Assembly (NCBI GenBank): GCA_903813345.2
Contig: CAIIXF020000001.1
Coordinates: forward strand, 15,252,001 to 15,316,000
DNA from: Owenia fusiformis
Taxonomy: Eukaryota
Direction of reading: 5' to 3'
DNA length: 64,000 nucleotides
Positions 1 through 64,000 of this stretch are shown in pieces. How positions within the stretch are numbered: the stretch's first letter is position 1; each line of letters begins with the position of its first letter. Both the position numbers and the translations under genes were made by a program. A model generated the notes under the pieces. It saw only the letters and a list, made by a program, of their open reading frames with translations. It was not told the DNA's origin and made no database searches.

Positions 1-399
1 TTGTGTTTATGTCGTTTTGTTCCAATGAGGTTCGGAAAGATGTTTCATTTCACTCTGGAAACATGATACCAAGAACAAAACAAGTGTTTGATGTGTTTTC
101 TAAAACAATATAGATGAAAGTATATATATATATACTTCAAATTATATTGTTACCATTCAAAAGATGACCATTAAATTGACGATGTGTTAAATTTTTAGAT
201 TTTTTATGGCTGGTTTAAGAGAAATGTGTGTTTAAAAAGTTCTCCATATCGATACCACTCCTTTGTATTGTTTTTTAATATCTTGTATTTAGTTGCATCT
301 AAGTTTAGTTCATGTTTAACCACCGCTAGCGCATTTTTTCTCTCAGAGGGCAGGACAAGAGTTTATGTTGTGTTGTCTCTCGAACTCCACAGTCGAGGT

Positions 400-1420
400 T
401 AGGTTATCATTGAGCAAATTGTTCCCGTTTCCATTTTTTTACTAATTGAGCCTGGTAATTTGTAGTCGTTGGTTGTTCTATGAACTCGCGTCTGGGGTGA
501 TTTATATCGTTCAAAAATCCGTTTTACTAAGATGGTACCAAATTGATATGAATCTTGAACATAACGCGCAATTTATGTTCATCCCGTCTATTTTGAAGAT
601 TACCCCCAATTTAATATTTTAGGTTTTTTCTTTGCTTGCTCCTTGCATAACACCAGAACAAATAACAGCTGCCCTATAATGTAGCTTGTCTAACTGGTCT
701 AGGTCTAGCTGGAGCAGCGTCATAATAATATCACAATAGTCCAGATGAGACAGGATAAAGGAAGAGTAAATTTTTCCAGGTGTTTTTTATGGTGCGAAAG
801 TTAGTCACCACTAAGTTAGTTACCACATTTGGATATAAATTAAGTCTTCTTGAAGGACCTGGCTGTTTGTTTAGTGATTGATTGGGTCAATCGGACAAAA
901 AAATGTGATATGTCATCCGCATAGATAAAACATTTTGATTTTAAGTCGTCTATGTCATTTAGGTATAATAAAAAGAAATCGGTCCCCATATTGAGCCTTG
1001 GGGGACTCCAGAGTTGATTTGACCGACTTTAATTGACCTAGACAATTCATCATTGATCCTAATTTTAATTGTTCTGCTCTTTGAGGTAAGATTGAAAAGG
1101 TCAAATAGTGATTTAGCTATACCGTAGGATTTTAGTTTCTGAAGAAGGAGTACATGAGGGACTTTGTCGAAGGCTGATTGAATGTCCAAAAATATTGCTC
1201 TAACATCAAGACCATTTTCAAAATTTTGAAGAATGTAGATTGTTATAGCAGTTAGTTGAGTGTTGTGTTCTTTAAGAAATCTTGATTGCATTTCATAAAT
1301 TAGGTTATTTGATGTCAAATGGGTTATCAGTTTACAATTTACTATTTTTTCGAAAAGTTTAGAACTTGTTTAAAGTAAAGTTACAGGCCGATAGTTTTTT
1401 ATCAGAGATTTGTCATGAAA
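400..1420 (-). mobile_element. Degenerate non-LTR retrotransposon (CR1/L2-type) reverse transcriptase fragment
   Basis: ORF 959-1318 has the RT motifs AIFLDIQSAFDKVPH and SGVPQGSIWGP. A YADD-type motif follows out of frame (tatgcggatgac on minus, ~912-923). The sequence is frameshifted. Confidence 0.85.
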
Positions 1421-1629
1421 TAGTCAGAAATATCAGAAATAGTGATTCTTGATCATTTTGTCCTAGCTATTACATTTGTCCATAAGATTTTGGAGTTATA
1501 CAAATGCCAAGCCCTCGACAATTTGTTTTTATTAAAATACGATCGTTTTGCTAATAGGTGTGTTTTGTGAAAATATCAAGGAAGAATATAAGATGGAAAT
1601 AAAGAGCAGAATAAAATGAAATGGTTAAC

Positions 1630-2220
1630 CAATAGCGCTTCTCTCAAGTCCAGATTCCTCTTTGTCCAATACTCCGATAAGATCCTTTCTAAACTCGATA
1701 TGTTTAATGACAAGATAGAACGATTCGCTAACAAGAACAAGAATCTAATGATATTAAATTAAACTTAAAACAATTAATGATGAAATGAATTACAAATAAA
1801 GCATATTTCTTACCTAAGTCGTCAATTGTTAACAAGAGATGATCAACCTCTTCTTCGATTCCCGTGTGCCTGTGTAATGATCTATTAAAGCCAACACAGT
1901 ATATTAAATATGAAGAAAGCGCAAAGCATCTATATACAAGACACCTGGAGAAATTGAATACCGAGTGTAGATGGCATTCTGTGAAATTAATTTGTCTCTA
2001 GGTGATACCATATACCGAGGGGCAGATAATTACATGGATATATAATACTTACATATTTAAGTACGATTCAAGTAAAAACAAGTTTACCGTAGACTGTCTC
2101 CAATTGATCAAAACATGTGACTGGGGGTAAATTCGCTCTGGTCACTTTTCAAAATGACATTTTTCAATTTTCCTTCAAGCATATCGCATAATCATTATGT
2201 GGTTTCAGTCAAATCCTCTC
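1630..2220 (-). pseudogene. Possible decayed multi-exon gene fragment of unknown family
   Basis: AG/GT-bounded, phase-compatible segments 1945-1978 and 1814-1869, plus an exon starting at 1727, splice to ECHLHSVFNFSRHTGIEEEVDHLLLTIDDLANRSILSLNISSLERILSEYW. The upstream segment 2088-2220 has stops and a frameshift. Confidence 0.3.
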
Positions 2221-4204
2221 CTATTTGGTGCATGATTAAAAAAATATATTTATTATTATCTGATTTATAAATTATTAAAAATATGTCCGATATCTCAATA
2301 ACAAAAAGGATGAGTATCGATATGGTGAACTCTTTGAACACACGTTTCTCTTAAACCAGTCATCAAAAAATTCAGAAATTTTACACATCGTCAATTTAAT
2401 GGTCATAGTTTGAATGGTAAGAATATAATTTGAAATAAATATATATACTTTTCTCTATGTTGTTTTAGAAAACACATCAGACACTTCTTTTGTTCTTGGT
2501 ATCATATTTTCGGAATGAAATGAAACATCCGAACCTCATTGGAACAAAATTACATAAACACAACGCGTTTAGGTCTCTCAATATTGTAATTGTACAAAGG
2601 AAATTTGTGGGTGTTTGTTTTAACTTTTTGAATACTTTTTTTTAAATCAACTAAAAAATATCCTTTGTATAACTATAATATTGAGAGGTCTAAGAAAATG
2701 TTGTATATGCTAATTTGTTCCTACAAGCTTCGGGAAGATATTTTATTTCATTCTCAAGAATTGGTAAAAAGGAACAAAAAAAGAATTGGACCAAAAAACA
2801 AAAAATGTTAACATAAACAGTTATATAACTGTAATAAAATATATAAAAATAATTTTTGCATTAAAGTATACCCGTTTTTGTGTAACTTTCATGCTGAATC
2901 AAAAAATTAACAATTACAACTATTAACAGAGAATCACCAATGAAGTTGCTGCTCTCCGCCAGAACCCACAGGCTTTCGCTGATTCCTCATCACTATGGTT
3001 TCCAAATGGTATCACGAAGCAATTACGAACAAGACAGGCACATGTCGCGTAGAAGATTCAGTTTGTTGCAGATCTCAAGGTCTGTCAATCTTAAGCTGAG
3101 TGTCGTACATTTAAGATCATCGAAAAGAAGGTTCGATTTATTGTTATGAGGTAAGAAAAAAGATCACAGATCAAATAGATTCGAGAGCATTTCCCTGTAT
3201 TTGTGAATCACTGTTTGCCTTGATTAATTAGAAGAATTGGAAGAAACCATCTCATGAGCGCAAGAAGGCGGTTTAAGTGAATGTAAATTTTAAATTTTCA
3301 GTACTCATTGAAACCAATGGAACAGATGCTTAATCCATCTTTTTAACTTAGGCCAACAATATTGCTTTGAAAGATTTTTTTATAAAATATTCCTCTGATA
3401 ATAGCATGATACATTTTGAGAAAATAATGTACGCCATTCTGATTTATCAGTTCTAATGGATAGTGTAGGCTTGGCTAATAATTTTATTTATTTATTCTAA
3501 ATAATGCTCTTTGAGTCTAGCCAAATGTCATTGTAATGATTGATGATTTTGTGAAATTAATAGTATTGTAGTATTGGATAGTATTGGCTGTGGATCTTAA
3601 GTCAGATTTGAACTTCTGGCAAATTCAAGATGATTTAAAAGCCTCTTTAAAGCCTGTTAAAGCCCTTTTATCTTTGGATTTTTACTTACTTAACCTGCTA
3701 TGAAAACACTTATACTATTGATGGAAACGTAATTTGACTTTATTTCCAATACCTCCAAATTTTCTCATTTTTTTACTCATTTACAATAGGTCGAAAATTG
3801 ATAAATTTGATGAATTTCTGAAAATCGACATTCTCATGCTAACCAAGAGAATCTTTTTGTATGGTATTATTTTGAAATATAAATTATATGAAGTAAGATA
3901 AACATTTAGTAAAATATAAAACATAGGCACTTTTCTTTGATGATACCACTGATAATAGATGACTTCCATCTACTTTTCAACTAAGTTTTTTCTCCCCTTC
4001 TACCTTATAGCTGCGCCCTCTTCCCTTTTAGATTTTCATACCAAGGAGCTAATAAGATATTTAAAAACCATTCTATCAAGTTGTATGCTTAAAAATGGGT
4101 AGTGCACAGCAGACAAGAATTTGCCATGGAAAGTTAACAATAATACCGTACCTTTCTTAGGTACGATAAAAACCAAATAAACGGCTTAGTATAACAATCG
4201 ACAC

Positions 4205-4210
4205 TTTATT
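4205..4210 (-). promoter_or_regulatory. Candidate polyadenylation signal (AATAAA) of the filamin gene
   Basis: tttatt on plus, ~710 nt past the filamin stop codon, followed on the minus strand by a GT/T-rich tract. Confidence 0.5.
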
Positions 4211-4917
4211 GACAATATGGTAAACACAAGTGATACTAGCTATAGTACATACCCAGTATTTAATACTAGTATTTAGAACAATCCTTATTTAAAACATTTT
4301 ACACAAGAATAAAAAATGCAAACTAGTAGAATAAAGTGAAATGCAAATCGATTTTTGTTTTAATATGATATATATAAATTAAGAAAAACAATCATGATGT
4401 ATTATGAACAATGGCGCAACTGTGTGAATGTCCGTAATCATCGATGGGATTGACAGTGCTAAATACGTCAAATTAATTATAGGTATGAAACCCTTTGACA
4501 CATCTCTTGCCACCGTTGATTAGTTGTTGATTTGAAACATTAATTGGGAGTCCTGCGAACACTTTCTTTTCACACATCACATGATCCTCTCGCCATGTCG
4601 TATATATACCAGCTGATAGTCGGAAGATATCGGTTAACCAGCAATGATTAAAAGTTCTAATGCTCTTTATACATTCATTATTCAGTACTACATACAAGAT
4701 GAAACTTATTGAAATCAACAAAATCACTCAAATCTATAATCTTGATAAAAAGCATTTAAAACATTTACGTTATAATAATATCATTACATAGTTATAGAAA
4801 TCTTGTAGAATATTTCCAAAGCATTGTTATTGCTGTTCTGCTCCCCGCGCATGCGCGTGGTGCTAAAATGGCAGTGTCGAGCAGTGTCTAACGTGTGCAT
4901 AAATCGGATTGGTTGCT

Positions 4918-5111
4918 TTATGTCACGTGGATCTGGAAAGGACTTCCTGGAATATCCTCGCCTCCCCAACGAACGTAAAGTTGGTGCTCTCCCTTCTCGC
5001 GGCCAGCCTTGTAGCTGCATGTATAGACCGTCTTGGTTGTTTTCTTGATGGTTACTTCTTCAGCCAGTTGTCCATTTGGACTGATCATATTGATAAAGAG
5101 AATGGCGGTAC
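4918..5111 (-). CDS. FLN: Filamin last coding exon (Ig24 dimerisation repeat, stop TAA)
   Basis: ttccag acceptor; encodes [14 protein letters not shown]...[16 protein letters not shown]. Confidence 0.92.
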
Positions 5112-8100
5112 CTGGAAGTAAATAACAACACATAATTTTGTTTCTTGTTTCTACTGATATAATCCTGGCCAAGGTCCCCAACAATATAAGTTTCTGCCAC
5201 CAGACTGATTCGTTACCAGTAAAGTAGTTTCATAATACAGGGTGGTCAAAAAATGGAAACCCTGCATTTTCCTCATATCTTCGTCATTTTGGGTAAATAT
5301 TCCCTGAAATTTGAGACACATGTACAACATTCAATTTCCTACCAGCTTACCATATTTCATGACCATCAGATTGATAGTCACAATGGTACAGCACTTTGAA
5401 CAAAAATCACGATGTCAGAGGAGTGTTTCTTGATATAGAATCTGCGTTTGATTCCGTTCCGCATTTCCTTTTGATAAAAAAAACTTAAATCAAATGGCTT
5501 TTCAGATACTATAACTCAACCTTTGCAGTCGTATCTTTTCAATTGTAGACTTCAAGTTAAAGCTAATGGAGAATGAAGCAATCTCAAATGAATACTTCAT
5601 AAATAGTTCAGTGCCGCAGGGATCCATAATTGGGCCGTTTTGCTTTCTGTTATATATAAATGACCTTCATGAAGTCATAAATCATAGTCAACTTTACCTT
5701 TATGCAGATGATAGTTCAATCTTTATGTCATTTAATAGGAAAGCTAATATCATTGAACAGAACCAGCATTTACAAGCTGACTTAAATAATTTATGGGAAT
5801 GGTCACAGAAATGGAAGCTTAAATTTAAACCTTCTAAAAGTCAAGATATGATTTTAAAGGCTCAAGGAGGTGCAATCTCTTATACCCTCCTCTCTACCTA
5901 GGAAATGAGGTCATTAATAGAACCAGAACTCATAAACACTTAGGAGTCATTCTAGATGAGCATTTGAATTTTGAAGCCCATTTACAGGATATCATAAAAG
6001 CATGTAATATAATGTTAAATCCATTGAAAGTTCTTAAGACCAAGATTCGAGCTAAACACCTAGAGAAGATGTATCTATCATTTATTCTCCCAAACTTAGA
6101 GTATGGAAGTATATTATTTGAAAAATCTACCAAGTATAATATTATGAAACTAGACCAAGTTCATTATAGAGCAGCATTATTAGTAAGTGGCTGCATTCAT
6201 GGAACATCTACTGTAAAGGTTTTGAAATGTCTAAATTGGAATACCCTGCCTGAGCGGAGAAAGGAGAAACGATTACGTTTAATATATGATGTTAGACAGA
6301 AATTGGTCCAAACTTATGTCAAAATTTTTTTTGATAGTTATCAAAATAAGCAACACAATATTAATTTAAGAAAATCAAGAGAATACACTATTCCAAAGTT
6401 AACTGCACGTTCACAAAAGTCACCAATAATAAATTCCATAAGAGAATGGGAAGCCATTCCAAATTATCTAAAAAGTGCACCATCAAGAGTCACTTTCAAA
6501 ACCAATTTACGTAAATATTCAGGGAGAATGAAGCATTTAACAACCACAAACCTGGATCTTACAAGAAAAGAAGAAATTTTACTGAATAGAACAAGATGTG
6601 ATTTCATTTTTACTGGTCATCTTTTTCAACATAATTTTCAAGGTATTGACAGTCCCAAATGCATCTGTGGTTTTAAACAACAAACTACAAAGCATCTAAT
6701 CTTCAAATGCCCTCTGTTGAATGTTATAAGAGAGAAACTTTGGGGGGAACTCAGGAACATGCCAGAAATGAACATTTTCTTTACAGGATGCTCTACAGAG
6801 CAAAAGCTAAATATCTTAATGTATGGCAGAGATGGAGTTAGCATAACATGCAATTCTTCAATATTGAAGCATTTTACATCCTTTTTGTGTGAATGCATTG
6901 ATATAATTATATAGTTTTAACACATTCCTACCATGCATACATACATGTTGGTAGTCATTTTGTTGCTATTTTGTAAATTTGAATAAACTTTGTATTAACA
7001 GGGCCAATAATGCTGATTTCAGCCTCGGCCCTGTCAATTGTAGCTAATTTTGTAAAGTAAAATAAAGAAACCATAAAAACTAAAAACTATGAAATATGGT
7101 AGGCCGGTAGGAAATTGAATGATGTACAAATGTGCTAAATATCAGGGAGTAATTTCCTTAAGGAATATTCCTTGCCAAACCATCTCTCTCCTCATATGGT
7201 AGCTATAACCATATATATGCTTGCCATGTTTAGCAAAACACGCAAAAATGTTTTGTTATGGTTAAATTTGATCACTTAGAAATGTGATGCTCAATTCCAG
7301 TAAGCTGCCATCTTTTAAAATTTCACACAGGAAGTGATGTCATCGACTCTCAACTTTGCATATAGCATTAGGTGAGGAGCTATTAAGAATTACAAAACCA
7401 GCTAAATATTCTCTTTCAACTTTGTATCTTATTTAATCCTTCTGAAAATCTCTTCTTTTATTCTAAGTTGACAAGCCCTGAAAATATTTTTGCACAGAAT
7501 GTAATGATCACTTGTCTAGAAGTGATTTTGTGCTACTTTCCTATACTCAAGGTTATAGAAAATGAGAGTTGATGACATCACTTCCTGCAAGAAATCTTAA
7601 AAGATGGCAGCTCACTGGAAATAAGCACTAGATTTTTAAATGATCAATATTGACCACATTAAAACAGTTTCCCATGTTTTGCTAAATATGGAAACTATAT
7701 ATATGATTATAGCTACCATATCAAGAGAGAAAGGGTCTGGCAAGGAATATTCCTTTAAATGATAAAGATATGAGGAAAATGGCGACAGGGTTTCCATTTT
7801 TTTTACCACCCTGTTTGCTCGAATAATTAAATAAAATAGTAGATATTTTCGTGGCAATATGAGCATGGACGCCAAAACAAATTGGGCCTTCTCGTATGTT
7901 TTCCGCAATCATTTCTTTGATCATTTCTTTCTCGGGTCACGCTGATCGCGAACTCAAAATTATTGCAACTTGTATAACTTATGTTTAAGAGAAAAGAAGT
8001 GAATTGGTACAATAATTAATTGAAATTGAGACTGTTTGTCTTGTAACCTTGTTATGTATTCACCAGTTATTTACTAATTTCCAGTTTGTCTAATGAACTT

Positions 8101-11100
8101 GATTGGCATTTTTGTATCAATATAATTGCAATATGTTATGCCGTGGTCACATTTGCTCCGATTTTTACTTCGGTAAATCGGAGCAAATGTGACCATGGCA
8201 TTAATCTATTTCTATTATATCATCTCTCCTACAGTACTATTGTCGTTTCCATGCAAATGTTATGCAATAGTACTATAATATATCAGTTATAGTGTGTTAA
8301 TTGGGCAATAGTACATACAAACCGTTGCGAATCATAATAAATGATTTCTGATGTTAAATTTCCCCTGGTATTTGTCTCGAATAGGGCTAGATTTCTTTAG
8401 GCCAGTATAGTTAAATGGGGACACAGTGGTGACTTTTACAATTCAAACGTCATTACAATTTAACTTTTCTTCCTCTTAAAACGATTTTACCAGGACGGGA
8501 ACAGGTTTAAATGCCATGCCTACCTGCGTCCTTTACGTCAATCGTGAATGGAGTGCTCCTTCCCATGAACGCTTTCTTCAATCCATTTCCTCTAGCAATA
8601 ACCTTTGCAGCATCTCCCGTGAACTTCTTCTTGGCCACTTGGCCTTCTTTCTTGTCTATACACTCAACTACTATGCCAGACTGCTCAATCACGCTGCTCT
8701 TTTTGCCTGCGCCTGGAGCAAAATAATGGAATACAATAAGAAACGAGGAGTGAAAGTGCTTTATGCTCTTACATGGTATAGGCTTTTTTAAACTGGCATG
8801 TTCTAGAGGATCATTCTCGGCCTGTAGAAGTATTTCCGAATTTATCATGACGTATAAAGAAAAAACTTAGCCGAATCTGAACGTTAGCATTATTGAACGT
8901 AATGACTCTTAAATCTTGATCAGTGACTACTAAAATATCGACAAAATATACTAATTTAGTAATTATGGTATTTACCTGTAACGTTAACCTTGGCAGGACT
9001 TCCAGCAATGGTGATGTTGCTGTACTTTATGTTGATCAGGTAATCGCCAGGAGACATAGGAGTGTAGTTAAATTCATAACCAGTGTCTATCTCCTTGCAC
9101 ATTACCGCCACCTTTGAAGGTCCATCAACGGTTACCGACATGAGTCCCTCTCCCGCACCAACAGTGTTTACAACGAACGCTGACTTTTTACCTGGAAAAT
9201 TGTTCAAGGAAATATATTTATAATTGGTTGATTTCTAATGTTATTAACACGACGTTTTGTTTTGTTTGTTTTGTTATCATACCTATATCCTAATCTAACC
9301 ATGGTATTTAACGTCAGCTTGCTCTTTGAATTAAGTGACGGTTTAATAAAACTAAATATACCGCATATGATACATTATCTTATATATTATGTTAGTCTCA
9401 GATAAATGCAATGAGTTTATAGACTCTTACCAACTGCTCCAGTGACGAGCCCGTCTCCAGCGGCGTGTACCATAGCAGGATCTGCTACTAGTCTGCCGAC
9501 CATCATGGGGAAGGGGCTGCCTGGGATATGAGCTTCGTTGAGGAAGACACTGACATAGTGGATACCATTCTCCCTGTGGCACATAATTCAACATTAGTAT
9601 TTAAGTTCCATACTTTCAGAAATAATTGAAAAGTGGGAAAATGGCTAATTCGATACAATTTGAGAAAAATATTTGTTTTTGGACTATCATTTTACTATAA
9701 CGTAAGACTATCCAAACATATTTTAAAAATATTATTTCATGCATTTTTGTTATGGTCGAAAACTGATCAATCATTCCATGCACATGTTGTTTATCTCTTG
9801 GGTATCAACTCATTTCGAACAAATATTTGCACATTGTTAATCTCCAATTCATACTTATGACATGCACGTTAATTGAAATACTTGTGAAGATAATGACATT
9901 CAAGACCTCTCTGAGTGAAACAAAAGTGTGATATTTCTATTATATAATTCGTTGATTAATTAGCGAAGCAGATTGACGACTTATTAACACCTCGGTCGAC
10001 ATAGGGCGTTTGCAGAACTCACTTTGGTATGAAACGAACGACATAGTTGTCGTCAGGGTCGATCTCTTGCACAAAGCAATCCTCGGTGGCTCCAGATGGT
10101 GTGTCCACAGAGGCATGGGTTGTTCCCGTGGCGCCGTTGTATTTCACGTTAAACGTTGCTGCTTTTCCAACCTACAAAAAATATTTGCATCTTATTTGAG
10201 ATTGCGAGTGTATCTCATTAACGTTCAAATGCCTGACAACTGTCTTAGAGAAAGTAAACTTAAAAAGATACAAATATATTGAATTTCATATATAATTATT
10301 TATCGCATGATCTGTAAAATGAAGCCCTCTGATTGGTCAGTTCTTGTGCTGTACCAATCTGTATTGCTACTGAGATTGTCCGCGTTGATCATCTCCGTCG
10401 CAATACAGAAAATATTGGTACGGAGGAGACAATCTCAGTAGCAATACAGAGGATAACACGATAAAAACGTTATTGAATGATTTGAAGTGCAATACAGGAT
10501 ATATTCTGTCTCGATATTCTGTATTGGCACTCGACTTCGTCTCGTTCCAATACGGAATTTCTCGAACAGAATATATCCTTATTGCACTTCAAATCATTCA
10601 ATAACTTATAATATCGTTGTCATGGTGACATGACGATATACTGTATGCTATCATAATTACTCTTATGTATTCATATTTAGCATACTGTCGGACTTTTTCT
10701 TTTTATTAAGATCGTTTACGTGTGGTATGTCAATAACACAGGGTGATCCAAAGAGTGGTCCATTCTAAATGAATAGTAGAAAATTAATTTTTCGAATTTT
10801 GATTAGATAAAAACTTTAGTTTGCCGTTTTTTCATCTTTTTCTTCCAGACTCTCTTGATGACACCATACTATATGTCCTTAGCGTTGGTCTTTAAGCTTT
10901 GTAAACAAATGCAATTGTCTCTTAGCCGTGATTAGAATGTGGAAAATGTGCCTCTGGACTTGAAATAGATTTGTGTGTAATGCACTTTCTTACCTCTTGA
11001 TCTTGCATGTGCCTTTCTTCCTGATCACACTTATATTTTGGGTTATCATTAACAATGAAACTAAACCTTTTCCCCAAATCATTTACATCGGGCACCCAGT

Positions 11101-14100
11101 GTCGATGCTATTTCACCTCAACAAAGTTAAATAGCAATATACCAATTCGAAATAAAGCGTTTTAGCAAAAGATTCGGCAAAAGCAAGCTTTCATATACGT
11201 TGCAGAGGATAAACCATTGACCGAACAATGCATTTGGGCGGAAAAATTAATTTTCTATGCAAGTTTAACAAATATTCCACCTTTTCGGACTACCCTGTTT
11301 AGTTATGCTACCATGTATGCAAATACTAGTTAACTGATTAAAAAGCACGCAACGAGGCCTGCAAATCATAAACCAGAACGATTACTAGAACGAGCATCTT
11401 TGGTTTTATGTGTACATCTATCTATTCTATGTATAGCAGGATTAGAGAAGATGGATTTCATTTAGGGGAATCTGCGGCATGAATGGCAAAGATGTCCAAT
11501 TGACACAATTCCTTTTGCATTATGACCACGAACTTATTGATATAAAATATGTATTTATTTTATTTTTTTTATTTATATAAAACAATGAGAGGAAAACTGT
11601 GTGATGCCATTGGCAGAATACTTGAACATATATGTGCTATCACATCACGAGTGAACAATTTTGGGAGGACAGTCTTTCTCGCATGGCCATCTTGCCTCAG
11701 GTTCCCCTAATGTTCTACAAAATCCGGTAACTGCTTACCCCATTTAGTTTATATCATATGACAAATCACACCTTGAACAGTAACGACTATACTATTACTA
11801 ACTCTTTCTATTCTATTTGTTATCACAATCTGCGTCACCAACAATTAGAAGGATTTTGGAAGATATCTTATGGTATGGGTAGTTTGGTTATGGGATCTAG
11901 TTGGTGGGATAATGACTCAAATTTGTAGCTAGGTTAAAATGGGTAATCATTGGTAATCTAGGGGTATTTTAAGTATGTTATTATTGGTACAACAACAGTT
12001 TATTCTAAAAGTTAAAATAGTATTTTTCTATCATACCATAGCATTATCGAGTAAGTCTCGTGAAATTATCACATGAAATCAGTTTAGCTGATTTGTCCAA
12101 AAATCAACTTCACCATAAATACAACTATACGATAATTTAGATCAAATGTACCAATTCGAAACAATGTGAGAACCTTTAATTATGCAAACAGCACACAACA
12201 AAGCGTCCATAATATATCATTGTGACAATGGGGTGAAACTAAGTGCATCACTTTGAGCAAGCCACGATGTCACGTATGATGACCATGACAACCTACCTGG
12301 AGCCCCCTGTCCTTGAAAGCATGTACTGACACTTTCTTTGAGTCAACGCTGGAGGGAGTGACATGAACGATGATTGGTGACTTTGGAATATGATTGTCAT
12401 CCCACTTAACATGGATTCCATATGGGCCTAAAGACACAGATATTCAACTACTATAACTAGAGTACACGCAGTTTGCGTTAGTAAACGCGTAACGACGATA
12501 CATGTAAAAGCAGAACATAACAATATTCATATTATTAGGCTTTGTCATTAATCTGAATCCATGGATGAAAGGTTTTAATCTCAACATCCCAGGTTAGACT
12601 GACTAAACATCCCTTTACTTCATCATGTTATGCACGATTGGGAAAAGGATATTTTGATGACGTAAATGATATGAATATTGTTGCCTGGTGTGTTATTTTA
12701 CGTACCTGTTTCCAAGAAACATGTGTGTGGGCAAACGTTGTTGAGTTTGAGAGCCATCTTTTGGCCATCTACTACTTACTGATCTGATTGTATTGATGCC
12801 AAATATGATATAAAACATTGCCATGGTAAATATGATTGGCATATCATGCTTGACATCAAAAGTACGATAATTGTTCGTAAAAGTGTTACAGCAAATGATC
12901 GCACATTTTAGAAATAAATCAAAGGTGTTTGTGAAATTCGGTCTACTGTCCACACATGCGAACCCGGAAACTAGCTACAATAAAGCTGCCAGCTGTGGCT
13001 GTGACTGCGATAATGCAGCAGAAAGAGGCACAAACACGCCATAAGCGCATATCTAGTGAACGGTAAGGCATGTCTAACCTCCAAACCACGGTCTCTCAAC
13101 GCGTGAACGGAGAGCTTTGTTGCCTCGCCACTGTGAGGAGTCACGTGACAGTTTAATGGTGACTTAGGTGTGTGTACATCGTTCCACTTTACGTGGACAC
13201 CATACATTCCTACAGGTCAGACACACATATAATCCCTAAACAATGGTAGCTAGTCTAATAGCAAATCAGTCATGACATTGCTCTTTTATTATCTTTTAGA
13301 CCCGTTGAGTATTACTAGACGCACAGAGATCAAGACCTGTGGCAGGGAGAAGAGTGTTATACAATGGTGCATCATTCACAATAAACTAGATCGGGTTAAC
13401 AAAAGTATCCACTGCTTTACAAAGAGACAAATAATAGATACACTGCATTGAAAATAATGAAGGAACATCTATTATGAGAGCATTGACGTTGACATAACAT
13501 CCTATTAACTAGCTACCTGATTTTCAGAGCTACAAGGAGAGACAGGATCACAAAGACTCGTGGGGACAGAGGATCAGAGGGAAATCATAGATGTAAACAA
13601 ACATGTTAAATAGAACATTAGTATATTCATATCTTGAAAATATGTGCATTAATGCTCAGTTAAATCCATTTATCAAGAAAATATTTTGCAATTTCGAATC
13701 TTTGAACTATATAGCGTATAGTCTACGTAAGTGATTGGTGGGCATTTTTTTCAAAAATTATGCTACGTGCCAGCCAAAATATCCTCCCATTATTCTTATT
13801 AGTGATAGGAAGATTCACACCAATTTTCAAGATATCAATATTAAGACGAATATTTACAAATAAAGAGGATTTAAATCACAATTACAATGTTTTGAATATT
13901 AATAATGTATATGGGGTTATTTTCTGAAATGAAGATTTTTAATCACTTAATCACAGACTCACAGTAGAGAAACTAAGATAAACTAAATATTGGGATAAAT
14001 TCCAGGAGCAGGTTTTCCAAGCAGCTTGTCTTGCATTGGGTGTGAGGGTACCTAGAGAATATACCTTTATTATTAGTTATGATGGGAACGTAAGCATATT

Positions 14101-17100
14101 ACGGTGATCTTGGTGTCTGGGGTCAGGGTGCTACACAATTCAATGTGCCGCTCTTACATCTTTGTTCGGATCTATCATATACCTCCATAGCTCCTTGGTT
14201 TCTTTCATCGTCGCTAGCTTTAGTGGTCGCTCAATGTTCTAGCATTCACCTACCTACGCGCACAACTCTAAAACATGTTCCCAGTGTTCACAGAGCACAA
14301 AATACCACTATATCAAAACCACCACCAACACAAATCACCACAAAGGTCAGTATGTTTACAAGGTGCACATTAAGTACCAATATTCATTGAGGTTGTCTTT
14401 CTTGGGACGGTTCATGAGTGGTTCTTTATGATTCGGTTCAGGCCATGCATGGTTCACCAGGTCACTGACAGTTTACGGTCAACAAACCTCTAATCCTCGA
14501 TCTTTAAAAGCGTGCACGGTGACTTTATTAGCATCCGCCGCATCAGGGGTAACGTGGATCATGATCGGGGATGCATGAGCGTGCTCATCGTTGTACTTTA
14601 TATGGATACCATAGTTCCCTGTTAATACCAGTAAGGAAGGAAATATTAATAGAATTTATCGAGTTGTCTAACAGATCATATGTCAGTTGGGGGATATGGG
14701 CGTAGCTAGCTATGAGGCAGGCGAAGCAACTGCCAAATACTGAAAAATATTTTTAGACGTTTTCTTATCTAAAACATTTTGTCCTGTTGAAGTTTAATAT
14801 CCTCTTTGCCATTTTAACTTTTACCTCGCCTTTGGAACCTTGCCTCAACTTTCTGGACGCTGGCTACGCCCATGAGAGAGTTGACGTGGAGGAGTAAGAA
14901 ATAATAGGTGATAGCTGCAATAAAGAAAAGTTAAGACATAGGGCCTGAAAGGTGAAAAGATTGATCAGAAGGTATAGCGTGCAAAGAAGAATGAGAGAAG
15001 GAATGCATTAGGGAGTTATACATATCGAATGTCCAAACCTCCAACCCCTTGTCTTTGACATTGTGTACTGTGAGGTTATTTGCCTCCCTAGAAGTCGGTA
15101 GGATTTGGACGTAGATTGGAGACTCTGGGACGTGTTCCTCGTTCATCTTGATATGTACGCCATATGTACCTATGAACAAATACTTGCATGTCTTTATTTA
15201 CTTTATTTTTTATTTAATTGATATTTTATTTTACTTTTATAGAGGTTGTTGCTAATGTTAGTGATTATCGTATTATGTATATATGTATCAAACACACATA
15301 GTACGTAGATATGCTCCAATAATCTGTCGTGAAAATGAAGTTGCTGAGTTATTCTTCAATTATAAACCCTCTTCGGGAAACCCAAGAAGATCTAAGATTG
15401 AATTGAAAGTTTGCAATTTTGTGCCATACTAATTGAATGTAAATATAGTTCTTTTAAAGTATAGTTTTACAATGTGTTCTCACTCTATAAAGTGGTAACC
15501 TTTGGAAATCAGTTATTGAAGAGTATCAGATAATGAGTTTTGATTAAAAGGCATATGGTGTAAGTGTCTTGTGACAATAACAATTATTAGCAATTATTAC
15601 TATTGAAATGCCAGATCGTATTGTGCAAATGAGTCGAAAGTCGTGCTTACCTGGTTTTGAAACTTCGTAGCTAATACCAATAAAACCATTTTTACGATCT
15701 TCAAACCCAATTTTGGCCTTCGATGGTCCTTCCACGGCAACAGACAACTGCCCGGGGCCAGCTTCTCGTGTGTAGATGTTGAACGAATCTGAAAAGGTAA
15801 AACACTTGTATCAGCAGATAGTCAAGTTACGTTGTTACCCTATATCCCAAAGTCACTCACTCCTTTAAGTATACCTTCCGGATAAAGTTTCTAATCACAC
15901 TTCTCCTTGATTTTTACTTTCAGTGTGTGAAATGCTTTAATACAATATTATTGTTTATATTATAGTTAAATATGATGTTTTGTTGAGAACATTTGACATG
16001 TACATTGGTCAAAACATCAACACTGACTCACTTTTGACGCCAACCTCCCCTCTTTCCAGGCCTGTTCCGCCGACTTCCACTTTGTGTGGGCCTCCAGCTG
16101 TCAGTTGACCCACTGTGTATTGGAAGGGACTACCGGAGCAATGAAGACCTCTATATTTCAATGAAACCGTGTGGACACCCTCCATTTTAGGAGAGAATTT
16201 AACATCATATTTGGAATCCTCAAGATCTCGGATTTCACACAGTTCTGTTTTTCCCTCTGGGTCTGTCAAAGATGCTTCAAGATCAAATGGATTTGTACCT
16301 AAAACACATAAATCACTACAGATATAGTTATACCCAATCTATTCAATCATATGACTTATAGTCCATATTACGTATTTTTACCTAACCTTTTAGACCTTAT
16401 GTATTACATTGAAGATTATATAAGATTGTATAAAATATCGTATGAAACAATTGTCTCTGATTAGAGATTTTTGAGCCAGTAATATAAATATCGCAATAGT
16501 TCCGATTTCAAGAGTTGAGCATACCGGGTATTTTGAGCATGAATTCACACTTGCTGCCAACACCCACATTGTCGGCCTGGGGTATATCTTTCACCAACGT
16601 TTCACGGGATCGCCCAGAAGGTTTTCCTCCAACGTTAACAACAAAAGGACTTCCTGTAACATAAACAAGTTTATTATGTTTTGTTGCAATTGAAAGTTAT
16701 AATTACTCTAAATGCATTCGTTCAACTACACGCTTCTTAAAAGAGAGCTTCGTCGGTAACTTGATGCTGAGCGCATGATGGTTTCATAGTTTCCAATAGG
16801 ATAGTTTCTAAATAGCAGAAAAATCAATGAAATCTCGTGCTGCCATCTTTTATTCAGCTTTTAACTCTGGCTAGAGCTCCATTCACTTACATGCTAAAAT
16901 CTTGGAAAAGTGGCTTAATTTCATGATTTATCAAAGTGTGTTTGTTGAATCTGTATAAAACTTGAATGATATACCACATGATGACCCTGTTTATGAACAT
17001 GTTGTGATTAAACATGCTAATGTTGATTGACATACAAATAATCCACGGTTTTAAAGAATTTTAGCATTGCATCTATGGACATTTGGCCCAACTTTTTTTA

Positions 17101-20100
17101 AATTGTCATAGAAAATTATTCAAATTACATAACTTCGTAAATCAAAGCTATTTTAGGAGAAAACATTCCACTGAATTCAAATATACCATTTAAAAGAAGG
17201 TAATGTAAGTCATTAGAGGTCTAATATGCAAGTCTCTTAAAATCTCACGAAAAACGAGATTTAGCGAGATTTCAAAAGCTATATGGAAACTATACTATAG
17301 GATAGTTTCTGCATATAGTTATTTTCAGATTAGGGGGATAAGTACGGCAACGAAGATTATTATAAAATACGAATCATATTTTATCAATGTATCATCTAAA
17401 GTTCAAACAATTATTCAATTTAAAACTACGTACTACATTTCAAATTAAACGTCATCAGTTTTAGTTGTCATTTATAAGTTTATATTTGGAGTATCTCTTC
17501 ACTTGGGATTCAATTAAATAAGAAATTGACAAATTGCAGTACAATAACGCAGATGCGAGTAGGTAGTTACCAGTTTCGCCACCAGGTGGCTCGTTTGGGT
17601 CAGATAACATGGCGGGTATAGTATAAAGTTCCCTTTAACTTGAATTACATCTGTTTTAGTGGTTCAATTTTTATATAACCCTTATGTATCTAATAGTTAT
17701 GCAAATTAAAATATGTCCAGTAAAAGAAAATGTTATCTGTTCAACACAAGAAAAGATATTTCACTTTTTGTGATTTTGTAACATGGGGTCTAGATGAGGA
17801 ATCAACCTGAGCTAGAAGTCACATTTTCCCAAAAGATTAAATTTTCAAAGTTGATAAACAATTTTCGAAACCATTTTTCTAGATGCACTTTTACATGTAG
17901 ATTTCAAATATGACATCACTTTGACTGAATTTTGAATATTAAATGACGTAAATCAAGATTATTTCTATTCGCATCTAGTCTATTGTTTTTAGATTCATCA
18001 GTAGTACCTGGTATATGTTCATCGGCGAATATAACATTGACAAGATATATGCCAGGTTCGTGGGGTTTGTAGTTCACAGTGATAACACCCTCGGCGTCTA
18101 CTGTATGTTTAATGTCGGATCTGTGGCCGCCCTCTATCGACACACCGCAGTTACCGTAACCTAGAAAAATGAACATCAACTCCTCGTTCATTATTTCAGA
18201 TTAGCATGACACATACTTACGATCATTTTAAAGATATATTTGATGAGTAGTATCACCCATTGATACGATGGACATATGGTTGTTTGGATTTTAACTTCGC
18301 ATTTATTAACCAATACTTTATTGAAACATGTGATACAAAAATAAAATCCAAACTAATGCAAACAACTATTTTGATCTAAATATTTAGAATGCAACCATTG
18401 TAAATCTGATACTTCTAAATGGCCCAGATATCGCAACAGTATGAAATGAAAATTTGATTAATTCTTCCAATCGTTGACGCCATCCTCGCTCCTCACCTGC
18501 GCCTGCTGTGAAAATAGTGAACTCGTTGTCTGCGTTAGACACTGCATCTGAGATACCCTTGCCGGACACTTTCACCTTGCTGGCACTTGCGAGCTCCTTG
18601 TCACCTATGGACACTGATAGTGGACTACCTTTGATGTTCTTCTCATCTCTCTTTATCTCAATAGTATGTGTGCCCTTCTCCTTTGGTTGAAATGACGAAA
18701 TTCCTGCGGTAAACAAAAATAATTCATGCTAAAATATTTCCTGGGTAAAAAGTTAAGGTAAAAAGTAGACCATAATGAAAATGTGTCTCAGTGATAATTG
18801 GTCCAGTTCTATAACAATCGATACACTAAATGTGTATAAAAGGTTAACGTTGCAAAAAGAGGGAGGGCCCCGGACTACCACATGCTCACTACCATTATAT
18901 CTGTCACGTGGGTGTCACATGATATACAAACCTAAATGCCCGTTTGGCAGCTTCTTTAAGATGCATGTTTCAACTGATCCACTTGGGTTTTTATGTGTTC
19001 CAACAAGACCAACTAGATCTGCCTCACTTATTTTAGTGTCATATTCGCTGCCTGTGCTTACAGATATTTGGGAACGTTTTCGACCTTCACCAGATACCTT
19101 GGCAGAAAATGGCGATCCAGATATATTCCTGCCTTTATTTTTGACTGAAATAGAGTATTCGCCTGGAGACATAGGAGTATAGGCAACGCCGACTGTGCCG
19201 TCTCTGTTTTTGGTCAGCTTTGCGTCACATTTAGATGGTCCGTCAATTGAGACTGTGATATCGCCTGAAAGAACATGTTTAGTTTCTTTTTACATCATCC
19301 CTGCAATTCTCGAATCCGTTATCTAAATGGAACTGAAACGGGGCTTGTATAGACTAAAGACTTCAGTTTCAGTTTCATAGTGCATACTGTCACTGGGGCA
19401 TTTCCTATTTTACATGACTGACTTTAAACATGTGTTTCCCCACAACAACATCGATAAATAATAAGGGATACACGGCTTTGACTACTAGATATTTAAAACT
19501 GTTGAACAAGGTGAGAAATCACAAGATTTTAGCTCTGCTTAGGAGTCTCAGATTGCAGCTACCCTGTGGTTCTTCAAGCTTGTACACATGTTATACCACG
19601 CATATGGTAAGCCACACCATAATACATTCAAGAAATATAGAAATCAGGTGCAAGAAATCCTTTCTTTGAAATTCCTACCTGGGTTTTGGGCTGCAACGTG
19701 AAATTCTGTTACATCACCGCTCATGCCGGAAGAAAGTCCATGGCCGTAGGCGGTTACGTATCCGCTACCAACTGCGTCCACGTGACAAAGAAATGGGCTA
19801 CCTGGAGAATTGAACGTAACATGATTTATATATTATATAATATAATATATTTTATCCCACCCTAAGTGCTTTATATGATTGTATAATAGCATTGTATAAC
19901 TGCAATATAAAACCAACACTCATCGTATACAACTCTTGAGAACGAGTACAGTACAACTCCTGGATAGCGTAACTCCTGGGTAGCGTATACAACTCTTCGA
20001 CTTGATATACAACTGCTGAATTTAGATTAATCTTTTATTGATCAAATATTAGGGTGGGATAATAAGATCATATAATGGTTGATTCTGTATATCGTTATAC

Positions 20101-20801
20101 TCTCGTGAGTATATATTATATTCACTCTTTCCCTTCAGTCACTCGTGAATATATCATATATACTCACTTGAGTATAAACACGATATACGGAATATACGGA
20201 ATCAACCATTATATAATCTCATAATGTAAGCGCTAGTTTATCAGGGTACTATATCAAAAAGCTAGAACCAGCCTGATATACAGTTACAAAATTGCAAGCA
20301 ACATTTACCAAGCCTAATATTATCTAAAAAGTATGATATACAATGTACGATGTTATTTAAGATCCATAAATTGCAGAAATACGTTAAATTTTCACATCGT
20401 GGTATCAAATACGTTGATAGAAAAATCATGAATCAAAATATGGGCTTCCAGAAGACTCTTAAAGCCAGTGATCAAACATGATTAGTTTATTTACATTTTA
20501 CACGTATGGACAGTTGTCCCAAACAGGAACTTTATCAAATCTCATAGGTATGCTTTTTTGCGATTGTTATAAGCTTACGTGTACATGTATTCATAGGGTG
20601 CTATCCGTTTCACAAAGATTCCTAACAAGGTTATTGCTATGATGTACGAGTATGCTTATTGCTTACCGTCGACGGGCTGGTCATTGTAGCTCATCACCAT
20701 TTCGTGGATGCCCTTGGCACTGGTCTGATATGTGACTCCCACTGATCCATCTTTGTTGGCAGTCACCACGGGGTGTGGATTTCCTGAAGGCATTTTGGAT
20801 T
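4918..20801 (-). CDS. FLN: Filamin (filamin-A/cheerio-like), Ig repeats equivalent to FLNA Ig16-24; multi-exon
   Basis: Exons on minus, 5' to 3': 20667-20801, 19679-19801, 18932-19264, 18497-18703, 18008-18160, 16525-16653, 16032-16298, 15651-15788, one of four 131-nt exons, 10023-10171, 9431-9573, 8976-9191, 8524-8712, 4918-5111. All are AG/GT-bounded and phase-compatible, with repeated GPSK/EGxHxV/IPGSPF filamin motifs, collinear with the FLNA C-terminal rod and dimerisation repeat. Confidence 0.95.
5238..7813. mobile_element. Tc1/mariner-type non-autonomous fold-back element in the last filamin intron, interrupted by a LINE
   Basis: TIRs TA|cagggtggtcaaaaaatggaaaccctg ... cagggtttccattttttttaccaccctg. 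Internal inverted arms at 5298-5360/7089-7155 and ~7160-7355/7560-7755. Confidence 0.8.
5361..7088 (+). mobile_element. 5'-truncated CR1/L2-type LINE (RT plus C-terminal CCHC knuckle, A-rich tail)
   Basis: [17 protein letters not shown] (~5415-5465), VPQGSIIGP and LYADD (ORF 5566-5901), C-terminal CICG...HLIFKCP (ORF 5964-6914), 3' end aaataaagaaaccataaaaactaaaaacta. Frameshifted. Confidence 0.92.
8139..8200. mobile_element. 62-bp hairpin micro-MITE with TTA target-site duplication (PIF/Harbinger-like)
   Basis: TTA|tgccgtggtcacatttgctccgattt ... aaatcggagcaaatgtgaccatggca|TTA. Confidence 0.65.
8524..8712 (-). CDS. FLN: Filamin exon (hinge 2 and start of Ig24)
   Basis: AG/GT bounded, 189 nt, phase 1-1; [10 protein letters not shown]...[31 protein letters not shown]. 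Confidence 0.9.
8976..9191 (-). CDS. FLN: Filamin exon (Ig23)
   Basis: 216 nt, phase 1-1; [15 protein letters not shown]...DGPSK...[15 protein letters not shown]...GSPAKVNVT. Confidence 0.92.
9431..9573 (-). CDS. FLN: Filamin exon (Ig22/Ig23)
   Basis: 143 nt, phase 2-1; [47 protein letters not shown]. Confidence 0.92.
10023..10171 (-). CDS. FLN: Filamin exon (Ig22), the acceptor exon downstream of the exon cluster
   Basis: 149 nt, phase 0-2; [16 protein letters not shown]...[26 protein letters not shown]. Confidence 0.92.
10290..10610. mobile_element. Palindromic non-autonomous element with two hairpins
   Basis: Stems at 10359-10380/10428-10449 and 10469-10605 (gttattgaatgatttgaagtgcaata ... 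tattgcacttcaaatcattcaataac) around the loop ctcgacttcgtctcg. Confidence 0.7.
10739..11297. mobile_element. Tc1/mariner-type MITE
   Basis: Imperfect TIRs cagggtgatcc...agaaaattaattttt and aaaaattaattttct...ggactaccctg. Confidence 0.6.
12297..12427 (-). CDS. FLN: Filamin alternative exon D (131 nt)
   Basis: ctttag acceptor, gtaggt donor; [44 protein letters not shown]. Confidence 0.9.
13079..13209 (-). CDS. FLN: Filamin alternative exon C (131 nt)
   Basis: ctgtag acceptor, gttaga donor; [44 protein letters not shown]. Confidence 0.9.
14488..14618 (-). CDS. FLN: Filamin alternative exon B (131 nt)
   Basis: taacag acceptor, gtttgt donor; [44 protein letters not shown]. Confidence 0.9.
14695..14874. 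mobile_element. Short MITE between alternative exons A and B
   Basis: Termini tatgggcgtagc ... gctacgcccatg; no clear TSD. Confidence 0.55.
15039..15169 (-). CDS. FLN: Filamin alternative exon A (131 nt)
   Basis: tcatag acceptor, gtttgg donor; [44 protein letters not shown]. Confidence 0.9.
15651..15788 (-). CDS. FLN: Filamin exon (Ig21 core), the donor exon upstream of the exon cluster
   Basis: 138 nt, phase 1-1; [45 protein letters not shown]. Confidence 0.92.
16032..16298 (-). CDS. FLN: Filamin exon (Ig20/Ig21)
   Basis: 267 nt; [15 protein letters not shown]...[34 protein letters not shown]. Confidence 0.92.
16525..16653 (-). CDS. FLN: Filamin exon (Ig19/Ig20)
   Basis: 129 nt; [42 protein letters not shown]. 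Confidence 0.9.
18008..18160 (-). CDS. FLN: Filamin exon (Ig19)
   Basis: 153 nt; [11 protein letters not shown]...[21 protein letters not shown]. Confidence 0.9.
18497..18703 (-). CDS. FLN: Filamin exon (Ig18/Ig19)
   Basis: 207 nt; [17 protein letters not shown]...[10 protein letters not shown]...EFTIFTAGA. Confidence 0.9.
18932..19264 (-). CDS. FLN: Filamin exon (Ig17/Ig18)
   Basis: 333 nt; [11 protein letters not shown]...[11 protein letters not shown]...GSPFSAKV...[11 protein letters not shown]. Confidence 0.92.
19679..19801 (-). CDS. FLN: Filamin exon (Ig16/Ig17)
   Basis: 123 nt; [40 protein letters not shown]. Confidence 0.9.
19848..20215. mobile_element. Double-hairpin palindromic element in a filamin intron
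   Basis: Inverted arms ttatcccaccctaa/ttagggtgggataa (~19852-20060) and tataatggttgattc...tatactc / gagtata...gaatcaaccattata (~20071-20213). Confidence 0.6.
20667..20801 (-). CDS. FLN: Most 5' recognisable filamin exon (Ig16); contains the ATG of MPSG at 20791-20793
   Basis: tttcag acceptor, gtaagc donor; [44 protein letters not shown]. Confidence 0.88.
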
Positions 20802-20974
20802 CTGAAACACACAATAGCATAGTGTAGAAGGAAGCATTAAACAATTATGACGAGAAGGTTTTGGAAAAAGAACAACCGTTAAATTATGAGCGTTTTATTA
20901 CTTTTTTGCCATTTGTCTGACCTATTCCGTCTTGGATGCAGACGATGATAAAGAATAATTTGACTTATGCCCCC

Positions 20975-21960
20975 AACACTCAAAAGTGGCAGCATGATAG
21001 GTTTCACTCAAAAGTGACAGCAGAATAGATTTCACCCAAAGTGTTCTGCAGAATGGGTTTCACTCAAAAATAGCAGCAGAAGGAATTTCACTCAAAAGAA
21101 GCAGCAGAATAGATTTCACCCAAAGTGGTCTGCAGAATGGGTTTCACTCAAAAATAGCAGCAGAAGGAATTTCGCTCAAAAGAAGCAGCAGAATAGATTT
21201 CACCCAAAGTGGTCTGCAGAATGGGTTTCACTCAAAAATAGCAGCAGAAGGAATTTCACTCAAAAGAAGCAGCAGAATAGATTTCACCCAAAGTGGTCTG
21301 CAGAATGGGTTTCACTCAAAAATAGCAGCAGAAGGAATTTCACTCAAAAGAAGCAGCAGAATAGATTTCACCCAAAGTGGTCTGCAGAATGGGTTTCACT
21401 CAAAAATAGCAGCAGAAGGAATTTCACTCAAAAGAAGCAGCAGAATAGATTTCGCCCAAAGTGGTCTGCAGAATGGGTTTCGCTCAAAAGTAGCAGCAGA
21501 AGGAATTTCACTCAAAAGAAGCAGCAGAATAGATTTCACCCAAAGTGGTCTGCAGAATGGGTTTCACTCAAAAATAGCAGCAGAAGGAATTTCACTCAAA
21601 AGAAGCAGCAGAATAGATTTCGCCCAAAGTGGTCTGCAGAATGGGGATCGCTCAAAAGTAGCAGCAGAATGGGTTTCACTCAAAAGTGTCAGTAGAATGG
21701 GTTTCACTCAAAAGTGGCCGCAGAATGGGTTTCACTCAAAAGTGTCAGCAGAATGGGTTTCACTCAAAAGTGGCCGCAGAATGGGTTTAACTCAAGTACT
21801 GTCAGCAGAATGTGTTTTTTTTCAAAAAAAACTCACAAGAAGCAGCAGAATAGATTTCACCCAAAATGGTTCCTCAAATGTGCGAACAGAATGGGTTTCA
21901 CTCAAAAGTGTCAGCAGAATGGGTCTCACGTGCACTCAAAGGTGTCAGCAGAATGGGTGT
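20975..21960. repeat. 28-bp minisatellite organised as an 84-bp (3 x 28) higher-order repeat
   Basis: Monomer about gcagaatgggtttcactcaaaagtg(n); the trimer recurs at 21101, 21185, 21269 and onward. Confidence 0.9.
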
Positions 21961-24227
21961 ATTCGATAATGTATTATGTAAATGGGTAATGAAAACATGC
22001 ATCTTCAAGCAAACATCTACACTGGTACGTTAACTGCTGATGTTTCAAACTATTACAGAGAAGCCATCATTTCTTAACATCAGTCTTATTTATAAAATTA
22101 AACCTTATATTTGTATCAAGGGGCAGGACAAGGAGCATGCTAATAATAAAAAACTAATACAAAAATAATGTATTTATGGTGTCGCCCTATTTCATTGATA
22201 TGATAAGTATGAAATACTCTTTTATATCTGCATAGCTAAAAGAGTATGATACTTGTGATCATTGTAAAATTATGGAAATATTTCAAAAGCCACTCTCAAC
22301 TCTACTTCATCCTTCACATCAACAAGTCAAAGGTGCAAAATATAATGTTATAAAAGACTGTCACAGAAGGATTAAATATTGAAAGGGGACCTGATTTCCA
22401 TTCAGGTGCTAATGTCCTCTACTCTGTACTGTATTTAAAATATATAGACTTAGAAAATATGTGAATAATCGAAAACAGAGTTATGATATAACATGACCAA
22501 AGGATATAAACAGTGACTTGAGATGTTAAAGTCCCAATAAAAATACACCTAAATGCTATTTATTTTAGGTTTTAATTAAGGGGCAAAAGGGCAAATTTGG
22601 CCCGATTGACAATAATGAGCTTACAAACGGGAGCTTATCGTCCAGATTGACGTCAACAAGCTTCTTTAAGGTTATGTTTGGTTCGTTTCTATCATTCAAC
22701 CGTGAAAAGGTTTTATATGGTGACTATTTTACAACGATGTCCCGACTTCACTTGTTATAACAAAGTGGTTACTTTTGTCCTGGAAATATCTGCATTTTTA
22801 ACATACAGATACACTTAGGATTTGAAACTGATACAATATTTTAAAGATCAATGCACCCCCTTCCCCCCATCCCCTCATTAATGATTAATATGAGGCTGTG
22901 CACCAATGAAATCGAGGATATATAGCCTTGCCAAGTTTAAAGATAAGCAAATGATGCTCCTCGCCTAATTTTCATAACTAATTACTTTCCTTATAATAAT
23001 TGAATTATTTTGGGCTATGAACCGCTGTTAAGCTAGATAATACTCTCTCGTGAAACCTGGGTAATCAGGGAGAGCACAACCAGTGGCACACATGGGGATA
23101 TGTTGTACCTTTAGACCGGGCCTTTAGATTGATGATATAAGTTTAAAATCCCAAGAAAGTCGCCATGCAAAGTATGAAAACAACTTTTTGATTATTTTTT
23201 ATCTAATTTAATGTTATTTCTATAAAATGTAGAACAGTGAGTACACTTTTGCATGTAGTCTTGCTCAAAGACTGTTTCCACCCCCCACCCCCCCCCCCCC
23301 CGTCATCTTCATTCTCTTTACCTGGCAATATAGGGTCTTTTAAGCAAGACTATTTTGCATGTTAAATGCAGGTTTTTAACATTACTAGTCAACGAAGAGG
23401 GCCATCGTCGGCATTCAGGAGCCGAATATTAACCATAAAGATCAGAAAAAGCTATATGGTGAAAACACTTCAAAGCTGGGTCATATAATGCTCCATAACC
23501 CCCGTCCGAAAATAATAGATGAGTTCACATTTAGGTATACATTACTATACAATTTAAATCCATCGTACTAATATAGCCAAACAACATATTTTATTTAACT
23601 CAATTTCATTTCCTTCAGAGACTAATAAAATTTATAACTTCTGAAGTAAATGGACTTGAGTTAGTTAATACATTACCAGAGAGATGCAGAGAAATCTATT
23701 TTATGTCTATATTCGACGTTCATTTATGTCTCTGATTAAGCGTATCCCTAATTGATTGATTGAATGATCGAGATGATCGAGACTGTTACAATCAGCGTGT
23801 TCTGATCAACAACGTTAACTGTCACTCAAGTACCGATGTCATCTTGGATCGAATGATCGTGTTTATATACGTTTATGTATTTACTTGCACGATATGAGGT
23901 TTAATCAGTCTGTACTAAAACATCTGATTATGGACGACAACTTAAAGATGCACTTTATCCTTATAATTATGTTATTTCATGGAAACAGTATTTATGCACA
24001 TACCTTAAGTTTAACAAATACAAAGTGAAGGAATGTTTACATTTCATATGATATATCAGTCCCTACACGAAATCTATTCTTATTTGATAATGGTGTTTAG
24101 TAATTTCGAAACATCGTTCTAAATCGATTACACAGCCATCCTTGATTTTAGAAATGTTGTATTATACTGAATGTTTTGAAACGTGTTTAGCTTTTTTAAA
24201 TAATTACAAATCTTCTTCCTTACTGAC

Positions 24228-24318
24228 CTTTATTATGGATTCGCCAATTTTCTGGCACCCGCCTGTTGAGTCGAGGACTAGGGCATTCTTTTTTATTTCC
24301 AACTGCTGCTAACGACAT
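24228..24318 (-). CDS. Candidate upstream (first coding) exon of the short filamin
   Basis: ATG at 24316-24318, open for 30 codons (MSLAAVGNKKECPSPRLNRRVPENWRIHNK), ending at a phase-1 donor G|gtcagt compatible with the 20801 acceptor. No homology support. Confidence 0.3.
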
Positions 24319-24789
24319 ATTTTAACCTGTGTGTATCCAAATGGCTCTTTGTTCACTTTCTATCCAATTTATATAAAAATGATTCTGACAGATGACCGAT
24401 TTGTGCTTATTTCACATATAAAGGTTGATAGTTCATTATAGTTCATCTAGTTAACGCCAAAATGCTTTAATGCGGCCAGGGTCCGACCGACACCTGGTAA
24501 TATTACTTTAATTTTTGCCAAAACCGCGGGACGCATAGATTACATGTAGACTCTATTCTATTATATAATAATATGTTATAATATATCAGGGTTCGTTTAC
24601 GCTTTCACGCTTCGTAACGATCTTATGCCTATGGTAGCATTAAAAATATATCTGAAAAGCAAACAAAACTTGTATTTATTTATTGACCTTAAATTGAAGT
24701 GACGGAAAAGGTGTCGAGTTAATCCAAGATGTCAACAAAGTATGGCAATCAACTCAAAGGGTTGTTCATTTTGAACCAATTCTCGATCT

Positions 24790-25090
24790 GGTAGCAAAAC
24801 ACGAAAAATGTTTTGATACGGTCAAAATTGATAATTTTAAAAATACAGTTTATATTTCAAACAGGCTTTTATTTGTGAAGATTTCACTCAAGAATGGATG
24901 CCATAAACTATCAAGTTTGCATATCATAAGTTAGGAAAGTTGTATGAAGCACCAAACCAGCTGAATAAACTTTTTTAATTATGTCTATTTAAGATTTAAT
25001 TCTACAGATTATCTCTTCTTTTATTTCAAGTTGAAAAGCCCTGAAAATATTTTTGCACAGAAAGCAAGGACCGATTGTGTAGAAGTGGCT
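24790..25090 (+). mobile_element. Diverged fragment of the 5238-7813 element family
   Basis: Shares tagcaaaacacg.aaaatgttttg and agccctgaaaatatttttgcacagaa with 7231-7500. Confidence 0.6.
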
Positions 25091-28000
25091 TTGTTTGTCC
25101 ACGGGTGCTGATCATGCAATAGCTTTTTAAGCCCATAGGCCATAAAAACAATAAAACTGAAATAATTATAGAGAAAATGATTTGTTGACACAGTTGAAAA
25201 GAGAACGAGTAATGTAATTCAAAAGTATGGATCGAGATGAACAAAATTATGGCAAAACCTGAATCACTATTTGATCATAATATGTCACAGTCAAAATATT
25301 CGGTGTGTTGTGCGCATCATACATTGGTGGACACTGGCATAACCCCCTCCCTTCCCCATAATTTCTAGCATGGTGATTTTGTGTCGACGTCAGGAAAATG
25401 TGTCACGATTGTTAGGGAATATGTATTTTTGTAGTCTAGCTTCAAGCCCTTGTGTCCTTACAATCAAAAGTGGAAGAGTAGATAAGGTGGTTCGGCCGGA
25501 GGGGGTTCGGAGACTTAAAAGAAAGACTACCTTTTTGAAACATACAGTTCATATGACTTTTTTAAAAGATGGGCTCATTCCAATTTCATTCCAACACCAA
25601 AAGACTACATTTTGTATTTGAGAAGTGCAACAATTTTATAACGTCACACCCTGCCAAGCAACGTATACTGCACAGATTTCATATTCAACATTTTTGATGA
25701 TGTGATGTGCGTCCTATATTTTGCATAAAAGCCCAGATTGTTATTATCTTATGAAGTGAACGAACTCTTGTGGGCTAGCATTTTCTCGAGGAACAATGTC
25801 GAGGTAAATACCATACAAGAGCTTGTGCATGCAAAATTCTGAATTCATATCACATGTAATGGAGCTCTACTAGCCCTTACTACAGTATGGTAAATCATGT
25901 CGTTTTCATGGATGTTGAGGGGCAACAATCTAATCCGAGTGTAATGAACTGATAAGGAGGTTTAGTCTTTCTATAAATCATAGATCCGTGGCTTCCGATC
26001 ACGTCTCGGGGATAGCTAAAATTCAACTGTAAACCTTTTTTGCGAATGTTATATCAAGGGATTTTCCAAGCCTCGAATCTCGACAGATGTTCATGCAGAA
26101 CCTTGCTTAATGATTATTAATGAAAATATAAATAGGTTTTTAAACAAGGTCATGATTTCGGTTTACAGTGTTCCATCATCTATCATGCTAAGTTGTCTGT
26201 TGGTAATACTGTGTTTCGATTTACCAGAAAGTGCCAATTCATACCTTTGCCAAGCTACTGTATGTGGCAGTATTCTTAATCTACAACCATTATTTACATG
26301 ATGCTAAAATGCGACTTGACTAACACGTCGTGAAGCCAACAACTAAACAGGTATTAGCCTCGACCGTCGAAATGAGACAGCATCAGAGTGCTGCAATTAG
26401 CGATGGTATGCTCCTAATCCTTATCCGGCAGCCAAAATTGATGTAATGGGAAGTTCAATGAACTTAATTAATGTTTTTGATCTAGTAGAGCTATTTCGCT
26501 GTGGTAACACAGACCCATTCACTTATCTTGGTAAGGGTATATCCACCTCTTATCTTTAAGACTTATAGTATAATTCATTGATCCAAAACTGAAATCCTAA
26601 ATCACATGATGCACCGATGAAGGATATAACTAGCTTGAGTTTGTCTTACCCAAAACGGTGGACAGAGTTGGTTCAATGTCCATACCTAAGCCACTTCAAA
26701 GAAATGCACAAATGCCAACGGGGAAATACCAAAAGGGTGTTTAACTGACCAAGAAAATGAAACATTAACTACATGTAGTACCTAAAACAGCCATAGGAGA
26801 ACTCCAAATATCCCAAATTATGTTCTTACATTTAAAGAATATCCAATACTCGTCCCTCTCGCCACCATTAATTATATACCATAAGACCATGGGACATTCA
26901 TACTGAAGGCCATAACATGAATACATGTTGAAGAATAAATGGAAAATAAAAACCATTTGATATCAAAAATAGTTAGACACTAGTTGCCATACAAGATCGT
27001 CCGTAATAGCATTCAGTCTCGAATGATAACTCCAGTCACGATATCCATTGGAGTAGCAAAGAGCCGGTCAATAATACACCCATCCAAAAAGCCAACGCCA
27101 TAGTCCATGAAATACAGATATTTGAGAAAAGAAAACGATCTCGCTTAGTATGAATCTAACTAAACTTGCATTTTTGCAGCGATATTCTGATCAAACGGGG
27201 GTGAAACTAAATGTAGGGGGAGAATACATGCATGACCGAGCCATCTGTTTGATGTCTTAACAAACTCATGGATGTTCTGGATCGGTAGATATCATTTTTC
27301 AGGTTTGTGTATTGATGTGTGCTGGGTTTCTCATATGAAGAGTATTTTAGTCAGAGTAAGAAAAGCAGGCCACAACATTTACATCAGTTCATCATCCCCA
27401 TATTATACAACCCCCCCCCCTTTAGTCTTGTCTCGTGAATGTAATATACTAGTATTCATCACAGGAGGATCAGAGTCCGTTTTCAAATACAATTACCCTT
27501 TGCATTCGTTTGACTTCACTTCTTAAAAGAGAGCTTCGTCTTCGTCTGTAGTTTAACTAGACTCTGCACGCAGGGTAAAATACAATAGGCAGAGATGAAG
27601 CAGAAATGAAGCGGTGAACCCGAGTTCCAATCAGTTGTAAAACTTTTTATATCGGCTTTTATTTATCAGTCATCTCGGATTCCCATACTGGCTCACTGGG
27701 TGTTCGAATAATTGGACATATCAATGATAACCAATGAGACCAGCGCGCTTCATTCAAAAAACGAACGTTAGCCGAGTCCCAGGGGACTGGTTAGAATTAA
27801 AACAAATCCTTGATGCACCATAAGACCCCTCTCCGCTAAGGTGAGGTCACGAAAAGTTTCAGCGGAAAAAATTTTGGGATCAAGTTTTGAAATGAGCAAA
27901 ATTACTTCAAACCATGGGCTTTCAATCTCTTGAAAGCGGCCTATGTTCAAACTTAAGCCTAAGATCAAAATATTATGCCCAGTATGGCCAAAATGAAAAA

Positions 28001-28574
28001 AATAATCCCCAATAATATTAATTTATTATCTAAATTGCCCAGTGTATGTGCATGGGGAGCAGATTTTGGACCCCAGCATTTTTGAGCCCCGTCTCTCCTC
28101 CCAGCCAACTGCTAGTAGCCGATCGTCTAGTTCTAATAACTGCTGCAATGGTAGCCGCTAGTAGCCGTTTGTCTAGGTCTGATATAACTCACTGTATAGC
28201 TGTATAACTGCCAAATTATGACTTTTAGGCAAGCTATAAACTATCAGCACACTCAAAGCAAGATTCTGAAAGGCATTTGGATAATTGTTTACATCATAAC
28301 ACACAAATGTTTTCTATTTCAGTATAGACTCCCATGAAGCAATTGGGCTAGTTGCATGATATTGGGATGGGCTTGATAACAAAGTTGCTCTAGCTCCGAG
28401 AAACGTCACTGGTGCAGGCCTTGTTGAGGGGCCAATGGGGGAGAGGCTAACCTTTTAAAAAATATGCCGAGCGATGAGCTTCGGAGATCTTTTCACTTAG
28501 ATGGGGAGTAAGCTTTAGAAGAGCAACCGGAAAATATCATAAGTATCATATCAATCATGAAATTTCCAATAAAT

Positions 28575-28960
28575 AGAGGATATCCTATGATTTACTCGTG
28601 ATATGATTTTTATCCACGAATGGATATGATATCTGCACGAGCGAGCGTAGCGAGTAAATCATAGGATGTTCTTTTTATTCCATAGTTAAAGTCATCATCA
28701 GAATCGTCGGAAACTAAGTCATTTAATTCGAATTTTCCAAACGATCCGGCGATGTTGACACTTAGCCTCGTTTTGAGTCTGAAGTAGCAAAAATCCATAA
28801 ACCATCGCATACGACGTCGTATGTCATGGCTAAAAAACCGTATGCTATGGTTTAGTGAAAATTTGTCAGAAATATCATATTTTACCACTGATTACAAAAA
28901 TACCGTTTTTATTTTCACATGTTATCCTATGAATATCATGCTAACTATGGAATAATATAG
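28575..28960. mobile_element. Palindromic non-autonomous element
   Basis: Hairpin atcctatgatttactcg ... cgagtaaatcataggat around cgagcgagcgtagcgag; similar architecture to the 10290 and 19848 elements. Confidence 0.5.
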
Positions 28961-30417
28961 TTTACAAAACAGCATATCGGCTCTCTATAATTTAAACAAC
29001 TTTTTTGAGCTGCATCAAAGTAGTGTTTATTGCCTACATGCATACACACGATTCTTGCTCTGTTGTTTCTGCATGTGTGTCGATGTCACACTATATAGAA
29101 ATATGCTGTAAATTACATATCACCTCATCATGATAAACCATGACATCTCATTTCTTCTCAGCTCTTTCAGGTGAAACAGAAAGATGCTATGAGTATCAGA
29201 ATGACATCACCTACATGTAGTTACTACAAGTGCAAGGCATGAGTGCATCAAATCAAACAGAGTCTTCCGTCTTCCAATTATCTATTTCCATACCCATCGG
29301 TTAACTTGATATGGAGGTGTGTGTGTTTTGAATGTTGTGTAGAATGCACATATGTCTAATGCATTCCTGCTCGACTCAAATAGGGTACTTTGTATACAGT
29401 TTGCGTACACTAGCTAGATTTTGAACTGTTCAATTTTTCCACATCAAAGCTATGCAATTTGGCATTTAGCTTGTGAAGAAGGTTACCTGGCGTCTAGAAT
29501 GCTTCCCAGTACAGGAAGCGGCTTTGCGAGACTATTCCGCTTCTTCAAATATATATTTAGCAATGGAATATTTATTCATTATTTGCTACTCAGCCTTGCT
29601 TCTGTGCAAGGATCCTTTGCATAAAGGTCATGTAGTTCTGCTATTTCGTTTTGCTCAAAGCTGATTACAAATTCTTCGAAACAAATAGGTTCTATATCAT
29701 CGTGATAATGAAAGTGCGATATCAATACGATAAATTATGTGGACAATTTGGTTTTAATTAGCATCGGAATGAAAATACGCGTTAATTGGATTCCAATGAA
29801 ATAACTGTTAATATTGGATGTTATAACTGATTATGGTCATGACATTGGGGTATCATTATGAATGAAAATTCCGTATCTTTCCTCAACTTCTATATGGCAT
29901 ACTTGAGATTCACCTTAAAGCTTAGTTCTTTCTTGAATTGTACATGTTGTTATTGAACCAATATTTCACCGATGAACCAATTATCCAAAAATGGCATGGC
30001 GCGCACAAGATTGATGCCATCCCTCGGTCATCCCTCGACATATTCAGTCGTGACTAACACAAAAATCCATCTCGTCTTCGTTTTGTTTCTTCATCAATAT
30101 CTGTCTTAAGGTCAATATAAAAAGCATTTTCTCAAGCTTGGCAATGGTTAAAATGCACATGGTACTAATTTTTAAGAATTTATGAAATAGAATATATGAA
30201 TATACACCTCCATAAGATTGGCAATCGGACATCTCCTTTTTAATTTTGGCTCGCTTTAATTACGACTATATTTACGACTATATTTTTATGTCTGGCGATT
30301 TACGAGAAAAAATGAAAAAGATCGTAAAAGATCATTAAAGTTGTTAATTTCAGAACTACGTATAATTGCAATTAAGAAACAATATTAAGATTAGAAAATC
30401 GACAGGTTTTGATACGC

Positions 30418-30684
30418 TATCCAATGAAAACTTCCAGTTGCCAAACTTATGGAGGGGAGTGTACCCAATGAAAACTTCCAGTTGCCAAACTTATGGAGGG
30501 GAGTGTATCCAATGAAAACTTCCAGTTGCCAAACTCATGGAGGGGAGTGTATCCAATGAAAACTTCCAGTTGCCAAACTTATGGAGGGGAGTGTATCCAA
30601 TGAAAACTTCCAGTTGCCAAACTTATGGAGGGGAGTGTATCCAATGAAAACTTCCAGTTGCCAAACTTATGGAGGGGAGTGTAT
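30418..30684. repeat. 44-bp minisatellite, 6 near-identical copies
   Basis: tatccaatgaaaacttccagttgccaaacttatggaggggagtg, with ccaatg at 30421, 30465, 30509, 30553, 30597 and 30641. Confidence 0.95.
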
Positions 30685-32619
30685 GTATGTTTTGATAGAA
30701 ACCCGATAGTAAATACGTAAATAAGATTGGAAGTATTTTGTTGTAATTATCTATACGCATCCTGTATTATTTCTAATATACTGTATGCCCTGAAAGGTCC
30801 CAAACTAATCTTCTAATCTAGTTGATTCGGATTACGCTTCTAGTAACCTGGTAGCGCCAATCATGTTGTGTTTAATGTTTGTATTCAAACAAAGATGAAA
30901 GAGCCATCGGTAAGTGGGGGAAAGATATAGCACATCAGTACGAGAGATGCCAAAGTGCCATCATTATCGAGGGGTTCACATTTCACTGGTTAACTAATTA
31001 CTTGATCTAACGTTGTTTAATAATATTTTTAGTTGGATAGGGTTCAGTTTCAGTGTTTCGTACTGTAAAACGGGAAAAGGAAATCCCTCATTGTAAAATG
31101 GAAAAAGGAAATCCATCATATGCCCGGCGCAGTGTTATCAGTATGCGTTGAAGGGTGAATGTAAAATACATTCCTTAAACATTGCTATCTCAAGTACTCT
31201 TAGGTAAACGTTGTTAAGATAATTGTATCCATGGCAACCATAGTTAAACCCTTCAGATATTATCAGGTGAGATGGTTGATTGGCCAAGTAAACAGGCAAG
31301 GGGATGGCAATCTGTTTAATAACGTAAACCCATGTTTAGACCTCCATCAAAAATAAATGGAACAACCATTTGATCCAGCTGTTTAGACACATTCACAATT
31401 TCCTTCCTTTTTACAATTGTACCTCTTGATTTATTACTTTTCTATACCAGATGGGCCTTGTCTTCAGGTTTGTTAATTTCGATTCGCTTTTTATAAAGCT
31501 ACTCGGATGAAAGGCCGAACCTGTGGTTCAGATTTCGAAGTTATTATGGACATTTTCGGGGGATGGTACATTTCGACTCACCAATACAAGGACTAGTGCG
31601 TATTTCTTCGCAAGATAACGCTTACGTTCAACAGGCGTGATAACAACAGTTTATAGGTTCGTAGGGCTGTTTTAACCGGTTTAGAACCTTTGAGGTTAGC
31701 TCCGTCGATATGTCGATTGGAGTTTCATAATGATCTTAGTTTAGAATACACTCCCTGTTTTGATTTCATAACCCAACACGAGTGACTTTTTACATAATAA
31801 TTTATCAGCACCTGAGTTACGTCAATAGACGAAACCTATATAGCTGGTAACTTGTTAGGCATGGTGTGTTCGAAGAGAGTAATGTCTAATTGGGGAGAAA
31901 TCAGGACAGTCAGGCTACGTATGTAATGGCGTCAAAAAATCGTACATCTTCAATTCCCAAAATAATTGATGGAGTAACTTGTAATACACAATTTAGACTA
32001 CTTTACCGTATTTGTTTTTGTGCATCTCGAATCCAATCTCATAAAAGCATTCACGAAATTATAAGTATTCGAAATTTTGAGTTGAGGTGAGATATACAGA
32101 TATACTGGTCCTTTTTGAGAAAAAGATATTTGAATCAAAAGCATGTTTTTTTATCAACTCACTGCGATTGACAACGAATGTTACATAAACAAATGTTTCC
32201 GTTTTAATTGAACGTTACTAATAATGTCCTTCTCAGTGATTTCATGATAAATAGACAGTATCAATGTTTAATATTCAACCTCGTTTTCGCGACGTTTAAA
32301 CATGAGAAGAAAATGATGGTGGAAATTACAATTCCAAATCTCAGCATGTATTTTGTATTGAATTGGATGATGCTGATCCTCTTTCCAGGGAGCACAGACC
32401 CGTAGCCATGATTTGCCACTTTTTAACAAATTCCAGGGGGAGTTTACTTCAGAAAACTTTGGTCTGAATATGACCCAAATCGAAAAGTGCTCAGAATAGT
32501 GAAAGACTGCATGATTTCGAAAGAATTTTTGGCCCCCGAACCCCTCAAATCATAAATAAAACAAGGCATTATAACATGACAAAATGTTACCACCTAGTTG
32601 CTCACAATATTATGAGTTC

Positions 32620-33035
32620 AATCTTAAGTTAGATTTGAATTTCTGAGAACTTTTAGATGATTTTGATAAAATAAATTGGTCAATTTGAAGCAAGTTGAAA
32701 ACAGATCCTTTTGACCTTTGAGAAGGTCATTGAAGGTCAAATCTAAAGTCAGATTTGAACTTCTGATAACCTGTAGATGATTTTGAAAAAACTGGTCAAT
32801 TTGAAAAAAGACTTTTTGACCTTTTTTGCCCTTGAAAAGGTCATTGAAGGTCAAATCTTGAATATAAAGTCAGATTTGAACTTCTGAAAAAATGTAAATG
32901 ATTTTGAAAAAATTTGAAGTCAGTCTAAAGTATTTGTTAAGTTATTGGAAGTTGTGAGAATTTGTTACAGACGCCGATCGCCAAACACCAACCGCCAACC
33001 GCCAACCACTAACCGCCATCCGCCGACCACCGTCA
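32620..33035. repeat. Dispersed repeat with ~120-bp internal tandem units and a (ccgccaa)n tail
   Basis: Three copies of agt(c/t)agatttgaa.ttctg...gatgattttga with aaggtcattgaaggtcaaa; a related copy lies at ~3596-3640. Confidence 0.6.
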
Positions 33036-33039
33036 AAAA

Positions 33040-34220
33040 ACTCTACATATGCTCTACATATACTGACATCCACCAAGGTATTGCTGCTCTACATATACTG
33101 ACATTCACCAAGGCAACTTAAATTACTGCTCTACATATACTGACATCCAACAAGGTATTACTGCTCTACACATACTGACATCCACCAAGGGAAATTAAAT
33201 TACTGCTCTACATCTACTGACATCCACCAAGGGCAAATTGAATTACTTCTCTACATATACTGACATCAACCAGGGCAAATTGAATTACTGCTCTACATAT
33301 ACTGACATCCACCAAGACAAATTGAATTACTGCTCTACATATACTGACATCCACCAAGGCAAATTGAATTACTGCTCTACATCATATACTGACATCCACC
33401 AAGATATAACTGCTCTACATATACTGACATCCACCAAGGTATTATTGCTCTAGATATACTACTGACATCCACCAAGGCAAATTACATTGCTCTACATATA
33501 TTGACATCCACCGCCGAGGCAAATAAAATTACTGCTCTACATATAAAGACATCTAACAAGGCACATTACATTACTGCTCTGCATATACTGACATCCACCA
33601 AGGCAAATTAAATTACTGCTCTACATATACTGAAATCCAACAAGGCAGATAAAATTACTGCTCTACATATACTGACATCCAACAAGGTAAATTGAATTAC
33701 TGCTCTACATATACTGACATCCACCAAGGCAAATTGAATTACTGCTCTACATATACTGACATCCAACAAGGTAAATTAAATTACTGCTCTACATATACTG
33801 ACATCCACCAAGGCAAATTAAATTACTGCTCTACATATACTGACATCCAACAAGTTAAACTAAATCACTGCTCTACATATACTGATATCCAACGAGGCAA
33901 ATTAAATTACTGCTCTACATATACTGACATCCACCAATACAAATTGAATTACTACTCTACATATACTGACACCCACCAAGGTATAACTGCTCTACATATA
34001 CTGATATCCACCAAGGCAAATTGAATTACTGCTCTACGTATACTGACATCAACCAAGACAAATTGAATTACTGCTCTATATATACGTACTGACATCCACC
34101 CAGAAAACGAATATACTTTTCTACATACTGACATCCTCGGAGGCAACTTTTGAATTGATTGCTGCTGCACATGTACATATGATACTGACAACAACTGATG
34201 CAACTTGAATTACCGACCTA
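33040..34220. repeat. 42-bp minisatellite (about 25-28 diverged copies)
   Basis: Unit aaattgaattactgctctacatatactgacatccaccaaggc; it produces the spurious 14-aa repeat ORFs NYCSTYTDIHQGKL. Confidence 0.95.
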
Positions 34221-35913
34221 CACATTTGCGCTTTATAAGTATGTGCTAAATGCATCAAAAATGAAAACATCATTAGAACATTAGTGTAAATAGAGCATTA
34301 GGATAAGAATGAACTGACGGGCCTAATAGTTTCAAGTAGCCACGTGATGCTAACTTTTAAGTTGTGTTGCTTTACATAGATGATAAGATGATAAATAAAT
34401 TCCTTTTAAATAATAAGTGGTAAGAATGAAATTACATTTCTAATCACCCAGAATACTCCATTTGCTAGCGTGCTCTTTTTATGACTTTTTGAATACCGAT
34501 GGAGATCAAACAAAAATAATCAAGTGTTATTATAGGCGTACAACAGGTGATTCTCACAGTGTATGACTACTTGAAATGGTAAGTATGTCACTTCCACTCT
34601 CGTTTTCATGTTTTTATTATATAGATAGGTAAGATTGTTTCGGAGGCCTAGTTAACCAGCTCATCAATGCAAGTATATAGTTGGTTATGCTCGTTGCCAT
34701 GGTTACGTAGGTTGGCATACTGGTGTGCACGTTGCCATTGCTACGGAGTCTGAGTAAATAACGAGCACAAAACTTTTGATAGTGTATTTGTAGTAGTAAA
34801 TAAATTGACTACTTTCTACTTTACCTTTTTCTCGATTTCAGTGTGTTCTGATACTGAATGGAGATTCTTCAATTTTTTCACTCGTTTTGCACAATATTTT
34901 CAGAGTAACTATAACATTCATTTCCTCATAAGTTATAAAAAATTCAGATGTCGGTAACAAATATTTCTGAAGTTATGGTTACTATGGTAACCTCAATATC
35001 GATATATAGCGGGACAGTTATGTCCCACAGTCTCATGTCTGCTCAGTAGTGTTGTTGCGATGTGCCATAATCGTACATCGATGCATCGGTGTGCAAACGT
35101 TTAATGACCCCAATTAAATCGAATATGAGCTGGGATGTAAGATCTCAAAAAATCCTCAATTCTGCCCTATCAAGTCCAATGTGACTGTTGAATTTGTCCT
35201 ATGGAGTCTCATCGAGTCTAACCTTGCTCCACTTATGCCTCGATCATTTTGATTAACAAGTTACCTGATCAAAAGTCCCACGATGCCCCATTAAAAGAAC
35301 AATTAAAAAAAGTACAATTCCTTTGCGTGGAGTACATATTTTGAATTTCATCATTTCTCAATCAATGAACTTCAAAGGAGGTCTTGCTTACTGGAAACTT
35401 CGTTCATGTACAAAAACAAAACATTGCACATCATACCAAGTACAGTGTACGATGTAAATCGGAATGTATCTAGATTAATGAATTATTTTGTTAATTCAAA
35501 TTATTTCTTTGAACCCAACATTCAAGGAGAACACGATGGGCGACTGTCGATCTATAACATTTGAATATTTCCCCGATGTATTGTTAACAATGTGACCATA
35601 TTTCAAGGTGGGGGAGAACTAAAAATCGTTCACAGACGACCAAGTATGAAACTACACCTACCTATTTTTTATTAAAAAGGTGAACTCTTCGAAAATACCA
35701 TACGCGTTTCCGCCCCCTGCCTGTGATAATTTAGATTTGACGTCCGAGGTTAGCTCTATTAACACATGTCTCAGACTGTACGAGAGAAGGGTGTGTTGAG
35801 TAATATATCAGGTAAAGGTGGCGTGAAGGACGTAATGGGAATATATAGGTAAACCGGAAGCCATGGTGAAAGAAACTATTGTACGTAATTATAAAAATTA
35901 AATATATTATCTC

Positions 35914-37617
35914 CAGGGCCGTCAGATGGGGGGTGCGATGGGTGCGACCGCACCCCCCTTTGTCACCTCCCAAAATAAATTTGAAAAAAATATTTTGAAA
36001 ACTTTTTTTTTTTGAAAAATATTTTTTTTGTAATTTTTTTTATTGACTCTTACACTTTGAAAGTACCCAGAAAGCACAAAATAGCATCTTAAAATTGTAA
36101 AGTTTTCTAGGGGCATTGGCCACCCCTCACACCCCCCACAAAACAATGGAAAAGTTCTAAATTTATTTTAGTGTTTTGTCTCAGACACTTTTAAAGTGCC
36201 CAGACATCATCAAATATCTCCTTGATATAGTAAGTGTTTCTGGGGGACTTGCTCCCCCTCTTGCATCTTGCACTTGCATAACCCCCCCCCCCCCTCTGGA
36301 GCCCCCCCCCCCCCCCTTGACCCCCTCCCCCCAAAAAATTGTGATTTTCTCAAATTCTTTAATTGACTCATACACTTTGGAAGTGCCCAGAAAGCACCAA
36401 ATAGCGTCGTAAAATTGTAAAATTTTCTAGGGGGAGTTGGCCACCCCTCACACCCCAAACAAAACAATGGAAAAGTTCTGAATATGTTTTATGTATTGAC
36501 ACTTTTAAATTGCCCAGACATCATCAAATAGCTCCTTGATTAAGTTAATGATTCTGGAAGACTAACACTTACTCGCCCTCTGGCATCCCCACTCCACCCC
36601 CCCTCCTCTGGCAGCCTCCCCCTAACATCCCCTTTGAAAGTGCCCAGAAAGCACCAAATAGCACCTTAAAATTGTAAAGTTTTCTTGGGAAATAGGCACT
36701 TTTAGGCACAGACACTTTTAAAGTGCCCAAACTTCATCGAATAGCACCTTGATATTGTAAATTTTGATATGGTGGACAAACATTTGCTCCCCTCTGGCAC
36801 CCCAGCCCCACCTCCCCCTCTGGCACACCCCCCCCCCTTTGACACCCCCAAAATTTGAAAAAAATTGTGATTGTTTTTCAATGTTTTTATTGACTAATAC
36901 ACTTTAAAAATGCCCAGAAGCACCAAATATCATCTTTAAATTGTAAAATATTCTAGGAGAGTTAGCCACCCCTCACATCCCCCACAAAACAAAAGAAAAT
37001 ATTCTGAATTTCATGTATTGTCTCAGACATTTTTTAAGTGCCCAGACATCATCACATAGCAAGGTCAATGTTTCTGGGGGACAACCCATTGCTCCCCTAC
37101 TGGCACCCCACCCCACTTCACCCTCTCATCCACTTTGACACCCCCAAAAGAATTTGAAAAAAAATTCACATTTTTCTTATTGACTCATAACGCACAGGCG
37201 TACCAGATGGTTGCAAAATCACTCCAAATACAACCAAATTTCAAAATGTTCCTGGGGAAGGACCCCAGACCCCCCTGAATGCTCGGTTTTTATTCACTCA
37301 ACTCTTATTCCCGTGGTGGTGGCGTACTACTTGGAAACTTACACTTTGAAAGTGCCCAGAAAGCACCAAATAGCATCTCAAAACTGTAAAATTTTCTAGG
37401 GGGAGTGGACCACCCTTCACGACCCCCACAAAACAATTGGAACGTTTTGGAAGTTGCATTTGTTAATTCCAAACCAATATAGAGAGTAACTGACCCCCCC
37501 CCCCCCCCATCTGACGTACGCGATTTGATTTACACGGCAAAAAAATTGACTATTTTATATTCTCTTTAGTAAGCTAAAAACCGCACCCCCCTTGGAGAAA
37601 AGTGTCTTACGGGCCTG
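35914..37617. mobile_element. 1.7-kb non-autonomous DNA element with CAGG termini, 5-bp TSD and internal ~300-bp repeats with poly-C tracts
   Basis: ATCTC|cagggccgtcaga...ggtgcg ... cgcaccccc...tcttacgggcctg|ATCTC; repeated aaagtgcccagaaagcaccaaatagc. Confidence 0.75.
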
Positions 37618-40600
37618 ATCTCTGATGGGTATTAGTAAGACTGGATTAAAAGATTATCCCGAAGTGGAGTGCAGATGAAGCTTTCTTTTAAAATCATACT
37701 ATAGGAAAGAGTATCGTCAGTTTGTTACCAGCATTACATGATAAATATTAGGAACAATCATTACATAATAAATATAAGAAACAATTAAACAATAACCCCT
37801 CACCTTCTGAGAACACAGCTTGTATACAAAATTGATAAATTCTTATTTTTATCCGGCAAAGTTCATAAAGTTACTTGAACAAATTAAAAAGAAGAAATTC
37901 GATTCCAGAGTCTTGGAGCCGTGCCAACTAATTATACTTTTAGATGTTCTTCCATTCACGATCTAAAGGATCACTATCTACAGTAGAATGTTTAAAGATT
38001 TGCAATGGAATTTGCATTGCCCATATAATAACCAGATGGAGAGTTTTAAAACGGGATTGAAACAATATTCCAAGACTTAAAAGCTCTTATATCTTCAATT
38101 ATTAAGATGTAACACCCCACTTATGACTTTTCAGCTGGTTACATAAATCTCACAAAATGGTGGCTCTATAATATCCAAAGGTGTGTTCCTGGGATTGCAA
38201 GTTGTAAAAGTGCTCTCGTGCTGGGTGGGGATTTGCTGTGTTATTAATTAATTAGTTGAGTTGATATAATCATCATCAACGCTGTTAGGATAAACACGTC
38301 AATAATATAATACTGATATTAATAATAAAATCACACACTGTGAGGTTCTGAAAGACTTACACCCTGAAGTTGTGATATATGATTCTTACACAATTAATGA
38401 GTTCTTTGGTCGTTACGTGCGGGAGAGTAAGATCAGACTTGTTATGAGTTGATGGCGTATTCGCCCTTGTGTTCAGAGGGCATAACACCGGTCTAACATG
38501 AAGGCCGACTGGTAAACAGAATCATTAAAACTAATAAAACGTTTATTACCTACCTACTGTATTAAATGGCAATGGTATTTCATTTTTAATGTGACCACTA
38601 AAAAGAATTAGGTTTGTTGATAGGAAAACGTTAACTTACATTATAGAGTCTTGCACTGTACTTCAGGTCTTACATCCAAGTTAACGCCTCGTTTTCGACA
38701 AACCGTCGTGCCAGAAATTTATTTCAGTTGCAGTGTTACCTCCAAAATTATAGAAAAACAATATTTTGGCATATAATCCAAATTGATAAAATCCTTAATT
38801 TGTGAATGTTTTTCTAGTCCCTGATTTAATAAGGAATGCTGAAGAACCCTTTTCGGGTGGCAGTGATTTGAAAAGTTGATTCCCAGACCTTCAGAGTGTT
38901 CGGTAGTATTCACAAACCAAGGTAACAAAATCGATGACGTAGACGAAAAGGCTCATAAATTCGCTTGGAACACCAGAACATAACAAGGTATAAAAATAGA
39001 AAGGTCATATAGTTTCTCCCGTTCGTGTTGATTTGCCGGCAAGATGTTTGCAAGGAAAATCTTGTAGACGGTTTCTTTGGCCAGGAAAACCGCATTAATT
39101 ACCAGAGCCAAAGCAACGGGTAGGGAGGCATAGTTGATTGAACATAGTGGGTTGCAGGAACAAGATAGACGGCACACCTGGAGGCATCGCAGACTGACTA
39201 TAAGAAAGCCTGAATAAAGCAACTTAAAAAGAAATTATCAATCCGTAGACAAAATACGTCAATAATTGTATATTTGATAAAGATAAGCATAAAATAACAC
39301 GCGTTCATTGAAGAACGTCTAAAATGCAAAATTTTGTTGATATCAATATTATGGCGATATTTGGCCTCAGTTTTTACATTTCTTGCAGTCTTACAAATGT
39401 CTGATGTGTTTGCCATATATGTGCATTCAAAGCCAACTACAGCTAACCAATTTGAAACCCGAGCATTCTGCCAGAATCAACCTGTGTTCAGAGTAAGCGG
39501 GACTCTATAGCAGAATCTATGATAATCTTACCTATACCTACTTCTACTTTTCAAACAATTTGAAGAAACAAAAAATGTATTGCCGATTCCCATTCTATTT
39601 TATACAAAAACAACCAGAGGCGAATTCAAAATTGATTTTACATTGTTTTCTTCATTGCAGCTCAAATTAATCAAATGATTGCTAAAGATGCGCTGATATT
39701 AATAGTTACCGCACCTGGGTTGTTAATATTGAATGCAAAGCTTCTTACGCATGTTTCGGATTCCAAGCCGTTAGAAAATCGAAATTTAGGCAGTGTTAAA
39801 AATGGAGAGCAACTTTTTAATTTCAAGATTTGAATTTAAATCATTAATTCTGACTTCTATCATATTCGGCACAGTTGACTGCTCCAAATAGCTCGCACCT
39901 TTATTCAGAGATACATAGAGTTTAACATTTCATGTGTTTGTATCATAGATCTTTTTATAGATGTACAGAGCCTATATAGGTTGAAAACATTCTTTTCTTC
40001 ATCATACAACTTGTACACTGTACATACTATTTGGGATGGCATTAGTACACAACACATTGGTTGCAATATTGGTTAATTTATTGGCCTTCTATCATGTCTA
40101 TACCTTGATTTATAAGGTTGCAGATGTTCCAGCCTCAGCAGTGTAGGAATAGCTTAGATGCCACTTGGACAAATTGGCCGATCTCGTTTAGATTTAATGG
40201 TTTAGATTACAATGGCAGGGTAGAACACCTATTTTAAGCACAACCAGCTTTCAAGCTTTACGATTTGTGTGATTGAACAGTTGGTGTGTTGTTTATTACA
40301 TATTGGTGTGTCATATTCATATATAATAATAATAATATAATGTCAATATTCATATTGGTGTATATGAAGTTTGTGTGTCATTTATAAATAGGATATTCGA
40401 TGTCTCAGTGACAGGCTGAGTTATGTTTGGTGTGTTATTTATCGGTTGTATTGCTTGATGTGTCAGTTATTGGATATAAGGCGTTTCGTTTATTGGTGTG
40501 TCATTTCTGTTGCGGTTTCGTGTATTGTTTAGTATATCTGTTTAGTGTATTGTGTATTTGATATTTGGTGTGTCGCCTCATTTGTCACTAGTTTTCAATG

Positions 40601-40934
40601 ATTCACTGTACTTTTTCGATTTACAGTCTTAACTATGCAGTAACGGGAGCTTTGAGCTTTTCATGATGGTCCGCTCATTGGCATTCCGGCGAAAAGTTTC
40701 GACCCTAAATGTGTTATTAAGATAATCCGAGAGTAAAACTCAACATGAAAACAAAATTGACAATTCCTGTTCATAATGGAATCCTCAGATACCTTACTTT
40801 ACATGGTATCATGACGTAGCCTAGGTATCATGATAAAATGTTTGAAAGTGAGCAAAGCATATATCACTACATACAGGTTCTTGCAGGATTGATTTATCAA
40901 TATAGCTAATAGAGAAAAGTTGCAAAAGATGCAA

Positions 40935-41465
40935 GTTGCACGTTCACACCGGAATAGCCTGACAACGGTAGAGTCAGATACCGTTGTCACAAATGGCGGA
41001 CACAACCGTCGTTTCGACTCTTCAATCACTTGGTCCTCGATTCATGGGACTTTATCGTCGCTAATTCTGTGCACATATTTAGCTCTTGTGATAATGTATC
41101 ATATGAAATCCCAATTTCTATCAAATTGGGCCGTGAATCGCCACAATATATAGCTTCTTCGATATCGTCAATGACAACGGAATCTGAATTTCAAATAATT
41201 TACAAAAACAACGGCATATGGCAATACAGTGTCCGTTGTCCCGTATCTCATTTTGATAGGTTAAATTAAAGACTTTTTTCGATGGTAGAACATTATTAAC
41301 TAACTACAGTATAAAGACACTTTGATTGTTGTTCCAAAGGAATTTAGTCTAGGTGCTCTATCAAACATACAGTTCATGAAAATCTAATTGAAGCGACGGT
41401 TATGTCCGCCATTTGTGACAACGGTATGTGACTTTACCGTTGTCAGGCTATTCCGGTGCGACGTT
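40935..41465. mobile_element. MITE with ~75-bp terminal inverted repeats
   Basis: caccggaatagcctgacaacggta...tggcggaca (40947-41020) versus its reverse complement at ~41389-41458. Confidence 0.75.
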
Positions 41466-42029
41466 GTGAAGAAGGAGGAACGAGGATTCTGTAATCCAGT
41501 GTGTGGCGTTCGAAGGATGACGTTGACATGGATTGAAGACATTTAGCGAACCAACGTGTTTTAAATAGCAACGTATTCACATTGATTAAATAAATACTGA
41601 GAATTATAGAGACGTCACTCATCAACATGTATATTCTTATGTACAGAGTGTATGTATACCGATTTTTGATAAAGTAGTATTCTTTTGAAAGGATTTTTCT
41701 CATAGACCTATTATACAGATATGTTTTGCGTGGTGTTAGCTTATTAATACCATCATTTGCAAGTACAGTAAATGTATCCCTTATTCGACTTAGTTCTGGT
41801 GCCTACAATCGCCCAAATATATTTATTTTGCAAGGGAGCCTTGCATTATACTTATGTTGATGAAGAAGTGTGAAGGGCAGTTATATTTTCCTCGTTACCT
41901 ATAGTATCCAAGAAGTGTAAGCTTAATAAACCAGATAACATACCGAATCTTTACCTTTTCTTTTGGGGACAGCGTAATCGGGCGTCGATCGACAAACGCA
42001 TCCTCCCTCCCCTTCCCCAACACATGCAC

Positions 42030-42803
42030 TCTATGGAGACAGAGCCTGTGAGAAATATTGGGTGCGGAATGAATGAGCGGATGGTGCGGATTTAACTTTA
42101 ATTTTTGACATTTCTGAAACTCAGCAATTTTTGGTCCTCAAATATATCCATATGTGTGAAGTTGACACCTAATATCAAAAATATTGTGAAAATAGTGATG
42201 TATTGCATTCTGTAGCGACGGACTATGCATTATACCTTTTTTGGCACAAATATGAACGTATTTCCTAGTATGTATAGAAGTTCGCAGTTGACGTGGCCCA
42301 AGCACTCCGGTCCCACAACACAAATAATCTTATCTTATCTTAAATAATATCATCGAAGGATAAAGTGTTTTATGTTTATTGAGCTTTTCCACAACAAATA
42401 TTTAGAGGGGGCTCATATCTGATGAAAATTTCCTGTTTTTTATAAAATCTCAGGGAAACAGTCTGGCTTCCAAGATGCAAAAATAATTTGTATGTATAGT
42501 GTATCTTGAACAACATTTACATGAATGCTGGGGACGCTGTTTCAAAATATATAATGTCTGGGAAAGGTTCAATGCATATTGCTCCGCTATAGAATGAATT
42601 ACACTATACTAGTACTATTATCACAATTTTATTGATATTATATATATAGGTGTCAACCTCACACATGGATATATCTGAAGACCAAAAATTGCTTAATTTC
42701 AGAAATATCGCAAATTCAAATATGATAGTACATGTAGTTAAATCGGCACCATCCGCACATTCGTGCCGCACCCAATATTTCCCACATGCTCCGTCTGCAT
42801 AGG
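42030..42803. mobile_element. MITE with ~70-bp terminal inverted repeats
   Basis: gaaatattgggtgcgg...gcggatggtgcggatttaact versus agttaaatcggcaccatccgc...ccgcacccaatatttc. Confidence 0.7.
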
Positions 42804-42915
42804 GTGGGTTGCAACACTTGTCATATAAGTATTTAAAACAATAAGTCACTCAATTTATCATTCTTCAATACACCCAAGTGAAATGGTCTTGATTTTCATT
42901 AATATTCAATACTTA

Positions 42916-43724
42916 ACCCCCCTATCACACCAAACTCGTTCTTACCCGTTCTTGCCAGTCCTACGAAAACGTCGTAAAACGGGCTCAATCTGGCTGTGGT
43001 CGGGAAATATGTCTGAAATAATTAGCTTCTTCGTTCTTAAACAGTCTTCAATACGTCCATCTCGTTCGCAGTTCGTTCAAGTCGCATCACGACGGTGTGC
43101 AACGCCGTAGAACGCGTCCCTTAGTCTAGAAGGTCATCATGACCTGATAACAGAACGGTATGGTCGCAATCGAATTTTGAATCGATTCAAAATTCTAAAA
43201 TCACATTCCCGTCTGAGAACGTTCATGAAGTTCGTAAATAGACCTTAGAAAGTTGCAGGTACGTTCATTCCGTTCGCACACAGTTTAAAACCAGTTTTGA
43301 AGAACGCAGGGGCAACTTGTTTGGTGTGATAGCTATATTTTTGCTAACTCGTTCATAAGCAGTGTTAAATACGTTCTTAATCAGTTTAAACCCGTTTGCA
43401 ATGAGTTCTACCTCGTTCTCAACACGTCCTCGGACAGTTCAACTCGTTGTTAAAACGTCCCTAGTAGGATTGAAGTACGACGGTTCCGTTCGTAGTACGT
43501 CCCGCTCGTCGTTAGTACGTTGTCACTCGTTCTAATTGTAGAACGTGACGACCACGAGAACATTTTGAGCATTGTCTAAGTTCTAGAGGACCTACCCGTT
43601 CGAGTACGTTCGATGAAGTTTCTAAATGGATCCCAAACGGTTCTTAGTACGTCCAGTCCGTTCGTACACAGTTGAAGCCCGTTTTCGAGAACGTAGTGAG
43701 AACTAGTTTGGTGTGATAGTAGGG
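42916..43724. mobile_element. ~810-bp MITE (PIF/Harbinger-like), complete copy
   Basis: TIRs ccctatcacaccaaactcgttct / agaactagtttggtgtgatagtaggg flanked by TTA; a second copy lies at 51175-51930. Confidence 0.8.
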
Positions 43725-45333
43725 TTATCAAACATATCATATTTATAATCTAAATATAAAATTACATTCTAGAGGTTTAAAAATTGTTTATCAACTTGTG
43801 ATTTTTAAATCGGGTAGATCCCCCATAGAACCCATGTTTTAAAATCACGAAACGTGATACATTTTTTCTTGTACTTGTGTTCAGTAATTGGACGAAAAAT
43901 AGTTTCTTTTACGGGACATATTTTTACACAATGATCAAACTGAAAAGGTAATATGAATATTGCTCCATAAATCTAATGAATATTGATGTCTAGAGGAACT
44001 TTGTAATATAATTACGATCATCGTTGTAATACCTTATTCACATTTGATCTACGGCAACCGTACGGCGGTCGTAGCTTCCCAAAATCGAGAGAAATATGCA
44101 AAATGAAGTATTACGATGTTGAATTTCTATATCGATTTTGTGAGGCTTAAGCCGCCGTACGTATGGCGAAGAGCAAATGTCACAGAGGCTTAACATGAAC
44201 ATTATCGTAGCCTGAGCGCAGAGGTTACCTGAAGGTATACAATACGAAGCTCTCTTTTAAGAAGCGAAGTCGAGCCAATGGAACAGGTAATATTATCGTG
44301 ATCAATCCATTTATTTTCCTCATGCTGGTTCCATTATGTCGTGATGGTTACTTGTATATCCCTGACATAGGAATAACATTATCAACACTAATCACGTTTT
44401 GACACATTATACTTTATCACTTATATTTCAGTGATAAAATTTTAATCAATTATGACTAATTGAATTCGTGAATTCAGGAAATGAGCTTTAGAATATTCCT
44501 GCTAGGAATCAGATTACACAATTAAAACATGACTTGTTACACTGGGATACAGGACATGTAGTACTAGTTACATTTTTTGTAATAGATGCTACTAAAGTTC
44601 ATTTGGCTGTTTCATTGCATTTGTAAAACCTAGAAAATAAGGAATCAAGACTTTAGTGCCATAATCATTATATGGAAAAATATGGTCATATTGTACACAT
44701 GTGACATTTGTAAACATGTATCTAAGCTAGATTGCTTGTAATTTGACTTATAAAATATGTGGCCTCTCATATTTTGATGCTTCTTGGTCATGTTATTTCC
44801 TAAATTTTAACATGGCAGACAGTGCTTAAATTACAGACTTGTTGCACAAAAAAAACTAAATAATCTGAATGATTTTACATAAAGACACCAGTGCATTCAC
44901 TTTATCATCTGTCTAGAAGAGTGTTTTATAGACCCTTTTATTGTGCTCATTATTTCTAATCGCATTGTGAGATATAGTAAACCAAAACAGGAAAGCTGTA
45001 ATTAGTTAACAGTTTTTATTCATTCCTATTTCTTTATTTACACATTTCAAATGTTAAGTAGAACAAAATGTGTTCACCAAATAAATGTTTTACTACACTG
45101 TGTACACACAACAATCGAAAATCAAACTTACAATACTAGTATACTTCACAGTTTCTGTGTTTGTAATCAAATTACTTTGGCAAATATAGATGTCATAATG
45201 TCTCTCAACAAGTTTTAAAGCACATTGTGCTTAGACTCAGTGTCACAGTTGCTATTTAAACCATAGTTCAAATCATCAATCACTAGATTAATAATCAAAT
45301 CTGCTAATCATTCAATGCCTAAGATGAATTTTT

Positions 45334-45408
45334 TTAATCTGTGTCTGATCCTTTCTTTTCTAGAGACTTCAACTTGCCAAGTTTCTCCTTATGGCGGGCA
45401 ATGGCTTC
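45334..45408 (-). CDS. ATPIF1: ATPIF1 last exon
   Basis: ttccag acceptor; EAIARHKEKLGKLKSLEKKGSDTD*. AATAAA candidates at ~45015-45038. Confidence 0.88.
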   Translation of the reverse strand, partial: EAIARHKEKLGKLKSLEKKGSDTD

Positions 45409-48400
45409 CTGGAAGTAAAGATTTAAATGTACATACAATTATGCAAGTAGTCGCTATTATACATACAAATAAGCCCCTTATTCGACATACAAACAAGACC
45501 CTTATTTTATTAGGAATCAAATACTGGATAATTCAATGTACACATTATTTCTGGTGTCTATTATAACTAATATTTCTCTCCAGATTATATCAATAAAAGT
45601 GTAAAGCAGGACTTAAATTTACACACAATGAAGCTAGCCATGCAAGGTTGCAAAATGTGCAGATAATATGACTTAAAAATGTGACTTTTAACTTAAAATG
45701 TTTACAACTGATTTTAAAGTGAACTTTCTCAATTTTTCAGGTGTTTTGGAAGCGTCTCACAAAAATTGGAAGCTCCGCCACCATTGTAGCAAAGTACCTG
45801 ATGTCTTTGAATTTCCGTTTCATGGTTATCTACTTCTTCTTTGTGGTGGTCATGCAATGCTTTAAGCTGCTCTTGTTGCTAAAACACACATTACATGCAG
45901 AAAATCTGCAGTTAATAAGCTTCTACTTCAAGCTAAGCAATCAATGTAGTGGATATCATGGATAAACAGCAAATTAAGATATCTACATCAATAAAGATAC
46001 AGGTTACATCATGCGACAGAAAGGCTCTACATGCAAAATTAACTAGATAACAGCAACACCAAGGTGTAGCAAATCCCACCGAACATATATGGCTGCTATT
46101 TTTGAAAATGGCCACATATTAGCCAAATTGTCACTAGACAGTTGTAATATGTAATGCTTCTAAGTATTCACAAATGAAATATCAACAAAACTACTCAACT
46201 ACTTTTCCAGTTTAAGCAAAATGTAAAATAGCTCTTTAACACATAACAAAATTATTGCGATTAGCCACATGACATAAAAAGTGTCGCTCCACTACTTTTT
46301 AAAATGGCCACTCACAATCCAAATTTTTAGACCGTGTGTCATGCTATTGCTTATGAGTATTCACATATCAAAATATTGTAACATTGAAACTAAAATGGTG
46401 GCCACGTGGGGATGGATGAAACTGTTCTCAATGTATATCCCCACAAACTTTGTTCGGTGGGATAACAAGTACAAAGAAGTCAGCCTCAAGGCATCCTCCA
46501 AGTAAGACATAAGACAATATTAGCTAAGCAGAAATCTAGGCACACGATTCAGCTAGCTGCTCTGTGGGGTTGCTGCAACAAAGGCTAAGCATATGCACAG
46601 TAGAGAACCTCCCAGCTTATTCACATAGAGGTATTAGTGCACAAACAATTGACCAAACAACATGGGAGACTTATATAATCTCGGATTGTTTCTTCACTGT
46701 CTAATTAGCTTCAGGACCCCTATAGATGATGCTTTGTTGCAGACAGATTGTTTGCCAAGTAATGAAGTGTTTACGGCAGCAGAGTGTTGCAACATCTGAG
46801 ATTACTCAATCCCATTGTTGTGCGGTCTGATCACATTCTAACATGACTCAGCTATTAGCCTAATTAAACTGGCCCTTTAAGGATACTGCCACAATAACAC
46901 ATATCATGTGATTGAAAAAATATATTCAGGACAATAAATTTTTTGATAGATTCATAATCAAATAAAGTGGAATATTTACTATAATACAATCTATGCACTC
47001 TGCTTAAAATCAATGTACATATAAGTAATAGTAGTTTTCCCAAAATGAAAGTAAACATCTTTAATGTGGAGGATTAATAATGCCTAGGAGTCATGATAGA
47101 ATGTGAAAATAAATTAACTAGAAATAATTAGGAAGCATTGTTGTTGTGTCTCCATGTGAGCCAGTAGACTGTTTCTACCTCATGATGCTTGATGAGTTCC
47201 TGGTGGGACTGGATCTCAGTTATATGTTCCTTTTTTAAAGACTTCAGTTGTTCAGTTTGCTGTCCAAGTGAGAAATAAAGAAAATTATTTATAAAGATGG
47301 CACCACGATTCAGTAGACAAGAAATGTAGGCCAACAACGGAGGACTGTGTTCCAGGTGTATTATGCTCCTTTTTTAAAAATTTTGCTTGTTCAGTATGCT
47401 GTCCAAGTGAGAAATAAAGAAAATCATTTATAAAGATGGCACCACGATTCAGTAGACAAGAAATGTAGGCCAACGACGGAGGACTGACTCCAAGTATTCT
47501 AGAAATATGTTCTTTTCTTAATAAAGACTTCAGTTGTACAGTTTCAGGCCTTGCTATCCAAGTGAAAAATATTAAAAATTATTTATAAAGATCATTCATA
47601 AGAAAATAAATCTAGTTCCAGTGAAGGAGGATTGGCTCCCAGTATTCCATCTCGATATTCTGCCATATATGGAGTCATGTAGTGATAAAAAAATTCAAAA
47701 TTAAACAACCGCCATTTTTTCACTTCAGAATTTGGATCCACAGTTTTGAACTCATTTCAAAACACACAAAATCAAAGTGATCAAGATATTAGTTTAAATC
47801 TTTTGGATTGCTACTTTGATTTAACAGCCAGTTATAACACGACTTTTTCATTGTCCCTATCGCTAGAATATCACTCATTCTCTTTGCAGCCGGAGAAAAA
47901 TGCAGGCACAATCAGCACTGAGCAAATTGCTTGGAGAGTTAGAACCCTGGGAGCCAATCCTCCTTGAGGTACAGTGCGGTATTTAGTATTCTGGATTTTC
48001 ATGATGTTTACTGCCTAAGGAAGATAGTTGCAAACAAGTTGTTTGTTTACGTTAACTAAGTAATAACGTCGATAATTGTATAGGCTAATGTTTTAACAAT
48101 CTTTGAGTTATACAAATAGGAAAGTTACCCATGTTCAGATTAACATAGTTTTAGTGGCAAATATGACATAATATGTAAGAAAGTAACAACTGTTATCAAA
48201 TTTTTTGATAGCGTTTTGCAATTAAAGCTGCAACAAAGACTGGAGACTGTAAATAAGCCAAGGTACAGGAAAAGGGGTCTGCTATCACAATTTTTTTCAA
48301 TATTTGAAGAGACCTTTCAAATGAGCATGGCTTATGTCTTAACAATTTTCCTTGCAGATATAGATCAAAAAACAGATTTGAATTTAGCACATTTTCCTCT

Positions 48401-51400
48401 TAATCTTGGGCACTTCTTTGGCTGACCTGCAGCACAATTTTTATTTTTGTGATAAGACGGGTTTACCTGTGTTGAGGCTCAAATATTGAAGGCAATCTTT
48501 TCAGAATAACATGCCAATGTTTCCCTTACGATCTTAATTTTCTAAACTGAAATGTTTTCTGATCAAATCTAAATGAATTTTGAAGATTTAAGTTGCAGAG
48601 CTGTCCAATTTATAAGAATTGAAAAAGTCTTCTTTAATTTGTACCAAATAAACCTTAAAGTTAAATGAAATCCTGAAAAATAAACAGAACTGTTGGACAA
48701 GCAAGAAATATTATGAAATTGTATTAGTTTGTCTCTAGTTTTTGTTGCACCTTTAAGGGTCAGGATGTTTTCACATTTCATCGTGATATGCATATTTTGT
48801 ATATTGTATGTAACATGTACAAGATACTTTCCAAAATGTCATAACTATTTGCTGAAGTTTTGTTTGCTTATTTTTATGTCAGAATGTCAGATTTCTATAA
48901 ATATATATATATACAAAGAGTACAGTAACGTGGAAATGTACATATACTGTATTAATGTCAAATGCATACCATTTTTCTAAAGTATTGTTCTTCATGAGCA
49001 GCCTCCATTTTGCCAAAGGAACCACCAGCCTCTCTAAAAATGCAACAAAATATTTACTTTTTATTCTCATGCAGCAAATATGTTCTAAGTACACTCAAAT
49101 ACATTGAAGTCAACTTAGTGATGGTGTCCAAATGTCAACAGTGGTAGAAAATGAAAATAAATCCCTCGCCCCTTTCACCATATAAGATGTTGATTTGCCT
49201 TTCACCTGATTTTTCAAAAATAACTTTATTAATGAAATCATCATAGTCCAACTGTCAGCATTTGGAGAAAACCCCCTACCTTTTAAATAAAGTTTGAAGC
49301 AATTATAAGACGCAAAATAATTCATTTCAAAGTTGATTTTTACTAATTCACATATTAAGGGAACTATCATTCAATGAACTATTCATTTATTGTTCATAGA
49401 TATCTATATTTACCTTACAGATCCTCCACTACCTCCACCCTTTCCAGCTCCACTGCCATACTCCCCACTCATAGCACGGATGCCGAATCTAAAATCAACG
49501 CAACACAGCATTTTTAAACTTCATACTTGTAGCTCATAAGCCATGCAGTAAAAACTTGTTGGAATGGCACATGTACTTGAGTGTGAGTGAGGTTAATACC
49601 TCTTACTCTACAAGAGATTATGCAACACTTCAATTCTATTTCATTATATTACAATACAATTTAAGCTTCTAGACTCCCAAGAAGCATAAGCTGTAGTGTG
49701 ATGTCATATCTATACTCTATAGTTCAAAATAATCACTAAAAATAGGCTGCATTTCACTGGAAAGTATTTTAAAGTGCAGTATATTTATGATTTAGTAATA
49801 ACAAAGTAAATAGTTGGCATACACAATGCATATAACTGTACATTCCTGCTAAAGTATCCACACGCAAGTCAACCATTTGCCAATAAAAAACAAGAATTAT
49901 GAGAAAAAATATAGATTACAATCTACAGGGTGGGCCAAAAACCATCATTTTTAAAAAAACATGTATATGTATTTTAAACAACAAATGAAAGGATAGATTC
50001 CTAAAAAATAGAGAAATGAGGTTTATAAAATGAGAAAGGATCAGAATTGAACCAGTCAGTACTGTGAACCATCAATAGGATATTAAGTTATAAAGATAGG
50101 ATATTAAGTTATAAAGCTTAATTTCTTTAAATATGAAAGCTTGACAAAAATTGCTAATGTGGTTCTGTCTTACAATTGTTTGGTAAGGAAACATCTGTTC
50201 AAATATGGTACTAATAGTTCAGAGGTTTAGGATTTAAGAATAGGCATATACACATGCTGTATGTCTAAATCCATAAGACTTGAAAAGGGGACAATATATT
50301 TAATAATCCTTTTCATAGATCAAAAATCAAAGGATAAGTAACCCTTATTATGTGTTAAAAATATTTTGACAAGCTTAAAGAACAGGTCCATTTAACAGAC
50401 TATTGGTCTACTTAGACTTTTTCTGAAAAACTCATTCTTCCATTTATTTTTAAAACCGATTACAAGTTGTAGATAAACCTTTGTTCTTGAGATGTGCAAT
50501 TGCAAAAAGTGGCATAAGTTTTCCGTTTCTTTGAAAAATTGGCAGTAAGAACCCCTATCACAAGGCTGTCTGAATATGGGTACACACTATGTTTATCATC
50601 AAAATAATTTCAAAACTTATCATTATATAGAATTTAATATATGGAACATATGGCATACAAGTATTCGGAGAAGAAAATTGATAAAATCAAGCTATGTATG
50701 TAGTTCAACTATTCAAATCTAGAAATCATTGTCATTTTTTGTTCACTTTGTTATTAAGTTTTAGCATGGTGCTTATTCCCTTTCATTGAAAAGTTAACTG
50801 TCAGCCCACACTCCCACAAAAAAATATTGAAACTGTATAATGCAGAGACTGTAAAGTAGCTTCTCTGCAAATATCATTTTTGTGGGAATGTGGGCTCACC
50901 ACTAAAACTTAACTTTTGTGATGAAAATAAGCCTGACTCGTATATGTTTTCATTATGGCTGCTAACCTGGGCATACATGTACACTACATAACTGCATGTA
51001 CAGATTAGGCCATCCAAAATTAATTATATGTTGGCATTCTGATGAAGAGCCTTATATTAAAAACTACAAAATCTTCATTTATTTAAAGGGTTTTATATAT
51101 TATTAATAGTGAAAATGCAATAACACATTGTGGCAAAGCAAGTAACACACCTCTTGAGTTCAGATGACTTTGTTACCCCCCTATCACACCAAACTAGTTC
51201 TTACCCATTCTTGCCAGTCCTACGAAAACGTCGTAAAACGGGCTCAATCTGGCTGAGGTCGGGAAATATGTCTAAAATAATTAGCTACTACGTTCATAAA
51301 CAGTCTTCAATACGTCCATCTCATTCGCAGTTCATTCAGGTCACACCACGTCAGTGTGCAACGTCGTGTAACGCGTCCCTTAGTCTAGAAGGTCATCATG

Positions 51401-52846
51401 ACCTGATTACAGAATGGTATGGTCGCCATCAGATTTTGAATCGATTCAAAATTCTAAAATCACCTTCCCGTCTGAGAACGTTAGAAAGTTGCAGCTACGT
51501 TCATTCCGTTCGCACACAGTTTAAAACCAGTTTTGAAGAACGCAGTGACAACTTGTTTGGTGTGATAGCTATATTTTTGCGAACTCGTTCATAAGCAGTC
51601 TTTAATACGTTCATAGTCAGTTTAAACTCGTTTGCAATTAGTTCTCCCTCGTTCTCAATATGTCCTCAGACAGTTCAACTCGTTGTCAAAACGTCCGTAG
51701 TAGGATTGAAGTACGACGGTTCTGTTCGTAGTACGTCCAGCTCGTCGTTAGTACTTTATCACTCGTTCTAATTGTAGAACGTGATGACCACGAGAACATT
51801 TTGAGCATGTTCTAAGTTCTAGAGGACCTACCCATTCGAGTATATTCGATGAAGTTTGTAAATAGACCCCAAACGGTTCTAAGTACGTCCAGTCCATTCG
51901 TACACAGTTGAAGCCCGTTTTTTAGAACGTAGAGATCTCTTGAGAGATAGCTTATAGCAAACTAAGTACAAGTAATTAATTTTCATGGCACCTTAACTTC
52001 CATCATGGCACCTTCAAAACTGAATTCAACCAGTTTTTAGCAATAAACAGAGGAAACGTGGGAGGAACAATTGAATAAGACTGTAATCACATTTACTTTA
52101 TAAGAAGTTGGTGTTACTGTCTCATAACTGTCAACATTTTCTTAGTCTAAACTAAAATGTCAACAACATGTCTCAAGGTCATTCAAAATTTTCTACATGT
52201 ATATGCATGATTTACACGAGCAGTCGAGCAGTCAGCCACTTTCAATTTGTATTCCAGGTAATAGCTATTGCACATGTCCTTATCACGAAGTATGATCTCT
52301 CAAATGCTATGTACAGAGTTTGAAAGTTGAGACTGCTGCAAATGATCTGTGGTTCAAAACCGCTTCATACTTCACAATTTGACTTGACAGTCTGTGATAA
52401 CATCTCATAAGTTAAAATCAGCAAAAATTATAAGTCACTAAGTTGGAGGACAGGGAGACGATGTTTGCCTGTAGGTAATTGTTGGGCAATAGAGCCCATG
52501 GTCAGACAGTTACCTTACAGCTTATGGATGACACTGCCCCACTTTATGCCAACTAGTTTGCTTCAAACATTAGACATGCATACTATGTGCAAACTTACTA
52601 TAAATGATTTTCACAAAGCTTTATGTGACTACTGCCAGACAGTGCCATCTATACTATAGAGTGAGTATCTATCTGACTCATGACTTTCAATTTTAGGTCG
52701 AAAACATGAAGAATGGGGTATCAGTTTGAATAGTATTTTGGAAGCAATAGCAATGGTGAATCATTATTTATCTTGTGAAAAGTTACATCATTCATTTACC
52801 TTGCTATTTGAAGCGAATTTCTGCAGGAAAAGAGACGCAATGCCAT
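45334..52846 (-). CDS. ATPIF1: Mitochondrial ATPase inhibitor IF1, 113 aa with one alternative exon
   Basis: Exons 52800-52846, 49414-49488, 48970-49033, (47179-47259 or 45798-45878) and 45334-45408 splice in phase to [113 protein letters not shown]. This has the IF1 signature [23 protein letters not shown], an Arg-rich acid-free presequence and a His-containing coiled coil. Confidence 0.93.
45798..45878 (-). CDS. ATPIF1: ATPIF1 alternative exon 4b (81 nt)
   Basis: ttttag/gtactt; [27 protein letters not shown]. Confidence 0.88.
47179..47259 (-). CDS. ATPIF1: ATPIF1 alternative exon 4a (81 nt)
   Basis: ggacag/gtagaa; QTEQLKSLKKEHITEIQSHQELIKHHE. Confidence 0.78.
47260..47645 (-). repeat. ~139-bp tandem partial duplications of the exon 4a acceptor region
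   Basis: Two further diverged copies of tccaagtga.aaata..aaa.t.atttataaagat plus the 5' part of exon 4a, both lacking the donor. Confidence 0.8.
48970..49033 (-). CDS. ATPIF1: ATPIF1 exon 3 (inhibitory core)
   Basis: ttttag/gtatgc; [21 protein letters not shown]. Confidence 0.93.
49414..49488 (-). CDS. ATPIF1: ATPIF1 exon 2
   Basis: ttttag/gtaaat; [25 protein letters not shown], phase 2-2. Confidence 0.9.
51175..51930. mobile_element. Second, 3'-truncated copy of the 42916-43724 MITE, in ATPIF1 intron 1
   Basis: Collinear high similarity; lacks the right TIR and a short internal segment (catgaagttcgtaaatagacc). Confidence 0.85.
52800..52846 (-). CDS. ATPIF1: ATPIF1 first coding exon (mitochondrial presequence)
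   Basis: aaaATGGCA context; [15 protein letters not shown] with a phase-2 donor AG|gtaaat that matches exon 2. Confidence 0.82.
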
Positions 52847-52880
52847 TTTATTTTTATTTCGACGAACAGACTTTTGGTTT

Positions 52881-55800
52881 GGCAAAACTGCCCTAATTCA
52901 CGTCACCATACTAGTCAATGGGCAAAGGGCAAACGCCTGACTTTTTATCTCGAGTTATGGATTTATGTGGCCTCACTGGCCTATCTGAGGTTCTAAAGCT
53001 ATGTCTAAGCTACATCTTGACACTAAACTCGATAGGGGCCAATCATCTACTTTTTGAAATAATTGGTCAATTGTGACACTACCCCCTCTCTCTGCAGACA
53101 CAAATTGAAATTCACAAAAATGAAGGCAAAATTAATACGCCACTTGACTCGAAATTTTCCTTCAGATAACCCAAATAAACGCATTTTCAGAAGAAATGGC
53201 ATGTTGCCATTGCAAAAAGATTACAACTGTGCCTACATACTAGCTTACTGACTCGTCATGATCACATTTGTGTTGGGCCTACATTTATTTTTGAATACTA
53301 CTTTTTTCTATTCAGCGGAAGTGACGTATTAGGGCATTTTGGCCTAATAGCCACATGGTTGGATGATTTCTGGCTTTAAATTGCGTTTTTCCAATTTACT
53401 AGAGTTTTTCAAGTAGTTTTGTGCAGTTTAAGAATATTCTGACAGCAATTATGAAAAATATGGCTACTTCATTACCCCTGGGGTCATTTTTCCAAGAACC
53501 CAATGGTTTTCCTTTAAATTTGACTAGTTTTTCATTTACATCATGAAATCCACTGCCTGATGGTGACATTTTTCAGTATCGTGTCAAGAATTTGAGTATT
53601 TTATTGCATATTGCAATTTTTAGCCAAATCACTGAACCGTGAACCAGAAAATTGGACAAATTTGACCCACTTTTTGGCAAAATCTTACTAAAATCATCAC
53701 TTTTTCATACTTTATTCCATTCAACAACCTCCTGATTTGAAAAATGATGACAAATTTGATCAGTTTTGACTCTGGCCTAGAGAATTGGGACTTTTGAGAT
53801 ATTTTTAGCTCGAATGTAGTCATTCAGAGTGAACAAATACATCAAAAATTGACACTTAACTCACCAATTTCTGACTGCACCCCCGATATGTACCTTCTTT
53901 CTATACTGGAAACCATAAGATGGGAAATTCAATCTTTATGATGAATAGCAACTCGTTGGCTTCCCCATTTACGACAACAAATGACATTTAGGGGTCACTA
54001 AGGACAAAATTGTAGCCAAATATCGTCAAAATCAAGGGTTTTTGGGGTAAAAAGCGAAAACTGATGATTCAGCAAAAACATTAAATTTGTTCATGAAAAT
54101 TCCCCTTTTTGCCTCCGTCCAAAATATGTTTCACACTAATAAACTTCAATTCTGGTTGATTCTGAGTAGTTTTAAAAAATTTTGGTCACTTTCACATGTG
54201 ACTAATAGGCAAAACTGCCCTAATTCACGTCACCATACTAGTCAATGGGCAAAAGGGCAAACGCCTGACTTTTTATCTCGAGTTATGGATTTATGTGGCC
54301 TCACTGGCCTATCTGAGGTTCTAAAGCTATGTCTAAGCTACATCTTGACACTAAACTCGATAGGGGCCAATCATCTACTTTTTGAAATAATTGGTCAATT
54401 GTGACACTACCCCCTCTCTCTGCAGACACAAATTGAAATTCACAAAAATGAAGGCAAAATTAATACGCCACTTGACTCGAAATTTTCCTTCAGATAACCC
54501 AAATAAACGCATTTTCAGAAGAAATGGCATGTTGCCATTGCAAAAAGATTACAACTGTGCCTACATACTAGCTTACTGACTCGTCATGATCACATTTGTG
54601 TTGGGCCTACATTTATTTTTGAATACTACTTTTTTCTATTCAGCGGAAGTGACGTATTAGGGCATTTTGGCCTAATAGCCACATGGTTGGATGATTTCTG
54701 GCTTTAAATTGCGTTTTTCCAATTTACTAGAGTTTTTCAAGTAGTTTTGTGCAGTTTAAGAATATTCTGACAGCAATTATGAAAAATATGGCTACTTCAT
54801 TACCCCTGGGGTCATTTTTCCAAGAACCCAATGGTTTTCCTTTAAATTTGACTAGTTTTTCATTTACATCATGAAATCCACTGCCTGATGGTGACATTTT
54901 TCAGTATCGTGTCAAGAATTTGAGTATTTTATTGCATATTGCAATTTTTAGCCAAATCACTGAACCGTGAACCAGAAAATTGGACAAATTTGACCCACTT
55001 TTTGGCAAAATCTTACTAAAATCATCACTTTTTCATACTTTATTCCATTCAACAACCTCCTGATTTGAAAAATGATGACAAATTTGATCAGTTTTGACTC
55101 TGGCCTAGAGAATTGGGACTTTTGAGATATTTTTAGCTCGAATGTAGTCATTCAGAGTGAACAAATACATCAAAAATTGACACTTAACTCACCAATTTCT
55201 GACTGCACCCCCGATATGTACCTTCTTTCTATACTGGAAACCATAAGATGGGAAATTCAATCTTTATGATGAATAGCAACTCGTTGGCTTCCCCATTTAC
55301 GACAACAAATGACATTTAGGGGTCACTAAGGACAAAATTGTAGCCAAATATCGTCAAAATCAAGGGTTTTTGGGGTAAAAAGCGAAAACTGATGATTCAG
55401 CAAAAACATTAAATTTGTTCATGAAAATTCCCCTTTTTGCCTCCGTCCAAAATATGTTTCACACTAATAAACTTCAATTCTGGTTGATTCTGAGTAGTTT
55501 TAAAAAATTTTGGTCACTTTCACATGTGACTAATAGGCAAAACTGCCCTAATTCACGTCACCATACTAGTCAATGGGCAAAAGGGCAAACGCCTGACTTT
55601 TTATCTCGAGTTATGGATTTATGTGGCCTCACTGGCCTATCTGAGGTTCTAAAGCTATGTCTAAGCTACATCTTGACACTAAACTCGATAGGGGCCAATC
55701 ATCTACTTTTTGAAATAATTGGTCAATTGTGACACTACCCCCTCTCTCTGCAGACACAAATTGAAATTCACAAAAATGAAGGCAAAATTAATACGCCACT

Positions 55801-58800
55801 TGACTCGAAATTTTCCTTCAGATAACCCAAATAAACGCATTTTCAGAAGAAATGGCATGTTGCCATTGCAAAAAGATTACAACTGTGCCTACATACTAGC
55901 TTACTGACTCGTCATGATCACATTTGTGTTGGGCCTACATTTATTTTTGAATACTACTTTTTTCTATTCAGCGGAAGTGACGTATTAGGGCATTTTGGCC
56001 TAATAGCCACATGGTTGGATGATTTCTGGCTTTAAATTGCGTTTTTCCAATTTACTAGAGTTTTTCAAGTAGTTTTGTGCAGTTTAAGAATATTCTGACA
56101 GCAATTATGAAAAATATGGCTACTTCATTACCCCTGGGGTCATTTTTCCAAGAACCCAATGGTTTTCCTTTAAATTTGACTAGTTTTTCATTTACATCAT
56201 GAAATCCACTGCCTGATGGTGACATTTTTCAGTATCGTGTCAAGAATTTGAGTATTTTATTGCATATTGCAATTTTTAGCCAAATCACTGAACCGTGAAC
56301 CAGAAAATTGGACAAATTTGACCCACTTTTTGGCAAAATCTTACTAAAATCATCACTTTTTCATACTTTATTCCATTCAACAACCTCCTGATTTGAAAAA
56401 TGATGACAAATTTGATCAGTTTTGACTCTGGCCTAGAGAATTGGGACTTTTGAGATATTTTTAGCTCGAATGTAGTCATTCAGAGTGAACAAATACATCA
56501 AAAATTGACACTTAACTCACCAATTTCTGACTGCACCCCCGATATGTACCTTCTTTCTATACTGGAAACCATAAGATGGGAAATTCAATCTTTATGATGA
56601 ATAGCAACTCGTTGGCTTCCCCATTTACGACAACAAATGACATTTAGGGGTCACTAAGGACAAAATTGTAGCCAAATATCGTCAAAATCAAGGGTTTTTG
56701 GGGTAAAAAGCGAAAACTGATGATTCAGCAAAAACATTAAATTTGTTCATGAAAATTCCCCTTTTTGCCTCCGTCCAAAATATGTTTCACACTAATAAAC
56801 TTCAATTCTGGTTGATTCTGAGTAGTTTTAAAAAATTTTGGTCACTTTCACATGTGACTAATAGGCAAAACTGCCCTAATTCACGTCACCATACTAGTCA
56901 ATGGGCAAAAGGGCAAACGCCTGACTTTTTATCTCGAGTTATGGATTTATGTGGCCTCACTGGCCTATCTGAGGTTCTAAAGCTATGTCTAAGCTACATC
57001 TTGACACTAAACTCGATAGGGGCCAATCATCTACTTTTTGAAATAATTGGTCAATTGTGACACTACCCCCTCTCTCTGCAGACACAAATTGAAATTCACA
57101 AAAATGAAGGCAAAATTAATACGCCACTTGACTCGAAATTTTCCTTCAGATAACCCAAATAAACGCATTTTCAGAAGAAATGGCATGTTGCCATTGCAAA
57201 AAGATTACAACTGTGCCTACATACTAGCTTACTGACTCGTCATGATCACATTTGTGTTGGGCCTACATTTATTTTTGAATACTACTTTTTTCTATTCAGC
57301 GGAAGTGACGTATTAGGGCATTTTGGCCTAATAGCCACATGGTTGGATGATTTCTGGCTTTAAATTGCGTTTTTCCAATTTACTAGAGTTTTTCAAGTAG
57401 TTTTGTGCAGTTTAAGAATATTCTGACAGCAATTATGAAAAATATGGCTACTTCATTACCCCTGGGGTCATTTTTCCAAGAACCCAATGGTTTTCCTTTA
57501 AATTTGACTAGTTTTTCATTTACATCATGAAATCCACTGCCTGATGGTGACATTTTTCAGTATCGTGTCAAGAATTTGAGTATTTTATTGCATATTGCAA
57601 TTTTTAGCCAAATCACTGAACCGTGAACCAGAAAATTGGACAAATTTGACCCACTTTTTGGCAAAATCTTACTAAAATCATCACTTTTTCATACTTTATT
57701 CCATTCAACAACCTCCTGATTTGAAAAATGATGACAAATTTGATCAGTTTTGACTCTGGCCTAGAGAATTGGGACTTTTGAGATATTTTTAGCTCGAATG
57801 TAGTCATTCAGAGTGAACAAATACATCAAAAATTGACACTTAACTCACCAATTTCTGACTGCACCCCCGATATGTACCTTCTTTCTATACTGGAAACCAT
57901 AAGATGGGAAATTCAATCTTTATGATGAATAGCAACTCGTTGGCTTCCCCATTTACGACAACAAATGACATTTAGGGGTCACTAAGGACAAAATTGTAGC
58001 CAAATATCGTCAAAATCAAGGGTTTTTGGGGTAAAAAGCGAAAACTGATGATTCAGCAAAAACATTAAATTTGTTCATGAAAATTCCCCTTTTTGCCTCC
58101 GTCCAAAATATGTTTCACACTAATAAACTTCAATTCTGGTTGATTCTGAGTAGTTTTAAAAAATTTTGGTCACTTTCACATGTGACTAATAGGCAAAACT
58201 GCCCTAATTCACGTCACCATACTAGTCAATGGGCAAAAGGGCAAACGCCTGACTTTTTATCTCGAGTTATGGATTTATGTGGCCTCACTGGCCTATCTGA
58301 GGTTCTAAAGCTATGTCTAAGCTACATCTTGACACTAAACTCGATAGGGGCCAATCATCTACTTTTTGAAATAATTGGTCAATTGTGACACTACCCCCTC
58401 TCTCTGCAGACACAAATTGAAATTCACAAAAATGAAGGCAAAATTAATACGCCACTTGACTCGAAATTTTCCTTCAGATAACCCAAATAAACGCATTTTC
58501 AGAAGAAATGGCATGTTGCCATTGCAAAAAGATTACAACTGTGCCTACATACTAGCTTACTGACTCGTCATGATCACATTTGTGTTGGGCCTACATTTAT
58601 TTTTGAATACTACTTTTTTCTATTCAGCGGAAGTGACGTATTAGGGCATTTTGGCCTAATAGCCACATGGTTGGATGATTTCTGGCTTTAAATTGCGTTT
58701 TTCCAATTTACTAGAGTTTTTCAAGTAGTTTTGTGCAGTTTAAGAATATTCTGACAGCAATTATGAAAAATATGGCTACTTCATTACCCCTGGGGTCATT

Positions 58801-61800
58801 TTTCCAAGAACCCAATGGTTTTCCTTTAAATTTGACTAGTTTTTCATTTACATCATGAAATCCACTGCCTGATGGTGACATTTTTCAGTATCGTGTCAAG
58901 AATTTGAGTATTTTATTGCATATTGCAATTTTTAGCCAAATCACTGAACCGTGAACCAGAAAATTGGACAAATTTGACCCACTTTTTGGCAAAATCTTAC
59001 TAAAATCATCACTTTTTCATACTTTATTCCATTCAACAACCTCCTGATTTGAAAAATGATGACAAATTTGATCAGTTTTGACTCTGGCCTAGAGAATTGG
59101 GACTTTTGAGATATTTTTAGCTCGAATGTAGTCATTCAGAGTGAACAAATACATCAAAAATTGACACTTAACTCACCAATTTCTGACTGCACCCCCGATA
59201 TGTACCTTCTTTCTATACTGGAAACCATAAGATGGGAAATTCAATCTTTATGATGAATAGCAACTCGTTGGCTTCCCCATTTACGACAACAAATGACATT
59301 TAGGGGTCACTAAGGACAAAATTGTAGCCAAATATCGTCAAAATCAAGGGTTTTTGGGGTAAAAAGCGAAAACTGATGATTCAGCAAAAACATTAAATTT
59401 GTTCATGAAAATTCCCCTTTTTGCCTCCGTCCAAAATATGTTTCACACTAATAAACTTCAATTCTGGTTGATTCTGAGTAGTTTTAAAAAATTTTGGTCA
59501 CTTTCACATGTGACTAATAGGCAAAACTGCCCTAATTCACGTCACCATACTAGTCAATGGGCAAAAGGGCAAACGCCTGACTTTTTATCTCGAGTTATGG
59601 ATTTATGTGGCCTCACTGGCCTATCTGAGGTTCTAAAGCTATGTCTAAGCTACATCTTGACACTAAACTCGATAGGGGCCAATCATCTACTTTTTGAAAT
59701 AATTGGTCAATTGTGACACTACCCCCTCTCTCTGCAGACACAAATTGAAATTCACAAAAATGAAGGCAAAATTAATACGCCACTTGACTCGAAATTTTCC
59801 TTCAGATAACCCAAATAAACGCATTTTCAGAAGAAATGGCATGTTGCCATTGCAAAAAGATTACAACTGTGCCTACATACTAGCTTACTGACTCGTCATG
59901 ATCACATTTGTGTTGGGCCTACATTTATTTTTGAATACTACTTTTTTCTATTCAGCGGAAGTGACGTATTAGGGCATTTTGGCCTAATAGCCACATGGTT
60001 GGATGATTTCTGGCTTTAAATTGCGTTTTTCCAATTTACTAGAGTTTTTCAAGTAGTTTTGTGCAGTTTAAGAATATTCTGACAGCAATTATGAAAAATA
60101 TGGCTACTTCATTACCCCTGGGGTCATTTTTCCAAGAACCCAATGGTTTTCCTTTAAATTTGACTAGTTTTTCATTTACATCATGAAATCCACTGCCTGA
60201 TGGTGACATTTTTCAGTATCGTGTCAAGAATTTGAGTATTTTATTGCATATTGCAATTTTTAGCCAAATCACTGAACCGTGAACCAGAAAATTGGACAAA
60301 TTTGACCCACTTTTTGGCAAAATCTTACTAAAATCATCACTTTTTCATACTTTATTCCATTCAACAACCTCCTGATTTGAAAAATGATGACAAATTTGAT
60401 CAGTTTTGACTCTGGCCTAGAGAATTGGGACTTTTGAGATATTTTTAGCTCGAATGTAGTCATTCAGAGTGAACAAATACATCAAAAATTGACACTTAAC
60501 TCACCAATTTCTGACTGCACCCCCGATATGTACCTTCTTTCTATACTGGAAACCATAAGATGGGAAATTCAATCTTTATGATGAATAGCAACTCGTTGGC
60601 TTCCCCATTTACGACAACAAATGACATTTAGGGGTCACTAAGGACAAAATTGTAGCCAAATATCGTCAAAATCAAGGGTTTTTGGGGTAAAAAGCGAAAA
60701 CTGATGATTCAGCAAAAACATTAAATTTGTTCATGAAAATTCCCCTTTTTGCCTCCGTCCAAAATATGTTTCACACTAATAAACTTCAATTCTGGTTGAT
60801 TCTGAGTAGTTTTAAAAAATTTTGGTCACTTTCACATGTGACTAATAGGCAAAACTGCCCTAATTCACGTCACCATACTAGTCAATGGGCAAAAGGGCAA
60901 ACGCCTGACTTTTTATCTCGAGTTATGGATTTATGTGGCCTCACTGGCCTATCTGAGGTTCTAAAGCTATGTCTAAGCTACATCTTGACACTAAACTCGA
61001 TAGGGGCCAATCATCTACTTTTTGAAATAATTGGTCAATTGTGACACTACCCCCTCTCTCTGCAGACACAAATTGAAATTCACAAAAATGAAGGCAAAAT
61101 TAATACGCCACTTGACTCGAAATTTTCCTTCAGATAACCCAAATAAACGCATTTTCAGAAGAAATGGCATGTTGCCATTGCAAAAAGATTACAACTGTGC
61201 CTACATACTAGCTTACTGACTCGTCATGATCACATTTGTGTTGGGCCTACATTTATTTTTGAATACTACTTTTTTCTATTCAGCGGAAGTGACGTATTAG
61301 GGCATTTTGGCCTAATAGCCACATGGTTGGATGATTTCTGGCTTTAAATTGCGTTTTTCCAATTTACTAGAGTTTTTCAAGTAGTTTTGTGCAGTTTAAG
61401 AATATTCTGACAGCAATTATGAAAAATATGGCTACTTCATTACCCCTGGGGTCATTTTTCCAAGAACCCAATGGTTTTCCTTTAAATTTGACTAGTTTTT
61501 CATTTACATCATGAAATCCACTGCCTGATGGTGACATTTTTCAGTATCGTGTCAAGAATTTGAGTATTTTATTGCATATTGCAATTTTTAGCCAAATCAC
61601 TGAACCGTGAACCAGAAAATTGGACAAATTTGACCCACTTTTTGGCAAAATCTTACTAAAATCATCACTTTTTCATACTTTATTCCATTCAACAACCTCC
61701 TGATTTGAAAAATGATGACAAATTTGATCAGTTTTGACTCTGGCCTAGAGAATTGGGACTTTTGAGATATTTTTAGCTCGAATGTAGTCATTCAGAGTGA

Positions 61801-64000
61801 ACAAATACATCAAAAATTGACACTTAACTCACCAATTTCTGACTGCACCCCCGATATGTACCTTCTTTCTATACTGGAAACCATAAGATGGGAAATTCAA
61901 TCTTTATGATGAATAGCAACTCGTTGGCTTCCCCATTTACGACAACAAATGACATTTAGGGGTCACTAAGGACAAAATTGTAGCCAAATATCGTCAAAAT
62001 CAAGGGTTTTTGGGGTAAAAAGCGAAAACTGATGATTCAGCAAAAACATTAAATTTGTTCATGAAAATTCCCCTTTTTGCCTCCGTCCAAAATATGTTTC
62101 ACACTAATAAACTTCAATTCTGGTTGATTCTGAGTAGTTTTAAAAAATTTTGGTCACTTTCACATGTGACTAATAGGCAAAACTGCCCTAATTCACGTCA
62201 CCATACTAGTCAATGGGCAAAAGGGCAAACGCCTGACTTTTTATCTCGAGTTATGGATTTATGTGGCCTCACTGGCCTATCTGAGGTTCTAAAGCTATGT
62301 CTAAGCTACATCTTGACACTAAACTCGATAGGGGCCAATCATCTACTTTTTGAAATAATTGGTCAATTGTGACACTACCCCCTCTCTCTGCAGACACAAA
62401 TTGAAATTCACAAAAATGAAGGCAAAATTAATACGCCACTTGACTCGAAATTTTCCTTCAGATAACCCAAATAAACGCATTTTCAGAAGAAATGGCATGT
62501 TGCCATTGCAAAAAGATTACAACTGTGCCTACATACTAGCTTACTGACTCGTCATGATCACATTTGTGTTGGGCCTACATTTATTTTTGAATACTACTTT
62601 TTTCTATTCAGCGGAAGTGACGTATTAGGGCATTTTGGCCTAATAGCCACATGGTTGGATGATTTCTGGCTTTAAATTGCGTTTTTCCAATTTACTAGAG
62701 TTTTTCAAGTAGTTTTGTGCAGTTTAAGAATATTCTGACAGCAATTATGAAAAATATGGCTACTTCATTACCCCTGGGGTCATTTTTCCAAGAACCCAAT
62801 GGTTTTCCTTTAAATTTGACTAGTTTTTCATTTACATCATGAAATCCACTGCCTGATGGTGACATTTTTCAGTATCGTGTCAAGAATTTGAGTATTTTAT
62901 TGCATATTGCAATTTTTAGCCAAATCACTGAACCGTGAACCAGAAAATTGGACAAATTTGACCCACTTTTTGGCAAAATCTTACTAAAATCATCACTTTT
63001 TCATACTTTATTCCATTCAACAACCTCCTGATTTGAAAAATGATGACAAATTTGATCAGTTTTGACTCTGGCCTAGAGAATTGGGACTTTTGAGATATTT
63101 TTAGCTCGAATGTAGTCATTCAGAGTGAACAAATACATCAAAAATTGACACTTAACTCACCAATTTCTGACTGCACCCCCGATATGTACCTTCTTTCTAT
63201 ACTGGAAACCATAAGATGGGAAATTCAATCTTTATGATGAATAGCAACTCGTTGGCTTCCCCATTTACGACAACAAATGACATTTAGGGGTCACTAAGGA
63301 CAAAATTGTAGCCAAATATCGTCAAAATCAAGGGTTTTTGGGGTAAAAAGCGAAAACTGATGATTCAGCAAAAACATTAAATTTGTTCATGAAAATTCCC
63401 CTTTTTGCCTCCGTCCAAAATATGTTTCACACTAATAAACTTCAATTCTGGTTGATTCTGAGTAGTTTTAAAAAATTTTGGTCACTTTCACATGTGACTA
63501 ATAGCCACATGGTTGGATGATTTCTGGCTTTAAATTGCGTTTTTCCAATTTACTAGAGTTTTTCAAGTAGTTTTGTGCAGTTTAAGAATATTCTGACAGC
63601 AATTATGAAAAATATGGCTACTTCATTACCCCTGGGGTCATTTTTCCAAGAACCCAATGGTTTTCCTTTAAATTTGACTAGTTTTTCATTTACATCATGA
63701 AATCCACTGCCTGATGGTGACATTTTTCAGTATCGTGTCAAGAATTTGAGTATTTTATTGCATATTGCAATTTTTAGCCAAATCACTGAACCGTGAACCA
63801 GAAAATTGGACAAATTTGACCCACTTTTTGGCAAAATCTTACTAAAATCATCACTTTTTCATACTTTATTCCATTCAACAACCTCCTGATTTGAAAAATG
63901 ATGACAAATTTGATCAGTTTTGACTCTGGCCTAGAGAATTGGGACTTTTGAGATATTTTTAGCTCGAATGTAGTCATTCAGAGTGAACAAATACATCAAA
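52881..64000. repeat. 1328-bp tandem array: 8 full near-identical units plus a deleted ninth, running off the window
   Basis: Unit starts at 52881, 54208, 55536, 56864, 58192, 59520, 60848 and 62176. Identical ORF triplets recur every 1328 bp. The first unit is 1 bp shorter and the last junction lacks 470 bp. Confidence 0.97.

Follow-up and report, generated by a model that had tools for sequence, protein, structure and literature searches.

Four tandemly duplicated, probably mutually exclusive exons in a short filamin-like gene of Owenia fusiformis

RESULTS

A short filamin-like gene contains four cassette exons of equal length

The window, a 64,000-nucleotide stretch of an Owenia fusiformis contig (CAIIXF020000001.1), carries a short filamin-like gene (Table 1) that was mapped with the annotated protein P0001 (CAH1773270.1, 865 amino acids). 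The annotated proteins of the gene are 832 to 865 amino acids long, lack a CH/actin-binding domain, and contain nine Ig repeats, which are homologous to human filamin Ig16 to Ig24. Membership in the filamin family is indicated by the Pfam filamin repeat (PF00630), which matched nine stretches of P0001 (E, 2.8e-137), by matches to filamins in the PDB, and by the fold. The gene had originally been called a filamin, and while family membership stands, the product is not a full filamin. Neither the N-terminal tandem CH domains nor the about 24 repeats of canonical full-length filamins are present within the window, and the 40 kb upstream of the gene (24.3 to 64 kb of the window) gave no match to N-terminal parts of full-length filamins. 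Complete mRNAs of relatives encode 825 to 836 amino acids and have an upstream in-frame stop codon in five of the seven contigs checked, and the Owenia product belongs to this conserved short form.

Table 1. Features of the filamin-like gene and its exon cluster (window coordinates)
Feature	Position	Strand	Description
Short filamin-like gene	4921-24318	minus	exon-by-exon 100% or near-100% tblastn matches of P0001
First annotated coding exon	24229-24318	minus	tblastn of P0001
Upstream constitutive exon	15651-15788	minus	from sequence; phase 1 end; codes for strands B to E (with the C-D face) of the Ig21-like repeat
Exon A	15039-15169	minus	131 nt, 43-aa peptide; annotated isoform P0123; covered in runs X13, X14, and X16
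Exon B	14488-14618	minus	131 nt, 43-aa peptide; intact length, phase, AG/GT, and frame
Exon C	13079-13209	minus	131 nt, 43-aa peptide; X13 contig spliced to downstream exon
Exon D	12297-12427	minus	131 nt, 43-aa peptide; isoforms P0001 and P0122; X13 spliced contig
Downstream constitutive exon	10022-10171	minus	VGKAATFNV..., Ig22-like repeat from strand B on; phase 0
Five cluster introns	10172-15650	minus	481, 420, 1278, 651, and 2125 nt; all GT-AG
Last annotated coding exon	4921-5112	minus	tblastn of P0001

Four exons lie in tandem between two constitutive exons, and the coordinates and length predicted for them proved exact when checked against the sequence. Each is preceded by AG, followed by GT, and free of stops. 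Frame 2 is the sole open frame in exons A, B, and C, and in exon D frame 0 is open too. With the upstream exon ending at 15651 in ...AAA CCA G|gt and the downstream exon beginning at 10171, the assignment of all four exons to phase 1 at the start and phase 0 at the end is correct. The donors of the cluster exons read gtttgg, gtttgt, gttaga, and gtaggt.

The four peptides share the residues Y2, G3, H5, K7, H12, S16, P17, P24, V34, H35, D39, G41, and L42. They diverge strongly beyond this motif, as had been noted: any pair is identical at 18 to 26 of 43 residues, and the B, C, and D peptides are 42 to 51% identical to that of A. Judged by eye from the alignment, most of the differences lie in the loop between F and G, in the G strand, or in the linker, and apparent core positions are kept. 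At the nucleotide level, exon pairs are identical at 84 to 92 of 131 positions, compared with 77.5 ± 2.9 in shuffles. Identity in the 150-nt flanks is 87.7 upstream versus 87.9 ± 3.1 in shuffled controls and 90.5 downstream versus 87.8 ± 3.1, such that the flanking introns are dissimilar, as claimed. All four exons were matched by the annotated protein (tblastn; E, 4e-10 to 8e-24). Moreover, a profile of the segment, built with the four exons themselves included, gave exactly four full-length matches (E, 5e-26 to 6e-24) when the 64-kb window was searched in six frames, and the next best match was at 0.008. Synonymous sites are saturated between the four exons, and pN (0.24 to 0.35) is lower than pS (0.59 to 1.07) in all six exon pairs, which agrees with the proposal of an old duplication under purifying selection.

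Only single inclusion keeps the reading frame

Splicing in silico gave an open frame in each of the four cases of single inclusion, and all 11 other combinations stopped early; the premature stop arose with zero, two, three, or four cassette exons. One exon per mRNA is, as predicted, the only in-frame outcome. Each translated mRNA would keep exactly one of the four exons, and the positions of the stops suggest that mis-spliced products may be removed by nonsense-mediated decay.

The cassette encodes the end of one Ig repeat and the start of the next

Residues 266 to 549 of the Owenia protein align to Ig19 to Ig21 of human filamin A (2j3s; E, 5.6e-80), and in that alignment the start of the cassette falls on ...GDYEVSVKF... 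of the human protein. At the site where canonical filamins have Y-x-V-S-[VI]-K-F, the Owenia exons encode Y-G-[VI]-H-[IV]-K. The best Foldseek match of the Owenia model was also 2j3s, and 7vzo matched with a TM score of 0.95, an rmsd of 1.4 Å, and 52% identity. The Owenia model has the same fold as human filamin A Ig19 to Ig21 and as the Ig21 complexes 2brq and 4p3w. In the model, the upstream exon supplies strands E480-485, 492-500, 505-510, and 515-521, and the cassette supplies strands 526-534, 544-549, and 559-561. We conclude that the cassette encodes the F and G strands of the sixth repeat, which is homologous to FLNA Ig21, together with the linker and the A strand of repeat 7. Alignment and model agree with the earlier placement of the segment at the end of Ig21 and the start of Ig22, and tblastn and the model likewise put the C-D ligand face on the constitutive upstream exon. 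Modeling of each variant had been proposed, and it was carried as far as the D and A isoforms, in which the strands are identical and the confidence is similar (pLDDT of 79 to 88 across the cassette). Exon choice would hold the C-D ligand-binding-type face constant while exchanging the F-G hairpin, the linker, and the next strand A, and the variants may differ in domain stability, interdomain geometry, or partner binding.

Transcript evidence for use of exons A, C, and D

The public annotation of O. fusiformis was made from RNA-seq transcripts merged by Mikado/Augustus/PASA, according to the genome paper (PMC9977687). Two of its three protein models for the gene carry exon D (P0001 and P0122), and the third carries exon A (P0123, CAH1773269.1). 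The D isoforms and the A isoform agree at every one of the 822 positions that lie outside the cassette. Exons B and C are missing from the annotation, which can be corrected.

Further RNA evidence came from four runs, read at 6 to 12% or as contigs. Three were raw-read RNA runs picked by species label, with raw coverage of about 1- to 5-fold here, and the fourth, X13, is taken to be RNA from its spliced contigs. One X13 contig splices exon C straight to the downstream exon (joint 10168/13076, cut +3; depth, 30.8), another splices exon D to the same exon (joint 10170/12297; depth, 11.1), and two constitutive contigs end at the exon edges that face the cassette (15650 and 10170). On either side of the cluster, joint 15788/16032 was found in three RNA runs and one contig run and joint 9572/10022 in four of four runs. 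Counting junctions, as had been proposed, was partly successful: exons C and D are joined to 10171, but among the joints listed for the four runs there was none for exon A or B and none from 15651 into the cassette. Depths from X13 bins were about 34 for C, 11 for D, 9 for A, and 0 for B, a sum of about 54 versus 45 to 46 for the flanking constitutive contigs. Exon B had low strand-specific cover in X15 and X16, which may be pre-mRNA because the neighboring intron bins were covered as well.

Thus, three of the exons occur in RNA, A and D by annotation and C and D by spliced contigs. The isoforms and X13 contigs seen, at low depth and from short reads and contigs, hold one cassette exon apiece. 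Of the four variants originally predicted, these three stand, but exon B has ambiguous cover only.

The duplication looks specific to the Owenia lineage

In relatives, a single 131-nt exon of the form ag|NN + 129 nt|gt, with the same boundaries, phase, and sequence family, occupies the place where Owenia has four copies (80 metagenome loci and Helobdella robusta XP_009025779.1). As the one copy, it must be constitutive there. A check for conserved exon number and order in related genomes had been proposed; a single exon was present at 80 of 80 metagenome loci. A second cassette exon was found at none of the 80 loci and in none of the mollusc or nemertean isoforms listed, and thus the duplication looks specific to the Owenia lineage as far as sampled. 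The four-exon cassette is not a general filamin feature, as one exon is present there in every related locus compared and every isoform listed. In a word-indexed protein search, the four-exon profile had no match among proteins of 23 to 76 amino acids, and among longer proteins it matched the window's own gene product alone.

A tree of the 43-residue segment was poorly resolved, with 37 of 55 inner branches left open. A tree constrained to monophyly of the four exons was better by 2.81 lnL, and the test did not reject monophyly (p-AU, 0.584). Exon D grouped with P0207 (SH-aLRT, 86), but we distrust the grouping because P0207 has a long branch and, outside the segment, shares only 52% identity with the Owenia protein.

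DISCUSSION

It is likely that the short filamin-like gene of Owenia contains four tandemly duplicated, mutually exclusive exons, one of which is present in each translated mRNA. Neighboring exons are homologous, equal in length and phase, and provided with their own splice sites, and no combination other than single inclusion keeps the frame; in these respects the original description of a tandem cluster of mutually exclusive type is upheld. Exon B may also be used, and the choice of exon may be regulated by tissue or stage. The fullest version of this reading, in which all four exons are tissue or stage specific and one Ig domain becomes a four-state module that is exclusive by frame alone without Dscam-like pairing, is held tentatively, as possible rather than probable.

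Whether the cluster is a four-way or a three-way switch turns on exon B. Exons A, C, and D might be the ones used, with B a silent or near-silent relic that has not yet decayed. Exon B is absent from the public isoforms, has no joint or contig among those listed and a depth of 0 in X13, and encodes histidine where the H-[IV]-P-x-S-P motif has a near-invariant proline. The exon, however, keeps its 131 nt, its AG/GT borders, and its open frame despite a saturated pS of 0.74 to 1.07 relative to the other exons, and its pN of 0.26 to 0.30 is as low as in the exons that are used. Exon B also had the top score (87.6 bits) with the segment profile, in which B itself was included. Moreover, the read data come from only four runs, sampled at 6 to 12% of reads or as contigs. 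We consider a silent exon B somewhat unlikely.

How exclusivity is enforced may need nothing beyond the frame. Exon choice could instead be made by competing docking-site/selector pairing, of the type found in Dscam1 and 14-3-3xi, with the frame rule as a backstop. Introns of 420 to 2125 nt are roomy enough for pairing elements, the summed cassette depth in X13 roughly equals the flanking depth, as expected of a clean choice, and one candidate element (11677-11706) can pair with each of I0 to I3 at -23.6 to -29.6 kcal/mol. The candidate duplexes, however, are long and gapped and overlap an apparent repeat-derived inverted repeat. No docking/selector pairing above shuffles was found in the cluster introns by RNAduplex in 30-nt windows, a crude scan of a single species with six dinucleotide shuffles: the best energy for pairing with all three was -23.6 in intron 4, compared with -20.9 to -24.2 in shuffles, and the best in intron 0 was -19.0, compared with -16.5 to -20.0. 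Steric or U2-U12 control is not indicated either, as the introns between the cassette exons measure 420, 1278, and 651 nt and no donor is of the U12 type by eye. We consider a pairing mechanism unlikely. The comparison to a Dscam- or myosin-style switch, as first proposed, holds for the tandem, mutually exclusive-type cluster; for Dscam-like pairing the scan gave no support, with the best energies within the shuffle range.

All four exons might be spliced and yet yield functionally equivalent variants, with the cluster persisting, for example, through partitioned expression. The A and D isoform models have the same strands and similar confidence, and relatives manage with one exon. The four peptides, however, differ at 17 to 25 of 43 positions while each is still constrained, and we regard equivalence as improbable. 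Finally, an assembly artifact (collapsed haplotypes or duplication) or chance open frames might be imagined in general terms, and a perfectly identical 1328-nt tandem array elsewhere in the window may be an assembly product, but the copies match at only 74 to 82 of 131 nt and have unrelated flanks, 12 to 78% of the stretch's sampled words were found in twelve runs from several studies, and three exons appear in the annotation or in transcripts; for practical purposes, transcripts, annotation, and divergence have already refuted it.

Duplicating an exon in tandem and using the copies in a mutually exclusive way is a textbook means of diversifying proteins, and the Dscam1 cluster arose by tandem exon duplication. 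Mutually exclusive clusters of this origin are also reported for muscle myosin heavy chain throughout Metazoa (PMC3912159) and, in annelids, molluscs, and helminths, for coq-2 (PMC7434440). Like these systems, the Owenia cluster has neighboring exons that are homologous and match in length and phase, swaps a defined structural element, and probably puts one exon in each mRNA. Unlike them, its host is filamin-like and the cluster is, as sampled, confined to one annelid lineage. The Owenia exons enforce exclusivity by frame, as 131 is not a multiple of 3, and show no docking/selector signal above shuffles.

Known variants of vertebrate filamins lie elsewhere in the protein. In the literature searched, no alternative exons were reported for the corresponding site of vertebrate filamins, and no mutually exclusive exon cluster was described in any filamin. 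The suggestion that the four-way cassette is undescribed agrees with that search, but the A and D variants are already in the public annotation. The main text of the Owenia genome paper mentions neither filamin nor alternative splicing (PMC9977687). The Drosophila cheerio product FLN90 and crab "filamin C domain 5-6" (7vzo) resemble the Owenia protein in having C-terminal Ig repeats only, no CH domain, and about 830 to 865 amino acids. We know of no such cassette in either. FLN90 is reported to be an isoform of the full-length gene (PMC5173320), whereas the annelid short form may be a separate gene or the product of an internal promoter.

The cluster says little about filamins in general, because it appears confined to one lineage and lies in a short paralog without the actin-binding domain. 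The vertebrate filamin A domain of this type has been described as force regulated and ligand binding. The variants may, as first proposed, tune mechanosensing or partner binding. If regulated use of four exons is true, an early-branching annelid would have made a four-state module in a filamin scaffold devoid of an actin-binding domain, and the cluster would be a natural allelic series for the effects of the back face and linker on opening force and partner choice. The four natural variants of the F and G strands and the linker could be compared biophysically.

RESULTS

The four tandem paralogous exons A to D sit between two constant exons of a filamin-like gene, and the original prediction of four AG/GT-bounded 131-nt exons sharing one frame was borne out in every detail by the sequence. 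One common reading frame is open in all four, 13 of the 43 positions are invariant across the aligned peptides, and nucleotide identity between the exons (84 to 92 of 131, gapped alignment) is higher than in shuffles (77.5 +/- 2.9). The flanking introns had been called dissimilar, and indeed similarity between the 150-nt flanks was not distinguishable from that of shuffles. When the six-frame translation of the window was searched with a segment profile, itself built with the four cassette exons included, exactly four full-length matches were returned (E, 5e-26 to 6e-24). The next-best match (E, 0.008) fell in the corresponding segment of a different filamin repeat, and no fifth or decayed cassette copy was found in the whole window. 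Exon B reads E-H-A-H-A-S-P at the site of the H-[VIT]-P-x-S-P motif of exons A, C, and D and of nearly all relatives, and it has thus lost a near-invariant proline.

Coordinates of the filamin-like gene, its cassette, and reverse-transcriptase fragments
Feature	Position	Strand	Remarks
Filamin-like gene, coding exons	24318 down to 4921	minus	match to 865-aa protein
Upstream constant exon	15651-15788	minus	end ...AAA CCA G/gtaagc at 15651, phase 1
Exon A	15039-15169	minus	131 nt, AG before, GT after
Exon B	14488-14618	minus	131 nt, AG before, GT after
Exon C	13079-13209	minus	131 nt, AG before, GT after
Exon D	12297-12427	minus	131 nt, AG before, GT after
Downstream exon	start 10171	minus	begins GTT GGA, phase 0
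Reverse-transcriptase (RVT_1) fragment, non-LTR-type element	5515-5901	plus	last intron of filamin-like gene
Reverse-transcriptase (RVT_1) fragment, non-LTR-type element	959-1369	minus

A protein search matched the window exons letter for letter to an Owenia fusiformis protein of 865 aa, titled "unnamed protein product." Pfam detected filamin repeats in nine stretches of it (E, 2.8e-137) and no CH domain. Full-length nemertean and oyster filamins aligned to the window by their C-terminal parts only (residues 1622 to 2457 in Lineus) and had no match at 21 to 64 kb of the window. Moreover, the short filamin-like model of the leech Helobdella robusta is 833 aa long, and of seven spliced contigs checked from metagenomes or metatranscriptomes, five held complete frames of 825 to 836 aa with an "MP..." start behind an in-frame stop, with which the 832-aa Owenia isoform agrees. 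Together, the nine repeats, the missing CH domain, the C-terminal-only alignment, and the short relatives indicate that the predicted product is a short filamin-like protein lacking an actin-binding domain, and the short form is, judged by sequence, genuine and conserved. Such proteins make up a conserved family of 825 to 846 aa without an actin-binding domain (contigs L001, L002, L004, L006, and L007; proteins P0182, P0191, and P0327), in which the Ig21-like repeat has Y-G-[IV]-H-[IV]-K in place of canonical Y-x-V-S-[IV]-K-F and of which the H. robusta protein is a member. Drosophila FLN90, in the available part of its description (PMC5173320), and the crab protein of PDB 7vzo have a layout comparable to that of the Owenia product. 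The short form may be encoded by a gene of its own or be transcribed from a promoter inside a longer gene.

Residues 266 to 549 of the Owenia protein align to Ig19-21 of human filamin A (2j3s; E, 5.6e-80) and residues 551 to 646 align to Ig22 structures; by homology, the proposed placement at the Ig21/Ig22 junction is correct. The Ig21-like repeat is the sixth of nine, and Foldseek confirmed the filamin fold. An AlphaFold model (mean pLDDT, 80) places strands of that repeat at 465-467, 480-485, 492-500, 505-510, 515-521, 526-534, and 544-549 and the first strand of the next repeat at 559-561. From these modeled positions, cassette residues 527 to 569 are predicted to run from strand F through the F-G loop, strand G, and the linker into strand A of the repeat that follows. 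As had been claimed, the upstream constant exon encodes both strands C and D, the putative ligand face. The exon A isoform was modeled with the same strands (cassette pLDDT, 79 to 86 versus 81 to 88 for exon D).

The public annotation, which merged RNA-seq evidence via Mikado, Augustus, and PASA according to the available part of PMC9977687, holds three isoforms. Exon D is in CAH1773270.1 (P0001) and P0122, exon A is in CAH1773269.1 (P0123), and exons B and C are absent; the A and D variants were already database isoforms. Outside the cassette, P0123 is identical to the exon D isoform at 822 of 822 positions. The kind of run X13 is not on record, and it was taken as cDNA because its contigs skip introns at GT-AG borders. 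X13 contigs splice exon C (depth, 30.8) and exon D (depth, 11.1) to 10171, and the contigs of both constitutive exons stop exactly at 15650 and 10170, like assembly graphs at a branch. Per-exon depths worked out from the X13 bins were approximately 34 for C, 11 for D, 9 for A, and 0 for B, and their sum of approximately 54 is, with word depth being a crude measure, near the 45 to 46 of the flanking contigs, as one exon per molecule predicts. In three stranded RNA runs of Owenia (X14, X15, and X16), read at 6 to 12% and approximately 1 to 5x depth, cover was confined to the strand that a minus-strand gene predicts. Exons A and C were covered in X14 and X16 and exon D in all three; exon B was covered in X15 and X16, with the adjoining intron bins covered as well. 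We conclude from the annotated isoforms, the X13 contigs, and the stranded cover that exons A, C, and D are used in RNA, and exon B may be. Exons C and D were joined to 10171, and A and D occur in isoforms. No joint for exon A or B was among those listed for the RNA runs at approximately 1 to 5x depth, a list 40 joints short of the total. Between exon D and the downstream exon, the intron segment 10256-10733 was read hundreds of times over on both strands in every RNA run. It showed numerous variants, had loose ends at 10298-10300, 10469, 10508, and 10614, and looks like a dispersed repeat family transcribed elsewhere.

Between cassette exons, pS is saturated (0.59 to 1.07) versus a pN of 0.24 to 0.35 in 6 of 6 pairs, and frame, length, and splice sites are kept in each copy, a pattern that indicates old duplication under constraint, as anticipated. 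Conservation of cassette number was not upheld, as no second complete exon was found elsewhere, either in the best 80 metagenome loci or in the mollusc and nemertean isoforms listed. Among the isoforms listed, at most 15 members per cluster, each species had a single version of the segment in all of its isoforms (13 oyster proteins of six species, 9 Mercenaria, 4 Mya, 4 Littorina, 14 Sinanodonta, 3 Bradybaena, and 2 Lineus). A metagenome contig scan gave 194 pattern matches, 134 of them confirmed, and the best 80 of the 134 were taken as loci. Exactly one cassette exon, with the same ag/NN+129/gt structure of 131 nt, was present in each genomic locus spanning the upstream, cassette, and downstream exons, whether of the Y-G-x-H-x-K clade (13 loci, several of them near-duplicates, from about three lineages) or of canonical filamins (9 loci). 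With a sensitive profile, 68 of the 80 loci gave one near-full-length match, 3 gave only partial matches, and 8, which appear to contain only the upstream exon, gave none; L008, a spliced canonical filamin, gave two, the second of them in another repeat. On the genomic contig L067, a partial extra copy (1357-1422, profile positions 4 to 22) lies 134 nt upstream of the single complete exon (1491-1619) and may represent a duplication of this exon in another species that was abortive or has decayed. A tree built from the 43-residue segment supported the Y-G-x-H-x-K clade (SH-aLRT, 93), and the 27 sequences other than Owenia and P0207, a related protein, formed a clade (SH-aLRT, 89) leaving out the Owenia exons. 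Holding the four Owenia exons together was not rejected (p-AU, 0.584), and the constrained tree scored 2.81 log-likelihood units above the free one. Duplication within the Owenia lineage after its split from the sampled relatives would be the simplest reading, which the 43-residue data favor weakly.

DISCUSSION

When cassette exons were joined in silico in all 16 combinations, only the four single-exon inclusions kept the frame open, which agrees with the original prediction that one exon per mRNA is the productive outcome. Skipping all four, or including any set of two, three, or four (11 of 11), led to a stop within 52 to 141 codons of the test-construct start, far upstream of the last exon junctions, and such products would be expected targets of nonsense-mediated decay. 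Steric hindrance and U2/U12 incompatibility do not apply as causes of exclusivity, as the inter-exon introns are 420, 1278, and 651 nt long and all sites are GT-AG. The best element pairings with all inter-exon introns reached -23.6 kcal/mol for a docking site in the last intron and -19.0 kcal/mol for one in the first. Six dinucleotide shuffles spanned these energies (-20.9 to -24.2 and -16.5 to -20.0, respectively), and thus the scan speaks neither for nor against a Dscam-type mechanism. Some strong pairings arose from an inverted repeat, catgggcgtagccagc ... gctagctacgcccat, seen by eye at 14700-14880 between exons A and B and resembling a small foldback or MITE-like element.

By type, this is probably a conventional mutually exclusive exon cluster that arose by tandem exon duplication, as in myosin heavy chain and coq-2. 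The novelty lies in the host gene and in which structural element is swapped. No description of mutually exclusive exons or tandem exon duplication in filamin, including cheerio, was found in the literature searched; the matches listed for filamin with mutually exclusive exons were vertebrate splicing surveys or generic reviews, and none of those listed for annelids was on filamin by title. The mechanism is familiar, and the cluster, which appears lineage restricted among the relatives sampled, lies in a short paralogue that lacks an actin-binding domain. The suggested tuning of mechanosensing is a hypothesis.

The window also holds other repeats. The first intron of the filamin-like gene contains an 84-nt tandem repeat (20977-21782, 9.6 copies) with a long repetitive open frame, and further tandem repeats of 44 nt (30418-30684, 6.1 copies) and 42 nt (33080-34085, 24.5 copies) were seen. 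After the RVT_1 fragment in the last intron comes an open frame of 358 aa (5838-6914), for which Pfam gave no match. Finally, a tandem array at approximately 53001-63800 has a period of 1328 nt. Its copies are 100% identical across at least 8 periods, which points to a satellite of very recent origin or to an assembly product.
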